From Candidatus Akkermansia intestinavium (GTDB taxonomy: Bacteria; Verrucomicrobiota; Verrucomicrobiia; Verrucomicrobiales; Akkermansiaceae), in assembly GCA_019115065.1 (NCBI GenBank), contig DXEH01000014.1, positions 10,683-74,682 on the forward strand: a stretch of 64,000 nucleotides of DNA, read 5' to 3'. Numbering within the stretch: position 1 is the stretch's first letter; each line of letters opens with the position of its first letter. The notes beneath the pieces are model-generated. The model ran no database searches. It had not been told where the DNA came from and saw nothing but the letters and a program-made list of their open reading frames with translations. Positions 1 to 64,000 of the stretch are shown piece after piece. The position numbers and the translations under genes were made by a program.

Positions 1-146
1 GCGACGCCGCGGCCCTGCGCCTCGTTGAGCAGGTCAGCATCGTGGCGGAGGAGTACAAGTGGACCACCCACACCTTCAAGACGACCGGCGAGCTCGGCGG
101 CGACGTTGCTGCCGGCTGGAACATCGCGACGGATCAGTCCGCCTGA
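1..146 (+). CDS. hcp: Hcp/TssD, C-terminal fragment (5' end outside window)
   Basis: An open frame enters the window (phase from nt 3) and stops at TGA 144-146. The terminal peptide ...GELGGDVAAGWNIATDQSA resembles the conserved Hcp1 C-terminus (..YGWNI..N..A). It heads a T6SS cluster and is followed by a strong hairpin. Confidence 0.6.
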   Translation, partial: DAAALRLVEQVSIVAEEYKWTTHTFKTTGELGGDVAAGWNIATDQSA

Positions 147-162
147 TCGGATTTCAAGCATC

Positions 163-194
163 AGAGCCGGCGACCCGGACCGGTCGCCGGCTCT
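163..194 (+). terminator. 13-bp perfect GC-rich hairpin after hcp (attenuator/terminator-like, no T-run)
   Basis: AGAGCCGGCGACC (163-175) and GGTCGCCGGCTCT (182-194) are exact reverse complements with a 6-nt loop. Confidence 0.4.
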
Positions 195-316
195 CCCGCT
201 TTCCCGTCCGGTCTCGCGTTGCCGCGCGTCCCGCGCGGCCCGCGTTCGCATGAGTCCATTGCTTTCACGCCCGTCGCTTTCGCCTTCGCCATTCCCTCTC
301 ACCCTCCCGCTCGTCC

Positions 317-1117
317 ATGGACACCCAAGAGCTCTTTCAACGCGCTGATCTCTCAGGCCTGCACAACGAAGTTGCGCAGCAGATTCGACAAAACCCGCAG
401 GACGCGTCCTCTCGCGCTCTGTTTGTGCAGATTCTCTGCCTCGAGGGAGCGTGGGAACGGGCCGACAAGCAGGCCGATGCCCTCATGAAGCTGTCGCCTT
501 CCTCGGCGCGGTTTTGCAGCACGGTCTCCCAGCTCATCCGAGCCGAGCAACGCCGCGAGTCCGTGCTCCGTGGAGAGGCGCTTCCCGTCTGGGCCGGCTC
601 CGTTCCCTCCTGGGGAGAGAGCCTGACAGCTGGCATGGCGGCCTGCACGCGCGGCGATCTGAAGGCCGGCGCTGAGGCGATCGAACGCGTCCTTGAGGCG
701 CTGCCCGTCGTTCCCGTCACCCTGAGCGGACGCAGCGAGCCTTGGCTGCTCGACGGAGATGCGCGATTCTCCGGAGTCTTGGAGCTCATCACCGGCGGCG
801 AGTACCGACTCGTTGAGCAAGCCACTGTTCAGGAGCTGGAAATCGCCGCCCCGACCCACCCGATCGAGCTTCTGTGGCCGCATGTGCGCCTGAGTCTGCG
901 CAGCGGGGAGATCCTCATCGGCCGCATGCCCGGGCGCTATCCCCTGACGGCTCAGACGTCGAGCGCGGACGCGCAGTTGCTTCTGATGCGCTCCACGGCT
1001 TGGACGGACTGCGACAACGGGCTCTATCTGGGCGAGGGCCAGCGCTGCTGGAACGCGGAAAGCGGCCCGATTCCCCTGCTCACCGAACCGGTCCTCCGCT
1101 GGGGAGAGCTTCCTTGA
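317..1117 (+). CDS. tagJ: T6SS accessory protein TagJ (ImpE family)
   Basis: 266 aa. The N-terminal TPR-like segment ...NPQDASSRALFVQILCLEGAWERADKQADALMKLSP is typical of ImpE. The gene lies between hcp and tssE. Confidence 0.7.
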   Translation: MDTQELFQRADLSGLHNEVAQQIRQNPQDASSRALFVQILCLEGAWERADKQADALMKLSPSSARFCSTVSQLIRAEQRRESVLRGEALPVWAGSVPSWGESLTAGMAACTRGDLKAGAEAIERVLEALPVVPVTLSGRSEPWLLDGDARFSGVLELITGGEYRLVEQATVQELEIAAPTHPIELLWPHVRLSLRSGEILIGRMPGRYPLTAQTSSADAQLLLMRSTAWTDCDNGLYLGEGQRCWNAESGPIPLLTEPVLRWGELP

Positions 1118-1123
1118 ACCCAC

Positions 1124-1169
1124 GGACGGCGTTTCTCGGCACGCGAAACCGTCCCCTCGCAGTTTTTTT
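1124..1169 (+). terminator. Possible terminator after tagJ
   Basis: GGACGG..TTTC / GAAACCGTCC form a stem with a 2-nt bulge. A T7 run at 1163-1169 lies 8 nt downstream. Confidence 0.3.
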
Positions 1170-1479
1170 CTCAAGGCTCTCTCCGCCAAGGCCGGACTCG
1201 TCGGCACCAGTGAGAACTCGGGCAGGCCGACGGCCTCGGTTGAACCCATTTCCCACTGACTTTATCGGACATCACCCCGACCGCTCAAGTCTTCGAACGA
1301 AATCCACGCACAAACGGACCGAGCAAACGAACCCCGAGGAGCAAGCGAACCCATACGGGATTGACCCTGCCCCCTCGCTTTCCCCTCCCCCATCCTCGCC
1401 CCTTCGTCCTCCACAATTCGCACACCGCCCTCCACCCCACCCCGCCTTAAAACGATCGACGCGTCGCTCCCTCATCTGC

Positions 1480-1983
1480 ATGCCCACCTCAGAAAAGAGC
1501 TCCAGCAAGTACCTGCCCTGTCTGCTGACGAGGCTGACGGACGAACACCCCTTCTCGGCGCAGGATGACGCCTACGGGGCGTCTTTCTCGCAGGAGCAAC
1601 TCAAGGGCGACATTCTCCGCAACCTGAGCATGCTGCTCAACTCGCACACGGCACCCGCGACCACGCAGAGGCTCATGCAGCAGTTTCCTCAGGTGGCCAC
1701 ATCCTGCTATCACTTCGGCATCGACTCCTATGCCGGCGTTACCGGCAAGGCCGAGCAGCCGCGCATCATTGCGGAAGCCGTGCGGCGAGCCATCATCAAC
1801 TTTGAGCCGAGGCTCGACCCGGCGAGCATCCTCGTGCAGGCCGATACGCGCCGCAGCTCGCACGACCGCACGGCCCTGCACCTGACCATCAGCAGCCGGC
1901 TGGCCGTCCACCCGCTGAGCGAAGACATGTATTTTCGCCTGCGCGTCGACGTCGAGACCGGCGAAGCCACCCTTCACCCCTGA
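1480..1983 (+). CDS. tssE: T6SS baseplate protein TssE (gp25-like)
   Basis: The internal ATG at 1480 of ORF 874-1983 gives 167 aa, starting MPTSEKSSSKYLPCLLTRLTDEHP... This GPW/gp25-like length and motif pattern is typical of TssE. The upstream part of the ORF is Pro/Arg-rich junk. Confidence 0.85.
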   Translation: MPTSEKSSSKYLPCLLTRLTDEHPFSAQDDAYGASFSQEQLKGDILRNLSMLLNSHTAPATTQRLMQQFPQVATSCYHFGIDSYAGVTGKAEQPRIIAEAVRRAIINFEPRLDPASILVQADTRRSSHDRTALHLTISSRLAVHPLSEDMYFRLRVDVETGEATLHP

Positions 1984-1991
1984 ACGCCGCC

Positions 1992-3746
1992 ATGGACGAC
2001 ACCTTTCTGAGGTATTACGAGAACGAGCTGGATCACCTGCGTGTGTCCTCGCAGCGCTTCGCCGCTGAGTTCCCGAAAATCGCCCGCAGGCTTCAGCTGG
2101 GCGAGCAGGAGTGCGCCGACCCCTACGTCGAGCGCCTGCTGGAGGGCGTCGCCTTTCTCACCGCCCGCATCTCGCGCAAGCTCGACGACGCTCAGGCCGA
2201 GCTGCCGGAGACCCTGCTGAACCAGATCGCCCCAGAGTTCAACGCCCCCATTGCCTCGCGCGCCGTCCTGCACCTCCGAACCGAGGAGCCCGACGCCGTT
2301 CTGCCGGCCGGCACGCCCTTCAGCGCCCCCACCTCTCTGCCGGACAAGCTCTCATGCTGCTACACCCTGCGAGAGCCCTTCACCGCCTCGGGCATCAGCA
2401 TCCGCTCCTGCGCCTGGGACGACGGCCCGGCCCTCGAACTCGCCGCTCGGGCCGGTCTCGAAGCCGAGGGAGCCCTCCGCCTGAGCCTGGACTGCGGCCC
2501 GCACGGTCCTCAGGACGACGTGAACTTCTTCATCCGCCTGCCCGAGAGCGCCGCCGGTGCCCTGCTCGAGCTGCTGACCGAGGCCTGCGCCGGCATCATC
2601 GCAGAGAGCCCCGGCCAAGGGACCTCCACCCTGCCCGCCAGTGCGCTGACGGAGCCTGCGGCCCCGCAGGACGCGATGGCCCTGCCCCCCGTGGCGGAGT
2701 ACTTCATCGCCCCCGAGCAGTTCTCCTTTTTCCGCATCCGCCACCTGCGCCGGCTGCTGCCCGAGAGCGGGTCGGCGGATCTGCTGCTGCTGCTGCGCCG
2801 CCGCCCTGATGAGCGCCTGCGCCTGCTGCTGCGCGGCGAGCAGCCCCTGCTGACCGACTGCGTGCGCGCCATCAACGTCTTTGAGCGGCGCATGGACCGA
2901 GCCCTGCCCTCGTGGAGGCCCGCCGAGCACCTCGTGGCCGACGTCACAGGCAACCAGAACTTCGAGGTCTTGCGCGTCCTCGGCGCAGCCGCCTACGATG
3001 GCGACAACGCCAAGCTCTTCGATATGTACCCCTTCTACCTCGCTGACGACCTCAGCATGCCCGGCGGCACGGAGCGCCTCAACTATTTCGCGACCCACCG
3101 CGAGGCCCCCGTCGCCCCGCCCCGCCACCGCGTCAGCCCCTATACCGGCAGCGAAGTCTACATCCAGCTCTCCGGGCCCGATTACACGGAACGCCGCGAC
3201 AGCATCGGCAGCCTCTCCGTGCGCGCCCTGTGCTCAAACCGAGACCTGCCCCTCTTTCTGCGCCGCGATGCCCGGCTGAGCGGCGAGGGCGCGCAGGCCG
3301 CCTTCGCTTCGGCGCCCGGAAGACCGCGCGCCCCGCTCACCCACCACGGGGCCCGCTGGCTGGCGCTGGCGCTCGCGCGCCTCACCCCCGCCACCCTCGC
3401 GGCCTACGGCGAGCAGGCTCTTCCCGCTGTGCTGCGCACCCTGCTGCACCACCTGCACCCGGAGGAGGACGAGGCCGCCCGCCGGCAGGTTGAGGGCATC
3501 ACGGCTGTGCGCATCGGTGCCACCTCCCGCCCCGTGCCGGTGCTCGGCGACCTCTGCGTCATGCGCGGCTGGCATTTTGACATCACGATCAACGAGCAAG
3601 CCTTCGGCGACAGCGGCGTCTACCACTTCGCGCGCGCCCTCGCCGGCTTCCTGCTCTCTCTCACTGAAATCAACAGCTTCACCACCGTCGCCGTCCGCAC
3701 CGGCACGCGGTGCATCCGCACATGGCAGCAGCAGGAACCAGCATGA
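1992..3746 (+). CDS. tssF: T6SS baseplate protein TssF (ImpG/VasA)
   Basis: 584 aa. The N-terminus MDDTFLRYYENELDHLRVSSQRFAAEFPKIARRL...DPYVERLLEGVAFLTARI is characteristic of TssF. Confidence 0.9.
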   Translation: MDDTFLRYYENELDHLRVSSQRFAAEFPKIARRLQLGEQECADPYVERLLEGVAFLTARISRKLDDAQAELPETLLNQIAPEFNAPIASRAVLHLRTEEPDAVLPAGTPFSAPTSLPDKLSCCYTLREPFTASGISIRSCAWDDGPALELAARAGLEAEGALRLSLDCGPHGPQDDVNFFIRLPESAAGALLELLTEACAGIIAESPGQGTSTLPASALTEPAAPQDAMALPPVAEYFIAPEQFSFFRIRHLRRLLPESGSADLLLLLRRRPDERLRLLLRGEQPLLTDCVRAINVFERRMDRALPSWRPAEHLVADVTGNQNFEVLRVLGAAAYDGDNAKLFDMYPFYLADDLSMPGGTERLNYFATHREAPVAPPRHRVSPYTGSEVYIQLSGPDYTERRDSIGSLSVRALCSNRDLPLFLRRDARLSGEGAQAAFASAPGRPRAPLTHHGARWLALALARLTPATLAAYGEQALPAVLRTLLHHLHPEEDEAARRQVEGITAVRIGATSRPVPVLGDLCVMRGWHFDITINEQAFGDSGVYHFARALAGFLLSLTEINSFTTVAVRTGTRCIRTWQQQEPA

Positions 3747-4780
3747 GCGACTTCGCGCGGGCCCTCAGCTCGCGCCCCGGTCTCTACTCCTTCTTCGCCG
3801 CCGTGCGGCGAATCGAGCAGCTCAGCCCCCGTTGTCCGCGCATCGGCACTGGGGCCTCCGCCCTGCAACCCTCCGTGCACTTCGCCCAGGTCCCGCACCT
3901 CTACTTCGCGCCCTCCGAGCTCTTCGGCTACGCGGCGGCCCCCGGCGGGCAGGCGGGCACCCTGCAAGTCTACTTCTTCGGTCTCTTCGGCCCCAACGGC
4001 CCCCTGCCGCTTGCCCTCACGGAATACGTCCACGAACGCAGTCGGCACTACTACGACCTCTCGATGCAGCGCTTCGCGGACATCTTTCACGACCGCCTCA
4101 CCGCCCTCTTTTACCGCGCCGGCACGGCGGCTCAGGTCGCCGTCAGCTATGACCGCGCCGACGACGACCCCCTGAGCCGCGCCGCCGCCGCCCTCTCGGG
4201 TGTCCCCGCCGACGACACGGAGGACAAGAGGGAAGACAACACGTCAGACGGCACGGAAGACTGTACAGAGGGCAGCAGTAAGGGCAGCCCCCTGCCCGGC
4301 ACCACCCCCGTCACCTACGCTCGCGAGCTCGCCGGCAAAAACCGAAAGGACTGCCTGCGCCGCCTCCTCGAGCGCTACTTCCGCCTGCCCGTCCGCATCA
4401 TCGAGAACAGCCCCACCCGCCTGCCCATCGGCGAGGACAGCCGCTGCCGCCTCGGGCGCCCCGGCGTCTGCGAGCTCGGTCGCAGCACCCTGCTGGGCGC
4501 TTCGCAGCGCAGCATCTCCGAGCGCGTCACGCTCGAGATCGGCCCGCTGAGCTACGAGCAGTACGGCCGCTTCACCCCCGGCAGCACGGGCTACCGTCGC
4601 CTGCAGGCTTGGCTTCGTCTCATGACGTCGCGCCCCCTGAGCTGGAAGCTGAACTTCCGCATCACGACCGACAGCATCCCGCCCACCGCCCTCGACGGCT
4701 CCCGTCGGCTCGGCGCCCACACCCTCTTCGCACCCACCTCCTCGCGCACCACCTGCTGCACGCACCTCATCAACTACTGA
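3743..4780 (+). CDS. tssG: T6SS baseplate protein TssG (ImpH/VasB)
   Basis: The ATG at 3743 overlaps the tssF stop (ATGA). The product starts MSDFARALSSRPGLYSFFAAVRRIEQL...LQVYFFGLFGPNGPLP, which is typical of TssG. Confidence 0.85.
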   Translation: MSDFARALSSRPGLYSFFAAVRRIEQLSPRCPRIGTGASALQPSVHFAQVPHLYFAPSELFGYAAAPGGQAGTLQVYFFGLFGPNGPLPLALTEYVHERSRHYYDLSMQRFADIFHDRLTALFYRAGTAAQVAVSYDRADDDPLSRAAAALSGVPADDTEDKREDNTSDGTEDCTEGSSKGSPLPGTTPVTYARELAGKNRKDCLRRLLERYFRLPVRIIENSPTRLPIGEDSRCRLGRPGVCELGRSTLLGASQRSISERVTLEIGPLSYEQYGRFTPGSTGYRRLQAWLRLMTSRPLSWKLNFRITTDSIPPTALDGSRRLGAHTLFAPTSSRTTCCTHLINY

Positions 4781-4795
4781 CCTCACCCCACCGAC

Positions 4796-7453
4796 ATGGC
4801 TGAAATCAAACGCACCGAACTCTTCGGCAAGCTCGACGACGTCGCCTACAAGGCCATCGAGAGCGCCACCGTCTTCTGCAAAGTCCGCGGCAACCCCTAC
4901 GTCGAACTCGTGCACTGGATGAATCAGATCATCAACACCGATGAAACGGACATCCACCTCATCCTCCGCCACTTCGAAGCCGACGCCTCCCGCCTCTCCG
5001 CCGATCTGACCACCGCGCTGGACCGCCTGCCGCGAGGCGCCACCAGCATCCGCGACTTCTCCCCGCAAATCGAGCTGGCCATCAAGGAGGCCTGGATGCT
5101 CAGCACCCTGCTCTTCAAGCGCGGCGCCATCCGCACGGGCGACCTGCTGCTCGCCTGCATGCGCACGGGCGAGCTGCGCCGCACCCTCGCCGAGATCTCC
5201 CCGCAGTTCACCAAAGTCAAGGCCGAGGAGCTCTCCGACCACTTCTACACCATCACCAACGGCAGCCGCGAGGAGGGCAGCGCCCCGGCCGACGGCACGG
5301 GGCTGGCCACCGGCAGCATCGGCAGCGAATCCGGCGCCATGGCCCCGGCCGAAATGGGCAAACAGGAGGCCCTCAAGCAGTACTGCACCGACCTCACCGA
5401 AGAGGCCCGCCAAGGCCGCCTCGATCCCGTCGTCGGCCGCGATGCCGAGGTGCGTCGCATCATCGACATCCTCCTGCGCCGCCGCCAGAACAACCCCATC
5501 CTCACCGGTGAAGCCGGCGTCGGCAAGACCGCCGTCGTCGAGGGCCTCGCCCTGCGCATCGCCAGCGGCGACATCCCGGACATGCTCAAAAACGTCCGCC
5601 TGCTCTCGCTCGACCTTCAGGGCCTTCAGGCCGGCGCCTCGATGCGCGGCGAGTTCGAGAACCGCCTCAAGCAGGTCATCGACGAAGTCAAGGCCTCGGA
5701 CACGCCCATCATCATGTTCATCGATGAGGCGCACAACCTCATCGGTGCCGGCGGCTCCGCCGGGCAGGGCGACGCCGCCAACCTGCTCAAGCCCGCGCTC
5801 GCCCGAGGCTCCTTCCGCTGCATCGCTGCCACCACCTGGAGTGAATACAAAAAATACTTCGAGAAGGATCCCGCCCTCACCCGCCGCTTCCAGAACATCC
5901 TCATTGAAGAGCCCGACGACGAAAAGGCGCACGACATGATGATCGCCGTCGGACGCGTCATGGCCCGGCACCACAAAGTCCTCATCCTCGACGAAGCCCT
6001 GCGCGCCGCCGTCACCCTCTCGCGCCGCTACCTTCCCACGCGACAGCTCCCCGACAAAGCCGTCAGCCTGCTCGACACCGCCGCCGCGCGCGTCGCCTTC
6101 TCCCAGAGCAGCGAGCCGGCGGAAATCGAAGACCTGCGGCGCTCCATCGACGCCCTCGACGCCCGCATCGCCGTGCTTGAGCACGAAGAGAAAGTCGGCC
6201 TCGAGCGCGGCGATGAGCTCGCCGAGCTCCGCCGCCAAAAAGCCGATGCCGAGCAGCACCGAGCCGCCCGCCTCGCGGACTGGCAGCGCGAAAAGGAGCT
6301 CGTGGAGCGCGTCGTCGAGCTGCGCAACAGCCTCGATGCCGACGATCTGAAGGACGAAGACGCCGAGCCCCTGCGCCGTGAGCTCAAGGAGCGTGAGACC
6401 GAACTTGCCGACCTTCAGGGGGAACACCCGCTCATCCTTCCGCAGGTCGATGCGCAGGCCGTCGCCGCCGTCATCAGCGAATGGACGGGCATCCCCACCG
6501 GGCGCATGGTCAGCAATGAGCTCGAGAACATCCTGCACCTGGCCGACACCCTGCGCGAGCGCGTCGTCGGGCAGGACCACGGCCTGCACATTATCGCCGA
6601 CCGCATCCTGAGCGCGCGCGCCTCTCTCGCCGACCCCGAGAAGCCCATCGCCGTGCTCATGCTCGCCGGCCCCAGCGGCGTCGGCAAGACGGAAACCGCC
6701 CTCGCCCTCGCCGAGGCCCTCTACGGCGGCGAGCAGAACCTCATCACCATCAACATGAGTGAGTTTCAGGAGGCGCACACCGTCTCCACCCTCAAGGGAG
6801 CGCCTCCGGGATACGTCGGCTACGGCGAAGGCGGCGTGCTCACCGAAGCCGTGCGCCGCAAGCCCTACTCCGTCGTGCTGCTCGACGAGGTGGAGAAAGC
6901 CCACAAGGACGTGCACGAAATCTTCTTCCAGGTCTTTGACAAGGGGCGCATGGAAGACGGCGAGGGGCGCCTCATCGACTTCCGCAACACCATCATCCTG
7001 CTGACCACCAACGTCGGCACCGATGAGATGATGAGCCTCTGCGCCGACCCCGAGCTCATGCCCACGCCCGAGCAGGTCGCCGACGCCATGCACGACGCCA
7101 TGCTGAAGGTCTTCCCGCCGGCCCTGCTCGGCCGCATCGTCGTCATCCCCTATTACCCGCTGTCGCAGGAAGTCATGGCCAAGATCATCGGCCTCAAGCT
7201 CGGCAAGGTCGCTCGCCGCCTCAAAGCCGGCTACGGCACCACCCTCTGCTGGGGCGACGACCTCACCGCCTTCGTCATGGATCAAGCCCGCCGCGCCGAT
7301 GCCGGGGCCCGCATCATCGACAACATCATCACCAACAGCATCCTGCCGCGCCTCAGCTCCCTCATGCTCCAGGCCACGCTTGAGCAGAAGAGCTACACCA
7401 AGGCCGCTCTTTCGGTGCAGGACGACGCCATCGCCATCACCCTCGACGCATGA
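4796..7453 (+). CDS. clpV: T6SS AAA+ ATPase ClpV (TssH)
   Basis: 885 aa with a Clp_N-like N-terminus. It has two Walker A motifs (GEAGVGKTAVVEGLA and GPSGVGKTETALALA) and a coiled-coil middle domain. Confidence 0.95.
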   Translation: MAEIKRTELFGKLDDVAYKAIESATVFCKVRGNPYVELVHWMNQIINTDETDIHLILRHFEADASRLSADLTTALDRLPRGATSIRDFSPQIELAIKEAWMLSTLLFKRGAIRTGDLLLACMRTGELRRTLAEISPQFTKVKAEELSDHFYTITNGSREEGSAPADGTGLATGSIGSESGAMAPAEMGKQEALKQYCTDLTEEARQGRLDPVVGRDAEVRRIIDILLRRRQNNPILTGEAGVGKTAVVEGLALRIASGDIPDMLKNVRLLSLDLQGLQAGASMRGEFENRLKQVIDEVKASDTPIIMFIDEAHNLIGAGGSAGQGDAANLLKPALARGSFRCIAATTWSEYKKYFEKDPALTRRFQNILIEEPDDEKAHDMMIAVGRVMARHHKVLILDEALRAAVTLSRRYLPTRQLPDKAVSLLDTAAARVAFSQSSEPAEIEDLRRSIDALDARIAVLEHEEKVGLERGDELAELRRQKADAEQHRAARLADWQREKELVERVVELRNSLDADDLKDEDAEPLRRELKERETELADLQGEHPLILPQVDAQAVAAVISEWTGIPTGRMVSNELENILHLADTLRERVVGQDHGLHIIADRILSARASLADPEKPIAVLMLAGPSGVGKTETALALAEALYGGEQNLITINMSEFQEAHTVSTLKGAPPGYVGYGEGGVLTEAVRRKPYSVVLLDEVEKAHKDVHEIFFQVFDKGRMEDGEGRLIDFRNTIILLTTNVGTDEMMSLCADPELMPTPEQVADAMHDAMLKVFPPALLGRIVVIPYYPLSQEVMAKIIGLKLGKVARRLKAGYGTTLCWGDDLTAFVMDQARRADAGARIIDNIITNSILPRLSSLMLQATLEQKSYTKAALSVQDDAIAITLDA

Positions 7454-8208
7454 GCCTCACCCTCCCATGCCGACGCCGCGCCGCCGCGGTCTGCCTGATG
7501 CTCCCCCTGCTGTCCGCCGCGGCAGCGGGGGCGGAGGTCGAGTTCGCCGACCAATTTGCCCCCGCCTGGAGCGACGCAGGCGACGCCGAGATTCGGCTGC
7601 AAAGCTCCTTGGAGATCGCTGCGGAAACCGCGTTCACAGCCCCCACCAACAAAGTCCTGACGGGCGCAGCGCCGGGCACCTCTCTGATCTTCAGCGCCGA
7701 GAGCAGCCTCAGTGAGCCGTGGGTCTGCTCCGCGAAGGGAGACATCAGCATCAACAATCTCAGCTTGGCCTCGCGATGCGGCGCCGGACTCTTCTGCGCA
7801 CAGGGGGAGCTCAGTCTCAGCTCCGTCACGCTGCTCATCGACGAGCAGACCGCCACGAACACCACCCTCTTCTGCGGGGAAGGCGGCGTTGCGCTCAGCG
7901 CCGTCACCCTAGACCTCACGCTCGACAGCACGGCGACCCTAGACCCCGGCCTCAGCTATACGCTCTTTGAAACGGGGGGAGCGGCCTTCACGGCGGAAGA
8001 TCTCCGCGCCATCACCCTCACCGGCCCGGGCGGCGCCGCCTCTCATGCCGAGCTCTCGCTAGCGGACGGAGGGCATGCCATCCGCCTCACCCTCACCCCC
8101 GAGCCCGGCAGCACCACCCTCAGCCTGCTGGCTCTCGCGGCACTGGTGCTGCGTCGCCGGCGCCCCGCCGACCGCACGGGGCGGCCGCGACGGGCCCAAA
8201 AAGGCTGA
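7450..8208 (+). CDS. Secreted PEP-CTERM-anchored repeat protein
   Basis: 252 aa. It has an N-terminal signal peptide (MLPLLSAAAAGAE) and beta-repeat-like S/T/L-rich segments. The C-terminus is PEPGSTTLSLLALAALVLRRRRP, that is a PEP motif, a TM segment and an Arg cluster. The start overlaps the clpV stop (ATGA). Confidence 0.75.
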   Translation: MSLTLPCRRRAAAVCLMLPLLSAAAAGAEVEFADQFAPAWSDAGDAEIRLQSSLEIAAETAFTAPTNKVLTGAAPGTSLIFSAESSLSEPWVCSAKGDISINNLSLASRCGAGLFCAQGELSLSSVTLLIDEQTATNTTLFCGEGGVALSAVTLDLTLDSTATLDPGLSYTLFETGGAAFTAEDLRAITLTGPGGAASHAELSLADGGHAIRLTLTPEPGSTTLSLLALAALVLRRRRPADRTGRPRRAQKG

Positions 8209-8286
8209 CGCTCTCAACCAACAGCACGGCAAACCCGCTCCTTCCCCGCATTCCGCACACAAAGCTCCCCACCACCACCCCGCACC

Positions 8287-11200
8287 ATGGCCGCAACTCT
8301 GATCACCTACAGTCACAACGTCAAGCCGATCGAGGGCTGCTCCTTCGAAATTGTGAGGCTCATCTCGGGCACGCTCGAACTCTCGGCCCTCTACAGCTTC
8401 AAGTTTCTCATCAAGGTGCGCCCGGGAGATGAGGGACTCACCTCCTGCGTCAAGGCCATGCAGCAGCTCCTCGGGAGCCGCATTCGAGTCGATCTCCGCG
8501 CCGGCAACAGTCGGCTGCAAACCGTGCTCGGCATCATCATGTCCATCGAGTCCAGCACGCAGTACGGCAAGGGAGAAGACGCCGGCTGGTACGTCTGGAC
8601 CGTTCGCCCCGAACTCGCCCAGTCCTGTTACTCGTGCGGGCGGCGCATCTTTGCGGACTCTCAGCAAATCACCAAGGCCGGCGACGGCAACGATTCCGAG
8701 AGCTCCGTAAACCTCATCGACGTGCTGACCGCCTACTACCGGGTGCGCTGGAACACCGACATCACCTTCGATACCGCCGTCCGAAAGCGCATTCCCGATA
8801 CCATCCAACTGCGCCAGAACGACGAAAGTGACTACAACTTCCTCACGCGCCTCCTCGCCGCCTGGGGGCTGGGCTACACCTGGGACTTCAGCGGGGCGCG
8901 TGAATCCATCACCGTTTATGATGCCGTCGACTCCTCCCTGCCCCGCAGTGCGGGCGACCTCAAGAGCTTGACGGCAGACATCCCCACCATGCACCCCGTC
9001 TCCTCCGGCTCCAGCATGTGGAAACTCAGCTACGGCGTTCAAAATCTGCTGCATCGCAGTGATCCTCTGGTTGAAAATTACAACGCCGTCGTCAAGCAGA
9101 ACGAGGGATGCGTGAGCCTTCATGATGAGAGCTGGGACCAGCGCCTCGGCACGAGCTTTGAGCGCGACACGGTCGGCATCTTCCGAAGCCGGAACGACAA
9201 CGGGCGCAGCTGCCACGGCGCCGTGACCGTTCAAGAGGAGGCGGACGCCACCAATGCCTCCCGGCTTCGCCTCAGAGGCAAAGTGCAGTGGGCCACGGAT
9301 ACCGCTCAGTACAGCAGTTCCGACATCTACTACATTACCCGCATGCAGTTCAGCGCGGCCAACAAGTCCTGGGAGGTGATCATCAACGGGCGCACGCCGG
9401 ATGAACAATCCGGTCTCGGCATTCTGCCGAAACCCGTCCATCTGAACAACTCCCCGGATCTGAGCGAAGACGAGCTCATCTGCGGCGACTCCTGGCCCGA
9501 GCCGCAGCCGCGTTACTTCCTCGCCGTCGTTGAAGACGGCAGCATCTTCAGCAACACGGACGAAGACATTGTCAGCACACTGCCGTCCCGCAACCTCTGC
9601 AAAGTCCGCGAAATCGCCCCGCAGAGCATTAAAAAATCGGACAGCGTGCAAATCACGCTCGAGAATACCCTCTGGGTCGAGCTGGGCTCACCCTTTGCGG
9701 ACAAGGATAGCGGTCTGCTCACGCGCCCGCGCAAGGGCAACGTTCTGCTTTGCCTCGATCGCGGAGACCTGAGCATCCCCCTTGCCGTCAGCTCCCTTTT
9801 CCGCGACAATAATGCCGCTCCCTTTGCCGAACTTCACACTCTGGATCGCAAGACCCGCAAAGATGCGAACAGCAATGTCACCGACTACTCTGCCGTCACC
9901 CTGCGCAATCGCACCCACGTTCCGGCACGTGATTTCAGGCTGGAAAAAGCAGGACTGAGCAAAACCGAGCTTGACCTCAATGTTCGCGACGGCTCTCCGG
10001 GCACCGACAGCAGCGCGGCAAGCTCACGGTATGACGTTCAGGCCACGCGCCCCATTTCAGTCAAAGAGCTGGCCTCAAACCGCCTTCCCTTCAACCAAAT
10101 TCAGATGGTCTCGCTGGACAACGGAGTGCAGCCCGTTGAGCAAAAGGAGGCCATCAGCAACGTCTACCTCTCCAGTGCTGTTGTGGAAACCATCACCGGC
10201 ATGGCGCTGGATATGGACAACTCCTCCTACGTCATGGCGGGAGCCGCCAAAGACGCACTCAACACGCTCAACACCCCCATCACCCGACCGCACTTCGAAG
10301 GCATCAGCATGTACACCAACAGCGATATGCTGCTGCAATCCGCCGACCATCAAATCATCAACGCCGGCGGTGAAATCGTCGTCACCGCAGCACAAGCCAT
10401 CACTCTACGCGTCGGGAGATCCTCCATTCGGATTTCCGAAGACGGTGTAGAAATCTCCTGCCCCGCCGGACTGGTGCAAAATCCGGGAGCCTACGCCCCC
10501 TATCACAGCAAAACGACAGGGCAAATCGGCAAATGCTCCAGCAACCAGGGAATGGCACTGGGCGGCTCCATCCAAGTCGGCACCAGTGGCGTCACCGTCA
10601 AAGGGCCCTATGTCACCAACTTCGCCACCAACATGTTCAAGGCGTCGACCTTCCTGGGCTCCTCCTTCACCGTGTCCGACTACGCTGCCAAGCTCTACGC
10701 ACCCACCACAACGATCGTGGGCGGAGCGGCCTGGGTGGACAGCGTCAATAACATCGTAACGGGAGGATTTATCAAAAGCTTGGCCTTTGACACAAGTCTG
10801 TCCGAAACGACGACCTCCGCAGCCTACTCCGGCCCTCTCGTCGACGGTCGGAAGCTCGCAGCTCCGGAACTCTCCAACGGCACAGGGACAGCCGCCTCCA
10901 TTCTGGCAGGTGGCCTCGGTCTGGCCACAAGCCTCATGGGGCACATCAAGAACCAAGGCGCAAGCTACAAGAACCTTGTATCCGTCACGGGAAGCTTGCT
11001 CAAACTCGCGCCGGACACCCTCGAGGAATATGCGGACCACATCAATCGCTATGCCCTCTCCCTGTGTGACAAGGTGGCGCCTCTGGCCGGATTCAAAGCG
11101 CTACAGACGCGGACGGGAATCGAAAATATCGTCTCAACGACTCTAAACGTCCTTTCGTCCGCCACCAAAGCTGCCAACACCATGAGCGGCAAACTCAATG

Positions 11201-11802
11201 CTACATTGACCGCCATGATGACGGGCACGAAAAAATGGCAACATCAAGAAGATCTATATACCCTGATTTGCGGCATCTTATGGCCCGAATCAACCATGGA
11301 GGACAAATATAAAGAAGCAGGAGCAGAAGAGGTCAGAGCGAAGCTGAATCAGGCGAAAAGCGAGAGCAGGTCAGGAAAAATCGCGAGCGAAATCACGACC
11401 GCCTTGGCCGCAGCAATAATTATAGGAATCCCATACAGCATCATCGAAGCTATCTGCAAGCTCTATATCAGCGACGACTGCCACGATGTCAAGGGAAATA
11501 CGACGGAAGCCCTCTATACAAAAAAGGTCACCATCACCAGCAATACCTCCAATCTGCGAAAAGGTCGGAATGTACTGGAAGAGGAGGTCCACTCCGTCAA
11601 CTTCAGGAAAGAAACCGTCATCGGTGCAAATCAACAAGCAAGGCAGACAGACACGAGCATAGACGTTTCTAACAATACCGTGACTACTATAGACTCCACC
11701 GAAATTGCAAGCCTCCGCGCCGCAGTCCGAACCGTCGAAGCGAACTTGGGGCAACATACCGGCAACCTCGCTATCCACGGCGGTGCGGAACAGCATGCAT
11801 GA
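8287..11802 (+). CDS. vgrG: Evolved VgrG (TssI) with ~350-aa C-terminal extension
   Basis: 1171 aa. The N-terminus is gp27/phage late control D-like (QLRQNDESDYNFLTRLLAAWG). It has a gp5 OB / DUF2345-like beta-helix (GGEIVVTAAQAITLRVGRSSIRISEDGVEI). The extra C-terminal region contains hydrophobic segments. Confidence 0.85.
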   Translation: MAATLITYSHNVKPIEGCSFEIVRLISGTLELSALYSFKFLIKVRPGDEGLTSCVKAMQQLLGSRIRVDLRAGNSRLQTVLGIIMSIESSTQYGKGEDAGWYVWTVRPELAQSCYSCGRRIFADSQQITKAGDGNDSESSVNLIDVLTAYYRVRWNTDITFDTAVRKRIPDTIQLRQNDESDYNFLTRLLAAWGLGYTWDFSGARESITVYDAVDSSLPRSAGDLKSLTADIPTMHPVSSGSSMWKLSYGVQNLLHRSDPLVENYNAVVKQNEGCVSLHDESWDQRLGTSFERDTVGIFRSRNDNGRSCHGAVTVQEEADATNASRLRLRGKVQWATDTAQYSSSDIYYITRMQFSAANKSWEVIINGRTPDEQSGLGILPKPVHLNNSPDLSEDELICGDSWPEPQPRYFLAVVEDGSIFSNTDEDIVSTLPSRNLCKVREIAPQSIKKSDSVQITLENTLWVELGSPFADKDSGLLTRPRKGNVLLCLDRGDLSIPLAVSSLFRDNNAAPFAELHTLDRKTRKDANSNVTDYSAVTLRNRTHVPARDFRLEKAGLSKTELDLNVRDGSPGTDSSAASSRYDVQATRPISVKELASNRLPFNQIQMVSLDNGVQPVEQKEAISNVYLSSAVVETITGMALDMDNSSYVMAGAAKDALNTLNTPITRPHFEGISMYTNSDMLLQSADHQIINAGGEIVVTAAQAITLRVGRSSIRISEDGVEISCPAGLVQNPGAYAPYHSKTTGQIGKCSSNQGMALGGSIQVGTSGVTVKGPYVTNFATNMFKASTFLGSSFTVSDYAAKLYAPTTTIVGGAAWVDSVNNIVTGGFIKSLAFDTSLSETTTSAAYSGPLVDGRKLAAPELSNGTGTAASILAGGLGLATSLMGHIKNQGASYKNLVSVTGSLLKLAPDTLEEYADHINRYALSLCDKVAPLAGFKALQTRTGIENIVSTTLNVLSSATKAANTMSGKLNATLTAMMTGTKKWQHQEDLYTLICGILWPESTMEDKYKEAGAEEVRAKLNQAKSESRSGKIASEITTALAAAIIIGIPYSIIEAICKLYISDDCHDVKGNTTEALYTKKVTITSNTSNLRKGRNVLEEEVHSVNFRKETVIGANQQARQTDTSIDVSNNTVTTIDSTEIASLRAAVRTVEANLGQHTGNLAIHGGAEQHA

Positions 11803-11828
11803 CACATTCTCAAACGGAAAATCATCAC

Positions 11829-13034
11829 ATGAGCTGGAACGGTCATCAATTCAACAAACCCTGCATCTTCCTGCACCAAGAAAGCTTGGCCAGCACCGTG
11901 ATGCTCCGAGGATACGCACCGGGAGACGAAGAGAAGGAGCTCTTCCCGACCGATCAAATCGGCAATGAGCTTGCTCTTCAAATTCTGCTGATGCACGGAA
12001 AGACAGAAGAAGCCGTCAATCTGCTCAGCGCCTGTCTTATTCCGCGTGTTGGCGTCTGGTGGGCATACCTCTGCCTGCAACTGGTGCAGGAGGACATCCG
12101 AAAGGATTTGGCCAAAGATGGGTGCACCCCTAAGGAGCGCAGACAAAAAAGGATTGACGCCCTGGCGGCCAAGCTGACCGATACATCCGATATTGAGCAG
12201 GACATCAGCGAACGCATGCAGGGCATCGAACAACTGAGATCTGAGCTCGAGGAAAAGGTCAAAAATCGTGACTACCTGACACCGGATCAGCGTCTGGAGG
12301 CCAAACTCAACTACGTGCGGCAATTTCTGGAACAAATGCGCGACGCACTTCCTCAGGAAGCTCTCGGGGACCCCAATGCCCCCATGCCTATGGAAGACGT
12401 CGTCAACCGATTCAAAGACATGGCCCTTCGGGAGCTGGATCAATACTATGAATCCCTCAATCCCAAGCCGGAATCAGAGCACCCTCTTTCCTTCGGCCCC
12501 GTCTACGAAGCGATCAAGAAGAAGACCGAAGCCATCAAGCCGGCCATCGACAAGGAGATGAACAAGCACTTCCCCCTGAAGATCAAGGGACTGCCGCCCA
12601 AGCCCTCACCGGCGACCAAGACGGCGGCCGTTGAGGCGGCTCTGCGCTGGCTGCTCGTGCCCACCGATGAAAACGGGCAGCTCGCCTGTCAGGCCGCCAT
12701 CGCGGCCAAGAGCGGGCCGGAGTCCATGCTGGCCTACGCTGCCTTCTGGAGCTCGACCAACCTCAAGACGGAGACCGGCATCGCCCCCACCAACCCGGCG
12801 CTTCCCCCGCTGGGCATCAGCAAGACCCTCCTTCAGCTGGCTCTGCTGGAGGGCGGCGAGATGGACTACGACGCACGCTACCGGAAGTTTCTCGAGCTGG
12901 GCATCGAGTGCGCCGACGGCACCTGCACGTGGGATGAGCACGGCAAGCCCGTGCGAGCGTCCGGCGAGCCGCGCCCCGAGGGCGGCGACGACCGCGTCTT
13001 TCGCACGCGCTCCGGCTTCGGGCGCGAATCGTAA
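11829..13034 (+). CDS. Conserved unknown protein, VgrG-cassette partner (paralogue of 16803-18014)
   Basis: The start is set at MSWNGHQF by alignment with the paralogue (MSWNGQQF). It is predicted all-helical with no signal peptide or TM segment. The shared blocks are RVGVWWAYLCL and ALRWLLVP.DENG.LAC.AAIAA.SGPE.MLAYAAFWSSTNL. Confidence 0.6.
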   Translation: MSWNGHQFNKPCIFLHQESLASTVMLRGYAPGDEEKELFPTDQIGNELALQILLMHGKTEEAVNLLSACLIPRVGVWWAYLCLQLVQEDIRKDLAKDGCTPKERRQKRIDALAAKLTDTSDIEQDISERMQGIEQLRSELEEKVKNRDYLTPDQRLEAKLNYVRQFLEQMRDALPQEALGDPNAPMPMEDVVNRFKDMALRELDQYYESLNPKPESEHPLSFGPVYEAIKKKTEAIKPAIDKEMNKHFPLKIKGLPPKPSPATKTAAVEAALRWLLVPTDENGQLACQAAIAAKSGPESMLAYAAFWSSTNLKTETGIAPTNPALPPLGISKTLLQLALLEGGEMDYDARYRKFLELGIECADGTCTWDEHGKPVRASGEPRPEGGDDRVFRTRSGFGRES

Positions 13035-13073
13035 AGCCCCGTCGGTCCTCAAGCAAGGGTTTGATTCTTCATC

Positions 13074-16000
13074 ATGCGCCTGACTCTGACATTGACGCTC
13101 TGCGACGGCCAGCGGGCCCGAACCGCTCAGCCAGAGGAGAGCGGTGCAGCTGCATCGAGCCCCCTTGAAATCACCCCCACCCGCATCATCGCCGGGCAGG
13201 AGGCGGTCTCATCGCTCTACGCCTACGAGATTCTCGTCAAAACGCCCGAGGAGCCCGGCCGCATTCTGGAGCAGCTCGGCAAGCGCGTCAGTCTGCTGGT
13301 GAAGGAAGGCGACAAAGTGTTGCACCGCGTCTTCGGCGTCGTGATGAGCATCGAATCGACCCGGAGCTACACCCCCGCCTCGGCGGAACAGACGGAGGCG
13401 GGCAAAGAGCTCTCCTGGTACAAATGGACCATCCGCCCGGCGCTCGCCAAGGCCTGTTACTCGCGCAACCGCCTCGTCTACAATTCCGACGAGCTGAAAA
13501 ATATCAGCCTTGCCGGGGTGGATGAAAGCGCCTCTCCGGCCGAGAAGCTGCTGCACCTGCTGACGTCGCGCTGGGACGCGGGTTCCCTCTGCATCAGCGC
13601 CAAGGCCCGGCAGCACCTGCCCTCCTTCATTCAGCTCATCCAGAACGACGAGAGCGACTACAACTTCTTCACCCGCCTGCTGGCGGCCTGGGGGCTGGCC
13701 TTTGTCTGGACGATGCCCGACGCGGAGGACGGCGCGGAGCAGAGGGAAAGGCTCTGCCTGTTTGACGCCGTCGAAGCGGACCGCGAACCCTTTGCGATGA
13801 AGGCTGAGGGAGAGAGAGCGAAGGAGGACGCGGCCCTTGCCGTGATGGAGCCCGTCTCCTCCCACGCGAGTCTGTGGAAGGCGCACTACGGCGTCGGGGA
13901 TCTCAGCGAGGGAGAAGTCGCGCTGCAAAACTACCGAGACGTTGAGAAAGGTGCGGCGGGAGCTTCCGCGGATGCGGTGCGCTTCAGCGTTCATGATGAG
14001 AGCTGGGATCAGCTGACCGCCGCTCCCGAGGCTCAGCGAATCCTCGCCACGGCCCGTGCCGCCCGAGCTGTGAGCCGCTGCTGCCACGGGCAATACCGCT
14101 ACCCGAACGGCAGCGAGGCCTTTCAGGCGCTCTCCCCCGGCCGCAAGGTCGCGTGGAGGGAGGGCTCGCGCCTTCAGGGGAACCTGGCGCCGGAGTACGC
14201 CATCATCCGCCAGAGCGTCGCCGCCACGGATCAGAACTGGGTCGTCACCATCGACGCCGTGCCGACCGGCGTCGACACGGCCATCGGGGTGCTGCCGCGA
14301 CCCGTGCGCGTCGCGGATCGCCCCAATCTCTCCGACAGTCCGCTGACGGAGGCCGAGGCTTGGCCCGAGCCCCGTCTGCGCTGCTTCCTCGCCGTGGTGG
14401 AGGACACATCCTGCTACGGCGAAGACGACACACGCAACCTCTGCAAGGTGCGGGAAATTGCCGCTTGGAGCGCCGCGCAGGAGGGGGGCGCGAAGCTGTC
14501 GAACGCCCTCTGGGTTGAGGTGGCCTCGCCCTATGCCGATAAAAACAGCGGTCTGCTCGCTCGCCCGCGCATCGGCAACGTCCTCGTCTGCCTCGACCGT
14601 GGCGATCTGAGCATTCCGCTGGCGCTCACGGCGCTCTTCCGCAACAGCAATGAGGCCCCCCTGGCCCGCCTGATGACCATCGATCGACGGACGCGCACGG
14701 CGGCCTCCGCCCCCACCACGGACGTCTCCGCCGTCACCCTGCGCAACCGCACCCATCTGCCCAAGCGCACCTACACGGCTTCCGCTGAGGATTCCGGCCG
14801 CGAAATGGACCTCGATGTGCCGAGCGTCGTCCACTCGGGCAGCTCCGGCTCCGCGACGTCCGCCTCTTCCGGCTCCTCTTCCGGATCCTCCGACGCAGCC
14901 AAGTCCGGCAGCTCAGGCAGCTCAGGCTCCTCGGGCACCGCTGCTTCCGACTCCGGAAGCTCCGGCTCCGCCTCCTCCAACAGCAGTACGGGCAGCGAGG
15001 GAGGCTCCGCCACCTCGAAGGGGGACACTCAATCGGGCAGCGGCAGCAGAGACAGCAGCGGGGGCAGTGACAAGGTGGCCGAGGATGTCACTCGGCCGAT
15101 GTCCGTCACCGAATTGGCGGCGAACCCGCTGCCCTTCAGCCAGATTCAGCTCATCTCGCTCGACAACGGCGTCCGGCCGGTTGAGCAGCGGGAGGACATC
15201 ACCAACACCTACCTCGCCAGCAGTGTTGTGGAGACCGTCATGGGCTTCGTCTCCGAGGCGGACTCCTCCAGCGGCTACGCCATGGCCGGCGCCGCCCAGA
15301 GTGCCCAGACCATCTACAACAGCCCGATCACCCGCCCGCACTTTGAGGGCGTCAACATCTACTCCAACAGCGACGTTCTGCTGCAATCGGCGGATCACCA
15401 AATCGTCAATGCCGGCGGTGAAATCGTCGTCACGGCCGCGCAGGGCATCACCCTGCGGGTCGGCAAGTCCTCCATCCGCATCACCGAGTCCGGCATTCAG
15501 ATTCAGAGCGCCACGGGCAAGGTGCTCAACCCCGGAGCCTACCCGGCCTACAACACCGAGGATCAGGGGCAGTCCACCCACCTCATGTCCAACGCCGGCT
15601 TGCCCATGAGCGGCTCGATTCTGGTTGACTCCAGCGGCGTGGCGACCAAGGGGCCCTACGTCACCTCCATCGCCACCAATCAAGTCAAGTCCTCCACGGT
15701 TCTGGGCTCCGCACTCACCGTCACGGACTTCTCAGCCAAGCTCTACGCGCCGGAGATCACCATCATCGGCGGGGCCACCATTCAGGACACGTTTCTCAAC
15801 GGTCTGATCAAGGGCGTCTTGACGGGCAAGGACATCTACACGACGGCCTCGGGCACGGACTCGTTTTACAACAGTGCTCTCGTCGACGGATGGAAGACGA
15901 AGGGCCTCATCGCTGTGGACTTCGCGGGCTCGGCCATCAGCACGGTCACGCAGGTGATCGGCTGGGCCGGCGCGCTGGGCATCAGCGACAAGTTCTCCTC

Positions 16001-16793
16001 CCTGCTCTCCGTCACGGGCAGCATGATCAAGATGAACGCCACAGCCATGACGCAGGCCTCTCCGCAGATCTGGCACTACCACAACCATCTGTCGGAAATC
16101 GACACGCCGCTGGCGGGCTTCTTCGCCATGAGTGAGCGATCGTCCCTGGCGAACATCGCCAAAAAAATACCGTCCTATTCATGGGTGCTGGGGGGAGCCG
16201 TGACCGCCGGGATGAGCGTCGCCGGCGGAATCGCGGGATCGGTGTTCGGCAAGAAGGCGGACGACGCGGATTCCTTTACCAAGCCGATCCCCACCGATCG
16301 CCCGAACACCACCTCCTTTGAGGACACCCACGGCCTGGGCAGCTCGATCGGCGCAGGCGTCGGTCTTGCGGCGGGTCTGAGCGCGTCGCTGATCGCCAAG
16401 TTCACGAGCAAAATCACGGCGTCTCAGCTCATGGAGACTTTGGGCAAAAAGCTCTACCTCTCCAAACTTCAGATGAGCGTGGGCATGGCCAAGCTCGACG
16501 CCCTGAAGAATGAGCAGACGGCCCTTCAGAAGCAAACCGATGCTCTGGACAAGTCCGATCTGGCGCTCATGCTGGAGGAGAGTGCCGCCAGTGAGAAAAA
16601 GCAGACCGTTGCCTCCGACGACCAAGGGGTCGCGGCCAACGATCAGAAGGTTTCCGAGAGCGACCAAGCCGTCGACAAAAACGACAGCATCATCAGCCAC
16701 AGCGCTCAGAAAGTCTCCTCGAATGAACAGGACTCCATCAACACACAAACCGTCTCGCTGAACACGCACAGCGGCACGAGCCTCAATATCTGA
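13074..16793 (+). CDS. vgrG: Evolved VgrG (TssI), second copy, with Ser/Gly linker and glycine-zipper C-terminal extension
   Basis: 1239 aa and collinear with the first VgrG. Shared blocks include NDESDYNFFTRLLAAWG, LCKVREIA, LWVEVASPYADKNSGLLARPR and GGEIVVTAAQGITLRVGKSSIRITESGIQI. Confidence 0.85.
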   Translation: MRLTLTLTLCDGQRARTAQPEESGAAASSPLEITPTRIIAGQEAVSSLYAYEILVKTPEEPGRILEQLGKRVSLLVKEGDKVLHRVFGVVMSIESTRSYTPASAEQTEAGKELSWYKWTIRPALAKACYSRNRLVYNSDELKNISLAGVDESASPAEKLLHLLTSRWDAGSLCISAKARQHLPSFIQLIQNDESDYNFFTRLLAAWGLAFVWTMPDAEDGAEQRERLCLFDAVEADREPFAMKAEGERAKEDAALAVMEPVSSHASLWKAHYGVGDLSEGEVALQNYRDVEKGAAGASADAVRFSVHDESWDQLTAAPEAQRILATARAARAVSRCCHGQYRYPNGSEAFQALSPGRKVAWREGSRLQGNLAPEYAIIRQSVAATDQNWVVTIDAVPTGVDTAIGVLPRPVRVADRPNLSDSPLTEAEAWPEPRLRCFLAVVEDTSCYGEDDTRNLCKVREIAAWSAAQEGGAKLSNALWVEVASPYADKNSGLLARPRIGNVLVCLDRGDLSIPLALTALFRNSNEAPLARLMTIDRRTRTAASAPTTDVSAVTLRNRTHLPKRTYTASAEDSGREMDLDVPSVVHSGSSGSATSASSGSSSGSSDAAKSGSSGSSGSSGTAASDSGSSGSASSNSSTGSEGGSATSKGDTQSGSGSRDSSGGSDKVAEDVTRPMSVTELAANPLPFSQIQLISLDNGVRPVEQREDITNTYLASSVVETVMGFVSEADSSSGYAMAGAAQSAQTIYNSPITRPHFEGVNIYSNSDVLLQSADHQIVNAGGEIVVTAAQGITLRVGKSSIRITESGIQIQSATGKVLNPGAYPAYNTEDQGQSTHLMSNAGLPMSGSILVDSSGVATKGPYVTSIATNQVKSSTVLGSALTVTDFSAKLYAPEITIIGGATIQDTFLNGLIKGVLTGKDIYTTASGTDSFYNSALVDGWKTKGLIAVDFAGSAISTVTQVIGWAGALGISDKFSSLLSVTGSMIKMNATAMTQASPQIWHYHNHLSEIDTPLAGFFAMSERSSLANIAKKIPSYSWVLGGAVTAGMSVAGGIAGSVFGKKADDADSFTKPIPTDRPNTTSFEDTHGLGSSIGAGVGLAAGLSASLIAKFTSKITASQLMETLGKKLYLSKLQMSVGMAKLDALKNEQTALQKQTDALDKSDLALMLEESAASEKKQTVASDDQGVAANDQKVSESDQAVDKNDSIISHSAQKVSSNEQDSINTQTVSLNTHSGTSLNI
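14835..15070 (+). repeat. Low-complexity Ser/Gly-rich coding repeat inside vgrG copy 2
   Basis: The translation is SGSSGSATSASSGSSSGSSDAAKSGSSGSSGSSGTAASDSGSSGSASSNSSTGSEGGS... It is absent from copy 1 at the equivalent position. Coordinates are approximate. Confidence 0.7.
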
Positions 16794-16802
16794 CACTCCG
16801 CT

Positions 16803-18014
16803 ATGTCCTGGAACGGCCAACAGTTCAGCAAGCCCTTCATCATGCTGCATCAGGAGGATCTCGCCTCCGCCCTGCACCTGCGCGGCTACGCCCCGACGGA
16901 GGACGTTCTCGCGCTCTTCCCGAGCGAGCAGATCAGCACCGAGCTGGCTCTCCGGATTCTGCTGACGCAGAACCTCATCGAGGAGGCCGTCAACCTGCTC
17001 TGCCGCGCCATCCTTCCCCGCGTGGGCGTGTGGTGGGCCTACCTATGTCTGCGCATGGTCAGCGAGGATGTCGCCCGCGACGAGGCGAGCGACGGGCTCA
17101 GCCCGGCCGAGCGGCGCCGAAAGGCGGCGCGGGATCTGGCGGCCCGCCTGAGCGACAGCTCCGATGTTCAGGCTCTCGTCGATGATCAGAAGCAGCAGCT
17201 CGACGCCGCAACTCGGGAGCTTGAGAAGGAGGCCGGCGAGCAGGGTTACCTCGACCCGGCCAAGCGCATCGAGCTGAAGCTCGCTTGGGTGCGCCAAGCG
17301 ATGGCGCAGCTGGAGGCTTCGCTGCCGCCGGGCTCGCTGGGCAGCGCGGACGGGCCGATGATTCTGCCCGAGGTCGTTCGCAGCATGCAGGAGACGGCCG
17401 AGCAGGATTTCGCGCAGATCGTGCAGCGCGTCACGCCGGCGGAGCCGTCGGTGACGGCACCGTCCTCGGATCGCATTTTTGAAGCGGCGAGAGCCAAGAC
17501 TCGCGCCGTGCCGGCGGCCGTCGAGGCCGAGATGAAAAAACACTTCCCGCTTCAGTTCCGGGGGCTGCCGCCCAAGCCCTCGGCGGCGACGAAGGCGGCC
17601 GCGGCGGAGGCGGCGCTGCGCTGGCTGCTCGTGCCCAGCGACGAGAACGGAGAGCTCGCCTGCCGGGCTGCCATCGCGGCGCAGAGCGGGCCCGAGGCGA
17701 TGCTGGCCTACGCCGCCTTCTGGAGCTCGACGAATCTCAGGACGGAGACGGGCGTTGCGCCGACGAATCCCTCGCTGCCCCCGACGGGTATCAGCAAGAC
17801 GCTCCTTCAGCTCGCGCTGCTGGAGGGCGGCAGCATGGACTACGACACGCGCTACGCCAAGTTTCTCGAGCTGGGCATCCGCTGCGCGGACGGCACCTGC
17901 ACCTGGGACGAATTCGGCCATCCGGTTCAGCAGAACGCGGGAGAATTGCGGCATGACAATGATCGGGACTTGCATGCGCGCTCGGGCTTTGGTAGAATGG
18001 GACAAGGATCTTGA
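16803..18014 (+). CDS. Conserved unknown protein, VgrG-cassette partner (paralogue of 11829-13034)
   Basis: 403 aa with the same N- and C-terminal modules as the first partner and a divergent charged central region. Confidence 0.6.
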   Translation: MSWNGQQFSKPFIMLHQEDLASALHLRGYAPTEDVLALFPSEQISTELALRILLTQNLIEEAVNLLCRAILPRVGVWWAYLCLRMVSEDVARDEASDGLSPAERRRKAARDLAARLSDSSDVQALVDDQKQQLDAATRELEKEAGEQGYLDPAKRIELKLAWVRQAMAQLEASLPPGSLGSADGPMILPEVVRSMQETAEQDFAQIVQRVTPAEPSVTAPSSDRIFEAARAKTRAVPAAVEAEMKKHFPLQFRGLPPKPSAATKAAAAEAALRWLLVPSDENGELACRAAIAAQSGPEAMLAYAAFWSSTNLRTETGVAPTNPSLPPTGISKTLLQLALLEGGSMDYDTRYAKFLELGIRCADGTCTWDEFGHPVQQNAGELRHDNDRDLHARSGFGRMGQGS

Positions 18015-18020
18015 GCCCTC

Positions 18021-18599
18021 ATGAGGAAGCGCATCCAACAATTTCTGCACAACTTGCTGGCGCTGGCACCGCTGCTCGCGCTGTCGGCCTGCAGCGGCAG
18101 CGGGCACATGCTGCCGCTGAGCGTGCAGGACTGCCGCGCCGCGGCGTCCTCCGAGGCCGCGCTGGTGGATATCTACGCCGTGCGGGGGGAGGCGGAGCGC
18201 CTGCGCCAGACGGTCACGCCCGTGGATGAATACTTCGCGACGTCGGGGCTTCCCTCGCGGCCGGGCAATGTCTATCGCTGTTATCTGGATGCCGCCACGC
18301 CGGTTGTGACGCTTCAGCCGAAGCGGGAGGCGGTCTGCAAGGCCTGGCTGGCCGACGGGGCCGATACGCTCATCGCCGTGACGCCGAAGCCGGCCCGCCG
18401 CAGCACGACGCAGTCGGATCCCCGCCGCGTGGTCTTTCCGCTGAGCCCCGAGGCCTATCCCTCGGGGACGCATAGCCTCGTGCTGCGCCTAACGGACGGT
18501 GGCCTCACGGTGGCGCCCTCGACGGAGCGCCTGCGCCCGCCGGAGGCTTCCCCATCAAGGTCCGCCGCGTCAAGGTCCGCCCCGCCGACACAGCCGTAG
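18021..18599 (+). CDS. Lipoprotein, TssJ-like paralogue
   Basis: It has a signal peptide with lipobox LLALSAC. It is collinear with the tssJ product at 19258: VDIYAV/VDIVEA, DEYF/DDYF, KAWLADGADTLI/SWLEKRGASHLV and DPRRVVFPL/DMRRLTLPL. Confidence 0.5.
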   Translation: MRKRIQQFLHNLLALAPLLALSACSGSGHMLPLSVQDCRAAASSEAALVDIYAVRGEAERLRQTVTPVDEYFATSGLPSRPGNVYRCYLDAATPVVTLQPKREAVCKAWLADGADTLIAVTPKPARRSTTQSDPRRVVFPLSPEAYPSGTHSLVLRLTDGGLTVAPSTERLRPPEASPSRSAASRSAPPTQP

Positions 18600-18641
18600 C
18601 CGTCCGTCCGCCACCGCACAACGGCTCTTTCAACGTCGCTC

Positions 18642-18670
18642 TTGACAGATCGCCTTTCTCACCTCATTAT
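18642..18670 (+). promoter_or_regulatory. Sigma70-like promoter upstream of the PAAR gene
   Basis: TTGACA (18642-18647), a 17-nt spacer, then CATTAT (18665-18670), about 43 nt before the ATG at 18713. Such a match is rare in GC-rich surroundings. Confidence 0.4.
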
Positions 18671-18712
18671 CGTCTCTTCCCTCACCTTCACACCTCCGTT
18701 TTTCTCCCCCTC

Positions 18713-19000
18713 ATGCCGACTCCCATCATGGTCACCACCGGAACCTCCGTCACCGGAGATCTCATCACCGGCACGGCTCCCACCTTTCTCGTCAAGGGGC
18801 TGCCCGTCGCCACCATGACGTCCCCGGTCTCCGGAGCCGCCTGCACGGGCGTGATCGCCAACACGACGGCGGTCACCAAGATCGTCAACGGGCTGCCGCT
18901 GGCCAATGTGACGTCGATGGCCACAGGCGTCAATCCGGCGACGGGGGTGCCCGTGACGACGTCGGCGATGGTGACCAGCGGCATCAACTACATCTGCTGA
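18713..19000 (+). CDS. PAAR-like spike-tip protein
   Basis: 95 aa. It is Gly/Thr/Val-rich with the repeated V(K/N)GLP(V/L)A..TS motif typical of PAAR-like cones. It lies within the T6SS cluster. Confidence 0.65.
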   Translation: MPTPIMVTTGTSVTGDLITGTAPTFLVKGLPVATMTSPVSGAACTGVIANTTAVTKIVNGLPLANVTSMATGVNPATGVPVTTSAMVTSGINYIC

Positions 19001-19056
19001 CGGATTCTCCACACACCAATCACCAAGCCCGAACGAAACGACGACTCACCGGCTCC

Positions 19057-19211
19057 GCTCATCACTCCCGTTTCTCTCTCGTTCATCACTCCCGTTCACC
19101 TCACCCTTTCACCCGGCCCGTTCACCAAGCCCGCTGCTCACCACGCCTGTTCATCACGCCGACCGCTCACCACGCTCGTTCAAATCACCCGATCATCAAG
19201 CCTGTTCATTC
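19057..19211 (+). repeat. G-poor degenerate GYTCAYCA repeat array in the PAAR-tssJ intergenic region
   Basis: About 11 copies are present: gctcatca, gttcatca, gttcacct, tttcaccc, gttcacca, gctcacca, gttcatca, gctcacca, gttcaaatca, gatcatca, gttcattc. Hand count gives 8-9 G per 60 nt. Confidence 0.55.
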
Positions 19212-19257
19212 CTCCCGCGCCAATCTCCGGCTCAACACGCCAGCCTCGCCCTCTCCG

Positions 19258-19782
19258 ATGCCTGCACTCCCCTCCATGAAACGCCTGCTCCTCCTGATCT
19301 CCGGTGCGCTTGCTCTCGCCTCCTGCCAGAGCTCGGCGCCGAGTGCGTACAACCTCAGTGTGTCCTATGACCCTGTCACGATTGAGCGCTTCCGCATCTT
19401 CCCCTCGGTCGAGGTTGATATTGTCGAGGCCAATGAGACGACGCTCAAGCAGCTGGAGCAGACCGAGATCGACGATTACTTCGACCCGGCCAACGTGCTG
19501 CGCGATTCGCTGCGCAAAAAGACCTTTTACTTCAGCGAAGAGGACTGCGAGAAAAAGACGCTCAGCCGCGATGACAAGGTGTGGCAGAGTTGGCTCGAGA
19601 AGCGCGGGGCCAGCCACCTCGTGCTCTTCATCAATCTGCCTCGGGACGGCGCCAAGGGGCCGGACATGCGGCGCCTGACGCTGCCGCTGGCGGCTGACCG
19701 CTGGGACGGAGAGGACATTGACGTGTCGATCATTCCGGCGGGACTTCTCCTGCAGACGCCGATCAAGCCGGAGGATAACTAA
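19258..19782 (+). CDS. tssJ: T6SS outer-membrane lipoprotein TssJ
   Basis: 174 aa with lipobox ALALASC. Size and position directly upstream of tssK-tssL-tssM fit TssJ. The true start may be the MKRLLLL codon at 19276. Confidence 0.65.
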   Translation: MPALPSMKRLLLLISGALALASCQSSAPSAYNLSVSYDPVTIERFRIFPSVEVDIVEANETTLKQLEQTEIDDYFDPANVLRDSLRKKTFYFSEEDCEKKTLSRDDKVWQSWLEKRGASHLVLFINLPRDGAKGPDMRRLTLPLAADRWDGEDIDVSIIPAGLLLQTPIKPEDN

Positions 19783-19833
19783 TCGTTTTACGCCGAGCCG
19801 CTTCCCCTCCTTCGTTTCCCTTTTTCCTTCCCC

Positions 19834-21219
19834 ATGTTGCAATACTCCCCCAGTCTCAGTTGGACGGACGGCGTTTTTCTGCGCCCCCACCATTTTCAGC
19901 AGGTTCAGCAGGGTCTTGCTCTGGCTCGCAGCAGTGAGCGCAGCCTGGCGCTGCCCTACGCCTACGGGCTCGCTCATCTCGACATCGACGAGACGGCTCT
20001 CGAGCATTTTCACTTCAGCATTCAGTCCCTTCAGGCGATTCTGCCGGGCGGTACGGAGGTGGATCTGCCGCGCAACGCGGAGGCCGAGGCTCTCGATCTG
20101 ACGCCGGAGCTCAGCACGGCTTCGACGCTGACGGTGTATCTGGCGGTGCCGCCGCTGCACGAGGGCGAGGGCAATGTGGCCGGGGACGAGGCGGCGGGGG
20201 CGGCTCCCCGACGCTTCACGGCTGAGCCTCAGATGTGCTATGATCTCAATGCGGGGGGCAACGAGCAGCCCATCATGTTCCGCCGCCTGAAGCTCCTGCT
20301 CTCGACGCGCCCGGAGGCGCTGCCGGGCTATGAGAAGCTGCCGCTGATGCGGCTGGTGTGTCACCGCAGTGCCGACGGACGGCCCTCGCTGAGCCGCGAT
20401 GCGAGTTACATGGCGCCGTCGCTGACGCTCAGCGCGGCCCCGGAGCTTCTGCACCGCCTCGAGGCGCTCTGCTCGCATCTCTCCCACATTGCGACGAACT
20501 TGGTGACGTCGCTGCGCGAACGCGAGATGCAGACGCAGGCGCGCGCGACGGAGCGGCTGGAGAAGATGCTCAAGTGCGGTTTGGTTCAGTCGTCGCTTCA
20601 GGCGCTGCGCCAGCTTGCGGCGATTCCGTCGGCGACGCCACAGGCGCTCTACACCGAGCTCTGCCGCCTGCTGATGCAGCTGGCGGCCTTCCGCCCCCTT
20701 GAGGATGTGCCCGAGCCGGCGCTCTACCGGCACGATGACTGCCTGCCGCTCTTCACGGAGGTGATGGAGGCGATCTACCGCCTGACGGCGGCAGAGGCCA
20801 CGGAGTGGTGCGTGCGCGTCGAGTTGCGACACGATGAGACAGCCGAGGCCTGGGTCGGCGATCTGAAAGAGGAGTGGCTGGGCTCCGTGCGCGCCGTCTG
20901 CGTCTGCGTGCTCAGCTCGGGGCACCCCCGCCGCGTGGCCGATCTCGTGGAGGCGGGCGATGCCTTCAAGCTCACGGCGGCCTCGCAGTGCCACATGCGC
21001 ATTCGCGGTGTTCGGCTTGAGGAGCAGCGCGTGCCCTCGCCCCTGCTGCCGGCCGGCGACAAGCGTCTGTGGTTCTGCGCCGCGCGACCGCTGGAGGATG
21101 ACACCTGGCAGGACATCGCGGCCGAGCGCCGCTGCGCTCTGACGTGGAGCCCGCAGATTCTGCCGGACACGCAGGCGGAGCTCTATCTGATTCTCTCTAC
21201 TCCCGCTCAACGCTCATGA
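19834..21219 (+). CDS. tssK: T6SS baseplate protein TssK (ImpJ/VasE)
   Basis: 461 aa. The N-terminus LSWTDGVFLRPHHFQQ is a hallmark of TssK. Confidence 0.9.
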   Translation: MLQYSPSLSWTDGVFLRPHHFQQVQQGLALARSSERSLALPYAYGLAHLDIDETALEHFHFSIQSLQAILPGGTEVDLPRNAEAEALDLTPELSTASTLTVYLAVPPLHEGEGNVAGDEAAGAAPRRFTAEPQMCYDLNAGGNEQPIMFRRLKLLLSTRPEALPGYEKLPLMRLVCHRSADGRPSLSRDASYMAPSLTLSAAPELLHRLEALCSHLSHIATNLVTSLREREMQTQARATERLEKMLKCGLVQSSLQALRQLAAIPSATPQALYTELCRLLMQLAAFRPLEDVPEPALYRHDDCLPLFTEVMEAIYRLTAAEATEWCVRVELRHDETAEAWVGDLKEEWLGSVRAVCVCVLSSGHPRRVADLVEAGDAFKLTAASQCHMRIRGVRLEEQRVPSPLLPAGDKRLWFCAARPLEDDTWQDIAAERRCALTWSPQILPDTQAELYLILSTPAQRS

Positions 21220-22295
21220 CTCTCTGCGAGCTCTTCACCCCGCTCATCACCTACCTTGTCAACAGCCGCTGTGAGGCGGCCCGCGGCCATGCGCCGGACC
21301 AGGAGGTGCTCATGAGCCATCTCATGCGCGAGCTGGCCCGCATTCGCAAAACGGGTGCGGCGGCGCGCGAGCTGCCGCAGGAGGCGCTGGAGGATGCCTG
21401 CCGCTACTCGGCGTTCTACATCGACTACATGGTGCACGAGGGGGCCTTTCCCTATGCGCAGCAGTGGCAGGATCTGGGGCGCAGCCGGTACAATGAGCTG
21501 GCGGGCGACGAGAAGTTTTTCGACTACATGCGCCGATGGCTCGATGAGGACACGCCGATGGCTCACGAGCATTTGCGCCTGATGTACGACATGGTGGCCA
21601 GCGGTTTCTCCGGCTCGCTGGAGCGCCGCAGCGTGCGGCTGGAGGAGTTGATGCGGCGTGCAGCCGAGCGCTTGGCGGTGATGCCCGAGGAGGAGGCTGC
21701 AAAGGCGCTGCTCCGGCAGGGCTCGGAGGCCGTTTCCCGCCCCATCCGGGCGCGCCGCCCCGTGCTGAGCGGTCTGCTCACCGGCGGTGCAGGGGCTGCG
21801 GCTCTGCTGCTGGCCTGCGTTTATTACCTGCACAGCTACCGCAGCGCGACGGATGCTCTGCGCAGCGAGCTCAGCGAGACGCAGGAGCTCATTGAGGATC
21901 GCGCCATGCGCCACGCGCTCAACGCCGATACGCTTGTCGCCAGCCCCGTGAGTGCCCCCGCCGGCGAGGCGACGCACGAGAGCTTCCCCCTCCGCGGGGC
22001 TGAGATACCGCCGGCCTTGCAGCACGAGGCTGCGGCTGCGGCTGCGGCGACGCTGACGGAAACGACGACGACGGCGGCTACACTCCCGCAGGCCGCTGAT
22101 TCCGGCACGAGGACCGCGTCGCCTGAGGCCGGAGCAAACGGAGCCGACACCTCGGCTGATGACGCGCGGACGGTAGTCGATGAAATTCCCGACGCCGCCG
22201 GATCTCCCGCCCTTGCCCCCTCCGAGGCCGCCGCCCTCGACGCGCCGCAGAAGGCCGAGCCGGGCGCGCCGGCACCGGTCTCCGCATCCCACTGA
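21216..22295 (+). CDS. tssL: T6SS membrane protein TssL (DotU/ImpK family)
   Basis: The ATG at 21216 overlaps the tssK stop (ATGA). It has a DotU-like cytoplasmic domain, a single TM segment (LSGLLTGGAGAAALLLACVYYL) and a low-complexity Ala/Thr/Pro tail. No OmpA-like domain is visible. Confidence 0.8.
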   Translation: MTLCELFTPLITYLVNSRCEAARGHAPDQEVLMSHLMRELARIRKTGAAARELPQEALEDACRYSAFYIDYMVHEGAFPYAQQWQDLGRSRYNELAGDEKFFDYMRRWLDEDTPMAHEHLRLMYDMVASGFSGSLERRSVRLEELMRRAAERLAVMPEEEAAKALLRQGSEAVSRPIRARRPVLSGLLTGGAGAAALLLACVYYLHSYRSATDALRSELSETQELIEDRAMRHALNADTLVASPVSAPAGEATHESFPLRGAEIPPALQHEAAAAAAATLTETTTTAATLPQAADSGTRTASPEAGANGADTSADDARTVVDEIPDAAGSPALAPSEAAALDAPQKAEPGAPAPVSASH

Positions 22296-22306
22296 CTTTC
22301 TCTCTC

Positions 22307-25300
22307 ATGAATCCCACTGATTCCTCATCTGCCGAGGCCGCCGCATCCATCGCCCACCCCGCTGACTGGGGCTGGGCGGAGTGGTTGCTCTTTCTGCTGG
22401 CCCTGTTGATTGTCGCCTTCGTGCTCTACATCGCCGTGCGCATGATTCTGCACCGCCGGCGCCTGCATCGGATGGTGGGCACGATGCGCGAAGATCTGCT
22501 GCTGCGCCGCGAGCTTGCCGCCATGGCGGCCGGCAGGGATGTGAAGGCGCAGCGCCACGAGCAGTACATGCGCGTGGAGGGCATCCGCATGGATATGGAG
22601 GCCGCGCGCAAGGCGATGGCGGCCCAGGGCATCGATCCCCGCCGCGCCGCCTCCTGGCTTCTGCTCGGAGAGCCCGGCTCGGGCAAGAGCCGCCTCATGG
22701 AGATGGGCGGCATCGAGTATCCCGCCGGCATCAATGACTTCTCGCGCGCAGCCGAGGCGACGTCGACCTTCAACCTCTGGCTGGCGGAAAAGGGGATGAT
22801 CTGGGACGTGGGCGGGCGCCTCTTTCTGAGCCGCTGGGGCGGGCGTCAGGACCAGGAGTGGCAGTACTTTCTGGAGCAGCTGCACGGCCTCTGCCGCAAC
22901 AACCTGCCCGGCGGCGTCATCCTGACCATCCCGGCCGACGCGCTTCTCTTCGATTCCTCCGAGCTGCGCGACCGCAAGGTCACCCTGATTGCCGAGGAGA
23001 TGCGCGCGCTCAGCCGCATCACCGGAGCCTACTGCCCGGTCTGGGTCGTCATCACGAAATGCGATCAGATCGAGGGCTTCTCGGAGTTTTTCTCGCTGCT
23101 GTCGGATGAGGACTGCGAGAAGCCCCTCGGCTGGAGCAATCCGCGCCCGGATGGGCCCTACGATGCCGCCGCGACGGATCTCGCCTTCAATCGCCTCGTC
23201 GACCACCTGCGGACGCTGCGCGGCTCATTGGCGCTGCACCCTTCCATCTGGGAGAAGACCGCCTCCGGCGAGAAGCGCGCCGACCTCGCCGCACCCATCT
23301 GGCTGCTGCCCGACAAGGTGGAGGCGCTGCGCGAGAACCTCAAGCGCTACCTCGCCGGCATCTTCACGCACGTGCGGCACAAGAAGCAGGACCGCGGCAT
23401 CTTCCCCTTCCGCGGCTTCTGGCTCACCGCGGCGCTCGACAAGCCCGTCATCACGACGGAGCGCGTCGTCTTTGAGAAGCGGGAGGGCAAGCTCCATCCC
23501 CTCCCGCTGGCGGCGACGCCAAGCCCGGGCGACGCCGCCAGCGCCGTTCAGGCTCCCGAGCTCAGCGGCGAGAGCTTGGTGGCGGAATGCGAAAAAATCC
23601 TCTCGCTGGGCTCGCCGCGCCACTACTTCACCCGCAACCTGCTGCAACAGCTCATCCTCGGCACGGCGGACCAGAGCGACTACACGGACGAGGCCCTGCG
23701 GCGCATCCGGAGGCCCTACTGCGTGAGCGGCATCGCCCTCTGCTCCGCGGCCGTTCTGCTGGTGCTCTCGGCAGCCCTCCGCCGCGGAGGCCTCGAGCAG
23801 CTCGCACAGCGCGACCTCTCCTTCTGGACCAACGCACACCGGCTCTTCCGCGGCAACAGCATCGCCAACGCGCCGCTGCTCGGCGTCGAGCAGGGCGAGC
23901 AGATCCCCCTCACCTCTCAGACGGTCCCCGGCACCAAGATATCGAGGCGCGAGTACCTCTACATCATGACGAACATGACCAACGTGCCGGCTCCACTCCC
24001 CCTCTTCTGGAGGCCTGCCTGTTGGGTGGTCGATCACGAGATGTCTCCCCAGCTGCTCAAGAGCTACAAGGACTTCATCGACAAGGCCACTGTGGTCACC
24101 ATGCTGGTGCAGCCGGCCGTGCACACCTCGCGACAGGTCTTCATTCATCGGGCCGACCATACCGACACGCCGCCGGACTGGGAGCGAGCTGACACGGAGA
24201 GCTTCACCACGCTGTTGCAGATCACGCGCTACGGCATTCTGCTGATGAACGGCGAGAGCGTTCAGGATGACATCAACTACTCCCTGCTCATCCGCCCCAA
24301 GAGCGAGACCGGCCGCGACGCCGCGGTCAGGGCCCTCTGGCTCAACAGCTTTGAGCGCAACAAGACCTTCGGCACCATGACCATCCTCAACGGTTACCTG
24401 CGCCCCGTCTCCATCGAGGCCGCGCAGGCCATCACGAAGGCCTCAGCACTCTACAGTGCCGCGGCGGACAACCTGAGCATCTACCCCTCGCTCGGCTACG
24501 GGCAAATGGCCGACTTCATCGGTCAAGTCAAGCGCCTCCGCGAGACGATGCTGGCCATGGGCGAGCTGGAAGAGGACTTCGCCGAGGCCGTGCGCCGCGA
24601 GGATTCCACCACGGCAGAAAGCTGCATCCGCCGCTGGCAGGAGCAGTACAAGGAGGCTCGCCGCCTTGCCGCGACCATCGCCGAGGCCGAGCAGCGACTT
24701 CACATCGCCGATGAGGGCTCGCTGCGCCGGGCCCTTGAGACGGTGCGCAACGCGCTGAGCGAAGCGCTGGGGCGCGATCTGCAGAGCTTCCAGAGCCTCG
24801 ATCAAAGCCTCGGCACCTCGCAGAATGCCGACTTTCTGCACGGACAGCTTGCCGCGCTCACCTCCTCCGTGACCCAGGCGCTTACCAAGCTCTCCGCCGG
24901 CGACGGCGAGCTGTTGACCGACGAGCTCTGCCGCTTCTGGGACAAGGACGCGACCAGCGAAGGCTCGCCGCGCCCCTGGCGCGAGGCGATGAGCCGAGCC
25001 GACCGCCTCAACGCCCTCTTCTCCTTCCCCGTCCCCGCCGGGCGCGCGCAGGAGACCTACCAGCACCGCATCGCCCGCGTGCAGGACGCGCGCAAACAGT
25101 ACGACGGCGAGGTCCAAGCCCTCGGCACGTCAGAGGACAGCCCGCTGAACAGCAGCTGCTGGGAGCAGAACTGGAACCGCCTGGAGCGCAGCGTGCTCAT
25201 CGGCTGGCTCGCCGAGGCTCCGCACAGCAACCTCGAAGTGCTGGTGCCGGAGCCGGGAACGAGCGTCGCGCGCAAGCTCCCCTCAATGCCCTACACCTCG

Positions 25301-27343
25301 GCATCCAAAACCGCCATCAACCCCGTCTACGAACCCGGGAGCGCCAACCGCCGCATCACAGACCTGCTCGGCCTCTCCGACTACATCCGCAAAAAGGCGG
25401 AAGCTGCCCCCGACGATACGGAGCTGAACCAGTCACTCGAGCGCCTGGAGGCAGCCTGCCAGCACTACCTGACCGACTACGTCATGTACTGGGTTGAGAC
25501 CATCCCGTCCTATTACCGCATCAACGGCATCCGCAACTGGGCGGAGTACGTGGAGAGCGGCGATGTGCTCTACTCGGCGGACGTCGGATCCATCCTTTAT
25601 GAGATCGACGACCTCATCTACGACGCGCTGGATCTTCCCAGCCTCATGAATGAAGAGCGCTTCCCGCAGCTCACCGCCATCCGCGAGCTGATTCAGCGGG
25701 CCAAAAAATCGCTCGATACCGACACGCGGCGCAACTTCCAGACCTCCGCCGACTTCATCAGCAAGCTCAGCCTCAAGCCCGACCAGGCATGGAAGAGCCT
25801 CATCGCCCTGCCGGTCGAGAAGCTGATGAACAGCTACTGGGTCTCCTGGTACCCCGCGCAGTCCAACTCCTCCTTCCTCTGGTGGAATAACTACCTACTG
25901 CACGGCATGCGCCTGCTCAAGCAGGAAGCCGCCGCCGCGCTGGAGGACGACCTCGCCGCCTGCCTGGCCGATGCGCGTCGCTTCCCGCTCTGCAACACCT
26001 CTCGGCAGCGCAGCGAGGACATCCTGACCGCCTACGACATCAATGACCTCTACGACAGGCTGGGGGCCGTGGCCCATCTGACGGATCCGCAGCGCGAGGC
26101 GGAAATCGCCAAGCAAGCGAACTCCCGCAGCATCCCGGCCGGAGCCGCCTCGCTCGACCTGAGCATTGCCGGCAGCGCCGATGAGAGCCTGAGCAACCTC
26201 ACCCGCGTACTCTCTCTGCTGGCCGATCCCGCCTGTGAGCTGCAGTGCATCCCCACCCTGCCGGCATCTGACCTGCGCAGCGCTCCGGTCGCGGGCGGCG
26301 ACGACCTCAAGCGCCTCATTCCCGTGGGGCGCCGCTTCCCCTACTGCCGCATCCTCTGCAACGGTACCCCGCTCACGGGCCGCTTCAACCTCAACCGCCA
26401 GAACGCCGCCGACCTCCCCCTGCTCACGGAGGGCATCCCGGCCTCCAGCGGCAGCCTTCGGTTTGAATTTTACCGGCACTCCGACTCCGACACCCCGGAC
26501 AGCACCCTCACGCTGAGCCGCCACTGGAGCGCGCTGGACCTGTGTCTGCGCCCGGGAGCCCGCCTCTCTGACGACAAAAAGACCATCTACGCTCCGCTGA
26601 CCTTCCGCGACCGCGAGGGCTACAACTGCCTGTTCTGGTTCGCCATGAGCTTCAACCGCGAGATGATCGCCCCGGCCGACTGGCCCGGCAGCCTCAGCCT
26701 GAGCCCGGTTGCCGGCGATGAGCCCGGGCAGGCCGAGCGCGAGAAGGAGCTGCGCAAGCGCATCCGCGAGACCTACCTCACGCAGCGCAACCTCCCCCGC
26801 AAGCCCACGGCTGAGGACATCAGCGCGCTGCGGCGCGACCTCGACAGCCTCCGCCGCCAGGGCTACAGCCTCGGCTTCCGCCTCATCCTGCCCGGCGTCG
26901 CCGAGCAGCCGAGCGACGACCGCATCCGGCAGGCTGCGGCCTGCCCCTATTTCTCGCTCGACAGCGCCGCCGTCAGCACCGGCAAGCTGCGGAGCCTGCC
27001 CGACGCGACGCAGGAGACCGACTACCTGCTGGCGGGCAGCGACAACGTTCTGCTGCGCCTCTACCGGCACGCCGGGGACGAATACTCGGTGCACTACCTC
27101 GACCGCCGCCGACCGCTGCTCGACCTCGTCCTCGAGCAGGCCACTGAGTACGATCCGTCCCATAACTACTTCATCGTGCCGCTCAAGACGGACGACGGCC
27201 AGCCCGACGGAGACTTCACCCTCTACCTGAGGCCCTGCCTCACCCCCTCCGCCGACGACGGACTGCTGCCGCCGACGGAGGCTGACTTCCTCATGGAATA
27301 CCCCGCCGCCGACATGCCCGACGGCGATCTTCCCCTGAACTGA
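22307..27343 (+). CDS. tssM: T6SS membrane-complex protein TssM (IcmF family), extended form
   Basis: 1678 aa. It has an N-terminal TM segment, a Walker A motif (GEPGSGKSRLM), a later TM segment (ALCSAAVLLVLSAAL) and a very large periplasmic portion. Confidence 0.9.
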   Translation: MNPTDSSSAEAAASIAHPADWGWAEWLLFLLALLIVAFVLYIAVRMILHRRRLHRMVGTMREDLLLRRELAAMAAGRDVKAQRHEQYMRVEGIRMDMEAARKAMAAQGIDPRRAASWLLLGEPGSGKSRLMEMGGIEYPAGINDFSRAAEATSTFNLWLAEKGMIWDVGGRLFLSRWGGRQDQEWQYFLEQLHGLCRNNLPGGVILTIPADALLFDSSELRDRKVTLIAEEMRALSRITGAYCPVWVVITKCDQIEGFSEFFSLLSDEDCEKPLGWSNPRPDGPYDAAATDLAFNRLVDHLRTLRGSLALHPSIWEKTASGEKRADLAAPIWLLPDKVEALRENLKRYLAGIFTHVRHKKQDRGIFPFRGFWLTAALDKPVITTERVVFEKREGKLHPLPLAATPSPGDAASAVQAPELSGESLVAECEKILSLGSPRHYFTRNLLQQLILGTADQSDYTDEALRRIRRPYCVSGIALCSAAVLLVLSAALRRGGLEQLAQRDLSFWTNAHRLFRGNSIANAPLLGVEQGEQIPLTSQTVPGTKISRREYLYIMTNMTNVPAPLPLFWRPACWVVDHEMSPQLLKSYKDFIDKATVVTMLVQPAVHTSRQVFIHRADHTDTPPDWERADTESFTTLLQITRYGILLMNGESVQDDINYSLLIRPKSETGRDAAVRALWLNSFERNKTFGTMTILNGYLRPVSIEAAQAITKASALYSAAADNLSIYPSLGYGQMADFIGQVKRLRETMLAMGELEEDFAEAVRREDSTTAESCIRRWQEQYKEARRLAATIAEAEQRLHIADEGSLRRALETVRNALSEALGRDLQSFQSLDQSLGTSQNADFLHGQLAALTSSVTQALTKLSAGDGELLTDELCRFWDKDATSEGSPRPWREAMSRADRLNALFSFPVPAGRAQETYQHRIARVQDARKQYDGEVQALGTSEDSPLNSSCWEQNWNRLERSVLIGWLAEAPHSNLEVLVPEPGTSVARKLPSMPYTSASKTAINPVYEPGSANRRITDLLGLSDYIRKKAEAAPDDTELNQSLERLEAACQHYLTDYVMYWVETIPSYYRINGIRNWAEYVESGDVLYSADVGSILYEIDDLIYDALDLPSLMNEERFPQLTAIRELIQRAKKSLDTDTRRNFQTSADFISKLSLKPDQAWKSLIALPVEKLMNSYWVSWYPAQSNSSFLWWNNYLLHGMRLLKQEAAAALEDDLAACLADARRFPLCNTSRQRSEDILTAYDINDLYDRLGAVAHLTDPQREAEIAKQANSRSIPAGAASLDLSIAGSADESLSNLTRVLSLLADPACELQCIPTLPASDLRSAPVAGGDDLKRLIPVGRRFPYCRILCNGTPLTGRFNLNRQNAADLPLLTEGIPASSGSLRFEFYRHSDSDTPDSTLTLSRHWSALDLCLRPGARLSDDKKTIYAPLTFRDREGYNCLFWFAMSFNREMIAPADWPGSLSLSPVAGDEPGQAEREKELRKRIRETYLTQRNLPRKPTAEDISALRRDLDSLRRQGYSLGFRLILPGVAEQPSDDRIRQAAACPYFSLDSAAVSTGKLRSLPDATQETDYLLAGSDNVLLRLYRHAGDEYSVHYLDRRRPLLDLVLEQATEYDPSHNYFIVPLKTDDGQPDGDFTLYLRPCLTPSADDGLLPPTEADFLMEYPAADMPDGDLPLN

Positions 27344-27348
27344 TCCCC

Positions 27349-28686
27349 ATGAACAACGACCTCATGACCACCTTCGCCTCGCCGCTCAGCGATGCCGCTC
27401 CCTGCGGCGAGAACCTCGAATACGACGCCCGCATGATCGAGCTCGACGAGCAGTATGCCGGCGAGCCCGAGCACATGATGGGAGACTCCGTCATCCCCGC
27501 AACCCCGCCCGACTGGCGCAAGCTCGAAAAAGCCGCCGCCGGCCTCATGAAAGAGACCCGAGACCTGCGCATCGCCGTCATCTGGACCGTGGCGCGCTTG
27601 GCCAACGGCGGGCTGAGCGGGCTGCGCGACGGTCTCGAGCTCATCGACGCGCTCAGCGAGCAGATGTGGGAGACACTCTGGCCCATTCCCGACGACGGCG
27701 ATGTGCAGGAGCGCCTCAGCACGCTGATGCGTCTCTCCCCCATGCCGGGCAGCTTCGACGCCGACACCACGGTGTTGCGCCTGCTGCTTGCCACCCCGCT
27801 GACCGCCTCGCCGGCCCTCGGCTCCTACAGCCTCGACGACATCCGCCAAGCTGCGGAAGGCAGCGACGCCGATCGCACCATCCGCGCCGCCCTGCGCGAC
27901 ACCCCGGCAGAGAAGATCCGCGAACAGCTCGAGCACCTCGACGCCATCCTCGGGCTGCTGCACCACATCCGCGACGTCTATACCGAGCACGCCATGGGAA
28001 CGCCGGACTTCCGCATGCTCACCGACAGGCTCAAGGAGATGCAGCTCTTCCTGCTCTCCGCGGCACCGGCCTCCGAAGCGCCCGCGCCTGATGCTACAGC
28101 GACAGACACAGCCTCCGCCGCAGCGGGAAGCCCCGCGGGTGCCGCCACCTCAGCCGCAGCAACCGCTTCAGCCCCCGCCGGTGGGGCGGGACTCCCCGGC
28201 AGCAGCGCCGCAAGCGGTGCCAACGGCCCCGGCTCCGCCGCCTCTCCGGCCTCCGTCGCCGGCGCCCAGCCGACGGCAGGTGCAGCGGGAGCAGCTGCGA
28301 ACCTCGGCGCCCTCCCGGTGCTGCCGGTCGGCTGCGATGCGCGCAGCGGGCGCGAGCAGGCCGTGCGGCTCATGGAGCAACTCTGCGTCTGGTTTGAAGA
28401 GAACGAACCCTCCAGCCCCGTCCCCTACTTCCTGCGCCGCGCCATCCGCAGCGTGGGCGCCAACTTCATGGAGCTGATGACCGATATCGCCCCGCAGAGC
28501 CGAGACCAGCTGCAAACCGTCCTCAAGCCCGGCAGCTCGGCCAGCGTCAGCAGCAGCTCGGGCACCCCGTCAGGCGTCGCGCCCGGCAGCGCCCAAGCTC
28601 AGGCTGCCGCCCCGCTGCCGACAGCCCCCGCCCCGGCCCCCGAACCTCCGGCCGAGGCGGCGGAATTTTTCTCGCCCTTCGGCTGA
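27349..28686 (+). CDS. tssA: T6SS protein TssA (ImpA N-terminal domain family)
   Basis: The N-terminus is ImpA_N-like (SPLSDAAPCGENLEYDARMIELDEQ). It has an Ala/Pro/Ser-rich linker and a conserved C-terminal block (EPSSPVPYFLRRAIR). Confidence 0.8.
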   Translation: MNNDLMTTFASPLSDAAPCGENLEYDARMIELDEQYAGEPEHMMGDSVIPATPPDWRKLEKAAAGLMKETRDLRIAVIWTVARLANGGLSGLRDGLELIDALSEQMWETLWPIPDDGDVQERLSTLMRLSPMPGSFDADTTVLRLLLATPLTASPALGSYSLDDIRQAAEGSDADRTIRAALRDTPAEKIREQLEHLDAILGLLHHIRDVYTEHAMGTPDFRMLTDRLKEMQLFLLSAAPASEAPAPDATATDTASAAAGSPAGAATSAAATASAPAGGAGLPGSSAASGANGPGSAASPASVAGAQPTAGAAGAAANLGALPVLPVGCDARSGREQAVRLMEQLCVWFEENEPSSPVPYFLRRAIRSVGANFMELMTDIAPQSRDQLQTVLKPGSSASVSSSSGTPSGVAPGSAQAQAAAPLPTAPAPAPEPPAEAAEFFSPFG

Positions 28687-28825
28687 AGACAAGGGGGAAG
28701 AGCAGACCTCGCGGAAGGGCTCCCGTTTCCGCAGGCCTCCCCGATGACGCAGCAAGCGGCGATGAGAGCATCTCTCCTGATTGTTACCACTTGACGGAGA
28801 GGGCAACATCGTGTACCCTGAGCTC

Positions 28826-29569
28826 ATGAGAAATGCGTCTCTGATGAGCCTGTTGCTCCTGCCGGCACTGAGCCTGCTTCCCGCCTGCCAGACCCAGCGG
28901 GAAGAGGTGCCGGAGCGGCAGAAGACGGATGAGCCGGCGCCGCTCTACCTCGGCACCGTCAATCAGGTACTCAGCGACCGCGGCTTCGTCATCCTGCGCT
29001 TCATCGGCCCCGTCCCGACATCGGGCGCCACGCTGATCACCCACCCGGCGGACGGCAGCAACACCCGCGTCGGCAACCTCGTGCTCAGCGACGTCTCGCA
29101 AGCTCGGGGCAACTTCGCCACGGCGAGCATCCGCTCGGGCACTGTCGTCGCGGGTGACGCCGTCTACCTCTATCGCGACGTGCTGCGCCATCCCGGCAAA
29201 GAGCAGCAAAGCGGCACCGCGGGCCTCCCCCTGAGCGGCAACACCCTCCCCGGTGCTCTCCCGGGTCTTCCCGGCAGTGGAGCCGGCAGCACCCCCGGCC
29301 TCTCGGGCACGAACTTCCCGGGATACGCCGGCGGCAGCAGTCCCACGACACAGCCCACCGCCCCGAGCATCCCCTCTCTGCAAGACAGCCTGAGCGATCC
29401 CGTCAGCGATGCCCTGAGCGGCACAGCCGGCGGAGCCCCGGCCACTCCGGCCTCTGCCGGAGACGCCCCCGCTGACACTCCCGCACCCACGCCCCGCAAC
29501 AGCCCCGCGAAGGACGAATTCCCCGCTCACCTCAACGACATCCCCGACAACATGAATGACTGGGATTGA
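28826..29569 (+). CDS. Lipoprotein of unknown function with disordered Pro/Gly/Ser tail
   Basis: The internal start MRNASLMSLLLLPALSLLPAC provides a lipobox. It is the last gene of the T6SS block on the same strand. Confidence 0.5.
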   Translation: MRNASLMSLLLLPALSLLPACQTQREEVPERQKTDEPAPLYLGTVNQVLSDRGFVILRFIGPVPTSGATLITHPADGSNTRVGNLVLSDVSQARGNFATASIRSGTVVAGDAVYLYRDVLRHPGKEQQSGTAGLPLSGNTLPGALPGLPGSGAGSTPGLSGTNFPGYAGGSSPTTQPTAPSIPSLQDSLSDPVSDALSGTAGGAPATPASAGDAPADTPAPTPRNSPAKDEFPAHLNDIPDNMNDWD

Positions 29570-29836
29570 TGTGGGCTCATCGCTCATTTCCGGCCATCAC
29601 TGCCCGTTCCCGTCCATTCTCACCCCACCCGTATCGGACACGCTTTTTCACGGCTCGCAACAACTCGATTGCCCCTCGGGCAAGCCTGCAGCCAAGCCAA
29701 CCTGCCGCACCTCTGCCGCATCACGCTCCCTTAACTCCACTTCGCCCCTGCGCACCCCTCCCGCCGCACCCTCCGGCCCATCCTACTTCGACCGACTCAG
29801 GCTGCGCAGGGCGAACGCCACGATTAAACCCTATCC

Positions 29837-30727
29837 ATGAAACTCCAGTATTACACAGACGACGAAGGCGACATCGTCATCGGCCTCTGGGTCCCGAAGC
29901 GCCAGTGCTTCATCGACGTCAGCTCCAACGATGAGCAGATCTGGGCGGCCCTGCTGCCCGACGGCAAAAAACTTCGCAAGGAGATCGAGACTTGGGTCTC
30001 CAAGGGCGCCCCGGACGGCGTTCCCGTTGACCCCGAGGGGCTCGTGCTCACAAGCGCCCTGCCCGTGCAGCCCGTCAACATCGCCTGCCTCGGCAAGAGC
30101 TACGCCGACCACGCCTTGGAGTTCAGCGGCGACGTCCCCTCCGAGCCCTCGCTTTTCCTGAAATCCCCCTCGGCCGTCAGCGCCGATCTGAGCTGCGTCA
30201 TCAACCCCGCCGGCGCAACGAAACTCGACTACGAAGTCGAGCTCGCCGCCGTCATCGGCGACACCCTGCACCGCGCCGATGCGCGCGAAGCGCGGCGCGC
30301 CATCATCGGCTACACCCTCATGTGCGACTACTCGGAGCGCTCCTACCAGCTCGAACACGGCGGCCAATGGACCAAGGGTAAGAGCTGCGACTCCTTCGCC
30401 CCCTTCGGCCCCGTACTCGTCACGCGCGATGAAATCCCGGATCCGGACCACCTGCCGCTCCAGCTGCGCGTCAACGGAGAATTGCGCCAGAACGGCAACA
30501 GCTCCCACCTCATTCGCCCCGTTGCCGAGCTCGTCGCCTACGTCTCCCGCTTCATCACCCTCAACCCCGGCGACGTTGTCTCCACCGGCACCCCCGGCGG
30601 CGTCGGCATGGGCATGACACCGCCCTGCTACCTCCGCGCCGGCGACGTTGTCGAGTTCGGAAGCGACCCCATCGGCTGGGTGCGGCAGACCGTCATCGAC
30701 GAGCAGGACGACGAGGAGGAGGCCTGA
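29837..30727 (+). CDS. Fumarylacetoacetate hydrolase (FAH) family protein
   Basis: 296 aa. Motifs are DYEVELAAVIG, GYTLMCDYSER, KGKSCDSFAPFGP and LNPGDVVSTGTPGGVG. Confidence 0.85.
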   Translation: MKLQYYTDDEGDIVIGLWVPKRQCFIDVSSNDEQIWAALLPDGKKLRKEIETWVSKGAPDGVPVDPEGLVLTSALPVQPVNIACLGKSYADHALEFSGDVPSEPSLFLKSPSAVSADLSCVINPAGATKLDYEVELAAVIGDTLHRADAREARRAIIGYTLMCDYSERSYQLEHGGQWTKGKSCDSFAPFGPVLVTRDEIPDPDHLPLQLRVNGELRQNGNSSHLIRPVAELVAYVSRFITLNPGDVVSTGTPGGVGMGMTPPCYLRAGDVVEFGSDPIGWVRQTVIDEQDDEEEA

Positions 30728-30799
30728 GGGCCGCGGCATACACGCACGGAGAGGAGTGAGCGATAACACCAACAATCCGACGAAAACGGAAAAATGGGA

Positions 30800-30827
30800 T
30801 TGCAATGCGGAGGGCGGATGCTAAAAT
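30800..30827 (+). promoter_or_regulatory. Sigma70-like promoter upstream of the epimerase gene
   Basis: TTGCAA (30800-30805), a 16-nt spacer, then TAAAAT (30822-30827), inside a local AT-rich patch. Confidence 0.4.
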
Positions 30828-30872
30828 AAAAATCATCGATCTCGCCTCATCCCCACCCCGACATATCGCACC

Positions 30873-31907
30873 ATGAACATCCTTGTCACCGGCGGCGCGG
30901 GCTTCATCGGCTTCCACGTCGCCAAGCGCCTTCTCTCCGACGGGCACCGCGTCACGATTCTCGACAACCTGAGCAACTTCAACTCGCGGGAGCTCAAGCT
31001 CGCGCGCCTTGCGGAGCTCGGCATCGACACCGCCCGCATCTCCCCCGGCATCCATCTCCAAGGCCCCGGAGACCTCGTCTTCATCCAACAGGACATCCTC
31101 GACCGGGACGGGCTCAAACAAGTTTGGCAGGCCGGCCCTGTCGACTGCGTCATCCACCTCGCCGCCGTCACGGGGCTCGCCCCCTCGCGCGAGCAACCTG
31201 TTTTTTTCGCCGAAAACAACATCCAGGGCACCGTCAACCTGCTGGATGCATCGCGACTCCACGGTGTCCGGCACTTCCTCTTCACCTCCAGCGCCTGCGT
31301 CCACGGCTGCCACGCCCATGCGCCGCAGCGCGAGGAGGACGACGTCGACCGCCCGATGAGCATCTACGCCATGACGAAGCGGGCTGCCGAGCTTGCCTGT
31401 TACTCCTGCGCCTACACCTATAGATTGCCGGTGACGGTCATGCGCATCTTCACCGCCTTTGGCCCTTGGGGCAGGCCCGACTCGCAGCCCATGACCATCG
31501 CGCGCGACATCATCGAGGGCAAGCCCATCAGCATCTGCAACAACGGCTACCTCATCCGCGACTTCACCTACGTCGACGACATCGTCGACGGCGTCGCCAT
31601 CGCCCTCACCAACCCGCCGATCGCCTCCCGCTGCAACGCAGCCTACGCGCTCTACAACGTCGGCCGCGGCAAACCCATTCCGTACAGAACCTTCATTCAG
31701 GCCATCGAGACCGCCCTCGGCAAGGGGGCCACCATCGTCGAAGACCCCGCCTCGCCCGAGCTTCAGGGTGAGAGCATCGAGAGCTACGCCGATACCTCGC
31801 GTCTCGAGGCCAATCTTGCTTACTCCCCGGTCTGGGACTATGAAGAATCCGTCCCCCTGTTCGTCGACTGGTTTCGGCAACATTACAATAAAACCTTCCG
31901 CTACTGA
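30873..31907 (+). CDS. NAD-dependent nucleotide-sugar epimerase/dehydratase (SDR family)
   Basis: 344 aa with the Rossmann motif MNILVTGGAGFIGFHV and the catalytic YAMTK motif. Confidence 0.85.
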   Translation: MNILVTGGAGFIGFHVAKRLLSDGHRVTILDNLSNFNSRELKLARLAELGIDTARISPGIHLQGPGDLVFIQQDILDRDGLKQVWQAGPVDCVIHLAAVTGLAPSREQPVFFAENNIQGTVNLLDASRLHGVRHFLFTSSACVHGCHAHAPQREEDDVDRPMSIYAMTKRAAELACYSCAYTYRLPVTVMRIFTAFGPWGRPDSQPMTIARDIIEGKPISICNNGYLIRDFTYVDDIVDGVAIALTNPPIASRCNAAYALYNVGRGKPIPYRTFIQAIETALGKGATIVEDPASPELQGESIESYADTSRLEANLAYSPVWDYEESVPLFVDWFRQHYNKTFRY

Positions 31908-31918
31908 CCCCATCTTCC

Positions 31919-31949
31919 GGGCAGGGAGGCTCACATCCCCTCCCTGCCC
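31919..31949 (+). terminator. 11-bp perfect GC hairpin between the epimerase gene and pyrD
   Basis: GGGCAGGGAGG (31919-31929) pairs with CCTCCCTGCCC (31939-31949) around a 9-nt loop. There is no T-run. Confidence 0.35.
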
Positions 31950-31960
31950 ACCCTCCCTCC

Positions 31961-32995
31961 GTGAATCCGATCCTCTACAGCCTCGCCAAACGATTCCTCT
32001 TCTGCATGTCGCCGGAAACGGCGCACGAGTTCACCCTGTCCGCCCTCCGCACGGCCGACAAGCTGCACCTCTGCTCCCTCATCGGGGGGCGGCGAGTCAG
32101 CGACCCCGTCACCGTGATGGGCCTGAACTTCCCGAACCGCGTCGGCCTTGCCGCCGGCATGGACAAACAGGCCAACACCTTCCCCGCCTTCGGCCATCTC
32201 GGCTTCGGCTTTGTGGAAGTCGGCACCCTCACCCCGCGTCCGCAGCCCGGCAACCCCAAGCCCCGTTGCTTCCGCTGCATCCCGCAGCAGGCCATCATCA
32301 ACCACATGGGCATCAACAACCCCGGCATCGAGGTCGGCGTGGCCAATATCCGCGCGGCGAAGGGTTTTAGCGGCGTGCTGGGCATCAACATCAGCAAAAA
32401 CGAATCCACACCCAACGACGAGGCCCGCATGGATTATCTCACCTGCCTGCGTGAGGCGTGGCCCGTGGCGGACTACATCACCATCAACTTCTCCTGCCCG
32501 AACGTCCCGCACCTCTGCGAGCTGGCGCGGGCCGACTCCGCCGCCGACCTGCTCGCGGCCCTCAAGAGCGAACAGGCCAACCTCAGCAGCGAAACCGGGC
32601 GGCACGTGCCCATCGTCATGAAGGTCTCGCCCGACATGAGCGAGAGCCAGATTCGTGAACTCTCGGGCGTCTTTCTCGACTGCCAGCTCGACGGCCTCAT
32701 CTGCACCAACACCACCACGAGCCGCGAAGGCGTCGAGGGCCATCCCGCTGCCGCCCAAAAGGGAGGTCTCTCAGGCAAGCCTCTGTACAACAAGGCCAAC
32801 GAGACGCTGGAGGCCTTTGCAAGCCACCTCAAGGGTCGCATCCCCATCATCGGGGTCGGCGGCATCATGAGCGCTGACGATGCCGAGGCCAAGATTCGCG
32901 CCGGGGCCTCGCTCGTGCAGCTCTACAGCGGCTTCATCTTCAAGGGCCCGCAGCTCATTCGCGACTGCGCCGTCCGCCTGAGGGACATGAGATAA
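31961..32995 (+). CDS. pyrD: Dihydroorotate dehydrogenase (quinone), class 2
   Basis: 344 aa. Motifs are GLNFPNRVGLAAGMDK, FGFVEVGTLTPRPQPGNPKPR, INISKN and a C-terminal GVGGI...GASLVQLYSGF. Confidence 0.9.
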   Translation: MNPILYSLAKRFLFCMSPETAHEFTLSALRTADKLHLCSLIGGRRVSDPVTVMGLNFPNRVGLAAGMDKQANTFPAFGHLGFGFVEVGTLTPRPQPGNPKPRCFRCIPQQAIINHMGINNPGIEVGVANIRAAKGFSGVLGINISKNESTPNDEARMDYLTCLREAWPVADYITINFSCPNVPHLCELARADSAADLLAALKSEQANLSSETGRHVPIVMKVSPDMSESQIRELSGVFLDCQLDGLICTNTTTSREGVEGHPAAAQKGGLSGKPLYNKANETLEAFASHLKGRIPIIGVGGIMSADDAEAKIRAGASLVQLYSGFIFKGPQLIRDCAVRLRDMR

Positions 32996-33193
32996 ACGCC
33001 CCTTCAGGGCTCCCGGCACCGGCCGGGTGCTGAGTCAGCCTCCTGATGAGAGGAAGAAGGGGTGAGAAAGCTTGAGAATGGGTTATATTGCCTGATTAGT
33101 AAGCGATTGTGACGTTTAGAGCTAAAGAGGCGGTTTTGGGAAAGATACAAGCAGGCACCGCAAAAGCCGCAGATAAATGAGAAACGTGGGTAC

Positions 33194-33220
33194 AAAAAAA
33201 GCCACTCTCTGAGGAGTGGC
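33194..33220 (-). terminator. Rho-independent terminator of the leftward early operon
   Basis: On the minus strand the GCCACTC/GAGTGGC stem (6-nt loop) is followed by T7. It lies 23 nt after the GemA-like stop. Confidence 0.55.
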
Positions 33221-33242
33221 TTATGTTGGTCCGGAAGGGATG

Positions 33243-33803
33243 TCAGGCAAGTCGGTCGCCGCGCCATGCGGCGAGTCTCGGAGGTGGCATGGTTGATGCC
33301 GACTTGTGGATTTCGGCCGGTATGGGTAGGTTAAATTGGCGGGAGATTTTGGCAGTCTTGGCCCTTCCCCGGGCTTCCAAGGTGTAGATGAGCTGGCGGA
33401 GTTCTTCCTCATTGAGGCGGATGAGGGCGGATTCCAGGCTCTGCCCCTGCCGGATGATGACTCCAAATCGTTTGGAGGTGATCGCCGAGATATACCCGGT
33501 GTTCAGCTCCCAGTGATGAGCGCGGTCTCGGATGGTTTCGATGAGGGCTTCTTTCCGGGTTCTGGGTGTGTGATCTTCACGCGGTGGCAGGCCGAGGATG
33601 GCGCGCAGCGCGTTGCAAAGGGGCACGAAGTGGAGTTGATTAAGGGAGCGCCAAGAGGAGATGCCATTGCAGTGCTCGGCTGTTAACTCATGCCGCCATG
33701 TGTCGTATGCTTCGAGAGGATAGCCTACCGACACTAGGTGCCGGTAGGCTTTGGTGGAGAGCTGGCCGAGAACGGCCAGCTGCTTTTTGGAGAGGGGTTT
33801 CAT
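33243..33803 (-). CDS. GemA/Mu gp16-like (DUF1018-like) protein
   Basis: 186 aa and the last gene of the early operon after gam, matching the position of gemA in Mu. Sequence similarity was judged by eye only. Confidence 0.4.
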   Translation of the reverse strand: MKPLSKKQLAVLGQLSTKAYRHLVSVGYPLEAYDTWRHELTAEHCNGISSWRSLNQLHFVPLCNALRAILGLPPREDHTPRTRKEALIETIRDRAHHWELNTGYISAITSKRFGVIIRQGQSLESALIRLNEEELRQLIYTLEARGRAKTAKISRQFNLPIPAEIHKSASTMPPPRLAAWRGDRLA

Positions 33804-34306
33804 GGTTTTGTATCCTTGGGGGTGACGCAGAACTTGCTCTCCGTGATGAGTGTAAGACCATAATCGAGTAGTTCGTCGGCGGTGAGACCGGCGCCCAGGA
33901 TGGCAGCCTTGTTGAGCTCGGGGGCTCGGTTACGCAGCCACTCGGTGCGATCCTCTTTTAAGAGGAGAGCCACGGCGTCGGCTTCCGTCATCCCGTTGGC
34001 GGCTGTGATTTTTGGCTTGCCCATGCGCAGGGTGAAGGTAGCGTTGGCGCTTTCTCCGTGCTTTTTCCCCGGCAGGATGAGTCGAGACTGAACCTTCTCG
34101 TCGGCGAAGTAAGACTTGAGAGCCGACATTCTCGCGTCGTATTCCGCCTTGAGATCGGCGAGTGCGGGAGTAAGTTCGGAGCGCACGGCCTGAAGGCGGG
34201 CGTCGAGCTCTGATTCTTTGGCCTTGATGACGGGCTGCATCTGGGCTACTTCGTCGACCATCCGGAGGAAGGCGGCGTCGGACTTGATTGTGTATGTTGC
34301 TTTCAT
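33800..34306 (-). CDS. gam: Mu Gam-like host-nuclease inhibitor
   Basis: The internal start at 34306 gives MKATYTIKSDAAFLRMVDEVAQMQ.... It has a coiled-coil N-terminus followed by ...ATFTLRMGKPKI...AVALLLKEDRTEWLRNRAPELNKAAIL, typical of Phage_Mu_Gam. Confidence 0.75.
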   Translation of the reverse strand: MKATYTIKSDAAFLRMVDEVAQMQPVIKAKESELDARLQAVRSELTPALADLKAEYDARMSALKSYFADEKVQSRLILPGKKHGESANATFTLRMGKPKITAANGMTEADAVALLLKEDRTEWLRNRAPELNKAAILGAGLTADELLDYGLTLITESKFCVTPKDTKP

Positions 34307-34322
34307 GTTCTTTGTTGTGGGG

Positions 34323-34628
34323 TTAAGAAAAGAGATTGGGGATTTCTGGCGTGTCCATCTGCGAGGTTTCTCGCTCTTCCTTGCGGTCGAGTAGTTCGAG
34401 GAGCCGCCGCCGCACGCCGAATGTCGAGAAGTTTTGATTGAGCCAGCGCAGCAGGCCGGCTGCATCGCAGGTGACGGAGCGCAGAGTGCCGTATTTCGAG
34501 CTGCGGTATTGAATGTCGACTTCCCGGGCATTCGATGTCGGAAACGCACTGAGCTTGTATGATTGCCAGCCCAGCTTCCGGAAGATATCATTGAGGCTGG
34601 CAGCAGCCATGACGGATTTTGCATTCAT
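34323..34628 (-). CDS. Hypothetical phage early protein
   Basis: A 101-aa ORF packed tightly between the MuB-like gene and gam on the same strand. Confidence 0.45.
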   Translation of the reverse strand: MNAKSVMAAASLNDIFRKLGWQSYKLSAFPTSNAREVDIQYRSSKYGTLRSVTCDAAGLLRWLNQNFSTFGVRRRLLELLDRKEERETSQMDTPEIPNLFS

Positions 34629-34630
34629 GA

Positions 34631-35575
34631 TTATTCAGGGCGTCGAGCCATGCGGGATGCGGCGTCGATGAAGTCTGGCCAGGTGAGTTGACGTGCCTCC
34701 TGCTGGGCGACGCTTGCGGCGAGCTTGAGGCGGTGGATGAACTGCCCGAAGCAGGAACGGCGAGCCAGTGCACCGATCTGCCTCTGCGTATCGGAGTCCG
34801 GCTCCGGGAGGCCGTACGCCTCCCACACCGCGCGAATGTCGCGGTTTGTGGGCCACTCCGGCAGGATCTCCCATTCCCCGCGGCGTTCGAGCTGCGCAAG
34901 GCGTCCCGCATATGTGCCCTTGACAACGTCCTGCGCTCCCACGTCGGTGAGCACCAACATGAGCCCGCAACCGGAGCGGTCAAAGATCTCGCGGAGTGCG
35001 TCAAGCGCATCCACGCCCTGCCGCCTCGTGAGGGCGATATGCACCTCATCTGCAATAATCAGGTGGCGGGCGCAAACGTGCTCGCGGAGCAGAGAGAGCC
35101 CCTCCGAGAGCGTGCGAGCCTTGGGCAGACCTGCCGCCTCAAGCAGCTCGCACACCATGGAAGACACCGTGGGCATCGTTGGCATTCTGAAGAAGATTGT
35201 GGTCTCGGGGTAACGCATCTTGTATGCCTCGCAGGCCGTCGTCTTGCCGATTTGCGACTTACCCGCGAGCAGCATGCACAGGTGCGCGATCTTGGCGGAG
35301 TCTGCGGCCCGCCACACGCGCTGCATCATCTCCGTGGGGATGTGGGCAAGATCGACGCCGTCCACGCGCACAATGGCGGAGATGCGCTTGCGCTGCTCAT
35401 CGAGCTTGGCCAGCTGGTTGTCGGCGTTTCCGGCGTAGTTGCCCTCGAGCAAGGCGTTGAGCACCTTGTGCGAGATACCGAGTTCATCGGAGGCGCGGGT
35501 CTTGGTCATGCCCGGCTGCTCGATGTACTCCTTGAGCCAAATTCTGGCGGGATGGTTGAGTTGAGTGTTGTTCAT
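34631..35575 (-). CDS. MuB-like transposition ATPase (AAA+, N-terminal HTH)
   Basis: 314 aa with an HTH (MTKTRASDELGISHKVLNALLEG), Walker A (AGKSQIGKTT) and Walker B (HLIIADEVH). It is directly downstream of the transposase gene. Confidence 0.8.
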   Translation of the reverse strand: MNNTQLNHPARIWLKEYIEQPGMTKTRASDELGISHKVLNALLEGNYAGNADNQLAKLDEQRKRISAIVRVDGVDLAHIPTEMMQRVWRAADSAKIAHLCMLLAGKSQIGKTTACEAYKMRYPETTIFFRMPTMPTVSSMVCELLEAAGLPKARTLSEGLSLLREHVCARHLIIADEVHIALTRRQGVDALDALREIFDRSGCGLMLVLTDVGAQDVVKGTYAGRLAQLERRGEWEILPEWPTNRDIRAVWEAYGLPEPDSDTQRQIGALARRSCFGQFIHRLKLAASVAQQEARQLTWPDFIDAASRMARRPE

Positions 35576-35580
35576 GGTAA

Positions 35581-37623
35581 TTAGGGGTTGAAGAAGGTTG
35601 AATCATAGGAATCAGGCAGGCCCATCCCCTCGGGCTCAGGCAGGGGAACATACTTCGTTAGCCGCTGCCTTGCAGACCGTTTGCTCGGGGCTTGCAGAGT
35701 CTCGGCATCGGCGAGGCCAAGCGGGTCGAAGGGCTCGCCGTCGATGATGCGCTTGTTGTAGTCACGTCGGGTTTGCATGGCGGCGGTGTCGGGGGCTGCG
35801 AGGAGCTCAGCGCCGGCGAGCTGCTGGGCGCGCAAGTGCTGGACGCGGCCGAACTCGCGGAGGCGGGCGGCCTCATCGGTGTGAGAGAAGCGGTGGCGGA
35901 TCGGCGCCTCGCCGAGGACGCGGTCGCGGTCGTCGAGGATGAAGAGGTTGCAGTTGAAGGGGTTCAGAACACCAAAGTAGGTGCCGCCGGCGGGCAGAAT
36001 ACGCTCGTTGCCGCGGGCGTCGGTGACGCAGGCGTCAAAGATGAGCTGCTCATGGTGCCGGCTGCTGTCTTTGATCTTGAAGGCGCCGCCGCGCATGGTG
36101 AGGGGGAACTTGCGGTGCGCACCCATGAGGGTGACACATTCAGCGGCACTGAGGCGGATGAGTTTGTTGGCGGGGTCGCGCAGGCTGAGTTCCCAGGCTT
36201 CCTGCGGGCTGAGTCGGCGCGTCCGGAGCAGCGCCGGATTCCCCAAGGCCATGGCTTTGGCCAAAGCAGCGGCCTGAGGGTCGAGCGAGTCGAGGGGCGC
36301 CCAGCCGTCGCGGCCCGTCAGTGAGAACTCGGCGCGGGTGAATCCGCACGCCTCCCATCCTTCCAGCTCGTGGTCAGTGCGGTTGTTGATCTGGCCGACG
36401 AGGCGCACGAGGTCGTCGGCGAGCTCGCGGAGGCTGGGGGCGTAGGGCATGAGAGCCAAGGCTCGCTCGGCGGGGAGTTGCTGCGCCTGTCGTATTAGCG
36501 ACTCACTCTCCTTGCGCAGACCCCAGAGAGCCTCCGGCTCAGTGCGATCTTTGCCCGTCTGGGAGGCGTAGCCGTCCATGTAGTTGTGGAGGAGCGAATG
36601 CCACACCTCAAGCGAAGCCTTAAAGCGTGGGTTGCCCACAGCTCGGCCGGGGAAGGCTCCGGCCTGCCGGACGCCCTGCATGCCGGAGCGGTCCACGCGC
36701 ACGAGACCGTTAGTGAGCAAGGCGAGCTGATCCTCCACCGCCTCAGAGATAGCGGCGGTGCCGTGCTCCACCACCAGCACTGTGCCTCGAGGAGAGTAGC
36801 CCACGTTGTGCAGGAAGTCGCAGAGGAGGAAGAGCATCTCATCCGCATTGAGCTGCACGCTCGAGCCATCCTCACGCTTGGTGCGTATCTTGGTGCCCCA
36901 GCAAAGGCGGCGGCCGGTATAATAGTCGAGACAACCCAGTTGCAGAGGACGGCCGAGCTGCATCTTTCCGTCCTCGCCGTAGCCTACGGCCAGCACGTCC
37001 AGCCACACGTCATCAAACATCACATGCGAGCACGGCCAGCAGCCGGCGCGGGTTGCGAACACCTGAGGCAAATCGGCCGAGGCAGCGCGAACGCCCTGGG
37101 TAACGATGGAGAGAGCCTTGCGATTCGGCATGAGTCGCAGCAGGTTGTCCATGCTCCAGCCGGACGGCAAGGGCATGTCCGGCTCGTAGTTGAGACCCTC
37201 GTAGCCGGGGATGGTCTGGCAGGTGCTCCACTCCTCATAGAGCTCCCTCACGGCGCCGGCCAACCCGCGCTTGTGGCGGGTGGCCAGCAGAGCGAGGTGC
37301 GCGCGAAAGGCCTTGTTTGCCGTGCGAGCCTTCCGGCGGTTGGCGGTGCTGCTGCGGCCATCCAGCAAAGACTGCCAGCGGCAGCCTGCCGCCTTGTAGC
37401 GGTAGTATAGCCGGGTGAGCGTCTTGGCACTCACTGCCCGCCCGGCCGGCCCTTTCAGCCCGCGCAGGCGTGCGGTGAGATCGACAGCGGCCTGCTCAAA
37501 ATGCTTGGTGGGGTAGGTCTGCTCGAGCAGCCACTTGCAGGTGCGCTCAATGAGGCGCACCCGCGTGGCGTCGTCGGGCGTCAGCTCGTCAAGCATCAGA
37601 TCTGTCGGGCCGTCATGCGTCAT
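35581..37623 (-). CDS. MuA-like DDE transposase
   Basis: 680 aa. Size and position upstream of the MuB-like gene fit MuA. RNase-H-like core blocks are HVMFDDVWLDV, VLVVEHGTAA and PRFKASLEVWHSLL. Confidence 0.75.
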   Translation of the reverse strand: MTHDGPTDLMLDELTPDDATRVRLIERTCKWLLEQTYPTKHFEQAAVDLTARLRGLKGPAGRAVSAKTLTRLYYRYKAAGCRWQSLLDGRSSTANRRKARTANKAFRAHLALLATRHKRGLAGAVRELYEEWSTCQTIPGYEGLNYEPDMPLPSGWSMDNLLRLMPNRKALSIVTQGVRAASADLPQVFATRAGCWPCSHVMFDDVWLDVLAVGYGEDGKMQLGRPLQLGCLDYYTGRRLCWGTKIRTKREDGSSVQLNADEMLFLLCDFLHNVGYSPRGTVLVVEHGTAAISEAVEDQLALLTNGLVRVDRSGMQGVRQAGAFPGRAVGNPRFKASLEVWHSLLHNYMDGYASQTGKDRTEPEALWGLRKESESLIRQAQQLPAERALALMPYAPSLRELADDLVRLVGQINNRTDHELEGWEACGFTRAEFSLTGRDGWAPLDSLDPQAAALAKAMALGNPALLRTRRLSPQEAWELSLRDPANKLIRLSAAECVTLMGAHRKFPLTMRGGAFKIKDSSRHHEQLIFDACVTDARGNERILPAGGTYFGVLNPFNCNLFILDDRDRVLGEAPIRHRFSHTDEAARLREFGRVQHLRAQQLAGAELLAAPDTAAMQTRRDYNKRIIDGEPFDPLGLADAETLQAPSKRSARQRLTKYVPLPEPEGMGLPDSYDSTFFNP

Positions 37624-38447
37624 TGCCGGTTGGGATTGATACCGGGGAGATCCGGTTGTGTTTTCATGGCACGCAGACGGCGCGCGGCGTCCTCAAGCTT
37701 GGATGCCTGAGCCTCGCGGTCTGCCGACGTGGTGTAACGGCTGAATTCTTCAACAAAGGTATCCAAGCTGCACCAGAGCCCGCCGAAGTCAGAGACGATC
37801 TTGGCTCGCTGCTCCTCCCAGGAGGCAAAGGGCGTGGGGGCATCGACGGTGTCGTCGAGCACCTCGCTGAGCGTCGGCGCCGCGGGCTTTGCCGGAGCAA
37901 GCTCGAGGTAGGCTTGGCGGAGGGAATCGGCTGTGAGGTAGGGAGTCCAGAGGGCGGAGGAGGATTCGTTCGGGTCATCGTAAGCGCCGGAGAGGAGGTT
38001 GGCAGCATGCTCGCGCAACACCTGCACGCACTCGGCAGGGGTCATCCCCCCCTGCTGCTGCATGCGATCCTCTACGCCCTCCAAGACTTTGATGTAGGTG
38101 CGGGAGGTTTTGTACGTGAATGGCAGCAGGGTGCCGCCTGCCAATTCCATGGCGCGGGCTTGGTCTTCTGGTTTGCATTTATTCCCCTTGTAGAGGGCGA
38201 CAGCGGGGATGCCGTTGAGTCTGGCCTGTTGTTGCAGATCGCGCAGCAGGCAAGCGAGGTTGAGGGTAGCCAACAGGTGCACGCGGGCGGCCTCGCGGGC
38301 GGTATGCTCGGCATTGGTCATAATGCCGTGGTACATGCGGCAGAAGTGGAGGGTGTGGACGAGTTCGGCGCTTTGGCCGGTTCCGGCGGTGAGGGCCTCG
38401 GGCCGTGCAAGGCCCGGCCCGAGGCTCAGGGTTGTGTTTGTAGTCAT
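37620..38447 (-). CDS. Hypothetical phage early protein
   Basis: 275 aa. Its stop overlaps the transposase start (ATGA). Confidence 0.5.
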   Translation of the reverse strand: MTTNTTLSLGPGLARPEALTAGTGQSAELVHTLHFCRMYHGIMTNAEHTAREAARVHLLATLNLACLLRDLQQQARLNGIPAVALYKGNKCKPEDQARAMELAGGTLLPFTYKTSRTYIKVLEGVEDRMQQQGGMTPAECVQVLREHAANLLSGAYDDPNESSSALWTPYLTADSLRQAYLELAPAKPAAPTLSEVLDDTVDAPTPFASWEEQRAKIVSDFGGLWCSLDTFVEEFSRYTTSADREAQASKLEDAARRLRAMKTQPDLPGINPNRQ

Positions 38448-38503
38448 CGGTTTAGAGTTGGGTCGGCTTAGAGAAGCTTGTGTGAGTGGTGGATGGTGTC
38501 ATG

Positions 38504-38686
38504 TTAATTTTCGGGAGGAAGTTCAACGTCGTAAGGTTCCCATGTGGGGAAGTCCGGGCAAAACCCTGAGTAAGGGTATTCCGGGGCGTCCCAGCGATCT
38601 ATGATGTCTGCGATCACAAAGGCGGCCGCGAGCGCCAGAAAGGGGGACACCAGGAGGGCGAGGATCAATTTCTCAATGAAGCTCAT
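38504..38686 (-). CDS. Small single-pass membrane protein
   Basis: The internal start gives MSFIEKLILALLVSPFLALAAAFVIADII... (60 aa), with one hydrophobic helix. Confidence 0.4.
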   Translation of the reverse strand: MSFIEKLILALLVSPFLALAAAFVIADIIDRWDAPEYPYSGFCPDFPTWEPYDVELPPEN

Positions 38687-38924
38687 GGTGGTTGTGAAGG
38701 GCGTGGCGAAGTTTTCTGATGGCCTGTTGGTAAACTTGATATACACGCTGCCGACTCACGCCGGCAACGGCGGCAAGCAGCTCAAATCTCTCCGGCTCGC
38801 GCGAGCTGCGCGGCGGCAGGCCGGCGCGGGCGCGGAATTCATCACAGCCCAGCAGCGTGAGCGCGATGGCTTGCTCGCGCTCGGGTGTGAGATGGGTGTC
38901 ACGGTCTGTGGAGGTGCGAGCCAT
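38673..38924 (-). CDS. Small HTH protein, sigma-70 region-4-like
   Basis: 83 aa. The segment FELLAAVAGVSRQRVYQVYQQAIRKLRHAL resembles a region-4/LuxR-type HTH. Confidence 0.45.
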   Translation of the reverse strand: MARTSTDRDTHLTPEREQAIALTLLGCDEFRARAGLPPRSSREPERFELLAAVAGVSRQRVYQVYQQAIRKLRHALHNHHELH

Positions 38925-38933
38925 GTCTGGAAA

Positions 38934-39437
38934 TCAGAAGGGGATGTCGTCTGCGTTTTCGTACGGCATGGTTGCCTGAGATGCGGGAGCGGCGTAACCC
39001 AGCTCCGCGGGGGCGCTGCCGCCCTGCCCCGGGTTGTGTGCGAGGGCTTGGCGTCGGTTGTCGGCAGAGGCCAAGGGAGCGGTCGCAGCCGGGGCGGCGG
39101 GTTGCAGGGTGATGGTATCGAGGTAGAACTCCGGCGTGTACCAGAGCTCACCCCGCGCGTCCTGGCGGCGGCGCATGTACACACGCCCCGTTGCTTGTAC
39201 GCTGTCACCGTGTCGCACGCTCTGGGCGTATTGCAGGGGCGCGCCCTGCTTGACACGCAGGGTGATGGGCGCGGGTTCATCGGCCCCGCGTGAGCGTGTC
39301 GCGGTGCACCATGCGCCGGGCTGCATGATGGTGATGTTCATTTCCCAGACGGGCAGAGTTTTTCCGCTGAGCGTGCGCACCTGCTCGGGCAGCCGACTGA
39401 CCGTGCCTAAGATGACGAAGTAAGCAATGGTGTTCAT
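38934..39437 (-). CDS. ssb: Single-stranded DNA-binding protein
   Basis: The internal start MNTIAYFVILGTVSRLPE... gives an OB-fold-like N-terminal half, a Gly/Pro/Ala-rich linker and the canonical acidic tail ...ENADDIPF. Confidence 0.75.
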   Translation of the reverse strand: MNTIAYFVILGTVSRLPEQVRTLSGKTLPVWEMNITIMQPGAWCTATRSRGADEPAPITLRVKQGAPLQYAQSVRHGDSVQATGRVYMRRRQDARGELWYTPEFYLDTITLQPAAPAATAPLASADNRRQALAHNPGQGGSAPAELGYAAPASQATMPYENADDIPF

Positions 39438-39706
39438 GGCTTGGCTTGGAGTTGTGCCTGTGTTTCGGGGCGAGCCCAGAACCAGCCGTCCCGCGTGGAT
39501 CTTGGGCAGCATGGCAGGTAGCCTGTGAGGCTGTAGTAGTCGGCGGCGATGATGGCGTGCAGCTGCATGGATGCCGGGTAGGTGCGGAGGTGAACGGTGC
39601 GTCCGGCTAGGGTTCCTCGCACCGTGAAGGAGCCGCTCTTCATCCGGGTGACAGATGCGCAAAGTTTTCGGTCGGGTCGGGTTGCGTAGATGATTTGCTG
39701 TTTCAT
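39434..39706 (-). CDS. Hypothetical phage early protein
   Basis: A 90-aa ORF whose stop overlaps the ssb start. It is on the same strand as the early operon. Confidence 0.4.
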   Translation of the reverse strand: MKQQIIYATRPDRKLCASVTRMKSGSFTVRGTLAGRTVHLRTYPASMQLHAIIAADYYSLTGYLPCCPRSTRDGWFWARPETQAQLQAKP

Positions 39707-39718
39707 GGTTGAGGTGGA

Positions 39719-39922
39719 TTAGAGGTTGATCTTTTCGCGGGAACAGAACGGGCGAACTGTTAACGATTGCAGTTCATTCAGCGTTTTGCAACTTACTCTT
39801 TTTCCCCGCACCACGTAGAACACGTGCGTTTTCGATTTGCCGATCGCTCGAGCCGCAGCACTGATCGTGTAGCCTTTATCCAGCAAATCTTTCTCGATCT
39901 GGGTTTTATCTTGAGTTTTCAT
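39719..39922 (-). CDS. Ner/Cro-like small HTH regulator (first gene of the early operon)
   Basis: 67 aa with the HTH YTISAAARAIGKSKTHVFYVVRG. It is divergent from the repressor gene. Confidence 0.5.
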   Translation of the reverse strand: MKTQDKTQIEKDLLDKGYTISAAARAIGKSKTHVFYVVRGKRVSCKTLNELQSLTVRPFCSREKINL

Positions 39923-39965
39923 GGCCTTGTGGTATACTGTCTGGGTAATCTTTTCTGTCTATCTC

Positions 39966-39977
39966 GTTCCTAGGAAC
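39966..39977. promoter_or_regulatory. Operator-like perfect palindrome GTTCCTAGGAAC
   Basis: A 12-bp perfect palindrome in the divergent Ner/repressor control region. It sits at the predicted start site of the leftward promoter. Confidence 0.55.
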
Positions 39978-39981
39978 AAGG

Positions 39982-40012
39982 TGATATTATCAGTTCTGTT
40001 TATCTTCTGCAA
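39982..40012. promoter_or_regulatory. Overlapping divergent promoters (early leftward Pe; repressor rightward Pc)
   Basis: On the minus strand, TTGCAG (40012-40007) is followed by a 17-nt spacer and TAATAT (39989-39984). On the plus strand there is an extended -10, TGaTATTAT (39982-39990). The two -10 elements share the near-palindrome TGATATTATCA. Confidence 0.45.
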
Positions 40013-40019
40013 GAAAAAA

Positions 40020-40358
40020 ATGCCCACATCTGTAGATTTTTCAAAAAACTTCACCGCCTGCCTTAAACAGTCCTGTTTATCTCAGCTCGAACTCTCAGCA
40101 ATGACCGGTATACACAAGCAGTCGATCAACAGATATGCGACAGGAAAAACAACACCGAACTGGCAGGAACTCCTGAAAATCGCCGAGGCGATGAAATGCT
40201 CTCTTGAATCCTTTCGGGAAGGCAGATTGATCCCCGTCAGCACAAGAGAAGTCGCAGTCACAAATCCTGAGGATGTTTCAAAACTAGAACAGATGAAACC
40301 GATCATTAAGGAGCTCGGATCGGTCGTCAACAAGCTCGCTTCCTTTATCTCTGAATAG
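40020..40358 (+). CDS. XRE-family HTH repressor (Mu c analogue)
   Basis: The internal ATG at 40020 gives 112 aa. The HTH_3 motif is LSQLELSAMTGIHKQSINRYATGKTTPNWQELLKIAEAM. The gene is divergent from the early operon and has about 40% GC by hand count. Confidence 0.7.
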   Translation: MPTSVDFSKNFTACLKQSCLSQLELSAMTGIHKQSINRYATGKTTPNWQELLKIAEAMKCSLESFREGRLIPVSTREVAVTNPEDVSKLEQMKPIIKELGSVVNKLASFISE

Positions 40359-40359
40359 T

Positions 40360-40407
40360 GTTCCGCGGAACTTTGTTGAAATGTGTTTCAATAAAGTTCC
40401 TCGGAAC
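40360..40407. promoter_or_regulatory. Two further operator-like palindromes, GTTCCGCGGAAC and GTTCCTCGGAAC, flanking a TTGAAAtgtgTTTCAA inverted repeat
   Basis: Perfect 12-bp palindromes at 40360-40371 and 40396-40407 have the same half-sites as 39966-39977. They lie immediately 3' of the repressor stop and 5' of the RHH gene. Confidence 0.55.
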
Positions 40408-40444
40408 AGCTCCAGAAGTTGAACAAGAAAGATACAACACAACG

Positions 40445-40690
40445 ATGAAAAAGAAAGTATCAGGAAACGCCCGCATCACCATTCCCGCGGAACTCAAGAC
40501 CAAGCTGGCCATCGTAGCAGAAAAGAAAGGCATGTTCGTTGACGAAATGGCAGCCTACATCATCGAGGGCTACTTGAGCGATCTGAAGTTTATCGAACAG
40601 TATTCCACGAAGGAAGAAGAAAGCGACGATCCATTGGGCTTGCCAACCAGTTACCCTCCTTCATTCTTCTCGCCCTTTCATGACAGGTGA
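40445..40690 (+). CDS. Ribbon-helix-helix (Arc/CopG-like) protein
   Basis: The internal ATG gives 81 aa. ARITIPAELKTKLAIVAEKKGMFVDEMAAYIIEGYL fits the beta-alpha-alpha RHH pattern. The gene lies in low-GC DNA. Confidence 0.55.
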   Translation: MKKKVSGNARITIPAELKTKLAIVAEKKGMFVDEMAAYIIEGYLSDLKFIEQYSTKEEESDDPLGLPTSYPPSFFSPFHDR

Positions 40691-40786
40691 CCTGAGGCTA
40701 ACGAAAAAGCACTACAGCACAACGAGATTTTCAAAAAGAGGAAGACGAATTCAATTTACCTTCTGTTCAGAAGTAATGTTAGTACA

Positions 40787-41194
40787 ATGAACGCTTACAG
40801 GTACACCGTTATAGAGAACAAGGTAGATCCTCCAGAGCCTTCGCTCTTTCAAACATGCAAAGAGGCATGGGAAGGTGCGTTAGATGGTGAACTTGTATTC
40901 CGTGACGGCGAGTTGGTCACAGATCCAAAGAAGATAGAGTGTTATCAATTAGACATCCAAGACCTCAAGGAAGCGCTGAAGTACGCGATAAAAGACGAAG
41001 TGGGTTTCCGCCGAAGGGTTCGATCTTTCGTGAAAGCATATATGAAAGAGTCCCCTTTGAACGAAAGGTTAAACATTTCCCCGGCGCTTGTCGATTACAT
41101 TCAAAGGTTGGCTCACGCAAATAGCATGACCGAGGAGGACTTGCTCAAACGGATAATTCAAATAGCTTTCTACTGGAGAAGAGCTCGGGATTGA
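40787..41194 (+). CDS. Hypothetical protein with C-terminal RHH-like segment
   Basis: 135 aa. The C-terminus ERLNISPALVDYIQRLAHANSMTEEDLLKRIIQIAF fits the RHH pattern. A hand count gives about 45% GC. An intrinsic terminator follows. Confidence 0.5.
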   Translation: MNAYRYTVIENKVDPPEPSLFQTCKEAWEGALDGELVFRDGELVTDPKKIECYQLDIQDLKEALKYAIKDEVGFRRRVRSFVKAYMKESPLNERLNISPALVDYIQRLAHANSMTEEDLLKRIIQIAFYWRRARD

Positions 41195-41248
41195 CTAAAA
41201 CACAGGTGACGCCTTGGCTGTGATGTCGAGATCTCACGTGAGTTTTTC

Positions 41249-41275
41249 AGCCCCGGTTTTCCGGGGCTTTTTTTT
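41249..41275 (+). terminator. Rho-independent terminator
   Basis: AGCCCCGG / CCGGGGCT form the stem with a TTTT loop, followed by T8. Confidence 0.7.
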
Positions 41276-41302
41276 GTGCCCCGGTGATGGACGGTGCGGG
41301 CC

Positions 41303-41605
41303 TCAGAAGAGCGCGCCCTGGATGAGGGCTTGCTGGGTGGGGGCGGCGGCCGCGCGGGCGGTGGTGATGAGGGTGGACTGAAGGGCCGCGAGGCTGACTT
41401 CGTCGATGAGGATGCGGCGGCCTTTCCTGCCGCGGGGGCGCCAGGCAATGAGTTCTCCGGCGGCAATCATGCGCCGGATGGTCGCCGGCGAGTAACGCAG
41501 GGCGGCTGCGGCTTCTGCGACGGTGATGCCGCGCGGGGCTTTGAGAGTGCTGGGAGGGTCGACGGGCATGGAGTGATTGTAGCATAGTTGCTCGTTGCTT
41601 GTCAT
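41303..41605 (-). CDS. Excisionase-family (MerR-like) HTH DNA-binding protein
   Basis: ITVAEAAAALRYSPATIRRMIAAGELIAWRP..RRILIDEVSL matches the HTH_17 pattern. An alternative start is at 41569 (MPVDPP). The gene is divergent from the late operon. Confidence 0.65.
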   Translation of the reverse strand: MTSNEQLCYNHSMPVDPPSTLKAPRGITVAEAAAALRYSPATIRRMIAAGELIAWRPRGRKGRRILIDEVSLAALQSTLITTARAAAAPTQQALIQGALF

Positions 41606-41637
41606 AGCGTGGCAGCGTTTTATTTGTCATTCATCAT

Positions 41638-41672
41638 CGCTCATTTACGCTCATAGCGCTCATAACGCTCAT
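41638..41672. promoter_or_regulatory. Four direct CGCTCAT heptamers at 10/9/9-bp spacing
   Basis: CGCTCAT occurs at 41638, 41648, 41657 and 41666. The array lies in the divergent region between the excisionase-like gene and the late/lysis operon. Confidence 0.5.
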
Positions 41673-41729
41673 TGGCAGCCACAGTGCCGACGTGCGCGCC
41701 GTGAAGCTGCTAGGATGGGCTCATCAAGC

Positions 41730-41802
41730 GCGTGTGTGGCGAAAGTCGGTATCGCGCCCGGCATCCGGCCGGGAGAAGCAGGTTCGAGTCCTGCCGCACG
41801 CT
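41730..41802 (+). tRNA. tRNA-like cloverleaf (anticodon position UCC = Gly) with atypical A33
   Basis: Hand fold: acceptor GCGTGTG/CGCACGC (7 bp, one G-U), U8, and D-arm GCGA/TCGC with A14, G18, G19 and A21. The anticodon stem is CCCGG/CCGGG with loop CAUCCGG. The variable loop is 4 nt. The T-arm GCAGG-TTCGAGT-CCTGC has the canonical T54 T55 C56 R57 A58 and G53-C61. No CCA is encoded. Confidence 0.5.
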
Positions 41803-41818
41803 TCACGGATCTGAGCTT

Positions 41819-42412
41819 ATGGGCAATCACATCATCATTGACATCGGCCACGCACGCGGTACGGGCGCGCGTGGGAATGGGCTGGAGGAGCATGAGCGCT
41901 GCGTGCTCCTTGCAGAGGCGTTGGAGACGGCTCTGCTCAAGCGCGGTTTTGGCGTGACGGTCGTGGATTTTCCGGACCTTTCCAACAGTGCCGACCTGAC
42001 GGCGGCCGTGGCGGCCGCGAATGCGCAGGGCTGCGATTTCGGTATTTCGCTGCACATGGATTCGGCTTCCAGGATTACAGGCTATCGACGCGTGACGTGT
42101 GAGGACGGGGAGACTCGCGAAACAGCGATTTATGAGCCGAATCCGGTGCCGCACGGGGCGCATTGCTGCTATTACTCGACGACCGGCGAGGCGATGGGGC
42201 GCAAGATTGCATCCCGATTGTGCGCTCTGCTGCCGGGGCGTGCGGAGCCGGTGGTGAGGCGCACGGATTTGTACGTGCTCAAGAAAACGGTGGCGCCGTG
42301 GGTGCTCTGCGAGTGCGGGTTTATCACGAACCCCGAAGATGCGGCGATGGCGCCTCAGCGCGTGGCCGAGGCGATTGCCGAGGGTGTGGCTGACTATTTC
42401 GCACAAGCATGA
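41819..42412 (+). CDS. N-acetylmuramoyl-L-alanine amidase (Amidase_3) endolysin
   Basis: The internal ATG at 41819 gives MGNHIIIDIGHARGTGARGNGLEEHE...GISLHMDS...VLCECGFITNPEDA, typical of Amidase_3. Confidence 0.85.
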   Translation: MGNHIIIDIGHARGTGARGNGLEEHERCVLLAEALETALLKRGFGVTVVDFPDLSNSADLTAAVAAANAQGCDFGISLHMDSASRITGYRRVTCEDGETRETAIYEPNPVPHGAHCCYYSTTGEAMGRKIASRLCALLPGRAEPVVRRTDLYVLKKTVAPWVLCECGFITNPEDAAMAPQRVAEAIAEGVADYFAQA

Positions 42413-42822
42413 AATCCCTGATCCTTGCTCTCCTGATGGGCGCAATGCCACTTGCCTGTGCCGATGAGGCGGGCGCGCCGGCGGACCCGATGCAGGAACC
42501 CAGCGGGCTGACCTGGTTTCAGGTGGCGGCGCTGCTGGCTGCTTTGGGTGGCGGCGGCGCGCTGGGTTGGCAGGGCTGCAAGAAGATGCAAGCGATGCGT
42601 ATCGAGCCGCAGCCGCTGGAGGTGCGCAGCGTGAGAGACCCGGCGACGCGTGCAGAGCTGGATGACTTCAAGAATGAGGTACGCGAGGACTTTAGGCGCG
42701 TGCACGCCCGGATCGACAAGAACGATCAGGTGACGGCTGAGATTCGCGGGCAGCTCGTTGTGATTGCCAACACTCAACAGAGGATTCTGAACCTTTTACT
42801 TAAGCAACAGCATGATGCGTGA
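42409..42822 (+). CDS. Lysis-cassette membrane protein (lipobox + TM + coiled coil; spanin/holin-like)
   Basis: It starts MKSLILALLMGAMPLAC, has the hydrophobic helix WFQVAALLAALGGGGALGW and a coiled-coil C-terminus. The start overlaps the amidase stop (ATGA). Confidence 0.4.
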   Translation: MKSLILALLMGAMPLACADEAGAPADPMQEPSGLTWFQVAALLAALGGGGALGWQGCKKMQAMRIEPQPLEVRSVRDPATRAELDDFKNEVREDFRRVHARIDKNDQVTAEIRGQLVVIANTQQRILNLLLKQQHDA

Positions 42823-43078
42823 CAAGGAACGCGAGCGCCGCATTCGCGCGGCGATTCTGGAGGAGCTGACCAACACTCCGCGAGGGTATATGCAGACGCA
42901 GCGCAGCCTGTTGGCCAGCGTGGGTCTCAGTCTGGTTCCGCCGCCTTCGGAGGTGGAGTATGATGAGGCGCTGGCCCGATTGGAGGCAGACTGCTTCATA
43001 CACTGCGAGATTAGCGCTCTGGGCGAGAAGCGCTGGTGCGTGACGTCTTTGGGACGAGCTGCTTTCAATGACCGCTGA
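42812..43078 (+). CDS. Hypothetical phage protein
   Basis: An 88-aa ORF on the same strand, overlapping the previous gene by 11 nt. Confidence 0.4.
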   Translation: MMRDKERERRIRAAILEELTNTPRGYMQTQRSLLASVGLSLVPPPSEVEYDEALARLEADCFIHCEISALGEKRWCVTSLGRAAFNDR

Positions 43079-43081
43079 ACG

Positions 43082-43579
43082 ATGAAGAAACTACGTGCCG
43101 ACAGTACATTCTCGCGCTTGGCTCCGGAGGAGCTTGCCGAGGTGGATGACATGCTGCTTTCCGGCTGCCGCTACGAGGACGTGCGCGGGTGGCTCAATGA
43201 GCGCGGTTACACGTGTTCGCAGACGAGTGTGGCGGATTATTACCACAACCACGTGCTGCCGCGCAAGTGGGCTCGCCAGCAAGGTATTGCCCGCGCGCTG
43301 GATGCGGTGGACACTCAGGGGCTGGATGAGGCGACGCTGGATGCTGTTCGCGCTCGGGCGATGGAGCTTGCAATTACGCCGGGCGCTGAGGTGAAGCACA
43401 TCAATACGTTGTTCGGGCTTGTGTTGAAGGCGCAGGCGCAGCGGCTGGAGGAGCGCCGTGTGACGTTGCTGGAGCGCAAGGCGGCTGCGGCGGATGAGGC
43501 TACCGCGGCTGCGGCGGATGAGAGTTTGAGTGCGGAGGAGCGCCTGGAGCAGGTGCGCCGTATTTTCGGGATGTTGTAA
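43082..43579 (+). CDS. Mu gp27-like small terminase subunit (DUF3486-like)
   Basis: 165 aa. The N-terminus FSRLAPEELAEVDDMLLSG.RYEDVRGWLNERGYTCSQTSVADYY fits gp27. It lies directly upstream of TerL. Confidence 0.65.
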   Translation: MKKLRADSTFSRLAPEELAEVDDMLLSGCRYEDVRGWLNERGYTCSQTSVADYYHNHVLPRKWARQQGIARALDAVDTQGLDEATLDAVRARAMELAITPGAEVKHINTLFGLVLKAQAQRLEERRVTLLERKAAAADEATAAAADESLSAEERLEQVRRIFGML

Positions 43580-43598
43580 CTTTTTTGCGTGAGTACGC

Positions 43599-45098
43599 AT
43601 GAGTGATAGGGCGCGGACAAAAAGGGGCGCAGTCGCCGCAGGGGTGAAGCCGAGGGGCTCCGCCGACCGGGCGGCTGCGTCTCATGCTCCCTTGCCCACG
43701 CTGGAGGATGCGCTGGGGCTGTTGCTGCCGTATCAGCGTCGCTGGGTGGATGATGAGGCTCGCTTCCTGGCCGGAGTCTGGGGCCGCCAGACGGGCAAGA
43801 GTTTTTCGACGGCGTGCAAGATTGCGGTGGCGCTGGCGCGGGATCATGACCAGATGTGGATGATTGCGGCGCCGTCGGAGCGCCAGAGTCTGGAGGCTCT
43901 GGAGAAGGTGAAGCAGTGGCTGCGCGCGCTGGGCGTGCTGTTTGCGGATTACGTGGAGTCTCTGCGGGATGTGGAGGAGAAGGCGGCTGCGGTGCGGCTG
44001 GCGAACGGGTCGCGCTGTCTGGCGGTGCCGGGGCGCCCGGATACGGTGCGCGGTATGAGCGCGAATGTGTGGCTGGATGAGTTTGCGTTTTTTGATGATC
44101 CGGATGCGACGTGGATGGCGATTCTGCCGTCGATTGCCAACCCGTTGCGAGGCGGGGAGAAGAGGGCGATTATTACGTCGACGCCGAACGGCAAGGCCGG
44201 CAAGGGGAAGCGCTTTTATGATATATGCTCGAAGGCTCCGGGCAATGGTTGGAGCGTGCACCGGCTGCCGCTCGGCGAGGCGATTGCCGAGGGTCTGCCG
44301 ATGGATTACCGGGTGCTGGCCGGGGCGCTGGGCGATCCGCTGGCGATTGCGCAGGAGTTGGACGCGGAGTTTGTGGATGCGCAGGGGCAGTTGCTGCCCG
44401 GTGAGGTGATTCTGCGGGCGGAGTCGCCGGAGGCGAGCACGGCATGCGGAAGCGAGGTGTTTGGCTCCGGGCGGTCGCTGGTGATGGGGGTGGACGTGGG
44501 GCGCATGAGTGACCCGACGGTGGTTTGGACGGCGGAGTGCCTGGCGGATGTGCTGGTGACGCGTGAGGTGCTGGTGCTGGCGGGTATGAGCCACGCTGAC
44601 CAGCTGGAGCTGCTGCGCACGCGCGTGCGAGCCTGCCGCCGCTGTTGCCTGGACTACACGGGGCTGGGCATTGGCCTGGGCGATATGCTGGCGCGGGAGT
44701 TCGGCGAGTATAAGCCCGAGGCTCACAAGTTCGGCAAGGTCGAGCTCTGCAACTTCTCCGCTACCCTCAAACGAGAGATTTTTCCGCGGCTGCGCGACGC
44801 GATGGAGGGCGGGCGGCTGCGCATCCCGCGCGATGAGTCGCTGCGGGTGGACTTGGCGGCGATGCAGCAGGTGGTGACGGCGGGGGGCTTCAGCTATGAG
44901 GCTCCGCGCACTCGCGAGGGGCACAGTGACCGCTGCACGGCGGCAGCCTTGTGCGTGCGTGCCGGGAGCAGCCCGGAGGAGTGCGCCCACGTGGGTGTGC
45001 TGCCGGCGGTGCGACCGGGAGAGCGGCGCAGCCGAGGCGGAAACTCCGGGGTGATGGCTAGCTGGAAGGAGCGTTTGATGTCATGGGTAAGAAGGTAA
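43599..45098 (+). CDS. Terminase large subunit (Mu gp28-like)
   Basis: 499 aa with a Walker A-like motif (VWGRQTGKSFSTA) and nuclease-domain acidic motifs (MGVDVGRMSDPTV). Confidence 0.85.
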   Translation: MSDRARTKRGAVAAGVKPRGSADRAAASHAPLPTLEDALGLLLPYQRRWVDDEARFLAGVWGRQTGKSFSTACKIAVALARDHDQMWMIAAPSERQSLEALEKVKQWLRALGVLFADYVESLRDVEEKAAAVRLANGSRCLAVPGRPDTVRGMSANVWLDEFAFFDDPDATWMAILPSIANPLRGGEKRAIITSTPNGKAGKGKRFYDICSKAPGNGWSVHRLPLGEAIAEGLPMDYRVLAGALGDPLAIAQELDAEFVDAQGQLLPGEVILRAESPEASTACGSEVFGSGRSLVMGVDVGRMSDPTVVWTAECLADVLVTREVLVLAGMSHADQLELLRTRVRACRRCCLDYTGLGIGLGDMLAREFGEYKPEAHKFGKVELCNFSATLKREIFPRLRDAMEGGRLRIPRDESLRVDLAAMQQVVTAGGFSYEAPRTREGHSDRCTAAALCVRAGSSPEECAHVGVLPAVRPGERRSRGGNSGVMASWKERLMSWVRR

Positions 45099-47128
45099 GG
45101 TACAGGAAGAGGGCAAGCGAGCGTGGCCGATCGGTGGCTGCACTGGCCCGCCGCGCCGATGATGACGCGCAGCACCTGACGGCGCGCACGGGGGAATCGG
45201 TGCTGTGGCAGCGGCTGGTGATGTCGCACCTGACGCAGGCGGAGCGGCGCAATGATTTGCCGATGCTCACACCGCAGCGGGCGGCGGAGTTGTATGAGGC
45301 ATGGCGGCGCGGCGAGATGGCGGAGATCCAGCTGATGTTTGAGCAGTTGGAGCAGCGGGATGAGACGCTGCGCACGGTGCTCAATGCGAGACTGAGTGCG
45401 CTGGCGGAAATGCCGTGGCGCGTGGTGGTGGATGCCGACGCCGTGGCCGGTGATCCGGATCTTGAGCGTGTAGCCCGGGTGCAGAAGCGGTATGCGATGC
45501 AGTGGATGGGTGCGGTGGAGAATCTGGAGGAGGCGCTGGTGCATCTCGGCATGGCGGATTTCCGCGGGGTCGCGGCGCTGGAGGTGACGGGCAATGCGCA
45601 GCGGATGCGCTGGGAGGTGATTGAGCCTTGGAATCTGTGCCGACCGAACCGCCGGGAGCCCTGGATGTACAACGAGAGTGCAACGGCGGTGCCGGGGGCT
45701 CTGGAGTTGCTGGATCCGGACGCGGTGATGATCCGTGAGGCGGAGCCGATTGACCTGCCGGCGATGTTTCTGCTCACGGCCAAGTACCACGCGATTGCGG
45801 CGTGGGATGCGTTCCTGGACACCTTCGGTATTCCGAATATCTTTTTCGAGATGCCGCCCGCCACGACGGAGGCGCGCGCGGCGGAGTATGATGCGATTGT
45901 GACGCGCATCATCGGCGAGGGGCGCGGCACGATCCCAAGTGGTGCGAAGTTTCATACGATTGAGACGAGCAAGGACAATACTCAGAGTTTTGAGGCGCGG
46001 GCCAAGTGGTGCAATGAGGCAATCATCACGCTGGCTACGGGTGGCCTGCTGACGGTGGCGACGGCTCCGGACAGCGGGACGCTGGCGGGAAGCGCTCATA
46101 CGGACTCGTTCACGCGTCTGTGCGCGGCGAGTGCAAGGAGTATCTCGTCGGTGGTGACGCGCCAGTGGCTGCACCGGATGCTGCGTGAGACGTTCCCGGC
46201 AGGTCCGCTGCTGGTGCGTTTTGAGCTGGCTCCGGAGCCGGCGGATGAGCGTGCGGATATGGCGGCTCTCTTCGCGCAGTTGCTTCAGGCCGGCTGGAAG
46301 CCCGAGGCGGCAACGGTGGCCGAGTCGATGGGCTTTGCGGTCGAAGAGGCCGAGCAGAGTCTGCCGGTGACGCTGGATGCTACATCGGGGCATCCCCTGC
46401 CGGCTTTGGACAATACGGAGAAGTGGGCACTGGAGAACCGCGATGAGGTGCCGGAAAGTGAGGAGGAACCGGCGGATGACGGCGGCGAGGCGCTGACTCC
46501 GGAGGAGCTGGAGGCGCTGCGCTCACTGGCGGAGGTCAGGCTTGATGATTTGGTCGCGCAGGATACGGAGACGGCAGAGGCCGCACTCACGGAGGCGGTG
46601 GCGGGCGTGGAGACCCCCGCTTCGGAGGATCTGACCGATGAGGGGCTGGAGAACCGCACGTACAAGAGAGACCGTAACGGGCAGTTTGCTTCCACCGGAG
46701 CGGCTCAGCACAATCCGCGCCACGGCAGGGCAAGCAAGGGGAATCCGAAGAATCCGACGACCCAGAGCAACACGCCGCTGAAGGCAGCACCGGGAGCGAA
46801 AGCACAGGCTCAGGTGGATGCCGTTGAGCATGCCTTGAAGGCACACGAGGGTGGTGGTGGCGTTGCGGAAGGTGCTGCACGGGTTGGAGGGAAACGCCTC
46901 GATGTGCTAGGAGGTAGTCCGGACACGGGAGGGGCATCCCACATGACAAAGCATTACAGACCTGGTGATACATCCCGGAGGGATGCTGCTAAGACTGCCG
47001 TTTTAGGAAAAAAACAAAAGGATAGAACCGAAGTGGCATCTGTCCGCCGCTCCGGAAAAGTCATTCTGGCGGACAAGGGAGATCACTATACCATCGTGAC
47101 GACAAGAAAGAAGACGGACAAGGATTAA
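45083..47128 (+). CDS. Portal protein (Mu gp29/DUF935-like) with ~230-aa C-terminal extension
   Basis: 681 aa, immediately after TerL. The N-terminal ~450 aa are portal-like. The C-terminal part is acidic and then basic, with lower GC. Confidence 0.7.
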   Translation: MGKKVRYRKRASERGRSVAALARRADDDAQHLTARTGESVLWQRLVMSHLTQAERRNDLPMLTPQRAAELYEAWRRGEMAEIQLMFEQLEQRDETLRTVLNARLSALAEMPWRVVVDADAVAGDPDLERVARVQKRYAMQWMGAVENLEEALVHLGMADFRGVAALEVTGNAQRMRWEVIEPWNLCRPNRREPWMYNESATAVPGALELLDPDAVMIREAEPIDLPAMFLLTAKYHAIAAWDAFLDTFGIPNIFFEMPPATTEARAAEYDAIVTRIIGEGRGTIPSGAKFHTIETSKDNTQSFEARAKWCNEAIITLATGGLLTVATAPDSGTLAGSAHTDSFTRLCAASARSISSVVTRQWLHRMLRETFPAGPLLVRFELAPEPADERADMAALFAQLLQAGWKPEAATVAESMGFAVEEAEQSLPVTLDATSGHPLPALDNTEKWALENRDEVPESEEEPADDGGEALTPEELEALRSLAEVRLDDLVAQDTETAEAALTEAVAGVETPASEDLTDEGLENRTYKRDRNGQFASTGAAQHNPRHGRASKGNPKNPTTQSNTPLKAAPGAKAQAQVDAVEHALKAHEGGGGVAEGAARVGGKRLDVLGGSPDTGGASHMTKHYRPGDTSRRDAAKTAVLGKKQKDRTEVASVRRSGKVILADKGDHYTIVTTRKKTDKD

Positions 47129-47435
47129 AAAAAATGCCCCGAGCATGACCCGGAGCCAACTGACAGATAACTCGGCGTTCGTGCCCGGTTTACTCGCAGA
47201 GGCTTGTTGGCCCCACCGCTGCAAGGTGCTGTCAGGAACTTCAAGGTATATCAGAATGACGAGAATGTCAACAGCGAATCGACAGAGAGCCGGCAAAAAT
47301 CGCCGGGGCATCGGCTGCGGGGACAAAACGCAGGAAACGCCCGTAAAACGCGCGAGGGGTGCGAATGGGGAGGATGCAGGGCTATGAGGTAAAGCCCCCC
47401 TGCAAAGTGTATGCAAAACTCGGCAAGAGGCAATT

Positions 47436-48416
47436 TTGAGTATGAAGGCAAAGACAATCACACGAAACGAGCTGGTGAACCCGGATGAGCCGGGGGATGG
47501 CTGGTACATTATCGAGGCGGCCGGGCAGCACCCGTACCGCCGGGAGGTGGATGACAGGGTGCTGGCCTTGGTGCAGGATTTGCGCCCGGGGGTGCTGGAG
47601 CGGATTGCTGCGGCGGGGGTGCCGCCGGAGGGGCTGCTGGTGGACAAGGACCACTTCAGCCTGGATGATGATCACCCGAGTGAGGCGATGGGCTGGCTGC
47701 GTGAGCTGGCGCTCTGCGAGGGTGATTTGGCCGGCTACATTCAGTGGACCTCCGTGGGGTTGCCGCTGATCAAGGGCCGCGTGTACAAGCATTTTTCAAC
47801 GGTGTATCCCGCGCCGGATGCCGGCGAGGTGGGTGCCGGTGGGGCGTATGCCCCGGCAAAACTTATCGGCCTGGCTCTGACGAACCAGCCCAACAACAGA
47901 ACAGGCCAGCCGCCGATAAGCAACAGGGAGCTGGCCACAGAAACGAACAAGAAGACAACAATCATGTATAGTCCAGAATTGCTCGCGCTGCTCGGTCTGG
48001 CCGAGGGTGCGACGGATGAGGAGGTGCTGGGAGCCGTCAAGGATCTGAAGGCTGCTGCCGATGCCGCTGCGGAGGCGGAGGCTGAGGCGGTGGTCAATGC
48101 CGAGGCGGAGAAGGAAGGCGCCGAGCTCACGAATGAGGAGAAGGAGGAGGCCAAGGAGCAGATCCTCTGCAACCGCGATCACGGTATCAGGTTCACGCGC
48201 CTGCTCTGCCAGAGCAAGCGCCGTGTGGTCAGCAACCGCGAGCGCCGTTATGCCGGCACCGGCAGCATGCCGGTGGTTACGAATCGAGCGGTGAGTCCGG
48301 AGTTGGCTCTGACGAATCGAGCGAAGGAGATTTGTGCTGCGGCCCGTGCTGCCGGTCGCCGTGCGAACTGGTATGCCGCGATGGAACAGGCTCGCCGCGA
48401 GGCGGCCGCCAACTGA
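47436..48416 (+). CDS. Mu gp32 (I)-like prohead protease/scaffold
   Basis: GDGWYIIEAAG...LLVDKDHFSLDDDHPSEAMGWLRELALCEGDLAGYIQWTSVGLPLIKGRVYKHFSTVY matches the Mu-like_Pro pattern. The C-terminus is a coiled-coil scaffold-like region. Confidence 0.8.
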   Translation: MSMKAKTITRNELVNPDEPGDGWYIIEAAGQHPYRREVDDRVLALVQDLRPGVLERIAAAGVPPEGLLVDKDHFSLDDDHPSEAMGWLRELALCEGDLAGYIQWTSVGLPLIKGRVYKHFSTVYPAPDAGEVGAGGAYAPAKLIGLALTNQPNNRTGQPPISNRELATETNKKTTIMYSPELLALLGLAEGATDEEVLGAVKDLKAAADAAAEAEAEAVVNAEAEKEGAELTNEEKEEAKEQILCNRDHGIRFTRLLCQSKRRVVSNRERRYAGTGSMPVVTNRAVSPELALTNRAKEICAAARAAGRRANWYAAMEQARREAAAN

Positions 48417-48434
48417 TGAGAGGAGGCTCAGGAT

Positions 48435-48836
48435 ATGGCAATCTATCATCAGCATCAGGTGGTGCGGCTGACGGCCGCCGCAGATCTGAGCGGCTCCGAG
48501 GGCTGCTTTGTGACGGTGAACGGCTCGGCCGGTACGGTGTCGCCGGCGACGGCGTCCAGCACGCCCGCTCAGGTGTTTGGCCTGCTGGCGGATGCGGGTG
48601 CCGCCGGGGCGCCGGTGGATGTGGTGCTGCCGGGGTACGCGGGTATCGTCGGCGTGCGCCTGCACAGCGGTACGTCTGCGGTGGTGCCGGGTGACCGGCT
48701 GAGCGTGGCGGCCAATGGTCAGGTGACGAAGGCGGGCGCCAGCGGGACGCTGGTGGCTGTGGCGCTGGCGGCCGGGTCGGCCGGCCAGATGATCGAGGCG
48801 CGACTGGTGGAGCCGGTGGCTCTGGCGGCGTCGTAA
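48435..48836 (+). CDS. DUF2190-like head decoration/cement protein
   Basis: 133 aa, Ala/Gly/Val-rich, located between protease and capsid. A strong SD (GGAGG) precedes the ATG. Confidence 0.5.
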   Translation: MAIYHQHQVVRLTAAADLSGSEGCFVTVNGSAGTVSPATASSTPAQVFGLLADAGAAGAPVDVVLPGYAGIVGVRLHSGTSAVVPGDRLSVAANGQVTKAGASGTLVAVALAAGSAGQMIEARLVEPVALAAS

Positions 48837-48860
48837 CGAAAACGAGAAAGGAGATTTGAG

Positions 48861-49754
48861 ATGTTTCAGAACACAGATCAGTTTAATCAGGTGCTGACGA
48901 GCTACGCTCAGGGCGCTTACGCCAACCCGGGCGAGGATTTGGATATTTCCCGCCTGGTGTTCCCGGAGGTGGCCGTGGATGAGGCGACGGGCACCTACGA
49001 TATCTGGAGCAAGGAGGTGCCGTTCACTCCGGTGGACGCCACGTTGGCGCGCAATCAGACGCCGCACCGCATCGAGGTGGAGCGCACGACGGGCGTGTTC
49101 AACTGCTTGCCGCAGGCTATCGAGATTGCCAACTGGGCACCGACGCTGCTCCAGAAGAGCGGGCCGCGCTACCGCGAGGCCAGTCTGCGCACGCTGATGA
49201 GCGCGCAGTTCATCACGCGTCAGGTCGAGGCGGTGAAGAAGTTGAATGCCGCGGTGCAGGCAGAGTCTTCGCTGGCGATCGGCAGCGGCTCGGACGCCAT
49301 CGCGAATATCGACGCGCTGTGCGAGAAGGTGGCCGCCGGTGTGGTGGGACGCCGCCCGACGGCGCTGCTGATGTCGCGCGAGGCGTGGAATGCGATCCGC
49401 AATCATGCCAGTGTGAAGGAGCGCTGTCACGCGCTGGATTACGCGATTTCGCCGGAGGCGTTCACGGCGGCGCTGGCTTATCAGGGCATCAAGCTCTACA
49501 TCTCCGACCTGTACGCAAAGAATGGCTCGGCGATGGAGGCTGTGCTGGGTAAGGATGTGTATGCCCTCTACAATGAGGAGGCGCCCGGGCTGAGCGACCT
49601 GTCGTTCGGCAAGGAGTTTACCCTGAGCCCGGCCGGCCCGGAGGTGCTCAGTTACAAGGATCGCGCGGTCTACGATGTGGACGTGCTGATGTGGTCGAGC
49701 GACCGCCAGGTGACGAATGCCGCGGCGGCTGCGAGGTTGGCGATTTCTGCCTAA
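48861..49754 (+). CDS. Major capsid protein
   Basis: 297 aa, at the position after the protease/decoration genes. A strong SD (AAAGGAG) precedes the ATG. Confidence 0.65.
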   Translation: MFQNTDQFNQVLTSYAQGAYANPGEDLDISRLVFPEVAVDEATGTYDIWSKEVPFTPVDATLARNQTPHRIEVERTTGVFNCLPQAIEIANWAPTLLQKSGPRYREASLRTLMSAQFITRQVEAVKKLNAAVQAESSLAIGSGSDAIANIDALCEKVAAGVVGRRPTALLMSREAWNAIRNHASVKERCHALDYAISPEAFTAALAYQGIKLYISDLYAKNGSAMEAVLGKDVYALYNEEAPGLSDLSFGKEFTLSPAGPEVLSYKDRAVYDVDVLMWSSDRQVTNAAAAARLAISA

Positions 49755-49769
49755 TCCAAACAGACGAGC

Positions 49770-50183
49770 ATGAACTGGATACCGCTCAATGATACACTGG
49801 TGGCGGAGGGGCTCAATGCCAAGGAGGCTGCCGTTGTGATGGAGTCTGCCGAGGAGCTGCCGGGGATCTGCCGAGGGCTTGCCGCGCGCATCCGCAGTTG
49901 TGTGCTGGCGGGCGGCCGTGCGGTGCTCGGGGGTGAGGATGAGACCTACATCCCGGAGGCGCTGCGCGGTGAGGCCGTGGCGATTTTGCGCCTGCGCCTG
50001 CTGGTGCGGTTTGCCCTGGTGGTGACGGAGGAGCGCAAGCGCGAGGCTGAGCTGGCAGAGCAGCGGCTGGATGCCATTGCTCGCGGAGAGTACCCGCTGC
50101 CGGAGGATACCGTGGCGGCAAGCCCGACGTATCACGGCCGCCCGCAGAGGTGGGCCAGTCCGAAACACGGAGGTATCATCTGA
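49770..50183 (+). CDS. Head-tail connector/hypothetical (possibly Mu gp36-like)
   Basis: 137 aa, directly after the capsid gene. Confidence 0.35.
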   Translation: MNWIPLNDTLVAEGLNAKEAAVVMESAEELPGICRGLAARIRSCVLAGGRAVLGGEDETYIPEALRGEAVAILRLRLLVRFALVVTEERKREAELAEQRLDAIARGEYPLPEDTVAASPTYHGRPQRWASPKHGGII

Positions 50184-50192
50184 GTTGTCTGT

Positions 50193-50681
50193 GTGAGCAT
50201 GAAGGAGGCCCCGGAATATGCGCTCGCAAAGGCTCTCATCACCCTGTTGCGGGGTGATGAGGCGCTGGGGGAGTCTGTGATGGCCGAGCCGTGGGACCAG
50301 GCCGACCAGAGCCAGAATCTGGCGATGGCGGCCGGTCAGCACGGGGGCGCCGTGGCGGTGTGCCCGCAGTGTCCTGCGGTGGTGAGCGAGGCCGCGACGG
50401 GGGCGTGCTACTTGCAGGCTCGTGTGGCGGTGGTGGTGCTGACGACGCAGCAGGTGCTGGAGGAGACGGCGCAGGCGCGTCTGGCAGCGATGAGCGGCCG
50501 GGTGCTGGCGGCCTGTCTGCGCTGGGATTACAGCGCGGCGGGCATTCCGTACGCAGAGCCTGCTGTGCTCGAGGTGCAGGAGGTGAGCACAGAGTCGGTT
50601 CCCGGTTTGAACAATCTGCTGGGTACGGCAGTGATGCTGGGCTGGCGGGTTCATTACAAACAATACTACAAGCATGAGTGA
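50193..50681 (+). CDS. Head-tail joining/hypothetical protein
   Basis: 162 aa, same strand, tightly packed. Confidence 0.35.
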   Translation: MSMKEAPEYALAKALITLLRGDEALGESVMAEPWDQADQSQNLAMAAGQHGGAVAVCPQCPAVVSEAATGACYLQARVAVVVLTTQQVLEETAQARLAAMSGRVLAACLRWDYSAAGIPYAEPAVLEVQEVSTESVPGLNNLLGTAVMLGWRVHYKQYYKHE

Positions 50682-50943
50682 CGAAACGAAGAATGAACAG
50701 GCCGCAAAGGCCGCAGGCTGGCTGATCAGCCTGTTGACGGGCTGGGGTGTTCCCGGCTCCATTGCGCGCATCCTGTCGGGTGCGATTATTGGGGCTGCCA
50801 TCGCGATCATGGCGATGGCAGGCAGCAGCTGCACGACGACCTATGAGCAGACGGCAGAAGGGGGCACGGCGTTCAGCAACGTGATTAGCCCGATCCCGGA
50901 GTACGTTGTTGACGTGCTGCGCGTCGATGATGAGGAGAAGTGA
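50674..50943 (+). CDS. Small membrane protein in the morphogenesis block
   Basis: 89 aa. The hydrophobic stretch is GWLISLLTGWGVPGSIARILSGAIIGAAIAIMAMAG. Confidence 0.35.
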   Translation: MSDETKNEQAAKAAGWLISLLTGWGVPGSIARILSGAIIGAAIAIMAMAGSSCTTTYEQTAEGGTAFSNVISPIPEYVVDVLRVDDEEK

Positions 50944-51131
50944 CGGCCATGAGTACGAGTGACACGAAGAAGTCTGAGGCTCCGGCTGCCGCTGCCGTGG
51001 TGACGGTGCGCGTGCTGAAGCATGGGGTGCATGCCGGAGGCATGATCCTGGGCAAGGGTGCTGTGGTGCGCCTGCGCTCTGAGGATGCTGCCGGTTTGGT
51101 GCAAAACGGCAGCGCTGAGGCTCTCAACTGA
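50940..51131 (+). CDS. Hypothetical small phage protein
   Basis: A 63-aa ORF that overlaps the previous stop. Confidence 0.3.
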   Translation: MTAMSTSDTKKSEAPAAAAVVTVRVLKHGVHAGGMILGKGAVVRLRSEDAAGLVQNGSAEALN

Positions 51132-51147
51132 CAGAAAGGAGGAACGC

Positions 51148-51744
51148 ATGAATCTGGACCGAATCAATGCGGCGATGATTGTCGGCAGCCGCATCTGGAT
51201 TTGCCGCATCGGCACTACGACCGGGTCTGAGCCCGCCAACACGGTGAGCGACTCTGTGTTGCCCGAGCTGCCGGAGAGCTACGCGACCCCGGGGGACTGG
51301 GTGTCGCTGGGCAAGATTAAGACTTGGCAGCCGCAGACGGAGTTCAAGACGGCGGATGCCGAGGGCGTGGATGATACCGGCGCTTACAAGGTCACTGAGC
51401 TGAAGTTGGCGACCAAGCGCAAGATGCAGTTCACGACGAATGACATCACGCCGGAGGCTTGGGAGCTCACGTTCGGGCTCAAGGAGCCGATCAGTTCCGG
51501 CGGCAAGCAGTCCGTGTTTGCCTCCGGCAATGACACCATCGAGGTGTGGCTGGTCGTCGAGATTACGGATGCCTACCGTACCGAGACAAACTTGGCGCGC
51601 GCTGTGGTGCGCGGCAAGCTCAGCCTCCAAAACCCGCTGGATGCCAAGAGCGACCCGGCGGAGGCGCAGTACGAGCTCTCCGTGGTGTCGAATCCGCTGG
51701 CGGAGTTCACGGAGAATGCCCTCGTGGGTGAGCCTGTTGCATGA
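51148..51744 (+). CDS. Putative major tail (tube) protein
   Basis: The internal ATG is preceded by AAAGGAGG. The product is 198 aa. A long hairpin follows, as is typical after abundant structural genes. Confidence 0.45.
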   Translation: MNLDRINAAMIVGSRIWICRIGTTTGSEPANTVSDSVLPELPESYATPGDWVSLGKIKTWQPQTEFKTADAEGVDDTGAYKVTELKLATKRKMQFTTNDITPEAWELTFGLKEPISSGGKQSVFASGNDTIEVWLVVEITDAYRTETNLARAVVRGKLSLQNPLDAKSDPAEAQYELSVVSNPLAEFTENALVGEPVA

Positions 51745-51749
51745 TCTGA

Positions 51750-51784
51750 GCCCGGCCTCGGCGGGTAATCTGCCGGGGCCGGGC
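51750..51784 (+). terminator. Long GC hairpin after the tail tube gene (attenuator-like)
   Basis: The outer arms are GCCCGGCC / GGCCGGGC. The inner arms CGGCGG/CTGCCG have one mismatch. Confidence 0.35.
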
Positions 51785-51801
51785 CAAGAAGGGAGGGTGC
51801 G

Positions 51802-52815
51802 ATGAAAAATCTGGATGTGTTTGCGGGGCAATGCGTGCGTTTTTCCTGCTCGATTGAGCCGGCTGAGCACGGACCGCTGGTTGGTGCGCTTGAAGGTGAC
51901 GGGACTGCCCCCTTGCTGATGGAGGTGCAGGGGGATGATTTGCTGACGCCGGCTCTGCAGGCAGGGCTTTATCGCTATGAGATTCGCTGCGGCGGGGTGA
52001 CGGTGCTGGCAGGGCACGTGCATGTGCTGCCATCGCCGCTGGGCGCTGCAAGCGGCGAAGCGGTGCTGGTGGCGCAGGCCGATGTGTCGTCTCCGCTGGT
52101 GCAATGCACGGTGACGCTGGGCGTTGGGCCTCGTGGCCCGCAGGGTTACTCTGCCTATGAGACTTGGCTGAGTCTTGGCAACACAGGCAGCGAGCAGGAT
52201 TTTGTCGACTCGCTTGTGCTTCTGCCGGAGGAGAACAACATCAGCACAGGCAGCGGCACGGAGAACATCAACTGGCGCTGGGTGGCTATCGCGGGGGGAT
52301 TGCCGGATGAGACTTATCGCATCCGCGCTATCCGCGTGCCGTCCCGCACGGCAAACGCGGCCGGCCTGAGCTCTCAACCTCTCTTCTTGACGGTGTGGAT
52401 GGACGACGGCAACGGGCAGTTCAGCTGCGTGGCAACATCGAGTAACTCGATAACACCGCAGGTGGCCGTGGATTCAGTCTGGGAGTTCGACTCCGCCGCC
52501 CAGCTTATCCCCGGGCGCTGGCTGCGCCTCTGTCCTACGACCGACCCCTCTGAGACTTGGCAGGGCTCCCACAGCATCGGCGGTCGCATCGTTAAGGTGT
52601 CAGATGGCAGTAACATTGTCGGAAGTAACGGAAAGTCTTACGGCGGGAGGCTGGAGATGACGCTTACCTACGAGACGATGCGTGAAAAGTATGCGCCGAT
52701 CTCTCACGTTGACGATGTCGTGGTGCACCTGAGTGCAGAGGAGCATGCCGCGCTCGCCGAGCTGCTGGCTCGGAAAGATGACTTATTGGCCGGTCTGGAT
52801 GTGACTCATGAGTGA
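51802..52815 (+). CDS. Tail-fibre-like protein with collagen-like motif
   Basis: 337 aa. The motif GPRGPQGYSAYETWLSLGNTGSEQDFVDSL is common in phage fibre proteins. An SD (GGGAGG) precedes the ATG. Confidence 0.45.
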   Translation: MKNLDVFAGQCVRFSCSIEPAEHGPLVGALEGDGTAPLLMEVQGDDLLTPALQAGLYRYEIRCGGVTVLAGHVHVLPSPLGAASGEAVLVAQADVSSPLVQCTVTLGVGPRGPQGYSAYETWLSLGNTGSEQDFVDSLVLLPEENNISTGSGTENINWRWVAIAGGLPDETYRIRAIRVPSRTANAAGLSSQPLFLTVWMDDGNGQFSCVATSSNSITPQVAVDSVWEFDSAAQLIPGRWLRLCPTTDPSETWQGSHSIGGRIVKVSDGSNIVGSNGKSYGGRLEMTLTYETMREKYAPISHVDDVVVHLSAEEHAALAELLARKDDLLAGLDVTHE

Positions 52816-53284
52816 TTTCTACGCAGCGCGCTTGAGTGCGACTTATGCCTGGCAGGGCGAGTCTCCGGGGGAGTTGGAGCTGCTCTGTTTCGGCCGCACG
52901 CTATTGCGTGAGCTGCCACAGCGCACGTGGTCGTTGCCCTGTGATGAGCACCAGCTGGTGGGTAGTGCTTGGTCGCGTACGATTCCGAGTGGCAATGCTT
53001 CGTTGACTCTGGGGCTTCAACTGATGCTTGAGGCTCCTCGTGTGGCGCTGGTCGAGGCTCAGGCGCGACGCATGGAGTATGCGTTGTTGTCGCACCGCGA
53101 GGGGCTCTTGAGGTTGTCTGAGGCATATGACGGCGGGTGCCCTCTGCTTCAAACGACGTGGCGGGCGGTGGTCATGAGCTGCGAGGCTCATTTGTGCTCG
53201 CTTGATGATGCGCCTCCTCTGAGCGGAGCGGCGTGGGCCTTGCTGACTTTGGAGCTGAATTTAACACAACCGCAGGAGGATTGA
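52808..53284 (+). CDS. Hypothetical phage protein
   Basis: A 158-aa ORF overlapping both neighbours. Confidence 0.35.
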   Translation: MSDFYAARLSATYAWQGESPGELELLCFGRTLLRELPQRTWSLPCDEHQLVGSAWSRTIPSGNASLTLGLQLMLEAPRVALVEAQARRMEYALLSHREGLLRLSEAYDGGCPLLQTTWRAVVMSCEAHLCSLDDAPPLSGAAWALLTLELNLTQPQED

Positions 53285-54690
53285 TGATGCCGAAGGCGAG
53301 TGATTACATAGACCGCAAGGTGTCGGTGCCTTCGGAGATGAGGACACGGGAGTGGAATCACGTGGCCGCTCTGATCAAGGAGCGGGCCTTTTTCATGGCC
53401 AGTGTTGCCGATGCCGCCACGCTGGATAGGTTCCGCGCCGTGGCTCGAGCCGTAGCAGCGGGGGAGATGGGTGCCGGGCAGGCCCGCGATACCCTGCGAC
53501 GCTACCTGCGAGATACCGAGTACAAGGCCGCAGCCGGGCTGGAGGGCACGATCAAGGATTTATCGACGGCAAAGCGTATGCGCGCGACGCTGGATACGAA
53601 TGTGGCGATGGCGGCGGGCTGGGCTCGGCGGCAGCGTGCGCTGGCTGATCCGGCTCATCCCGGCTGGGAGTTGTTTCGCGCGGGGCAGGCGCAGAAGCCG
53701 CGTGACTGGGGGGCTCGCTGGCGTGCGGCGGCTGCTGCCGTGGGCTGGGTCGGCGTGGCACGAGGCGGTGCATGGGTGGCTCTGGTGAGTTCTCCCATCT
53801 GGGAGGAGCTCTCGGCGTTTGGCAATCCGTACCCCCCGTTTGATTGGGGGAGCCATATGCGGACGCGTGCGGTGGATGCGGCGACGTGTGAGCGCTTGGG
53901 GCTGCTGCCGAATGCCGCAGATGGGGGTGATGCGATGCCGGAGAGTCTCAATGCGAATGTGGAGGCGCAGGTGCGCCTGAGTGATGCAGCGCTGCTGCGC
54001 GAGTTGGATAAGGTGCTCTCGGGAGTGGCGACGCGGAGGGGCAATACGTATTACCTCAACGACGTGAACGGCACGCGGTCGGCGCGCTGGGATGAGATTG
54101 GCCCGATGATTGCCGGCCCTCTGAGCCCGGCGGCTCGTGCTGCCGGGGTGGAGCAGCGCCAGAAGCGTGCGGTGGAGATGTGGTGCCAGGATTCGGGTAA
54201 ATTTGCTCCGGACGCACATGGCAAAGGCGCCGCAACGCTGGACGAGAAGGAAGATCTGGCCCGGCTGGTGAACCGCATCGTGCCGACGGCATCCGGTGAT
54301 GAGGATGGCGGCCCGATCAGCCGGGCACTGCGGTTCCGCACGGCAGAACAGGCGCAGGCTATTCTCAGCCGCTTGCTGCAGGGGACTTATTCGTGCCGCC
54401 CGGGCTACATTGGAGAGAGCTGGAACAACAATGAGCTCACGGTGCGGCGATATGCCAAGGGGCAGACAAACATCATTCTGCGGTGCAGCAACTACCGCAG
54501 CCGTCGCAGGATTGACGGTCTGTACAAATACCTCAGGATTGACAAGCAGTATGAGGGGATACCGGTGGCCTCAGAGGGTGAAAGCATCATGCCGGCATCG
54601 GTACGCTTCGGCAAGGCCAAGCTGATCAGCAAGAAGAAGAATCGCCTGGGAGGTTACGACTATGAGGTTGCTGTCGAAGAAGAAAGCTGA
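53284..54690 (+). CDS. MuF (gp30/SPP1 gp7)-like head morphogenesis protein with extra C-terminal domain
   Basis: The start MMPKAS overlaps the previous stop. The block ...WELFRAGQAQKPRDW...FGNPYPPFDWGSHMRTRAV is collinear with the MuF PP.H.NCRC region but degenerate. About 200 additional C-terminal residues follow. Confidence 0.5.
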   Translation: MMPKASDYIDRKVSVPSEMRTREWNHVAALIKERAFFMASVADAATLDRFRAVARAVAAGEMGAGQARDTLRRYLRDTEYKAAAGLEGTIKDLSTAKRMRATLDTNVAMAAGWARRQRALADPAHPGWELFRAGQAQKPRDWGARWRAAAAAVGWVGVARGGAWVALVSSPIWEELSAFGNPYPPFDWGSHMRTRAVDAATCERLGLLPNAADGGDAMPESLNANVEAQVRLSDAALLRELDKVLSGVATRRGNTYYLNDVNGTRSARWDEIGPMIAGPLSPAARAAGVEQRQKRAVEMWCQDSGKFAPDAHGKGAATLDEKEDLARLVNRIVPTASGDEDGGPISRALRFRTAEQAQAILSRLLQGTYSCRPGYIGESWNNNELTVRRYAKGQTNIILRCSNYRSRRRIDGLYKYLRIDKQYEGIPVASEGESIMPASVRFGKAKLISKKKNRLGGYDYEVAVEEES

Positions 54691-54910
54691 GATCAATGTG
54701 TCTGCCATACGGGCCGCGCAAAGAACATTCATTCAGCAGGTGCTCCGGGGTCTTGGGAGGAATGTGGCTCGGCCACTTGGCATTGCGAAAGCGCTCCTGC
54801 AAGCGGCGATCGCGCTCCATCTCACGCTGCCACTCTTTCGTGGAGCGCACCTTTTCCGCCTCGGCGAATTCGGCCGGGGTTTTGTGGAGCTGCTTTTTCC
54901 TCTTCTTCAC
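54626..54910 (-). CDS. Possible small basic protein, antisense to the late operon
   Basis: 94-aa ORF. The first ~60 codons have GC-rich third positions: MKKRKKQLHKTPAEFAEAEKVRSTKEWQREMERDRRLQERFRNAKW... It fills an otherwise non-coding 257-nt gap and overlaps the 3' end of the MuF-like gene. Confidence 0.35.
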   Translation of the reverse strand: MKKRKKQLHKTPAEFAEAEKVRSTKEWQREMERDRRLQERFRNAKWPSHIPPKTPEHLLNECSLRGPYGRHIDLSFLLRQQPHSRNLPGDSSSC

Positions 54911-54947
54911 GGTTGCAGGGTATCATAATTCAACGGGTTAGGCAAGG

Positions 54948-55517
54948 ATGATTTTTTCGTTTGAAGCCATTGTGCCGCAAGGCCTCTTTCGCGCGGGCGC
55001 GGGGCTGCGCGAGGGGATTGCACGCAGCGCGGCGACGGAGCTGGAGAGCACGGTGAGCGGGCATTTTTACGAGATGCCCGGGCGTGAGTATTGGCGACGC
55101 GCCGGTGATCTGACGGAGGCACACCCGGAGCAGCCGGGGGTGGTGACGGTGAGTCAGCGGGGCGTGGCGTTGCATCTCTACGGCGGCACGGTTCACCCGG
55201 GTCGCGGGGATAGCTCCAAGACGGGGCAGCCGACAAAGTTGCTGGCGATCCCGGCGGACAAGGGGGTGCGCGAGTCGCCGATTTTTTACCCGGGGATGGT
55301 GTTCCGCCGGGTGCGGCGGGGCTACCCCCACTTGCGCGGTTTGCTGGTGCTGCCCGGGCAGCGGAGGCGGGGTGCGGCAGAGCCTCAGGGGCGTGTCATG
55401 TTCCGGCTGGTGGATCAGGCAACGATCCGCCCGAACCCTGAGGTGCTGCCGCCCGATGATCGGTTGGAGGATGCGATGCAGCGGGGCTTGGAGGCTTATT
55501 TACACGTTTTGAGATGA
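54948..55517 (+). CDS. Mu G-like virion morphogenesis protein (Phage_tail_S family)
   Basis: 189 aa. The block VALHLYGGTVHPG....KLLAIPAD resembles the conserved YAAIHQFGG...L.IP block. Confidence 0.55.
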   Translation: MIFSFEAIVPQGLFRAGAGLREGIARSAATELESTVSGHFYEMPGREYWRRAGDLTEAHPEQPGVVTVSQRGVALHLYGGTVHPGRGDSSKTGQPTKLLAIPADKGVRESPIFYPGMVFRRVRRGYPHLRGLLVLPGQRRRGAAEPQGRVMFRLVDQATIRPNPEVLPPDDRLEDAMQRGLEAYLHVLR

Positions 55518-58162
55518 TGAACAAGCAGGTTGATTTAACGCTGAGGGTGAATGCAGAGGTTGACTCTGCATCGTTTAACGCCGCACGCAATGCGGCGGCC
55601 GAGATTGCTCCGGCGGCGCCGGCGGAGCAGGTGTCTGCCGAGTCTGTGCCGGGGGGCGGCGAGGAGGCTGCCGCCGGGATTGAGTTGTTGGCTGCGGCTG
55701 AGGAGCAATTGGCTCAGGCTCGTGAGCAGGGCTGTGCTCTGGCTGATGAGTTGGCGCAGGCGGAGGGTGAGGTGTCGCAGCAGAGGGAGGCGGGCGAGAT
55801 GTCTGCCAAGCGTCAAGCTGCGGCGAGTGAGCAACAGGCACGTGCGGCCTCAAGGGAGAAGGAGGAGGAGGAGAAGCTGCTGCGAGCGATGGAGCTCGCA
55901 GGCAAGGGCCGCAATGCGCTTATTGCGGAGCTGGAGAGGTTGGCCAAGGCGCGACAGCAGGCGGCGAAGGCCGGCAATAAGGAGGAGTTTCAACGCCTGA
56001 CTCAACAGTCTGCGGAAACGCGCGAGGCGTTCGAGAAGCTCAATCAGGGACTTGAGCTGACCAACATTCAGATGACGCAGCAGGCGCAGATGGGCATGAT
56101 GGCCGGCCAGACGCTGGCGAATTTGGGCCGTGCCGCAGCAGGCGGGGCTGATGATGTGGCCGGCATGGCGGCTCAGGTGCTCTCTCTCGGGCAGGCGATC
56201 AAGGCGGGGTTGGGGCCGATTGGCTGGGCGATGATGCTGTTGGAGGGTGTGCAGGCGGCGTGGAATGCGTATTCCTCCGCGGTCAAGGCGCACCGCGAGG
56301 CGATGGAGGCCGAGTTGCGCATTGCTACGGAGATCAATGATGCTTTGGCCGGGCTCGCGAAGCGGCAGGCAGAACGCGAGTCTCAGGCGATTAGGGAGCG
56401 GTCGCAGTCTCGTCTCGCGGCGATGGACAAGGCGGTGGCTGATGAGAAGAAGGCTCGAGAGGCTCAAATGAATGAGGCTCTTGCCGCGGCTGAGATGGAG
56501 CTGGAATTGCAGGAGCAGCTGCGTGCGAGGCGGGAGGAGCTTTTGCAGGCGGAAGTGAGTGCCGGAACGAGGTCTCAGAAGTCGGCGGAGGAGGAGAGGC
56601 GACGCATGGCTGATGAGGCAGCTCGCCGCCGCGAGGAGCTTGAGACGCAGCGGCGCCGAGGGCAGATGGAGCTTAGGCGCCAGGATGCCGAGAGTGCCGA
56701 GGGCCTGCTGGATGCGGCGCGCCGGGCGGATGCGGAACACCGACAGCAGATGGGTGGTTTTGCGGATGCGATCGGGGCGCTGGATGAGAGCCGTGCCCGC
56801 CGAGATCTGGCCGAGTGGGATGATTTGCAGGCGACGGCTAAGGGCTTGCAACAGCAGATTGATGAGATAGGTCAGGCTAAGGAGAAGGCAAAGGAGTGGT
56901 TTGACGACGAGGAGACACTTGAGCGTCTGCGTTCCCAAGAGCGTAATCTTGAGATGCAGATAAAGGGGATTGAAGCTCGCCAGCAGACTCTTCTGGACAG
57001 TTACGATGAGCAGATTGCCGCAGCTCGCGGCATGACGGGCAGCGCCAAGCTTTCGGCCCGCGATGCTCTGGAGTTTGCGCTGGGCCAAAAGGATCTGGGG
57101 GCTCAGCTGGCTGATGAGGTGAGCGCTCGGGAGGCATCTGCAAAGGCCGCCCGGCAGTCTGCCACTGCGGCCTTGCGCGATGAGCAGCTGCGCTCTCAGT
57201 ATCAGGAGAGGCTGCGTTCGGAGAGCCGAGAGCTGGAGGAGCGCACGCGCCGCATGAACCAGCAGGCGGAGGCTCAGCAGCAGTTGCTCGAAAAGATTCG
57301 CACGAGTCTCAGCGGCATCGATGGCCAGTATCGCACGATGCAGTCATACGAACGCAAACGCTCCCTGAGTGAAGAGGAGATGATGAGGGCGGATGCAGCG
57401 ATGCTGGCGGCAAAGGAGTCAAAGTTGGTGAATCTGCTGATGTCAGCTCAGGGCGACGCTGAGTTGACACGCGAGATTCAAGAGCGATTGACGGCAACGC
57501 GGCGCGAACTCGGTTATCTCTACAAGGCATGGGAGGCTAATGTGGAGGCGAGCCGCCGCTGGCTGAGGCAGCTTGAGCCTCCGGAGTTGCAGAGCAAAAG
57601 CAAGTTTGCGAGTGCTCAACTCAAGCGTCTGGAGAAGGCCTATGCTGCCGCGGCTAAGCGTGTGGAGCGGGCATCGTCGCGCGGTGATGACAAGTCCGTG
57701 GAGCGAGGGCAGCGCTACATGTCGACCTTGGAGCGCAATATCAAGAGGTTGGCCAAGGGGGGGGATGAGACGGAGCAGTTTTTCTCTCGCACGCGCCGAT
57801 CGCTCGATGTGATGACGCGAGGGATGAACCCTTCCGGGGCTTCTGCGGTTGCTCATCCGACGTCCGTGCAGGGACGCAGGGCGGCGCCTACTCTGACTCG
57901 CCGGCCGGCGGCAAGCGCGTTGGCGCCTGCGGTAGTTCAGCCTCAGGAGCAGGCGTCTCTCGCTTCTGTGGTGCAGCACGGAGGGGCTGCTGCGAGCAGC
58001 CAAGAGTCTATGGCACGAGACCTCGCACGGCTTGTCGATGTGATGGACCGTGTGGCCGGCGCGGCGACGCGCGGAGCTGAGGCTGCCAGCAGCGGCCTGG
58101 CCGGTCTGTCGAAGCGCCTCTCGGTGATGGAGTCAGCTGTTAATGGGATTCGACGCGTATGA
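55514..58162 (+). CDS. Tape-measure-like coiled-coil protein
   Basis: 882 aa, very rich in A/E/Q/R/L heptad-like sequence. It is the largest late gene and lies after the tube gene. Confidence 0.6.
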   Translation: MMNKQVDLTLRVNAEVDSASFNAARNAAAEIAPAAPAEQVSAESVPGGGEEAAAGIELLAAAEEQLAQAREQGCALADELAQAEGEVSQQREAGEMSAKRQAAASEQQARAASREKEEEEKLLRAMELAGKGRNALIAELERLAKARQQAAKAGNKEEFQRLTQQSAETREAFEKLNQGLELTNIQMTQQAQMGMMAGQTLANLGRAAAGGADDVAGMAAQVLSLGQAIKAGLGPIGWAMMLLEGVQAAWNAYSSAVKAHREAMEAELRIATEINDALAGLAKRQAERESQAIRERSQSRLAAMDKAVADEKKAREAQMNEALAAAEMELELQEQLRARREELLQAEVSAGTRSQKSAEEERRRMADEAARRREELETQRRRGQMELRRQDAESAEGLLDAARRADAEHRQQMGGFADAIGALDESRARRDLAEWDDLQATAKGLQQQIDEIGQAKEKAKEWFDDEETLERLRSQERNLEMQIKGIEARQQTLLDSYDEQIAAARGMTGSAKLSARDALEFALGQKDLGAQLADEVSAREASAKAARQSATAALRDEQLRSQYQERLRSESRELEERTRRMNQQAEAQQQLLEKIRTSLSGIDGQYRTMQSYERKRSLSEEEMMRADAAMLAAKESKLVNLLMSAQGDAELTREIQERLTATRRELGYLYKAWEANVEASRRWLRQLEPPELQSKSKFASAQLKRLEKAYAAAAKRVERASSRGDDKSVERGQRYMSTLERNIKRLAKGGDETEQFFSRTRRSLDVMTRGMNPSGASAVAHPTSVQGRRAAPTLTRRPAASALAPAVVQPQEQASLASVVQHGGAAASSQESMARDLARLVDVMDRVAGAATRGAEAASSGLAGLSKRLSVMESAVNGIRRV

Positions 58163-59874
58163 CAATCTTGGATACGGCAACGGTCGGTGATTTGGAGGGG
58201 GTTATTTCAGCGGTGCTGACGGAGTCGGGCCGCGACGTTTCATCCCTGGAGCTTTCGTTCGTGGGCTTCGGGCCGGATTGGCTGGCATGGATGGAGCCGG
58301 TGTCTCTTCTGCATCACGGACGCGTGATTTTTCACGGCAAGGTGACGAGACTGTCGAGGACTAATGCGGGTGGGGCGGTGTCGACACAGGCGACGGTGAG
58401 CAATTTCTTCTGGTTGCTCAATCGCCAGACGCTGGCGCAGCAAATCGCTGAGCTCAAGGCCGGCGATGCCGAGGCCGGGTCCCTGCGGCTTACCGGCCAG
58501 ATTGGTGCAGCCGGCTCGCAGGCCGGCAGCGATGTGACGTGGGCTTCGGTTGCTGACGGTATGGCCTTGCAGGCCGACGGATGGACGGCGCCGGCGCAGA
58601 TCGCACCCGGCGGTGGCGGCAGCCGGTTGACGGTTGCGGCGTCCGGGCATGTGTCCGGGCGCGTCTGCTGGGCTGTTACGGACAAGCTCATCACGTCGGC
58701 GTCCGCGCTCTGGAAGCTGCGCCGGCGTGAGGCTGATGTGTATTTCATCGTAGATTATGCCTCCGGCACGCTGACGGCTACGGCGATTGACGATATGCCG
58801 AGCATGACGCTCGACACGCAGCGACAGGAGGTGCTCGCTTGCGATGGTATCGAGCCCCAGTATGAGTCGCAGATTACGGGCGTGGCCATTGCCTACACGT
58901 CTTCGACGGGCCGCGTGCGTGTTTACACGTGGCCGGCAGGGTTGGATATGAGTGCCGACGGGGTGAAGGTGTTTGCGCTTTCGGGGGATTACTACGTGTC
59001 GTCTTGGTCAAAGGTGGCTCGGCAGTATTACGAATCGGCGTCTGTGCTTCAGTGGGGCGGCTCTGTGAGTGTGATGATGGACTCTCTGGAGGAGAGTCCC
59101 TTGGGTTATTGTCTGAATCTCGTTGGCCCGGGTACCCATGATAGCTGGCATGAGATGCGCGCCGCGGTTTCCGGGGTGACGTGGGATTTCCTCGCACGCA
59201 CGGTATCCATCAGTTTGGGGCGTGACTTTTCCGACCCCGACTTCGCAGATGCTCAGCCGCTGGAGGATGCGGGGCAGGATGGCGGCGAGAGCCCGGATGA
59301 GGGTGATGAATCTGACGGGTCGGGCGAGTCCGGCGACTCGGGATCGGATGATTATTCGGCGTCGTTTGGCGGGTCGTACGATACGGAAGGGTCGCTTCCG
59401 GTGGTGCCCTCTGATTCTTGGGAAACGGGCTCCTATGTGGAGCCGGGGCCACCCCTGTTCTCTTCCGGCAGCGATGAAGTCGGAAGTGAGGTTTCAGGCA
59501 GCGAGGAAGCCGAGGGCGGAAGTTCGGGTGGCGGCGGAGACCCGGAGCCCGGTGGCTCGACGCCTTCCGGCTCATCGGCAGAAGGAGGAGTCTGTGGGGA
59601 TGACTGCTCTTGCAGGGTGGAGCTCAAGGCCCTGACTGCTCGTGTGGCTGAGCTGGAGCGCAAAGTTAAACAGCTTGAAGCCCGACCGGCCGGAGGATTC
59701 ACGATTGATGAGATCGAGCAATTGATCGCGGAGGGTATCCGCCAGCTCGAATGGTCCGTGGATGTGCAAGGCCTCATCGAGCAGACCTATCGCGGCAACC
59801 TGACGATAACCTCGTCAGGTCAGGGGCCTGTCGGCAGCGGACAAGTAGACACCTTTGTGGCATATGGAGAGTGA
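58159..59874 (+). CDS. Tail tip/baseplate-like structural protein with acidic low-complexity linker and C-terminal coiled coil
   Basis: 571 aa, overlapping the tape-measure stop. It contains DEGDESDGSGESGDSGSDDY... followed by ELKALTARVAELERKVKQLE. Confidence 0.4.
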   Translation: MTILDTATVGDLEGVISAVLTESGRDVSSLELSFVGFGPDWLAWMEPVSLLHHGRVIFHGKVTRLSRTNAGGAVSTQATVSNFFWLLNRQTLAQQIAELKAGDAEAGSLRLTGQIGAAGSQAGSDVTWASVADGMALQADGWTAPAQIAPGGGGSRLTVAASGHVSGRVCWAVTDKLITSASALWKLRRREADVYFIVDYASGTLTATAIDDMPSMTLDTQRQEVLACDGIEPQYESQITGVAIAYTSSTGRVRVYTWPAGLDMSADGVKVFALSGDYYVSSWSKVARQYYESASVLQWGGSVSVMMDSLEESPLGYCLNLVGPGTHDSWHEMRAAVSGVTWDFLARTVSISLGRDFSDPDFADAQPLEDAGQDGGESPDEGDESDGSGESGDSGSDDYSASFGGSYDTEGSLPVVPSDSWETGSYVEPGPPLFSSGSDEVGSEVSGSEEAEGGSSGGGGDPEPGGSTPSGSSAEGGVCGDDCSCRVELKALTARVAELERKVKQLEARPAGGFTIDEIEQLIAEGIRQLEWSVDVQGLIEQTYRGNLTITSSGQGPVGSGQVDTFVAYGE

Positions 59875-60094
59875 TTTGGCGGTTCGTATCAAAACGCTGG
59901 CGGCCGTGATGACTCAAGTGCAGCTGGCGCAAGCGAGTGTGGAGCACAGCAATCGCGATGCTCTCCTCAGCCCCTCGGAATGGTATGTTGATGCAGCATG
60001 GACGCTGCGCCACCGGCTCACGACGTCGGCCTCATGGGCGGTGCAGCCTGGCCGGGCAGCATTAACCCTCAACTATACCGCAGTGGTGATATGA
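59864..60094 (+). CDS. Small hypothetical protein, translationally coupled on both sides
   Basis: The MESDLAVRIKTL... start overlaps the preceding stop. Its own stop overlaps the glycosyltransferase ATG (ATGA). Confidence 0.35.
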   Translation: MESDLAVRIKTLAAVMTQVQLAQASVEHSNRDALLSPSEWYVDAAWTLRHRLTTSASWAVQPGRAALTLNYTAVVI

Positions 60095-61722
60095 CGGATG
60101 ACTCTCCCATTTGGCGGCAGCCTCAGTCCACACGGCGCTTGCCGGCACCCCGCCGGTGTGCTCTGCCGGCGCGCCGATCGACGGACGGGACGGACAGGGC
60201 AATACCGGCGCAGGCTGCCATAGCGGTGCCTCCCGCGTGTCGGCGTGTGCTGATCATTTCCAACGTCGCTGATTTGGATCCGGAGGGTATAGGCGTGCGT
60301 GCCGGCGATTTGTGCGTGCATCTGAACCGAGCTCGCTGGTTCGATGAGCTTCGGCGGGTGCCGGGGACTTGGCATGTGCTGCTGGTGCGCTCCGGGCGTT
60401 CTGGGGTAGGTGATCGCATGTGGTTTGAGCCTCCCTGCAAGGATGGATTTTCGCAGGTGTTCTATATCTACGATGCAGCGTTGCGCGTGGGCCGGGCATG
60501 GTGGTCTCGCTACTGCCGGGACAATCCCGGGCAATGCCCGACGACCGGTTACATTGCTGCCAATCTGGCGCGTGAGACCGCACCTCATTTGCCGCTTGTG
60601 CTCGTCGGCTTTGATCCTCTTCGGTCTCACGGTTCGCCGCGCTGGCGAGGGCATGCCTGGGCCTACGAAGCAGACGTTTACCGACGTAAGGCTTTTCGTC
60701 TCTTATCGCCGAGTTCCTCCCGCGCCGCGATAAGTGACGAGTGCAGCGCAGGCTTGCGCCGCTTTGCTCTGCTGATGGCTTCTTATCGACGGCCGGAAGA
60801 TCTGCAACGCCAGATTCTCGCCATGATGGATCTGGATTATCCGCCGGAGCTCTACCACGTCTTTGTTGCAGCCAAGGGGATATCGGAGTTCCATTTCCGC
60901 GCTTTCCTGCTCCCTCTGGTGCAGCATTTCATCGACGCTGGACGCCTCACATTGCGCAGGTGCCCCAATCGAGGACAACTATCCAACCTGCTTGATACCG
61001 TCCGGGGTTGTGATACGTCTGGTTTCGACCTGTTCTGCAAAATCGACGATGACGATATCTACTCGCGGCTGTACCTGCGCACCGTCAACGCCTTTTTCGA
61101 TACGCTCCCTCCGGGATCATCATGCGTGTACAAACACCTGCCATGGGTGCTGCGGCGTGTAGACGCCGTGCCGCATCCCTGTCGGTCGTCTCTGCGCTGC
61201 TGCGGACCGACTCAGGTCTGGCCGCAGCACGTGATGGCACAGATGTGGAGAGGGGAGACGGATGCCGATTTTCGACGCGAGGTCAACCTCCGTTTCGGTA
61301 TCGATTCCGCCGACGTTTCCTTTTCGGAAGATCGATTCATCCTGGGGCTGATGGGTGAGCGGGGAGTTAGGGACATCGGTCCCTTTGCTCGGCGCTATGC
61401 AACGACTCCGCTGGTGACGGTGCAGTTCAGCAATCGATCAGTGATGCGAGGGGGCTTGGTTGATCCGAAGTGGCGCCGCTCTCTCCGTGACTCCACAGGG
61501 GTGGGGGATGAGCCCGTTGAGGATGTGGTGAGCGTTCTGCGCAGTTCCGGCGATGTCGAGACCATCTTGCTGAGGGGCAAACAGTCGCTCAGTCTCAAAA
61601 CGCATGCTGTCGGCGAGGTCCTTGAGTACGCAGCAACTGGCCTGACCATTCGCTGGCAACACGGACTCTCCGAAGAATTTTCTTTAACCAACAACGGAAT
61701 GTATGAATTGCAAAAAACATGA
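60091..61722 (+). CDS. Two-domain glycosyltransferase (sialyltransferase-like N-domain + GT-A/GT2-like domain)
   Basis: 543 aa from the ATG at 60091. The N-domain carries VLIISNVADLDPEGIGVRAGDLCVHLNRA, PTTGYIAANLARE..LVLVGFDP and H.WAYE, which resemble sialyl motifs L/S/VS (GT29/GT42 type). The second domain carries FALLMASYRRPEDLQRQILAMMDLDYP and a DXD-type motif, KIDDDDIY. No TM segment is present. Confidence 0.55.
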   Translation: MTDDSPIWRQPQSTRRLPAPRRCALPARRSTDGTDRAIPAQAAIAVPPACRRVLIISNVADLDPEGIGVRAGDLCVHLNRARWFDELRRVPGTWHVLLVRSGRSGVGDRMWFEPPCKDGFSQVFYIYDAALRVGRAWWSRYCRDNPGQCPTTGYIAANLARETAPHLPLVLVGFDPLRSHGSPRWRGHAWAYEADVYRRKAFRLLSPSSSRAAISDECSAGLRRFALLMASYRRPEDLQRQILAMMDLDYPPELYHVFVAAKGISEFHFRAFLLPLVQHFIDAGRLTLRRCPNRGQLSNLLDTVRGCDTSGFDLFCKIDDDDIYSRLYLRTVNAFFDTLPPGSSCVYKHLPWVLRRVDAVPHPCRSSLRCCGPTQVWPQHVMAQMWRGETDADFRREVNLRFGIDSADVSFSEDRFILGLMGERGVRDIGPFARRYATTPLVTVQFSNRSVMRGGLVDPKWRRSLRDSTGVGDEPVEDVVSVLRSSGDVETILLRGKQSLSLKTHAVGEVLEYAATGLTIRWQHGLSEEFSLTNNGMYELQKT

Positions 61723-61744
61723 AATAAGAAAGAGAACCCGCCAC

Positions 61745-62503
61745 ATGGGTACACTGGTGATCCGCTTGGTGCCGAAGGACGTGGCTCGTGACTTGGTCGT
61801 TCGTGGGCATTACAGCCACAAGTGGCTCGCCTCCTTCGGCATCCACAACTTCGGCATCTTTCGTGAGGGTGCAGAGACGGATGGAGACTGCTTGGGCGTT
61901 GCGAGTTTCGGCTACATGAAGACTCCCAAGGCTCACGTCATCGAGAGCTCTGTCCTCGGCGGATGGATGATTGAGCTCAACCGGATGTGGATCAGCGATG
62001 AGCTCGGACACAACGCCGAGACCATCCTGCTTGGCGCGAGCTTGAAGCTGCTGCGCTCGCTCGATCCCACGATCGTGGCAGTACAGTCATTCGCGGACGG
62101 ACGTGTCGGGTGCGGGACCATTTACAAGGCAGCCAATTTCCGCTATTTCGGCTACCACTGGACGACGTTTCTGCAAAATCGGCGCTCCCGTGAAATCACC
62201 CACGAGCAGATCCTCACGTGCTCCACCTGTGCCAGTGGCTTCGTGCGAACAAACGCCGCCCTGCTGTCGGGCGATATGGATATCTTCCGCGCCAAGACGC
62301 ACCGCTACATCTACTTCCTGCACCCCTCGGCCAAGTTCGTGGGCAACGGGAAAGAGCAGCCGTACCCGCCCTACGAGAAGGGCACGGAACCAGCCATCTG
62401 GTACATCAACCCCGAGCGCCTGAGGCCCCGGCTCATAGCAGCCATGGACACCCTTCTGGAGCGCTGGCCGCACAAGCGCGGCGTGTCGGCCGGCGGGGAA
62501 TGA
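61745..62503 (+). CDS. mom: Mom-like DNA (adenine) modification protein, GNAT-like fold
   Basis: LVIRLVPKDVARDLVVRGHYSHKW...MIELNRMWISDELGHNAETILLGASLKLL...IVAVQSFADGRVGCGTIYKAANFRYFG...KTHRYIYF is collinear with the Mu Mom family pattern. It is the rightmost phage gene, as in Mu. An alternative start is at 61703. Confidence 0.7.
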   Translation: MGTLVIRLVPKDVARDLVVRGHYSHKWLASFGIHNFGIFREGAETDGDCLGVASFGYMKTPKAHVIESSVLGGWMIELNRMWISDELGHNAETILLGASLKLLRSLDPTIVAVQSFADGRVGCGTIYKAANFRYFGYHWTTFLQNRRSREITHEQILTCSTCASGFVRTNAALLSGDMDIFRAKTHRYIYFLHPSAKFVGNGKEQPYPPYEKGTEPAIWYINPERLRPRLIAAMDTLLERWPHKRGVSAGGE

Positions 62504-62510
62504 AGAAAGC

Positions 62511-62532
62511 CACCGGGGCCGAAGCCCCGGTG
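62511..62532 (+). terminator. 9-bp GC hairpin after mom
   Basis: CACCGGGGC and GCCCCGGTG form the stem with a CGAA loop. There is no T-run. Confidence 0.35.
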
Positions 62533-62668
62533 ACCAACTCTAAACCGACAGAATCGGTACCATCCGTCGATGGCGGCGTCATTGTATCGCGGCAAAGATC
62601 GAATTTCAAGAGAAAATCCGGTGGCCATTTGGGCTTGGGGTCTCGAGCTGTTTTGTTGAAACCGTTAT

Positions 62669-63925
62669 TCACCCCAGTGGCGTCACGATATCGTTATTCA
62701 CCCTCACTCTGAGACCTTGCATCAGCCTTCGGCGATAGATTCGTCGGTTGAGCAAAAAACGCTGCCGGAGCTTTGCAAAGAGGTAGGGGACATCCTGCAA
62801 ACCACATGCCTTGCTGACGATTCGCTGAACGGATGCGTTCATCGACTCGATTTTTGCGGAGTTCATCCTGCATCTGATCGTGTTGAGGATGTCGGGAAGA
62901 GCCTTGGCCACACCCCTTGCAAATCGCACGATTCGGCTGATTTTCGAAGCGATAGCCATTCTCACCCAACGGATCATCGACCACGTGGCGACACGCTCAT
63001 GACGCTGCCGAAAGACCGCGCGTAGCTCTTCTTTGAGTGTGTAAGCGGTGTAGAGCTTGCGATTGCGCGCCATGAGTTCCCGGAGTTTACCTTCGCCGCT
63101 TGCATCCAAGTTCTCAGGGCTCTTGAGCAACAGATAACGCGAGTTCTTCAAGAGCTGCAAGTCTGCGTAAGAGGCTCCCTTGATGGCTGCCCTCCTCATT
63201 TTGTCGACGACGGCGTTCATGTTGGCTATGAGGTGATAAGGGTCGTAACATATCCGGATATCAGGGATGTTCGCCAGGGCTGAGGCGCGGTAGGCGTTTC
63301 CGCGATCGATGCCGATGCAATGGATGGATTGCCGCTGCTCGGCTGAGAGAGATTTGAAGAACCCGTCTAGCGCCGTCCTATCTTTACCGGGCGCCATGTA
63401 AAGCGGTTCCCCACTGCGGGCATTGACGACCAAGGTTACAAAGCCGCAAGTTGGTCCAAGATATTTCTCATCAACGACTATGGATTCAAGACCGTCTTTC
63501 GTCGGCTCCGGTTGTGATTGCCTGAGCACCTCCCTGTCAATGCGTCTGACGGTTGAAGCATCGATCCCGTACTTGTAGCCCAAGCTCTCAGCCGGCGCAT
63601 AGACGAACTCGGCCGAGACCGTCTGCATAAAGGAGCGCGTGAAGTGCATCGTAGGGTGGAAGCTGGGCGGTCGGAGCGATGAGAACCGACCGCAGCATGG
63701 ACAAGAGCCGCAGTATACCTCAGCATGTAAAGTGACCTGCCTGCCTTCGACGGGTAAAGCTTGTGCGTAAGTCTCTCTAAGCGAGTGCTTTATTAACCTT
63801 GCAGAGCAGTGGGGACATGAAAATTTGTATCTTTGGTCAATTACCAGCTTGACCTTGATGCTCTTTTCAGCAACAATAGCGCTGCTGACTCTCCAACCTT
63901 GACCTCCGTATAACGAGTTTAGCAT
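62669..63925 (-). CDS. ISL3-family transposase
   Basis: 418 aa. It has an N-terminal zinc-finger region (CPHC...CGSCPCCG) and a DDE domain (VVDEKYLG..., GIDRGNAYR..., NSAKIESMNASVQ). Confidence 0.85.
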   Translation of the reverse strand: MLNSLYGGQGWRVSSAIVAEKSIKVKLVIDQRYKFSCPHCSARLIKHSLRETYAQALPVEGRQVTLHAEVYCGSCPCCGRFSSLRPPSFHPTMHFTRSFMQTVSAEFVYAPAESLGYKYGIDASTVRRIDREVLRQSQPEPTKDGLESIVVDEKYLGPTCGFVTLVVNARSGEPLYMAPGKDRTALDGFFKSLSAEQRQSIHCIGIDRGNAYRASALANIPDIRICYDPYHLIANMNAVVDKMRRAAIKGASYADLQLLKNSRYLLLKSPENLDASGEGKLRELMARNRKLYTAYTLKEELRAVFRQRHERVATWSMIRWVRMAIASKISRIVRFARGVAKALPDILNTIRCRMNSAKIESMNASVQRIVSKACGLQDVPYLFAKLRQRFLLNRRIYRRRLMQGLRVRVNNDIVTPLG

Positions 63926-63930
63926 AAAGT

Positions 63931-63952
63931 CATTGTAGCAGGTGCTACAATG
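63931..63952. promoter_or_regulatory. 10-bp-arm palindrome just upstream of the ISL3 transposase start
   Basis: CATTGTAGCA-gg-TGCTACAATG lies 6 nt upstream of the ATG (minus strand, 63925). Confidence 0.4.
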
Positions 63953-64000
63953 GGAGGCAAGACTGGAGAGTCAGTTTTTTTGTCTGCCGAAGGTCTCCTG

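What the first reader, a model, noticed from the sequence alone, without database searches (positions are those of the whole stretch)
8287..18014. Tandem ~4.8-kb duplication of a 'vgrG + unknown 400-aa gene' cassette inside the T6SS cluster
Two consecutive modules occupy 8287-13034 and 13074-18014. Each encodes an evolved VgrG (1171 and 1239 aa) followed by a ~400-aa protein starting MSWNG(H/Q)QF. The partner proteins share near-identical N-terminal (~100 aa, ...RVGVWWAYLCL...) and C-terminal (~130 aa) modules. The C-terminal module reads ...ALRWLLVP.DENG.LAC.AAIAA.SGPE.MLAYAAFWSSTNL...CADGTCTWDE. Their charged, coiled-coil centres diverge. The N- and C-modules look like internal repeats of one helical unit. 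I see no signal peptide, TM segment or catalytic motif. By eye they do not resemble the known VgrG adaptors DUF4123, DUF1795/Eag or DUF2169. The slot directly 3' of vgrG normally holds an adaptor/chaperone, effector or immunity gene. This is therefore a candidate new T6SS accessory family.
Basis: partly seen in the sequence, partly recalled or inferred. Interest (0 to 1): 0.7.

Follow-up and report, generated by a model that had tools for sequence, protein, structure and literature searches.

The report
Paired spike and DUF6931 genes, duplicated
Inside a bacterial "nano-syringe" (type VI secretion) gene cluster of an Akkermansia-like gut bacterium, two old copies of a spike gene each sit next to a helper-like gene; that gene belongs to a catalogued but unstudied family (DUF6931) found beside spike genes in many bacterial phyla.

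Summary
Window 8287-13034 and 13074-18014 are two paralogous cassettes, each an extended VgrG (1171 and 1239 aa) followed by a ~400-aa protein. The partners are 57% identical and the VgrGs 39%. The duplication is ancient, not recent: DNA similarity survives only in patches of 70-82%, and other Akkermansia MAGs carry separate counterparts of copy A and copy B.

The partners are not a new family. Both score well above Pfam's threshold for PF22011 (DUF6931). The N and C modules are not internal repeats. They are the two halves of one DUF6931 domain, split by a ~170-aa helical insertion.

DUF6931 is widespread, with 477 clusters at 50% identity. All 14 loci inspected outside Akkermansia were type VI secretion or vgrG loci. 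The gene usually lies just 3' of vgrG, and tagH, PAAR or tssA often follows. Some members are fused to an FHA domain.

A confident AlphaFold model (pLDDT 88.7) has no relative in the PDB or BFVD. I found only one passing mention of the family in the literature.

My best reading is a cytoplasmic, VgrG-cognate accessory protein for spike assembly or loading. It is probably not an immunity protein or a toxin. That mechanism is inferred, not shown.

The parts
8287..11802 (+). vgrG-A: extended VgrG spike protein, 1171 aa. It has a gp27/gp5-like body and a ~340-aa C-terminal extension with one TM-like segment (aa 1039-1057).
   Evidence: Pfam Phage_GPD 41.4 bits (cut-off 30.1); weak DUF2345 and Phage_base_V hits. 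NCBIfam VgrG models hit well below their cut-offs. Hydropathy scan. GC is 0.54-0.60 against 0.68 for the core genes.
11829..13034 (+). DUF6931-A: 401-aa partner of VgrG-A. An upstream in-frame ATG at 11799 overlaps the vgrG-A stop codon but is probably not used.
   Evidence: PF22011 at E 1.1e-19, 71.4 bits, in two stretches. All homologues start at MSW(N/D)G. Gene callers give 401 aa.
12090..12593 (+). Helical insertion that splits the DUF6931 domain of partner A (about aa 88-255).
   Evidence: Placed by alignment with partner B and with short-type family members. This region is 36% identical between A and B.
13074..16793 (+). vgrG-B: extended VgrG, 1239 aa. It carries a Ser/Gly-rich low-complexity linker (aa ~585-670) and a C-terminal extension with one TM-like segment (aa 1090-1110).
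   Evidence: Pfam Phage_GPD 46 bits; Phage_base_V 23.6 bits against a cut-off of 23.8. Sequence. Hydropathy.
16803..18014 (+). DUF6931-B: 403-aa partner of VgrG-B. It starts 9 nt after the vgrG-B stop codon.
   Evidence: PF22011 at E 1.2e-17, 64.7 bits. AlphaFold2 model with pLDDT 88.7 and pTM 0.75, almost all helical.
16839..17063 (+). N-terminal half of the DUF6931 core of partner B (aa 13-87). It contains the family-wide R73, W77, W78 and C82 ('PRVGVWWAYLC').
   Evidence: Short-type proteins align to these residues.
17064..17573 (+). ~170-aa helical insertion of partner B (aa 88-257). The model shows five long helices.
   Evidence: Absent from the ~190-aa family members. Secondary structure of the model.
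17574..17921 (+). C-terminal half of the DUF6931 core of partner B (aa 258-373). It contains W274, P278, A305, F306, W307 and G364.
   Evidence: Best Pfam stretch, profile positions 42-144. Conservation across the family.
18021..18599 (+). 192-aa predicted lipoprotein that follows the last DUF6931 gene. It is conserved in the Akkermansia loci.
   Evidence: Lipobox-like N-terminus. tblastn matches of 49-59% in L001-L004.
18713..19000 (+). 95-aa PAAR-like spike-tip protein.
   Evidence: Pfam PAAR_motif at E 3.9e-4, 21 bits, below the cut-off of 27. A gene is called here on near-identical contigs.
19258..19782 (+). 174-aa lipoprotein directly upstream of tssK, probably TssJ-like.
   Evidence: Lipoprotein signal. 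A homologous lipoprotein family sits in the same slot in L018, L020 and L021; I judged the window protein's similarity to it by eye, not by a search.
1..8208 (+). Upstream T6SS core genes: the 3' end of an hcp-like gene, tagJ (ImpE), tssE, tssF, tssG, clpV, and a 252-aa gene for a signal-peptide protein.
   Evidence: Pfam hits. NCBIfam. Translation of the window start; the hcp call there is my reading of the sequence.
19834..28686 (+). Downstream T6SS core genes: tssK, tssL, tssM (1678 aa) and tssA.
   Evidence: Pfam T6SS_VasE, DotU, IcmF-related_N and ImpA_N.

Best explanation
The region holds two ancient paralogous 'spike plus cognate DUF6931' cassettes, lying between clpV and the lipoprotein/PAAR/tssK-L-M-A genes of an Akkermansia-type T6SS.

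Shown:
- The ~400-aa proteins are members of Pfam DUF6931.
- Their single DUF6931 domain is split by a ~170-aa helical insertion.
- The family is cytoplasmic-looking, mostly helical and without a catalytic-looking conserved residue set.
- It occurs in several phyla, in the T6SS loci inspected, typically right after vgrG. It is often followed by tagH, PAAR or tssA, and is sometimes fused to an FHA domain.

Inferred mechanism: each DUF6931 protein binds its own VgrG trimer in the producer's cytoplasm. It helps the spike mature and be loaded onto the baseplate and membrane complex. The conserved core would contact conserved machinery, such as the VgrG body or the TagH/baseplate side. The fast-evolving helical insertion of the Akkermansia-type proteins would recognise or shield the equally fast-evolving, partly hydrophobic C-terminal extension of the cognate VgrG. 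On this reading the protein is an accessory or adaptor-chaperone, not a toxin and not an immunity protein.
For: Family membership: PF22011 at 71.4 and 64.7 bits against a cut-off of 27.

Split domain:
- The ~190-aa relatives carry the whole profile (positions 1-145) in one stretch.
- They align to residues 13-87 and 258-373 of partner B.

T6SS linkage:
- Seven of 7 Akkermansia-type MAG loci have the gene directly 3' of a vgrG.
- Outside Akkermansia, all 14 loci inspected are T6SS or vgrG loci. A vgrG or gp5-type spike gene lies within two genes upstream in 10 of them. tagH lies directly downstream in 5 and PAAR in 2.
- Gaps between vgrG and DUF6931 are -4 to +4 nt in 4 of 6 proteobacterial loci, which suggests translational coupling.

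Link to FHA: many ~300-316-aa FHA+DUF6931 fusions exist. One sits directly after a vgrG in an orphan island.

One partner per spike:
- The window has two cassettes.
- L004 has two.
- L018 has at least three complete spike-like + small TM protein + DUF6931 cassettes in a row, and a fourth DUF6931 gene at the locus edge suggests a fourth.

Parallel divergence between A and B: partner insertion 36% and VgrG extension 22%, against partner core 62-85% and VgrG beta-helix 62%.

No TM segment or signal peptide in the partners, and one TM-like segment in each VgrG extension.

No enzyme-like conserved residues: the family-wide set is R, W, W, C, W, P, A, F, W, G.
Against: - No binding, secretion or genetic data exist, so the mechanism rests on gene context and conservation only.
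- The short-type proteins pair with plain VgrGs that have no extension. Chaperoning an extension therefore cannot be the family's ancestral job.
- In 4 of 14 loci the gene is not next to vgrG. It heads a tagH operon (L013, L015), precedes tssA (L019), or lies a few kb from the cluster (L014).
- In L005-L007 one DUF6931 gene serves a row of three vgrG genes, so the one-to-one pairing is not universal.
- The parallel divergence of insertion and VgrG extension is confounded by shared phylogeny.
- No structural relative was found that could anchor the function.
Confidence: 0.5

Rival explanations
1. DUF6931 is a general assembly or regulatory component that works with the FHA protein TagH and the threonine-phosphorylation pathway. 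It might be a partner or target that gates firing, with no specificity for a particular VgrG.
For: tagH lies directly downstream in 5 loci. FHA+DUF6931 fusion proteins are common. The core is strongly conserved across phyla. Two loci have the gene at the head of the tagH operon with no adjacent vgrG.
Against: No tagH, kinase or phosphatase gene was seen in the window's cluster or in the long-type loci L018, L020 and L021. A general factor would not need duplicating with every spike paralogue (window, L004, L018). The gene also occurs in orphan vgrG islands far from any core genes.
Confidence: 0.2
2. The partners are immunity proteins that neutralise a toxin domain in the C-terminal extension of the adjacent VgrG.
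For: The gene sits directly 3' of an extended VgrG, the usual place for an immunity gene. The central region diverges along with the VgrG extension. One preprint labels a Pseudovibrio homologue 'putative DUF6931/SsdA-like immunity'.
Against: Short-type homologues follow plain VgrGs of 630-690 aa that end in the usual beta-helix tip and carry no toxin domain. The core is conserved across phyla and sits inside core operons before tagH or tssA, which is unlike fast-evolving immunity genes. FHA fusions are hard to explain on this reading. The VgrG extensions look membrane-active (a TM-like helix), yet the partners have no TM segment or signal peptide. Profile searches of PDB sequences found no immunity protein at E<=10.
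Confidence: 0.1
3. The partners are themselves secreted cargo, either effectors or co-effectors that ride on VgrG.
For: The slot after vgrG and before PAAR often holds cargo effectors. In L023 the gene lies in a vgrG / 184-aa gene / DUF6931 / PAAR / peptidase island.
Against: There is no conserved catalytic-looking residue set and no toxin-domain hit. No adjacent immunity candidate exists for copy A, which is followed at once by vgrG-B. Conservation inside core operons across phyla is unusual for effectors.
Confidence: 0.1

Closest known systems
Pfam PF22011 (DUF6931), short type of ~190 aa, as found in Vibrio, Aureimonas, Azospirillum, Paraburkholderia, Sphingomonas and Planctomycetes
   Same: The same domain with the same conserved residues (PR..VWW..C; RW...P; AAFW). 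The same place in T6SS loci, typically right after vgrG.
   Different: The window proteins are twice as long because a ~170-aa helical insertion splits the domain. They partner extended VgrGs of ~1200 aa and come in two cassettes. The short type is single-copy, follows plain VgrGs and is often next to tagH.
DUF4123 adaptors (Tap-1/TEC/VasW)
   Same: Encoded directly 3' of vgrG. A conserved part plus a variable part, as expected for linking conserved machinery to a variable partner. This comparison rests on general knowledge of T6SS adaptors, plus position shown here.
   Different: No sequence similarity: a Pfam scan at E<=1 lists no DUF4123. No PDB fold match at all. DUF4123 genes are normally followed by a separate cargo effector, whereas here the next gene is another vgrG or a lipoprotein.
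DUF1795 (Eag) chaperones
   Same: The proposed job is comparable: shielding hydrophobic, TM-like segments of a spike-associated protein before firing. The Eag role is from general knowledge. TM-like segments in the window VgrG extensions were seen.
   Different: Eag proteins are small and, from my own knowledge, have a mixed alpha/beta fold and serve prePAAR effectors. DUF6931 is almost all helical, ~190-400 aa, and shows no Pfam or fold similarity to them.
DUF2169 adaptors
   Same: Position between vgrG and a PAAR-type gene, as in the Vibrio plasmid (L011), in L023 and in the published Pseudovibrio description.
   Different: No Pfam hit to DUF2169.
TagH/Fha (FHA-domain T6SS accessory protein)
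   Same: A frequent immediate neighbour, and the FHA domain is fused to DUF6931 in many proteins.
   Different: The window proteins have no FHA domain, and no tagH is visible in the window cluster.
P. aeruginosa H2-T6SS orfX (PA1664)
   Same: An uncharacterised gene placed directly before fha2 in a T6SS cluster. [quoted passage not shown] The position is the same as DUF6931 before tagH.
   Different: This is a lead recalled from gene order only.

Membership tests
Pfam PF22011 DUF6931 | Whole-protein score above Pfam's gathering cut-off (27 bits) | tested here: met
   71.4 bits for partner A and 64.7 bits for partner B.
Pfam PF22011 DUF6931 | Both halves of the 145-position domain are present | tested here: met
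   Two matched stretches per protein. Short-type members align to residues 13-87 and 258-373 of partner B.
Pfam PF22011 DUF6931 | Domain is contiguous, as in the ~190-aa members | tested here: not met
   A ~170-aa insertion at residues 88-257. This defines a long, split-domain subgroup also seen in Spirochaetaceae/Treponema and Alphaproteobacteria MAGs.
VgrG/TssI (the two large genes) | gp27-like hub domain (Pfam Phage_GPD above its cut-off) | tested here: met
   41.4 and 46.0 bits against a cut-off of 30.1.
VgrG/TssI (the two large genes) | gp5-like OB fold (Phage_base_V), and the NCBIfam VgrG models at their trusted cut-offs | tested here: inconclusive
   Phage_base_V scores 15.7 and 23.6 bits against a cut-off of 23.8. 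TIGR03361 scores 35.6 and 51.6 bits against a cut-off of 186. These are divergent VgrGs, and their place in a T6SS cluster supports the call.
DUF4123, DUF1795 (Eag) and DUF2169 adaptor families | Sequence match to the family profile | tested here: not met
   None is listed in the Pfam scan at E<=1.
Any T6SS component, adaptor or immunity protein with a solved structure | Fold similarity to a solved structure | tested here: not met
   Foldseek of the pLDDT 88.7 model against the PDB gives best E 2.2 and TM <= 0.15. PDB sequence-profile searches found nothing significant.
T6SS adaptor/chaperone (functional class) | Encoded next to the cognate vgrG or effector gene | tested here: met
   Window cassettes. 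Seven of 7 Akkermansia-type loci. Ten of 14 other loci.
T6SS adaptor/chaperone (functional class) | Binds VgrG or cargo, is needed for their secretion, and is not itself secreted | not testable with these tools
   Needs interaction, secretome and deletion experiments.
T6SS immunity protein (functional class) | Always paired with a toxin domain, and located where the toxin acts | tested here: not met
   Homologues follow VgrGs without any toxin domain. There is no TM segment or signal peptide, although the VgrG extension has a TM-like helix.

The most novel reading that the evidence does not exclude
DUF6931 could be an unrecognised, widely conserved T6SS component that physically couples a given VgrG spike to the FHA/TagH side of the assembly machinery, acting as a spike-loading checkpoint. 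In the Akkermansia, Treponema and gut-alphaproteobacterial lineage, which shows no tagH, the ~170-aa helical insertion would have taken over that coupling. Each spike variant there needs its own copy, which would allow a cell to choose among alternative spikes.
Probability: 0.2. Interest if true: 0.75.

Novelty: new variant of a known kind. Interest (0 to 1): 0.55.

Why it matters
How T6SS spikes are matured, chosen and loaded is only partly understood. The known adaptor families (DUF4123, DUF1795, DUF2169) cover only some systems.

DUF6931 is conserved from Proteobacteria and Planctomycetes to Verrucomicrobia and Spirochaetes. It sits inside or beside T6SS core operons and is linked by position and by gene fusion to both VgrG and FHA/TagH. 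It has no known fold relative and, as far as I could find, no experimental study.

If it is a spike-specific loading factor, it would add a new accessory class. It would also explain how clusters with several spike cassettes keep them apart. The window further documents a T6SS with multiple extended spikes in Akkermansia-like gut bacteria, which bears on competition in the gut.

Tried and rejected
- **Internal repeat idea.** hhalign of the N-module alignment against the C-module alignment gave probability 0.2%. Rejected.
- **First structure model.** Built from 34 close homologues, it was poor (pLDDT 66), so its fold search was uninformative. I rebuilt it with 114 diverse sequences (pLDDT 88.7).
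- **Fold and sequence searches of solved structures.** Foldseek against the PDB and BFVD gave no match. PDB sequence-profile searches with the long-type and short-type alignments gave only weak coiled-coil noise.
- **Other profile libraries.** NCBIfam has no model that hits the partners.
- **VgrG C-terminal extensions.** Pfam gave nothing significant.
- **Co-variation test.** I compared partner-insertion identity with VgrG-extension identity across Akkermansia cassettes. The set was small, shaped by phylogeny, and included one false pair. I use only the A-versus-B figures.
- **'SsdA-like immunity' label from a preprint.** I found no supporting similarity.
- **Literature.** Searches for DUF6931 or PF22011, Akkermansia T6SS, PA1664 and the Vibrio plasmid T6SS found no functional study of the family.
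- **Failed look-up.** Protein P0326 had no gene on record.
Full report
**1. What is there**

The first 28.7 kb of the window is a T6SS cluster on the + strand. Its genes, in order, are:
- the 3' end of an hcp-like gene (my reading of the translated sequence);
- tagJ/ImpE, tssE, tssF, tssG and clpV;
- a gene for a 252-aa signal-peptide protein;
- vgrG-A (8287-11802) and its partner A (11829-13034);
- vgrG-B (13074-16793) and its partner B (16803-18014);
- a 192-aa lipoprotein, a 95-aa PAAR-like protein and a 174-aa lipoprotein;
- tssK, tssL, tssM and tssA.

The genes are tightly packed: 9 nt separate vgrG-B from partner B, and 6 nt separate partner B from the lipoprotein gene. The closest relatives in reference genomes are all Akkermansia MAGs. 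The host is therefore an Akkermansia-like verrucomicrobium with about 65% GC.

**2. Checking the observation**

The two cassettes are real paralogues. The partners are 57% identical over their full length (E 2e-162). The VgrGs are 39% identical (E 3e-116 and 1e-102).

Similarity is uneven along both proteins:

| Region | Identity, A vs B |
|---|---|
| Partner N part | 62% |
| Partner centre | 36% |
| Partner C part | 85% |
| VgrG N part | 41% |
| VgrG beta-helix middle | 62% |
| VgrG C-terminal extension | 22% |

The duplication is old. DNA similarity survives only in patches. The best is 82% over 397 nt in the C part of the partner gene, and the rest are about 70%. Other Akkermansia MAGs (L001, L002) have separate counterparts of A and of B. 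L004 also has two cassettes. Cassette A has lower GC (0.54-0.60) than cassette B and the core genes (0.60-0.68).

**3. What the partner proteins are**

Both score far above Pfam's cut-off for PF22011, DUF6931. The family is therefore catalogued, but as a domain of unknown function. NCBI and UniRef already use the name 'DUF6931 family protein'.

The N and C modules are not repeats of each other (hhalign probability 0.2%). An exhaustive profile search found 477 clusters at 50% identity with E<=1e-3. Most are ~190-aa proteins that match the window protein in two adjoining pieces. Query residues ~26-90 match the first 80 residues of the short protein, and query residues ~260-370 match the rest.

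Those short proteins hold the full Pfam profile in one stretch. In a 114-sequence alignment they cover residues 13-87 and 258-373 of partner B. So the window proteins are one DUF6931 domain interrupted by a ~170-aa insertion.

The same long, split architecture occurs in Spirochaetaceae/Treponema and gut Alphaproteobacteria MAGs. A third architecture, ~300-316 aa, has an N-terminal FHA domain fused to DUF6931.

**4. Structure**

A first model from 34 close homologues was poor (pLDDT 66). A model from the 114-sequence alignment is good (pLDDT 88.7, pTM 0.75). It is almost all helical. The core has about nine helices and a small beta-hairpin, and the insertion has five long helices.

Foldseek found nothing in the PDB (best E 2.2, TM <= 0.15) or in BFVD (best E 0.73). 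Profile searches of PDB sequences also found nothing meaningful.

The residues conserved across the whole family are R73, W77, W78, C82, W274, P278, A305, F306, W307, G358 and G364. This looks like a packing or binding surface, not an active site. The partners have no TM segment or signal peptide.

**5. Genomic company**

Within Akkermansia-type MAGs, all seven loci have the gene directly after a vgrG. Three of them (L005-L007) have the order vgrG, DUF6931, vgrG, vgrG, so a single partner serves a row of three spikes.

I inspected 14 loci outside Akkermansia:

| Locus | Source | Gene order around DUF6931 |
|---|---|---|
| L011 | Vibrio crassostreae plasmid | tssI, DUF6931, PAAR |
| L012 | Aureimonas | hcp, tssI, DUF6931, tssA, tssB |
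| L013 | Azospirillum | DUF6931, tagH, tssK, L, M |
| L014 | Mesorhizobium | a few kb beyond tssM and the kinase/phosphatase genes |
| L015 | Leisingera | DUF6931, tagH, tssA |
| L016 | Paraburkholderia | tssI, DUF6931, tagH, tssK |
| L017 | Sphingomonas | tssI, DUF6931, tagH |
| L018 | Alphaproteobacteria MAG | at least three complete cassettes of spike-like protein + small TM protein + DUF6931, a fourth DUF6931 gene at the locus edge, then lipoprotein, tssK, L, M |
| L019 | metagenome contig | DUF6931, tssA, vgrG |
| L020 | Treponema MAG | DUF6931, spike-like, small protein, DUF6931, lipoprotein, tssK |
| L021 | metagenome contig | PAAR, VgrG, small protein, DUF6931, lipoprotein, tssK |
| L022 | orphan island | VgrG, FHA-DUF6931, a 1657-aa protein |
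| L023 | orphan island | VgrG, 184-aa protein, DUF6931, PAAR, C39 peptidase |
| L024 | metagenome contig | hcp, vgrG, DUF6931, tagH, tssJ, tssK, L, M, tagF |

All 14 are T6SS or vgrG loci. Ten have a spike gene within two genes upstream. Five have tagH directly downstream.

The VgrGs next to short-type members are plain, 630-690 aa, and most end in the usual beta-helix tip. The intergenic gaps are -4 to +4 nt in four of six loci.

**6. Most likely function**

The family is a conserved cytoplasmic T6SS accessory protein tied to the spike. Three facts argue for a spike-specific partner rather than a general factor:
- The gene is duplicated together with each spike paralogue (window, L004, L018).
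- It appears to be translationally coupled to vgrG in several loci.
- It occurs in orphan vgrG islands away from core genes.

The tagH adjacency and the FHA fusions suggest the other side of its job faces the assembly or activation machinery.

For the window proteins, the variable insertion and the variable VgrG extension diverge together. That extension has one TM-like helix. I therefore propose that the insertion recognises or shields the extension, while the core does the family's common job. This is inference. I give it about 0.5, with the remainder spread over three rivals:
- a general TagH-linked regulator (0.2);
- an immunity protein (0.1);
- secreted cargo (0.1).

The immunity reading is weakened most by the short-type members. 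These sit after toxin-less VgrGs and inside core operons.

**7. Comparison with what is known**

The proteins work most like the vgrG-linked adaptors and chaperones (DUF4123, DUF1795, DUF2169). They are not members of those families, since there is no profile hit and no fold match.

[quoted passage not shown] I found no similarity to support the immunity label.

P. aeruginosa orfX (PA1664), directly before fha2 in H2-T6SS, has no assigned function (PMC9846239). It is in the same position as DUF6931 before tagH. I could not test whether it is homologous.

**8. Verdict**

These are T6SS accessory proteins linked to vgrG and still uncharacterised. However, the family is already catalogued, the 'internal repeat' idea is wrong, and the duplication is ancient.

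On novelty, this is a new variant of a known kind: a long, split-domain DUF6931 in paired cassettes with extended VgrGs. Interest is moderate (0.55). The family looks like a worthwhile and tractable target for T6SS biology, but nothing here overturns current understanding.

Noticed in passing
L018 1-11191 (gut Alphaproteobacteria MAG); also L020 3-3964: At least three complete tandem cassettes of [541-880-aa protein + 128-150-aa single-TM protein + ~400-aa DUF6931] lie directly upstream of lipoprotein-tssK-L-M; a further DUF6931 gene at the locus edge suggests a fourth. The large proteins match only the gp5 OB-fold and beta-helix part of a VgrG (aa ~470-830 of the L021 VgrG). They lack a gp27-like half and have no Phage_GPD hit.
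   Followed up: partly
window 11350-11802 and 16340-16793 (C-terminal ~150 aa of VgrG-A and VgrG-B): An HMM of the small single-TM proteins from L018-L021 hits the extreme C-termini of several Akkermansia VgrGs, weakly but always at the same position (E 1e-3 to 0.2). The separate small gene of other lineages may therefore be fused to vgrG in Akkermansia.
   Followed up: partly
P0136, P0144, P0316 and many hits; L022 10001-10948: FHA domain fused to DUF6931 in ~300-316-aa proteins. In L022 the fusion gene directly follows a vgrG in an orphan island and precedes a 1657-aa protein of unknown function.
   Followed up: partly
L005, L006, L007 (MAGs: two labelled Akkermansia, one an unnamed uncultured bacterium): The order is vgrG, DUF6931, vgrG, vgrG. 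tblastn with the window's T6SS core proteins detected no core genes in the sequence held for these loci (about 10 kb either side in L005 and L006). These look like orphan spike islands, and only the first spike has a partner.
   Followed up: partly
window 7450-8208 (+): A 252-aa protein with an N-terminal signal-like segment and a weak PEP-CTERM-like C-terminus (Pfam E 0.005; NCBIfam PepA-like E 7e-5, both below cut-off). It lies between clpV and vgrG-A and is conserved in L001 (56%).
   Followed up: partly
window 14826-15083 (+), VgrG-B aa ~585-670: A Ser/Gly-rich low-complexity linker of about 85 aa lies between the gp5-like part and the beta-helix part of VgrG-B. It is absent from VgrG-A.
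   Followed up: no
window 8287-13034 compared with 13074-18014: Cassette A has lower GC (0.54-0.60) than cassette B and the T6SS core (0.60-0.68). This may reflect a different history, such as acquisition by recombination from a lower-GC relative.
   Followed up: no
window 22307-27343 (+): TssM is unusually long (1678 aa), and Pfam reports only the IcmF-related N-terminal domain. The long-type DUF6931 loci L018-L021 have similar TssM proteins of 1449-1588 aa. This suggests a distinct T6SS lineage shared by Akkermansia, Treponema and some gut Alphaproteobacteria.
   Followed up: no
window 18021-19782 (+): Two predicted lipoproteins (192 and 174 aa) flank a 95-aa PAAR-like gene between the last DUF6931 gene and tssK. 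The second lipoprotein occupies the slot of a lipoprotein family found in L018, L020 and L021 and is probably TssJ-like; I judged that similarity by eye.
   Followed up: partly
literature: P. aeruginosa H2-T6SS orfX (PA1664): An uncharacterised gene directly upstream of fha2, in the same position as DUF6931 before tagH (PMC9846239). Whether it belongs to PF22011 was not tested.
   Followed up: no

Follow-up and report, generated by a model that had tools for sequence, protein, structure and literature searches.

Introduction

The uridine at position 33 of the anticodon loop (U33) is among the most conserved nucleotides in biology. In the E. coli thrU-tyrU-glyT-thrT-tufB operon, tRNAs including tRNA-Gly(UCC) are co-transcribed ahead of a protein gene, and their maturation sets the 5' end of the mRNA. 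Phage genomes, such as those of T4/T5-like phages and mycobacteriophages, may encode tRNAs that differ from the host isoacceptor, and it has been proposed that anticodon-loop changes let phage tRNAs evade host anticodon nucleases (PMC10264068) and that phage tRNAs overcome tRNA-targeting defence (PMC11555353). The tRNA-ProX family of Streptomyces and Kitasatospora naturally has A33 and mistranslates in vivo (PMC10404621, PMC11415595), and a 2024 review described the role of A33 in natural tRNAs as unexplored, giving the mistranslating tRNA-ProX as its examples (PMC11415595). In Staphylococcus, a non-proteinogenic tRNA-Gly that serves pentaglycine cell-wall synthesis lacks G18-G19 and has U18U19 or C18U19 (PMC4574755).

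Here, we report a phage tRNA-Gly which constitutes a small family in one clade of Mu-like Akkermansia prophages and which, independently of tRNA-ProX, makes a second natural family in which A33 is fixed. It resembles the phage-encoded tRNAs above in being located in a phage genome and in differing from the host isoacceptor, the differences being concentrated in the anticodon loop. It is unlike those of the T4/T5-like phages and mycobacteriophages in that it is carried by a small, temperate, transposable prophage of the Mu-like type, in that a single tRNA heads the lysis/late operon, and in that the near-universal U33 itself is replaced. In the reading that we favour, with a probability of about 0.6, this is a functional, late-expressed decoding tRNA-Gly with a remodelled anticodon loop that is selectively maintained. 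The family also bears on the current debate over why phages carry tRNAs.

Detection and cloverleaf structure of the tRNA gene

The window, that is, the whole stretch of 64,000 nucleotides of DNA from the chicken-gut Candidatus Akkermansia intestinavium that was analysed, contains a 73-nt cloverleaf, folded by inspection, at 41730-41802 on the plus strand. The tRNA and its immediate surroundings comprise the following features.

41730..41802, plus strand: tRNA-Gly(UCC) gene, 73 nt, no encoded CCA, 4-nt variable loop, discriminator U73 (ARAGORN, Rfam RF00005, 31 further copies)
41762..41768, plus strand: anticodon loop C32-A33-U34-C35-C36-G37-G38 (CAUCCGG), from the sequence, alignments and haplotype table
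41803..41818, plus strand: trailer of 16 nt from the tRNA to the endolysin ATG, from the sequence; once the tRNA 3' end is processed, it would serve the lysis mRNA as 5' UTR
41819..42412, plus strand: endolysin, an N-acetylmuramoyl-L-alanine amidase (Amidase_3; PF01520, E 9.1e-22; PHROG 435 endolysin, E 7.3e-29), the first protein gene of the late operon

A preliminary description of this DNA had claimed a complete cloverleaf of 73 nt with a 7-bp acceptor stem and nearly all universal tRNA features, located 16 nt upstream of the endolysin gene, and all of this was found in the sequence, where the tRNA ends at 41802 and the endolysin ATG is at 41819. The acceptor stem of 7 bp has one wobble pair (U6.G67), the D stem of 4 bp closes a 9-nt D loop holding A14, G18, G19 and A21, and the anticodon stem consists of five G-C pairs. 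The variable loop is AGAA (4 nt), the T stem of 5 bp includes G53-C61, the T loop is UUCGAGU and the discriminator is U73. The tertiary nucleotides U8, A14, G18, G19, A21, G53, U54, U55, C56, R57 (G57 in the window), A58 and C61 are present and invariant in the family.

When applied to the 64-kb window, ARAGORN called a single tRNA, tRNA-Gly(tcc), at exactly the coordinates of the cloverleaf. A sensitive Infernal scan of 351 nt with the Rfam tRNA model RF00005, whose gathering score is 29 bits, gave 48.8 bits (E 1.2e-9) over the full model (positions 1-71 of 71). The gene was found in this sensitive mode only: in gathering mode with fast filters it was not reported from either the 64-kb window or a 4-kb piece, while in a control the same mode recovered 8 of 8 canonical genus tRNAs, with scores of 57-72 bits. 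In a complete genome of this genus (G054), all 52 tRNAs scored higher than the phage tRNA, at 52-75 bits, and those of 71-75 nt, the ordinary length with no long extra arm, reached at least 57 bits. The phage tRNA is genuine under the full covariance model, yet it is a score outlier. Its copies in related phages scored 36.5-52.1 bits, every one above 29. Standard Rfam-filtered annotation thus overlooks this gene. That the preliminary description had recognised a tRNA-Gly with a non-canonical anticodon loop is borne out jointly by ARAGORN, Infernal and the comparative conservation described below.

Prophage, putative late promoter and operon

The prophage is of the Mu-like transposable type, encoding a MuB-like AAA protein (PHROG 296, E 1.9e-27), a weak transposase match, Mu Gam, Portal_Mu (E 3.2e-36), TerL, a head protease and a major head protein, and it carries a Mom-like gene (E 3.7e-37) at its right end. 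Prophage end repeats were looked for and none were found. The tRNA is phage-encoded, as it lies inside this phage genome and is distinct from the copy of the host. Relatives of the endolysin are annotated in Akkermansia MAGs, and the stretch is present in chicken-gut and bird metagenomes from about 12 studies. Within the endolysin ORF the Amidase_3 domain starts from residue 5 and relatives align from residues 1-5; since domain and alignments begin at the first residues, the tRNA region is non-coding.

A strong terminator at 41249-41268 closes the preceding plus-strand unit. Between this terminator and the tRNA the following features are found.

41303..41569, minus strand: divergent gene for an 88-aa HTH_17 (excisionase/AlpA-type) regulator (PF12728, E 4.9e-11)
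41638..41672, plus strand: four CGCTCAT direct repeats (starts 41638, 41648, 41657 and 41666), a candidate activator-binding array, putative in function
41708..41716, plus strand: extended -10-like element TGCTAGGAT with no -35, 13 nt before the tRNA 5' end, a putative promoter

TGCTAGGAT is invariant and at a fixed distance in all tRNA-bearing relatives, even those with unrelated sequence further upstream, and TGCTATCGT and TGCTAGCCT occupy the equivalent site in tRNA-less relatives. Similar repeat arrays (e.g. ATAACGCGCAT or TCATAAGTG units) together with TGCTAnnnT precede the endolysin genes of relatives even without a tRNA. From its sequence we infer that TGCTAGGAT is the late promoter, in which case the 5' leader would be only about 6-7 nt. 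The repeats and TGCTAGGAT (41638-41716) probably form an activator-dependent late (lys) promoter, as at Mu Plys, and the HTH_17 protein is a candidate for the late activator or for a switch protein. A sigma-70-like site (ATGACA-18-TACAAT, 41605-41576, minus strand) ends 6 nt before the HTH_17 ATG (41569), so the HTH_17 mRNA is probably leaderless.

The tRNA shape, the glycine identity nucleotides, the pattern of conservation and the genomic position are seen directly; transcription, processing, charging and decoding of the tRNA we infer, as the following steps. The tRNA would be transcribed from the activator-dependent extended -10 promoter at the head of the late operon (lysis, terminase, head); RNase P would cut the 5' end and an RNase Z-type activity the 3' end; CCA would be appended by the host CCA-adding enzyme; and the tRNA, glycylated by host GlyRS, would be used in translation late in infection. 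Maturation of the tRNA would by necessity sever the late mRNA as well, 14-16 nt ahead of the endolysin ATG, and decoding and processing roles are therefore not mutually exclusive. The arrangement is similar to that of thrU-tyrU-glyT-thrT-tufB in having a tRNA upstream of a protein gene on what would be the same transcript, but differs in that the latter is a host housekeeping operon with canonical tRNAs, whereas the former is a phage late operon and its tRNA has a non-canonical loop.

A low-GC gene pair at 40445-41194 encodes an 81-aa RHH protein and a 135-aa protein of no family, and the terminator at 41249-41268 is its own. The pair was considered as a tRNA-cleaving VapBC-type module and rejected, as no PIN or other toxin signal was present. 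In contigs with near-identical endolysin and tRNA (L247-L251), different called genes stand in its place. A 9-nt perfect inverted repeat (41699-41707 and 41800-41808) flanks the tRNA and takes in the final 3 nt of it; its occurrence is close to chance expectation, and its 5' arm (41699-41707) is not kept in the type-B relatives described below.

The anticodon loop and its deviations

The replacement of the near-universal U33 by A, as given in the preliminary description, is read directly in the sequence and was found in 32 of 32 family copies. By comparison, U33 was present in all 84 other ARAGORN tRNAs that passed parsing filters, drawn from the source genome, one same-genus genome and unrelated viral contigs (one apparent C was a parsing artefact). 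The phage tRNA accordingly lacks the U33 (U-turn) of a 7-nt anticodon loop. Within the loop, C32, A33, C35, C36 and G37 are invariant in the family, while position 34 is U or G and position 38 is G or A. At the tertiary pair 15:48 the window has A:A, and across haplotypes A15 or C15 is combined with A48, so the purine15:pyrimidine48 Levitt pair is found in none of them; the host tRNA-Gly(UCC) has A15:U48. The deviations from universal tRNA rules are thus A33 and the A:A at 15:48, position 37 being G and still a purine. The earlier reading of this DNA had overlooked the A:A pair as well as the invisibility of the gene in the default gathering mode of Rfam.

The preliminary description had further suggested that C32 and G38 could pair to leave a 5-nt loop. 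The nearest-neighbour model (ViennaRNA) predicts, on paper, the same: closure by C32-G38 is worth -4.0 kcal/mol, with the cloverleaf at -30.4 vs -34.4 kcal/mol. In bacterial tRNAs whose anticodons are rich in G/C, tRNA-Gly among them, positions 32 and 38 normally form a Watson-Crick-capable combination that weakens codon binding (PMC7293025). C32:G38 is hence a stronger version of a known 32-38 theme. As modelled, A33 and the predicted 5-nt loop should both weaken decoding. The loop may be deliberately non-standard, with A33 and G37 fixed, 32:38 being C:G or C:A, and the anticodon being UCC or GCC by lineage.

By the precedent of tRNA-ProX, A33 would be compatible with decoding (PMC10404621, PMC11415595). 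The two have in common the natural A33 and A15:A48, which work on the ribosome in ProX, and only these. In other regards tRNA-ProX differs in having C1:G72, A34, usually G21 and a dedicated ProRS isoform, and a dual identity in which a Pro acceptor is combined with Ala/Asn/Thr anticodons. The phage tRNA has G1-C72, U34 or G34 and A21 and is Gly in both acceptor and anticodon; no aaRS-like match, ProRS isoform included, was found among the approximately 30 prophage ORFs scanned. It is therefore not a member of the ProX family. The suggestion that this is a decoding-altered tRNA is plausible and now better founded, as A33 is fixed in 32/32 copies while 34 and 38 vary. An alternative anticodon, CCG (Arg) with the U-turn at U34, was rejected since there is no A20 and the Gly identity set is complete.

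Family of copies and natural variation

A protein search identified closer endolysins of 97, 83, 78 and 67% identity, and their contigs were examined. In 31 further metagenome contigs (31 different run/assembly accessions) the tRNA is located 14-16 nt before the endolysin ATG, which makes a family of 32 copies, including that of the window, in 12 haplotypes. Type A, the window-like lineage, has the anticodon UCC, and type B (L258-L263, 83% endolysin) has GCC. Variation in the family is as follows.

Position 6: U or C; pair with G67 kept in both
Position 15: A or C; D loop
Positions 16 and 17: substitution and indel; D loop
Position 34: U or G; wobble base, Gly anticodon either way
Position 38: G or A (A in three contigs); 32:38 changes from C:G to C:A
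Position 43: G or U (one haplotype); 27-43 pair broken
Position 46: A or G; variable loop
Position 50: C or U; pair with G64 kept in both
Position 51: A or G; pair with U63 kept in both
Position 60: U or C; T loop

No variation across the family was found in the identity pairs, U73, G18-G19 or the T-loop core. Across the 21 pairs of the 7/4/5/5-bp cloverleaf in eight haplotypes, pairing is kept in 99.4% of stem cells. Four stem positions vary, three of them without loss of the pair (U.G/C-G, C-G/U.G and A-U/G.U), and all changes are one-sided. As no double-sided change occurs, the structure is supported by conservation and by substitutions compatible with pairing, and not by compensatory covariation. 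Only positions 34 and 38 vary within the anticodon loop, the change at 34 yielding another Gly isoacceptor.

Three contigs (L245 at 1845-1917, L270 and L274) harbour tRNA haplotypes that are mosaics of type-A and type-B segments. Crossovers have thus occurred inside the tRNA, and this conserved sequence is also a recombination point between phage modules. The tRNA has been destroyed in L246 (78% endolysin), in which a 46-nt deletion between short ATC repeats (2026-2075), reaching from C35 to 8 nt into the trailer, leaves the 5' half of the tRNA fused to the endolysin leader; the tRNA is hence dispensable at least there. The relatives with 67% endolysin identity (L254-L257) are without the tRNA and have a longer leader with a GC-rich hairpin instead. 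Loss in the former and absence in the latter indicate that the tRNA is an accessory, lineage-specific insertion.

Glycine identity and selection

G1-C72, C2-G71, G3-C70, U73, C35 and C36 are all present and invariant in every copy; these are the bacterial GlyRS identity elements as established for E. coli tRNA-Gly. The 4-nt variable loop is found also in the tRNA-Gly genes of the host genus. Most host tRNA genes lack an encoded CCA, so the host must add it. The divergence between the lineages further allows the conservation of the tRNA to be compared with that of its surroundings, with the following identities between types A and B.

tRNA: 67/73 (92%)
Endolysin, all nucleotides: 75-79%
Endolysin, four-fold sites: 61-71%
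Upstream 120 nt: 60%
Trailer: 9/16 (56%)

At a neutral rate of 0.35, the probability of six or fewer differences in the 73 nt of the whole tRNA is 1e-7. The 17-nt anticodon arm has one change between the lineages, whereas about six would be expected at the neutral rate (P(<= 1) ~0.007). For the 7-nt anticodon loop by itself the value is not significant (P 0.23), and selection on A33 itself is not demonstrable by this measure. An identity of 92% in the tRNA against 61-71% at four-fold sites and 56-60% in flanking non-coding DNA indicates purifying selection, although recombinants crossing over inside the tRNA mean that part of the high identity could be due to recent exchange. That A33 was kept in all diverged lineages while 34 and 38 changed argues that it is at least harmless and perhaps useful.

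These values bear on whether the gene could be a decaying tRNA pseudogene or a functionless hitch-hiking remnant. Its covariance score is low for a tRNA, it departs from the universal U33 and from the 15:48 pair, L246 has lost it by deletion and it is missing from most relatives, all as would be expected of such a remnant. Decay is nevertheless very improbable given that the tRNA is 92% identical between lineages in which about one third of neutral sites differ, that a single stem pair is broken in 1 of the 12 haplotypes, and that the deviations are all common to diverged lineages instead of scattered.

The same comparison bears on whether the tRNA shape could be a cis element only, in which RNase P and RNase Z would recognise an uncharged structure that never enters the ribosome and that provides either a short 5' UTR of 14-16 nt or a protective 5' structure. 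A processing signal had been among the earlier proposals, and it is compatible with the position of the tRNA as the first element of the operon, just 3' of the conserved -10-like element and at a fixed short distance from the ATG. The loop moreover deviates exactly at the decoding-critical site (A33 and the predicted pentaloop), the GC-rich hairpin in the same leader of tRNA-less relatives suggests that the requirement is for a structured leader of any sort, and L246 tolerates loss of the tRNA. RNase P and RNase Z are not known to require the anticodon arm. That arm is nonetheless the most conserved part of the molecule, which processing as the sole role would leave unexplained. The invariance of the GlyRS identity nucleotides, including C35, C36 and U73, is also contrary to a pure processing signal, as is the single between-lineage loop change, which falls on the wobble base and yields another Gly anticodon. 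The Rfam model for mascRNA-type tRNA-like processing elements (RF01684) gave only 17.6 bits against a cut-off of 42.5, so the tRNA is not assigned to that family. We consider an exclusively cis-acting role unlikely, and the conserved Gly identity nucleotides and anticodon arm favour a charged, decoding-competent tRNA over it.

Host glycine tRNAs and codon usage

The preliminary description had also proposed that the tRNA supplies a codon rare in the host. Initially consistent with this, ARAGORN lists no tRNA-Gly(UCC) of the host's own, but the notion of a host without one was discarded when BLAST located a canonical copy with the loop CUUCCAA in the source genome (contig C8, 14836-14899). This copy is truncated by the contig end and is for that reason omitted by ARAGORN; without BLAST, the genome would seem dependent on the prophage tRNA. 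The complete genome of the genus has tRNA-Gly with GCC (two copies), UCC and CCC. The phage tRNA is identical to the genus tRNA-Gly(UCC) at 44 of 71 positions and was thus not recently copied from the host.

GGA, the rarest Gly codon of the host, makes up 9.7% of its Gly codons and 13.1% of those of the prophage, a 1.36-fold enrichment. As GCA (1.82-fold), ACA (2.07-fold) and CTA (2.54-fold) are enriched more than GGA, this reflects a general GC3 effect that is not specific to glycine. The commonest host Gly codon is GGC, with about 56% of Gly codons, and the GCC allele should read it. The case for rare-codon supply is consequently weak, given the UCC tRNA of the host itself, the lack of glycine specificity in the GGA excess and a GCC allele that should read the commonest Gly codons.

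Three further ARAGORN 'tRNAs' in the source genome, at C22:113-185 (Ser-gga without a T-loop motif), C40:38325-38423 (a 99-nt His) and C65:53396-53497 (with a 4-base anticodon), are GC-rich and look false-positive.

Possible roles of the remodelled loop

The existence of both UCC and GCC alleles, contrary to a codon-specific supply, raises the question of a tRNA-Gly that works outside normal decoding, charged or uncharged. It could be a decoy or replacement refractory to a nuclease, acetyltransferase or other toxin that targets tRNA-Gly during infection, or it could be a non-ribosomal glycine donor. The loop is remodelled (A33, G37 and G38 or A38) while the body and identity elements are kept, and nuclease-escaping and defence-overcoming phage tRNAs have been put forward in published proposals (PMC10264068, PMC11555353). 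A scan of about 30 prophage ORFs, part of the gene set, against Pfam and PHROG revealed no tRNA-targeting enzyme, which speaks against such a role. We know of no toxin targeting tRNA-Gly in Akkermansia, of no cognate nuclease for this tRNA, and of no glycine interpeptide bridges in Akkermansia. The staphylococcal cell-wall tRNA-Gly is similar in being an extra tRNA-Gly(UCC) with unusual features, the link to the cell wall here being only adjacency to an endolysin gene, but the phage tRNA keeps G18-G19 and a standard T-loop and so does not belong with it (PMC4574755). Altogether, a function apart from decoding appears distinctly improbable.

The fixation of A33, together with G37 and a 32:38 pair that can be tuned, invites a speculative explanation that we regard as doubtful. 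It might constitute a counter-defence tRNA, unrecognised by an anticodon-loop nuclease or modifier of the host or a rival which disables cellular tRNA-Gly during infection, or alternatively a deliberately weak or slippery decoder that tunes late translation. If the counter-defence explanation is true, the UCC allele would stand in for one isoacceptor and the GCC allele for another.

The family offers natural alleles at 34 (U/G) and 38 (G/A) in a tRNA whose acceptor and anticodon agree on glycine, and in a defined and inducible setting at the head of the late operon of a Mu-like prophage in Akkermansia, a genus of wide interest. This allele set is a ready-made comparison for the effects of A33 on decoding, modification and sensitivity to anticodon nucleases.

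Distribution and mosaicism

No tRNA was found within 2.5-3 kb of endolysin relatives at 27-60% identity (12 loci from the bacterial family, 9 from genomes and 48 from IMG/VR), most of these relatives being at 43-60% identity with two distant outliers. Three search patterns in IMG/VR returned no copy of the tRNA, and the 120 matches to the 15-nt arm pattern were chance matches, none of them in a tRNA. JGI metagenome contigs held only an unrelated groundwater tRNA-Gln with the same arm sequences, and INPHARED phages gave no match for a 2-kb region and only generic tRNA similarity for the tRNA. BLAST of 120 same-genus genomes gave no full-length relative, and in 300 genomes of the bacterial family an 861-nt region query gave distant endolysin matches only.

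Read comparison showed an identical tRNA in one independent study (X3), and the tRNA is covered by other runs too. In a chicken-gut metatranscriptome run (X19), contigs were 90-95% similar to parts of the endolysin and the next gene (42125-42769), the tRNA not being covered; these may reflect transcription of a related phage or carried-over DNA. Two independent chicken-gut runs hold contigs that agree with the window at 98-99% between 41303 and 42825, beyond which the sequence on either side is unrelated. As the match is confined to this interval, the regulator, promoter, tRNA, endolysin and next gene make up a mosaic module common to different phages.

What the first reader, a model, noticed from the sequence alone, without database searches (positions are those of the whole stretch)
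60091..61722. Soluble two-domain glycosyltransferase with a sialyltransferase-like N-domain fused to a GT-A (DXD) domain, operonic with mom
The N-domain blocks are VLIISNVADLDPEGIGVRAGDLCVHLNRA, PTTGYIAANLARETAPHLPLVLVGFDP and HAWAYE. They parallel sialyl motifs L, S and VS of GT29 enzymes and the equivalent blocks of bacterial GT42 (CstII-type: ..IAGNGPSL...DVFRCN.. and ..SG......AL.....YL.G.DF). The second domain has a GT2-like start and the motif KIDDDDIY. No TM helices are present, unlike Gtr-type serotype-conversion enzymes. The gene is translationally coupled to a small upstream ORF and ends about 20 nt before the mom-like gene. There are two readings. It could be lysogenic conversion of a surface glycan, possibly sialylation-type mimicry. 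Or it could take part with Mom in a sugar-containing DNA hypermodification. Either would be unusual for a Mu-like phage.
Basis: partly seen in the sequence, partly recalled or inferred. Interest (0 to 1): 0.7.

Follow-up and report, generated by a model that had tools for sequence, protein, structure and literature searches.

The report
Phage two-domain glycosyltransferase beside mucin-like fibre
A Mu-like prophage carries a soluble enzyme with two sugar-transferring domains, one from an undescribed family that loosely resembles sialyltransferases; it always follows a gene for a fibre-like protein with a mucin-like stalk, so it probably sugar-coats that phage protein rather than phage DNA.

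Summary
A 543-aa soluble ORF (60091-61722) overlaps an upstream 76-aa ORF by ATGA and ends 22 nt before a true Mom gene, the last gene of a transposable prophage.

Residues ~225-440 form a GT-A domain with a conserved DDD motif (Foldseek E ~1e-6 to TarS, TarP and similar).

Residues ~46-207 are an autonomous ~165-aa domain (AF2 pLDDT 93). It has no Pfam, PHROG or NCBIfam model and no significant PDB match. About 70 clusters carry it, and in 48 of the 72 proteins typed it is fused to GT31-, GT32-, GT11- or GT2-like domains. The sialyltransferase link is only suggestive. The best TM-score is to ST6GALNAC2 with CMP (0.50, E 0.19). GT29 is the only recurring weak Pfam hit. The hhalign match over motifs L, S and III has P 0.04. 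The Cys pair that defines GT29 is missing.

The new result is synteny. In 10 of 11 phage lineages the enzyme follows a 571-aa-like protein with an acidic Ser/Thr-rich linker, often via the small ORF. The downstream gene varies (Mom, methylases, others).

My best reading (0.42) is late cytoplasmic O-glycosylation of that protein. Host-glycan modification is second (0.25). DNA glycosylation is unlikely (0.05).

The parts
55514..58162 (+). 882-aa Ala/Glu/Gln/Arg-rich coiled-coil protein ('882-like'). It usually travels with the module. Its role is unknown (tape-measure-like or an internal virion protein).
   Evidence: ORF. No Pfam or NCBIfam hit. Homologs lie next to the module in L045, L006, L044, L003, L052, L054 and L056.
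58159..59874 (+). 571-aa fibre-like protein and candidate acceptor. It has a conserved N-terminal ~365 aa, then an acidic Ser/Gly-rich low-complexity linker (residues ~370-480), a Cys motif with a coiled coil, and a small C-terminal domain.
   Evidence: Homologs (30-55% identity over the N-terminal ~365-410 aa) lie directly upstream of the N-domain enzyme in L042, L044, L045, L006, L003, L052, L053, L054 and L056. All carry a low-complexity acidic S/T/G/P-rich linker, for example TTTWDD repeats in L044 and L045 and poly-Ser in L052. Weak PHROG hits are to tail fibres. No signal peptide or TM segment is evident in the sequence.
59864..60094 (+). Conserved 76-aa ORF of unknown role (possibly an adaptor or chaperone). 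It overlaps both neighbours.
   Evidence: Start and stop overlaps. It is 39-47% identical to ORFs at the same position in L043, L054 and L056 and 99% identical in L007 and L041. ORFs of similar size occupy this position in L006 and L045 but gave no detectable similarity.
60091..61722 (+). 543-aa soluble two-domain glycosyltransferase (the finding).
60226..60711 (+). N-domain (residues ~46-207). An autonomous ~165-aa alpha/beta domain from an undescribed family, with a sialyltransferase-like motif pattern. Invariant residues are N58, D73, R100, G153, F174 and E193. N79 and H188 are nearly invariant.
   Evidence: Exhaustive search finds 70 representative clusters. AF2 gives pLDDT 93.1 and pTM 0.89. 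No PDB match reaches E<=1e-3, and the best TM-score is to GT29 6apl_F. No Pfam, PHROG or NCBIfam model matches.
60763..61410 (+). GT-A (GT2-like) domain, residues ~225-440, with the KIDDDD DXD motif at residues 317-322 (61039-61056).
   Evidence: AF2 pLDDT is 80-94 over most of the domain core, residues ~225-350. Foldseek PDB E-values are 7e-7 to 4e-5 against a Leptospira GT, PcManGT, TarS, TarP, K4CP, RmlT, SpsA and GtrB. Pfam Glyco_tranf_2_3 gives only E 0.055 and 13.9 bits against a 27-bit cutoff. K317 and D319-321 are nearly invariant.
61519..61719 (+). C-terminal beta-rich domain (residues ~477-543), conserved together with the GT-A domain. Its role is unknown (acceptor binding or oligomerisation).
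   Evidence: Seven predicted strands with pLDDT ~66-88. The W..W..E.F....DG.Y.L pattern is conserved in P0002-P0012.
61745..62503 (+). Mom-family DNA adenine modification enzyme, the last gene of the prophage.
   Evidence: Pfam Mom E 1e-52 and PHROG 1384 E 5e-36. Identity with two other insertions of the same phage ends at 62557 (L041) and 62591 (L007).
62508..62535 (.). 12-bp GC-rich hairpin just after the mom stop codon, the likely end of the late transcript.

Best explanation
The gene encodes a cytoplasmic, late-expressed, bifunctional glycosyltransferase. It is the enzyme part of a conserved three-gene phage module: a fibre-like protein with a mucin-like acidic Ser/Thr-rich stalk (571 aa), a small 76-aa protein, and the enzyme.

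Proposed mechanism. During lytic growth the whole late operon is translated by coupled ribosomes. The enzyme then O-glycosylates the Ser/Thr-rich linker of the 571-aa protein before or during virion assembly. The two catalytic domains add successive sugars. The GT-A/DXD domain would use a metal and an NDP-sugar. The N-domain would work without a metal, by analogy with sialyltransferases, with H188 as the candidate base and possibly a CMP-activated sugar as donor.

Shown here: the domain architecture, the GT-A fold, conservation of the catalytic-looking residues, the operon structure, the synteny, and the low-complexity linkers.

Inferred: that the N-domain is catalytic, its donor, that the 571-aa protein is the acceptor, and that this protein is part of the virion.
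For: (1) The N-domain enzyme lies directly downstream of a 571-like gene in 10 of 11 lineages that have enough upstream sequence. This holds even where the module has moved into the head-gene region (L003, L053) or where the neighbours are rearranged (L054, L055).
(2) Every 571-like protein has a low-complexity acidic S/T/G/P-rich linker right after its conserved N-terminal domain. Forty-residue windows reach 50-55% Ser+Thr in L044, L045 and L052.
(3) The N-domain is constant while its partner domains are shuffled (GT32-like, GT31-like, GT11, GT2-like). This is the pattern expected of enzymes that build variable oligosaccharides.
(4) Start and stop codons overlap from the 882-aa ORF through to the enzyme. 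There is no promoter-like site on the + strand in 55000-62503 and no terminator before mom, so expression is late and lytic.
(5) No TM helix is present, and no signal peptide is evident in the enzyme or in the 571-aa protein by inspection.
(6) Precedents exist. Mycobacteriophages Che8 and Rita carry glycans on capsid proteins and encode their own transferases (PMC11256854). Serine-rich repeat adhesins are glycosylated in the cytoplasm by sequential soluble enzymes, including the two-domain dGT1, which joins a then-novel GT-D fold to a GT-A domain (PMC5063993).
Against: No experiment supports it, and no phage of a Gram-negative host is known to me to glycosylate its virion. The virion location of the 571-aa protein is inferred only from position, architecture and weak tail-fibre PHROG hits. 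Acidic S/T/G-rich linkers also occur as plain flexible spacers; the window's own linker is Ser/Gly/Asp/Glu-rich (30% S+T at most) and L054's is mostly Asp/Gly/Pro. In one lineage (L037/L038) the upstream gene is 882-like rather than 571-like. Adjacency of a receptor-binding protein and a receptor-modifying enzyme would give the same synteny. Catalytic activity of the N-domain is unproven.
Confidence: 0.42

Rival explanations
1. The enzyme modifies a host envelope glycan (LPS O-antigen or core, LOS, or capsule) on the cytoplasmic face of the membrane. This would change the phage receptor, giving superinfection exclusion or protecting progeny from adsorbing to debris. It would stay next to the receptor-binding fibre gene because the two co-evolve.
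For: The GT-A plus C-terminal part is 35-41% identical to proteins P0002-P0012, which sit in multi-transferase clusters with GT4, GT11, a GT31/32 fusion and a polysaccharide pyruvyl transferase. Top fold matches include TarP (known to me as the prophage-encoded wall-teichoic-acid transferase of S. aureus) and TarS, RmlT and GtrB. From my own knowledge, glycan-conversion genes lie next to the tailspike gene in P22 and epsilon15. The host is Gram-negative, since a T6SS cluster lies beside the prophage.
Against: The gene is translationally coupled inside a late operon with no promoter-like site, so expression in the lysogen is unlikely. There are no flippase, polymerase or Gtr-type membrane partners and no TM segment. 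The supposedly cellular homolog clusters themselves lie in mobile-element-like contexts next to 1700-2000-aa RHS-repeat proteins, not in classical wzx/wzy or ABC-transporter loci.
Confidence: 0.25
2. The enzyme works with Mom on phage DNA, adding sugar to the Mom product (N6-carbamoylmethyl-adenine) or to another base to give a glycosylated hypermodification that blocks restriction.
For: The enzyme sits immediately upstream of a DNA-modifying gene in seven lineages. Mom follows it in the window and in L043; an N6_N4 DNA methylase follows directly in L006, L045, L044 and L056, and two genes further on in L055. It is in the same late transcript as mom.
Against: The downstream enzyme is not constant. 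It is Mom, or one of at least two methylase families only 27% identical to each other, and these leave different products, so there is no common acceptor. In L003, L053 and L037 no DNA-modifying gene is adjacent. Both genes simply lie at the right end of these transposable phages, where Mu also keeps mom. Partner domains such as GT11, GT31 and GT32 and three- or four-domain fusions point to oligosaccharide assembly. The top 50 Foldseek matches of the full-length model are all GT-A or nucleotidyltransferase folds and include no phage DNA glucosyltransferase. No pathway for a hydroxymethylated or otherwise activated base was seen in the ORFs I scanned.
Confidence: 0.05
3. Only the GT-A domain is catalytic. 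The N-domain would be a non-catalytic nucleotide-, acceptor- or partner-binding module, or an enzyme of another class, and the target could be something else entirely (a host protein or a small molecule).
For: No significant match to any solved structure or curated family. The link to GT29 is statistically weak.
Against: Polar residues are invariant or nearly so (N58, D73, N79, R100, H188, E193). Stand-alone copies of 165-190 aa exist. The domain is a constant companion of transferase domains. All three features argue for an autonomous enzyme working in the same pathway.
Confidence: 0.2

Closest known systems
GT29 sialyltransferases (e.g. human ST6GALNAC2, ST6GAL1); GT-A variant 2 fold with sialylmotifs L, S, III and VS
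   Same: It is the best TM-score match for the N-domain model (6apl_F with CMP, TMq 0.50) and the only recurring weak Pfam hit. The conserved blocks align in the same order: SNV...GD.c.H.NrA with VVSSAG...HDAVLRFN.AP, PTTGF...L.GF.P with PPSSG...VYEFLPS, and GHAW with motif III. The literal pattern H188-x4-E193 equals the motif VS consensus H-x4-E given in PMC8433944. No DXD motif is present, which fits metal-independent catalysis.
   Different: None of the statistics is significant on its own (E 0.19; P 0.04; HHalign probability 1.3%). The domain is ~165 aa against ~270 aa, so the lid and acceptor regions are missing. The invariant disulfide cysteines of motifs L and S are absent. The protein is cytoplasmic and phage-encoded, not Golgi-resident. 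It is unclear whether H188 corresponds to motif III or to motif VS.
GT42 bacterial sialyltransferases (Campylobacter CstII)
   Same: The general order matches: a first strand followed by a small-residue loop, then a (T/S)(T/S)G helix, then a strand ending in G-x-D/F.
   Different: hhalign gives P 0.32 against the verified CstII sequence. No GT42 chain appears among the top 50 Foldseek matches, and there is no Pfam CST-I hit.
dGT1 of the Fap1 serine-rich-repeat glycosylation pathway (DUF1792 GT-D domain plus GT-A domain; PMC5063993)
   Same: Both are soluble cytoplasmic two-domain enzymes that join a non-classical N-terminal transferase domain to a C-terminal GT-A/DXD domain with an extra C-terminal module. 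Both are encoded next to a Ser-rich repeat substrate and add successive sugars.
   Different: No sequence or fold match to DUF1792 was found. dGT1 belongs to Gram-positive adhesin biogenesis with aSec export, not to a phage.
Virion glycosylation in mycobacteriophages (Che8, Rita; cited in PMC11256854)
   Same: Phage-encoded soluble transferases near the end of the genome, with glycans attached to the phage's own structural proteins.
   Different: The hosts are Actinobacteria and the phages are not transposable. The targets are capsid proteins. There is no N-domain family and no mucin-like fibre. In the present case no glycan has been shown.
Prophage-encoded soluble GT-A enzymes that remodel host glycans (S. 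aureus TarP), and Gtr-type seroconversion
   Same: The GT-A domain matches TarP, TarS and GtrB folds at E ~1e-5, and the enzyme is prophage-borne.
   Different: TarP acts on wall teichoic acid in a lysogen. GtrABC needs membrane proteins. Here there are no TM segments, the context is a late operon, and the host is Gram-negative.

Membership tests
GT29 (Pfam PF00777 Glyco_transf_29) | Profile match above the family's gathering score | tested here: not met
   The window's N-domain gives no hit. Only 4 of 50 family members hit, with best E 0.12.
GT29 | Sialylmotifs L and S with their invariant cysteine pair (disulfide), as defined in PMC8433944 | tested here: not met
   Residues like those of motifs L and S align collinearly. 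The cysteine positions, however, hold R/V and a non-Cys residue in the N-domain consensus.
GT29 | Motif VS H-x4-E containing the catalytic His, and motif III (H/y)-Y-(Y/W/F/h)-(D/E/q/g) | tested here: inconclusive
   H188-AWAY-E193 fits H-x4-E, with H at least 90% conserved and E invariant. However, hhalign places H188 on motif III, and the spacing from motif S (14 residues) is closer to motif III than to VS.
GT29 / GT42 fold (GT-A variants 1 and 2) | Seven-stranded parallel sheet with a CMP-binding site; significant structural similarity | tested here: inconclusive
   The model is confident (pLDDT 93) and has ~7-8 strands. Its best TM-score is 0.50 to 6apl_F, but with E 0.19 and probability 0.69, and no hit reaches E<=1e-3.
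GT29 / GT42 | Use of a CMP-activated nonulosonic or ulosonic acid donor | not testable with these tools
   This needs an enzyme assay. No CMP-sugar synthesis genes were seen in the loci examined.
GT42 (CstII type) | Detectable sequence-profile similarity | tested here: not met
   hhalign of A2 against CstII gives P 0.32. The CstII sequence was verified against 1RO7.
GT-A fold, GT2-like | GT-A Rossmann-like fold | tested here: met
   Foldseek PDB E-values of 7e-7 to 4e-5 against many GT-A/GT2 enzymes, with pLDDT 80-94 over most of residues ~225-350.
GT-A fold, GT2-like | Conserved DXD metal-binding motif | tested here: met
   K317 and D319-D321 are nearly invariant among 13 relatives.
GT2 (Pfam Glyco_tranf_2_3) | Profile match above the gathering score | tested here: not met
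   13.9 bits against a 27-bit cutoff, E 0.055. So the domain has the GT-A fold but is not a curated GT2 member.
Mom (downstream gene) | Pfam PF25680 match above the gathering score | tested here: met
   179 bits, E 1e-52, covering 200 of 202 profile positions.
Gtr-type seroconversion enzymes | Polytopic membrane protein | tested here: not met
   Maximum Kyte-Doolittle score over 19 residues is 1.31.
Phage DNA glycosyltransferases (T4 alpha- and beta-glucosyltransferase type) | Fold or sequence similarity to known DNA glucosyltransferases, plus a constant DNA-base partner pathway | tested here: not met
   None appears among the top 50 Foldseek matches of the full-length model. The neighbouring DNA-modifying gene varies or is absent.
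Phage virion protein glycosylation (mycobacteriophage type) | Phage-encoded soluble transferases together with a Ser/Thr-rich segment in a phage structural protein | tested here: met
   The enzyme is soluble. The adjacent 571-like proteins carry S/T-rich linkers. Their structural role is only inferred.
Phage virion protein glycosylation | A glycan demonstrably attached to the virion protein | not testable with these tools
   This needs mass spectrometry or glycan staining of virions.

The most novel reading that the evidence does not exclude
The ~165-aa N-domain founds a new family of minimal, cytoplasmic transferases with a sialyltransferase-type fold. Together with shuffled GT31-, GT32-, GT11- or GT2-like domains, it would build a mucin-type O-glycan, possibly capped with a CMP-activated sugar, on the mucin-like stalk of a fibre of transposable phages, some recovered from gut samples. 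That would be the first virion glycosylation system in phages of Gram-negative bacteria and a form of mucin mimicry.
Probability: 0.18. Interest if true: 0.8.

Novelty: new variant of a known kind. Interest (0 to 1): 0.58.

Why it matters
If the module glycosylates a virion fibre, it would extend phage self-glycosylation from mycobacteriophages to transposable phages of Gram-negative bacteria.

It would also give a concrete gene set (571-like protein, 76-like protein, enzyme) that can be tested by simple co-expression.

It could explain how some such phages might shield their virions or bind mucus, although only some of the related loci are known to come from gut samples.

Independently of function, the N-domain is a well-folded, widespread and unannotated companion of glycosyltransferase domains. 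It is a candidate new CAZy family, and characterising it could yield a compact new transferase scaffold.

The result also corrects a tempting misreading: adjacency to mom here reflects gene position at the phage end, not a shared DNA-modification pathway.

Tried and rejected
Searches that found nothing:
- PHROGs and NCBIfam for the enzyme, and both plus Pfam for the 76-aa, 571-aa and 882-aa proteins, gave no match; Pfam for the enzyme gave only the weak sub-threshold GT2 hit noted above.
- tblastn against 50,697 GenBank phages with the enzyme, the N-domain and the 571-aa protein gave no match.
- A sequence search of the PDB with the enzyme gave only chance hits.

Spurious hits:
- The N-domain profile against the PDB hit only DegP and S2P PDZ domains through a short 'GD.vi..N' stretch. 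I rejected this because the predicted fold is an alpha/beta sheet domain, not a PDZ domain.
- The 571-like profile hit only the mucin-like region of MAdCAM-1, which is a compositional match.

- The word-indexed search with the N-domain alone missed known relatives. The exhaustive search was needed.
- The search for related loci with the 50-sequence alignment failed because no stretch was conserved enough. A 10-sequence alignment worked.
- The full-length AF2 model with a shallow alignment left the N-domain unresolved.
- BFVD gave only uncharacterised viral proteins.

Other checks:
- GT42 membership was rejected.
- I considered whether the prophage matches the Mom-carrying group A prophages of Desulfovibrio piger (PMC12724379). 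Those have Com plus Mom preceded by an integrase, which is a different arrangement.
- The host species could not be identified.
Full report
**1. What is in the sequence**

It runs from ATG 60091 to TGA 61720-61722 and encodes 543 aa.
- Its ATG overlaps the TGA of a 76-aa ORF (59864-60094) as ATGA.
- That ORF starts 11 nt before the stop of a 571-aa ORF (58159-59874).
- The 571-aa ORF overlaps the stop of an 882-aa ORF (55514-58162) as ATGA.
- Twenty-two nucleotides after the enzyme's stop codon comes the ATG (61745) of a 252-aa protein. This protein is an unambiguous Mom (Pfam PF25680 E 1e-52; PHROG 'Mom-like DNA modification protein' E 5e-36).
- On the + strand there is no sigma-70-like promoter between 55000 and 62503, and no terminator between the enzyme and mom. 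A 12-bp GC-rich hairpin follows mom.
- The enzyme has no transmembrane-like segment (maximum Kyte-Doolittle 1.31).

**2. Genomic setting**

The left half of the window is a host type VI secretion cluster, so the host is a Gram-negative bacterium.

From about 33 kb onwards lies a transposable, Mu-like prophage.
- Early genes are on the minus strand: a Gam-like protein, a MuB-like AAA ATPase, and a 680-aa probable transposase.
- Late genes are on the plus strand: terminase, Mu-type portal, protease and major head protein.

Two other metagenomic copies of the same phage (L041 and L007, ~98% nucleotide identity) are collinear with the window only up to 62557 (L041) and 62591 (L007). Beyond that point their flanks differ. 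So mom is the last gene, as in Mu, and the phage has inserted at three different sites. The ISL3 transposase at 62669-63925 lies outside the prophage.

**3. The second domain**

An AlphaFold2 model of the whole protein is confident for most of residues ~225-350 (pLDDT 80-94). Foldseek against the PDB gives E-values of 7e-7 to 4e-5 for classical GT-A/GT2 enzymes: a Leptospira transferase, PcManGT, TarS, TarP, K4CP, RmlT, SpsA and GtrB. K317 and D319-D321 (KIDDDD) are nearly invariant in relatives.

The Pfam GT2 models are missed (13.9 bits against a 27-bit cutoff). The domain is therefore a divergent GT-A/DXD domain. A conserved beta-rich C-terminal module of ~65 aa follows it.

This part (residues ~225-543) is 35-41% identical to proteins P0002-P0012, which carry a different N-terminal domain. 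These homologs sit in clusters with GT4, GT11, a GT31/32 fusion and a pyruvyl transferase. The clusters lie next to RHS-repeat proteins of 1700-2000 aa, in contexts that also look mobile: a serine recombinase, DUF2800 and an M15 peptidase.

**4. The N-domain**

An exhaustive HMMER search with residues 44-230 found 70 representative clusters (61 with E<=1e-10). They define an autonomous domain of ~165 aa.
- N58, D73, R100, G153, F174 and E193 are invariant.
- R52, G72, N79, W111, P114, W137, P150, P168, L171, G173, P176, H188, W190 and Y197 are nearly invariant.
- No Pfam, PHROG or NCBIfam model covers the domain.

- In 22 the domain is C-terminal to a GT32-like domain.
- In 28 others it is combined in various orders with GT31-like, GT32-like, GT11 or GT2-like domains, giving proteins with up to four domains.
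- In 22 it stands alone, and many of these are fragments.
- The window's order (N-domain, then GT2-like domain, then C-terminal module) occurs only in the window and its 98% twin P0001.

With a 50-sequence alignment, AlphaFold2 gives a confident alpha/beta model (pLDDT 93.1, pTM 0.89).

**5. Is the N-domain sialyltransferase-like?**

Evidence for:
- No PDB chain reaches E<=1e-3. The match with the highest TM-score and probability is human ST6GALNAC2 bound to CMP, a GT29 enzyme (TMq 0.50, probability 0.69, E 0.19).
- Among the 50 members scanned one by one against Pfam, Glyco_transf_29 is the only family hit by more than two members (4 members, best E 0.12).
- A profile-profile comparison with an ST6Gal alignment gives score 20.8 and P 0.041. 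I built that alignment from database proteins retrieved with a verified ST6GAL1 query.
- With relaxed settings the alignment is collinear. It pairs the invariant N-domain residues with the conserved GT29 positions of motif L (SNV / GD.c.H.NrA with VVSSAG / HDAVLRFN.AP), motif S (PTTGF...L.GF.P with PPSSG...VYEFLPS) and motif III (GHAW with CHYY).
- H188-x4-E193 also fits the motif VS consensus H-x4-E cited in PMC8433944.

Evidence against:
- The HHalign probability is 1.3%, and 2 of 60 column shuffles score as high.
- The L/S disulfide cysteines that define GT29 are absent.
- The domain is about 100 residues shorter than a GT29 catalytic domain.
- CstII (GT42) is not detected (P 0.32).
- The best BFVD matches are uncharacterised viral proteins.

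Verdict: a sialyltransferase-type (GT-A variant) fold and a metal-independent mechanism are the best available guess, at roughly 60% in my judgement. The domain is not a member of GT29 or GT42 as those families are defined.

**6. The decisive new observation: synteny**

I examined every locus I could fetch that encodes the N-domain.

Upstream gene:
- A homolog of the window's 571-aa protein (30-55% identity over the N-terminal 365-410 aa) lies directly upstream in the window/L007/L041 lineage and in L042, L044, L045 (same as L040 and L046), L006, L003, L052, L053, L054 and L056.
- A small ORF often lies between the two genes. It is homologous to the 76-aa ORF in L043, L054 and L056.
- The only exception with enough upstream sequence is L037/L038, where the upstream gene is 882-like.
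- The pair stays together even where the module lies between the portal and protease genes (L003), just before the protease and capsid genes (L053), or where a neighbouring gene has moved (L054, L055).

Downstream gene, which is not constant:
- Mom in the window and L043.
- An N6_N4 DNA methylase, from at least two families only 27% identical, directly after the enzyme in L006, L045, L044 and L056, and two genes further on in L055.
- Unrelated genes in L003, L053 and L037.

**7. The upstream protein**

All 571-like proteins share the same layout:
- a conserved N-terminal domain;
- then an acidic low-complexity linker rich in Ser, Thr, Gly and Pro, which differs in each lineage;
- then a CxC...KW coiled-coil segment and a small C-terminal domain.

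Examples of the linker:
- TTTWDD/TTTWEE repeats in L044 and L045, with 50-55% Ser+Thr over 40 residues;
- SSSSSSSE runs in L052;
- GSGTASGSG repeats in L056;
- an SGESGDSGSDDYSASFGGSYDTEGS... stretch in the window.

There is no signal peptide. Weak PHROG hits are to tail fibres. The architecture is that of a fibre with a mucin-like stalk.

**8. Interpretation**

The most economical reading is that the enzyme and the 571-like protein form an enzyme-substrate pair. A late-expressed cytoplasmic enzyme, whose two domains act in turn, would O-glycosylate the Ser/Thr-rich stalk of a phage fibre-like protein.

This reading explains four things:
- the constant pairing;
- the late-operon coupling;
- the lack of membrane partners;
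- the rapid shuffling of transferase domains around a constant N-domain.

It has precedents. Mycobacteriophages Che8 and Rita glycosylate their capsid proteins (PMC11256854). Streptococcal serine-rich repeat adhesins are glycosylated by soluble enzymes including the two-domain dGT1 (PMC5063993).

I put this reading at 0.42. The rivals are:
- Modification of a host envelope glycan (0.25). It is favoured by the homologs in transferase clusters and by TarP-like folds. It is weakened by the late, promoter-less context.
- The N-domain is non-catalytic, or the target is something else (0.2).
- DNA glycosylation together with Mom (0.05). It is weakened by the variable or absent DNA-modifying neighbour and by the oligosaccharide-type domain sets.

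**9. Novelty and limits**

Phage-encoded glycosyltransferases, Mom at the right end of Mu-like phages, and virion glycosylation are all known kinds of thing.

What appears to be new:
- The N-domain family itself. It is unannotated in the curated libraries searched here and has no relative among solved structures or GenBank phages.
- Its possible descent from the sialyltransferase fold.
- The conserved module of fibre-like protein, small ORF and enzyme in transposable phages of Gram-negative hosts.

Everything functional is inference from sequence, predicted structure and synteny. The host species, the sugar donors, the virion location of the 571-aa protein and the activity of the N-domain are all untested.

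Noticed in passing
window 1992-28686: A host type VI secretion cluster lies directly left of the prophage region: TssF, ClpV, two VgrG-like proteins of 1171 and 1239 aa, TssK, a 1678-aa TssM and TssA.
   Followed up: partly
window 33243-38447 (- strand) and 38601-62503 (+ strand): The transposable prophage has a divergent, BcepMu-like layout, with early genes (Gam-like, MuB-like AAA, a 680-aa probable transposase with no Pfam hit) facing away from the late genes. Few tail genes can be recognised; I found no recognisable sheath, and the only tape-measure candidate is the unannotated 882-aa coiled-coil protein.
   Followed up: partly
window 61723-61744 and upstream of mom: There is no Com-like zinc-finger ORF before mom, unlike Mu and the Mom-carrying prophages of Desulfovibrio piger (PMC12724379 supplement). 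The 22-nt spacer is purine-rich (AAGAAAGAGAA). Mom translation may therefore be controlled differently here.
   Followed up: no
window 62557-62591; L041 12339; L007 5886: Three near-identical copies of the phage (~98% nucleotide identity) diverge from each other within ~90 bp after mom. This marks the right end of the prophage and shows three independent insertion sites.
   Followed up: partly
window 62669-63925 (-): An ISL3-family transposase (DDE_Tnp_ISL3, E 2e-44) lies just outside the prophage end. A promoter-like site on the minus strand at 62609-62581 points towards mom.
   Followed up: no
L049 13706-18835; L051 11735-17731; L036 10185-14480: The clusters that hold homologs of the enzyme's C-terminal part are followed by very large proteins: RHS-repeat proteins of 1709 and 1998 aa, one with poly-Ser runs, and in L036 a 1431-aa protein with 22% Ser+Thr. 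Contexts contain a serine recombinase, DUF2800 and an M15 peptidase. This may be a second kind of pairing between transferases and a large Ser/Thr-rich protein.
   Followed up: partly
L003 1745-3715; L053 5651-7642: Related Mu-like phages fuse PBECR2 or PBECR3 nuclease-like domains to the portal or to the Mu-type protease (a polyvalent-protein style). In these phages the fibre-plus-enzyme module lies inside the head-gene region.
   Followed up: no
window 53233-54690: The 485-aa protein has a weak PHROG hit to 'minor head protein and DNA pilot'. Its homolog lies after the enzyme in L054 and L055 but before the 882-like gene in L045, L056 and the window. Gene order around the module is therefore fluid.
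   Followed up: partly
BFVD A0A5B8IQ07 (Mimiviridae sp. ChoanoV1): The only significant structural neighbour of the N-domain model is an uncharacterised 206-aa giant-virus protein (E 6e-6, TMq 0.58). The fold may therefore be spread across very different viruses.
   Followed up: no
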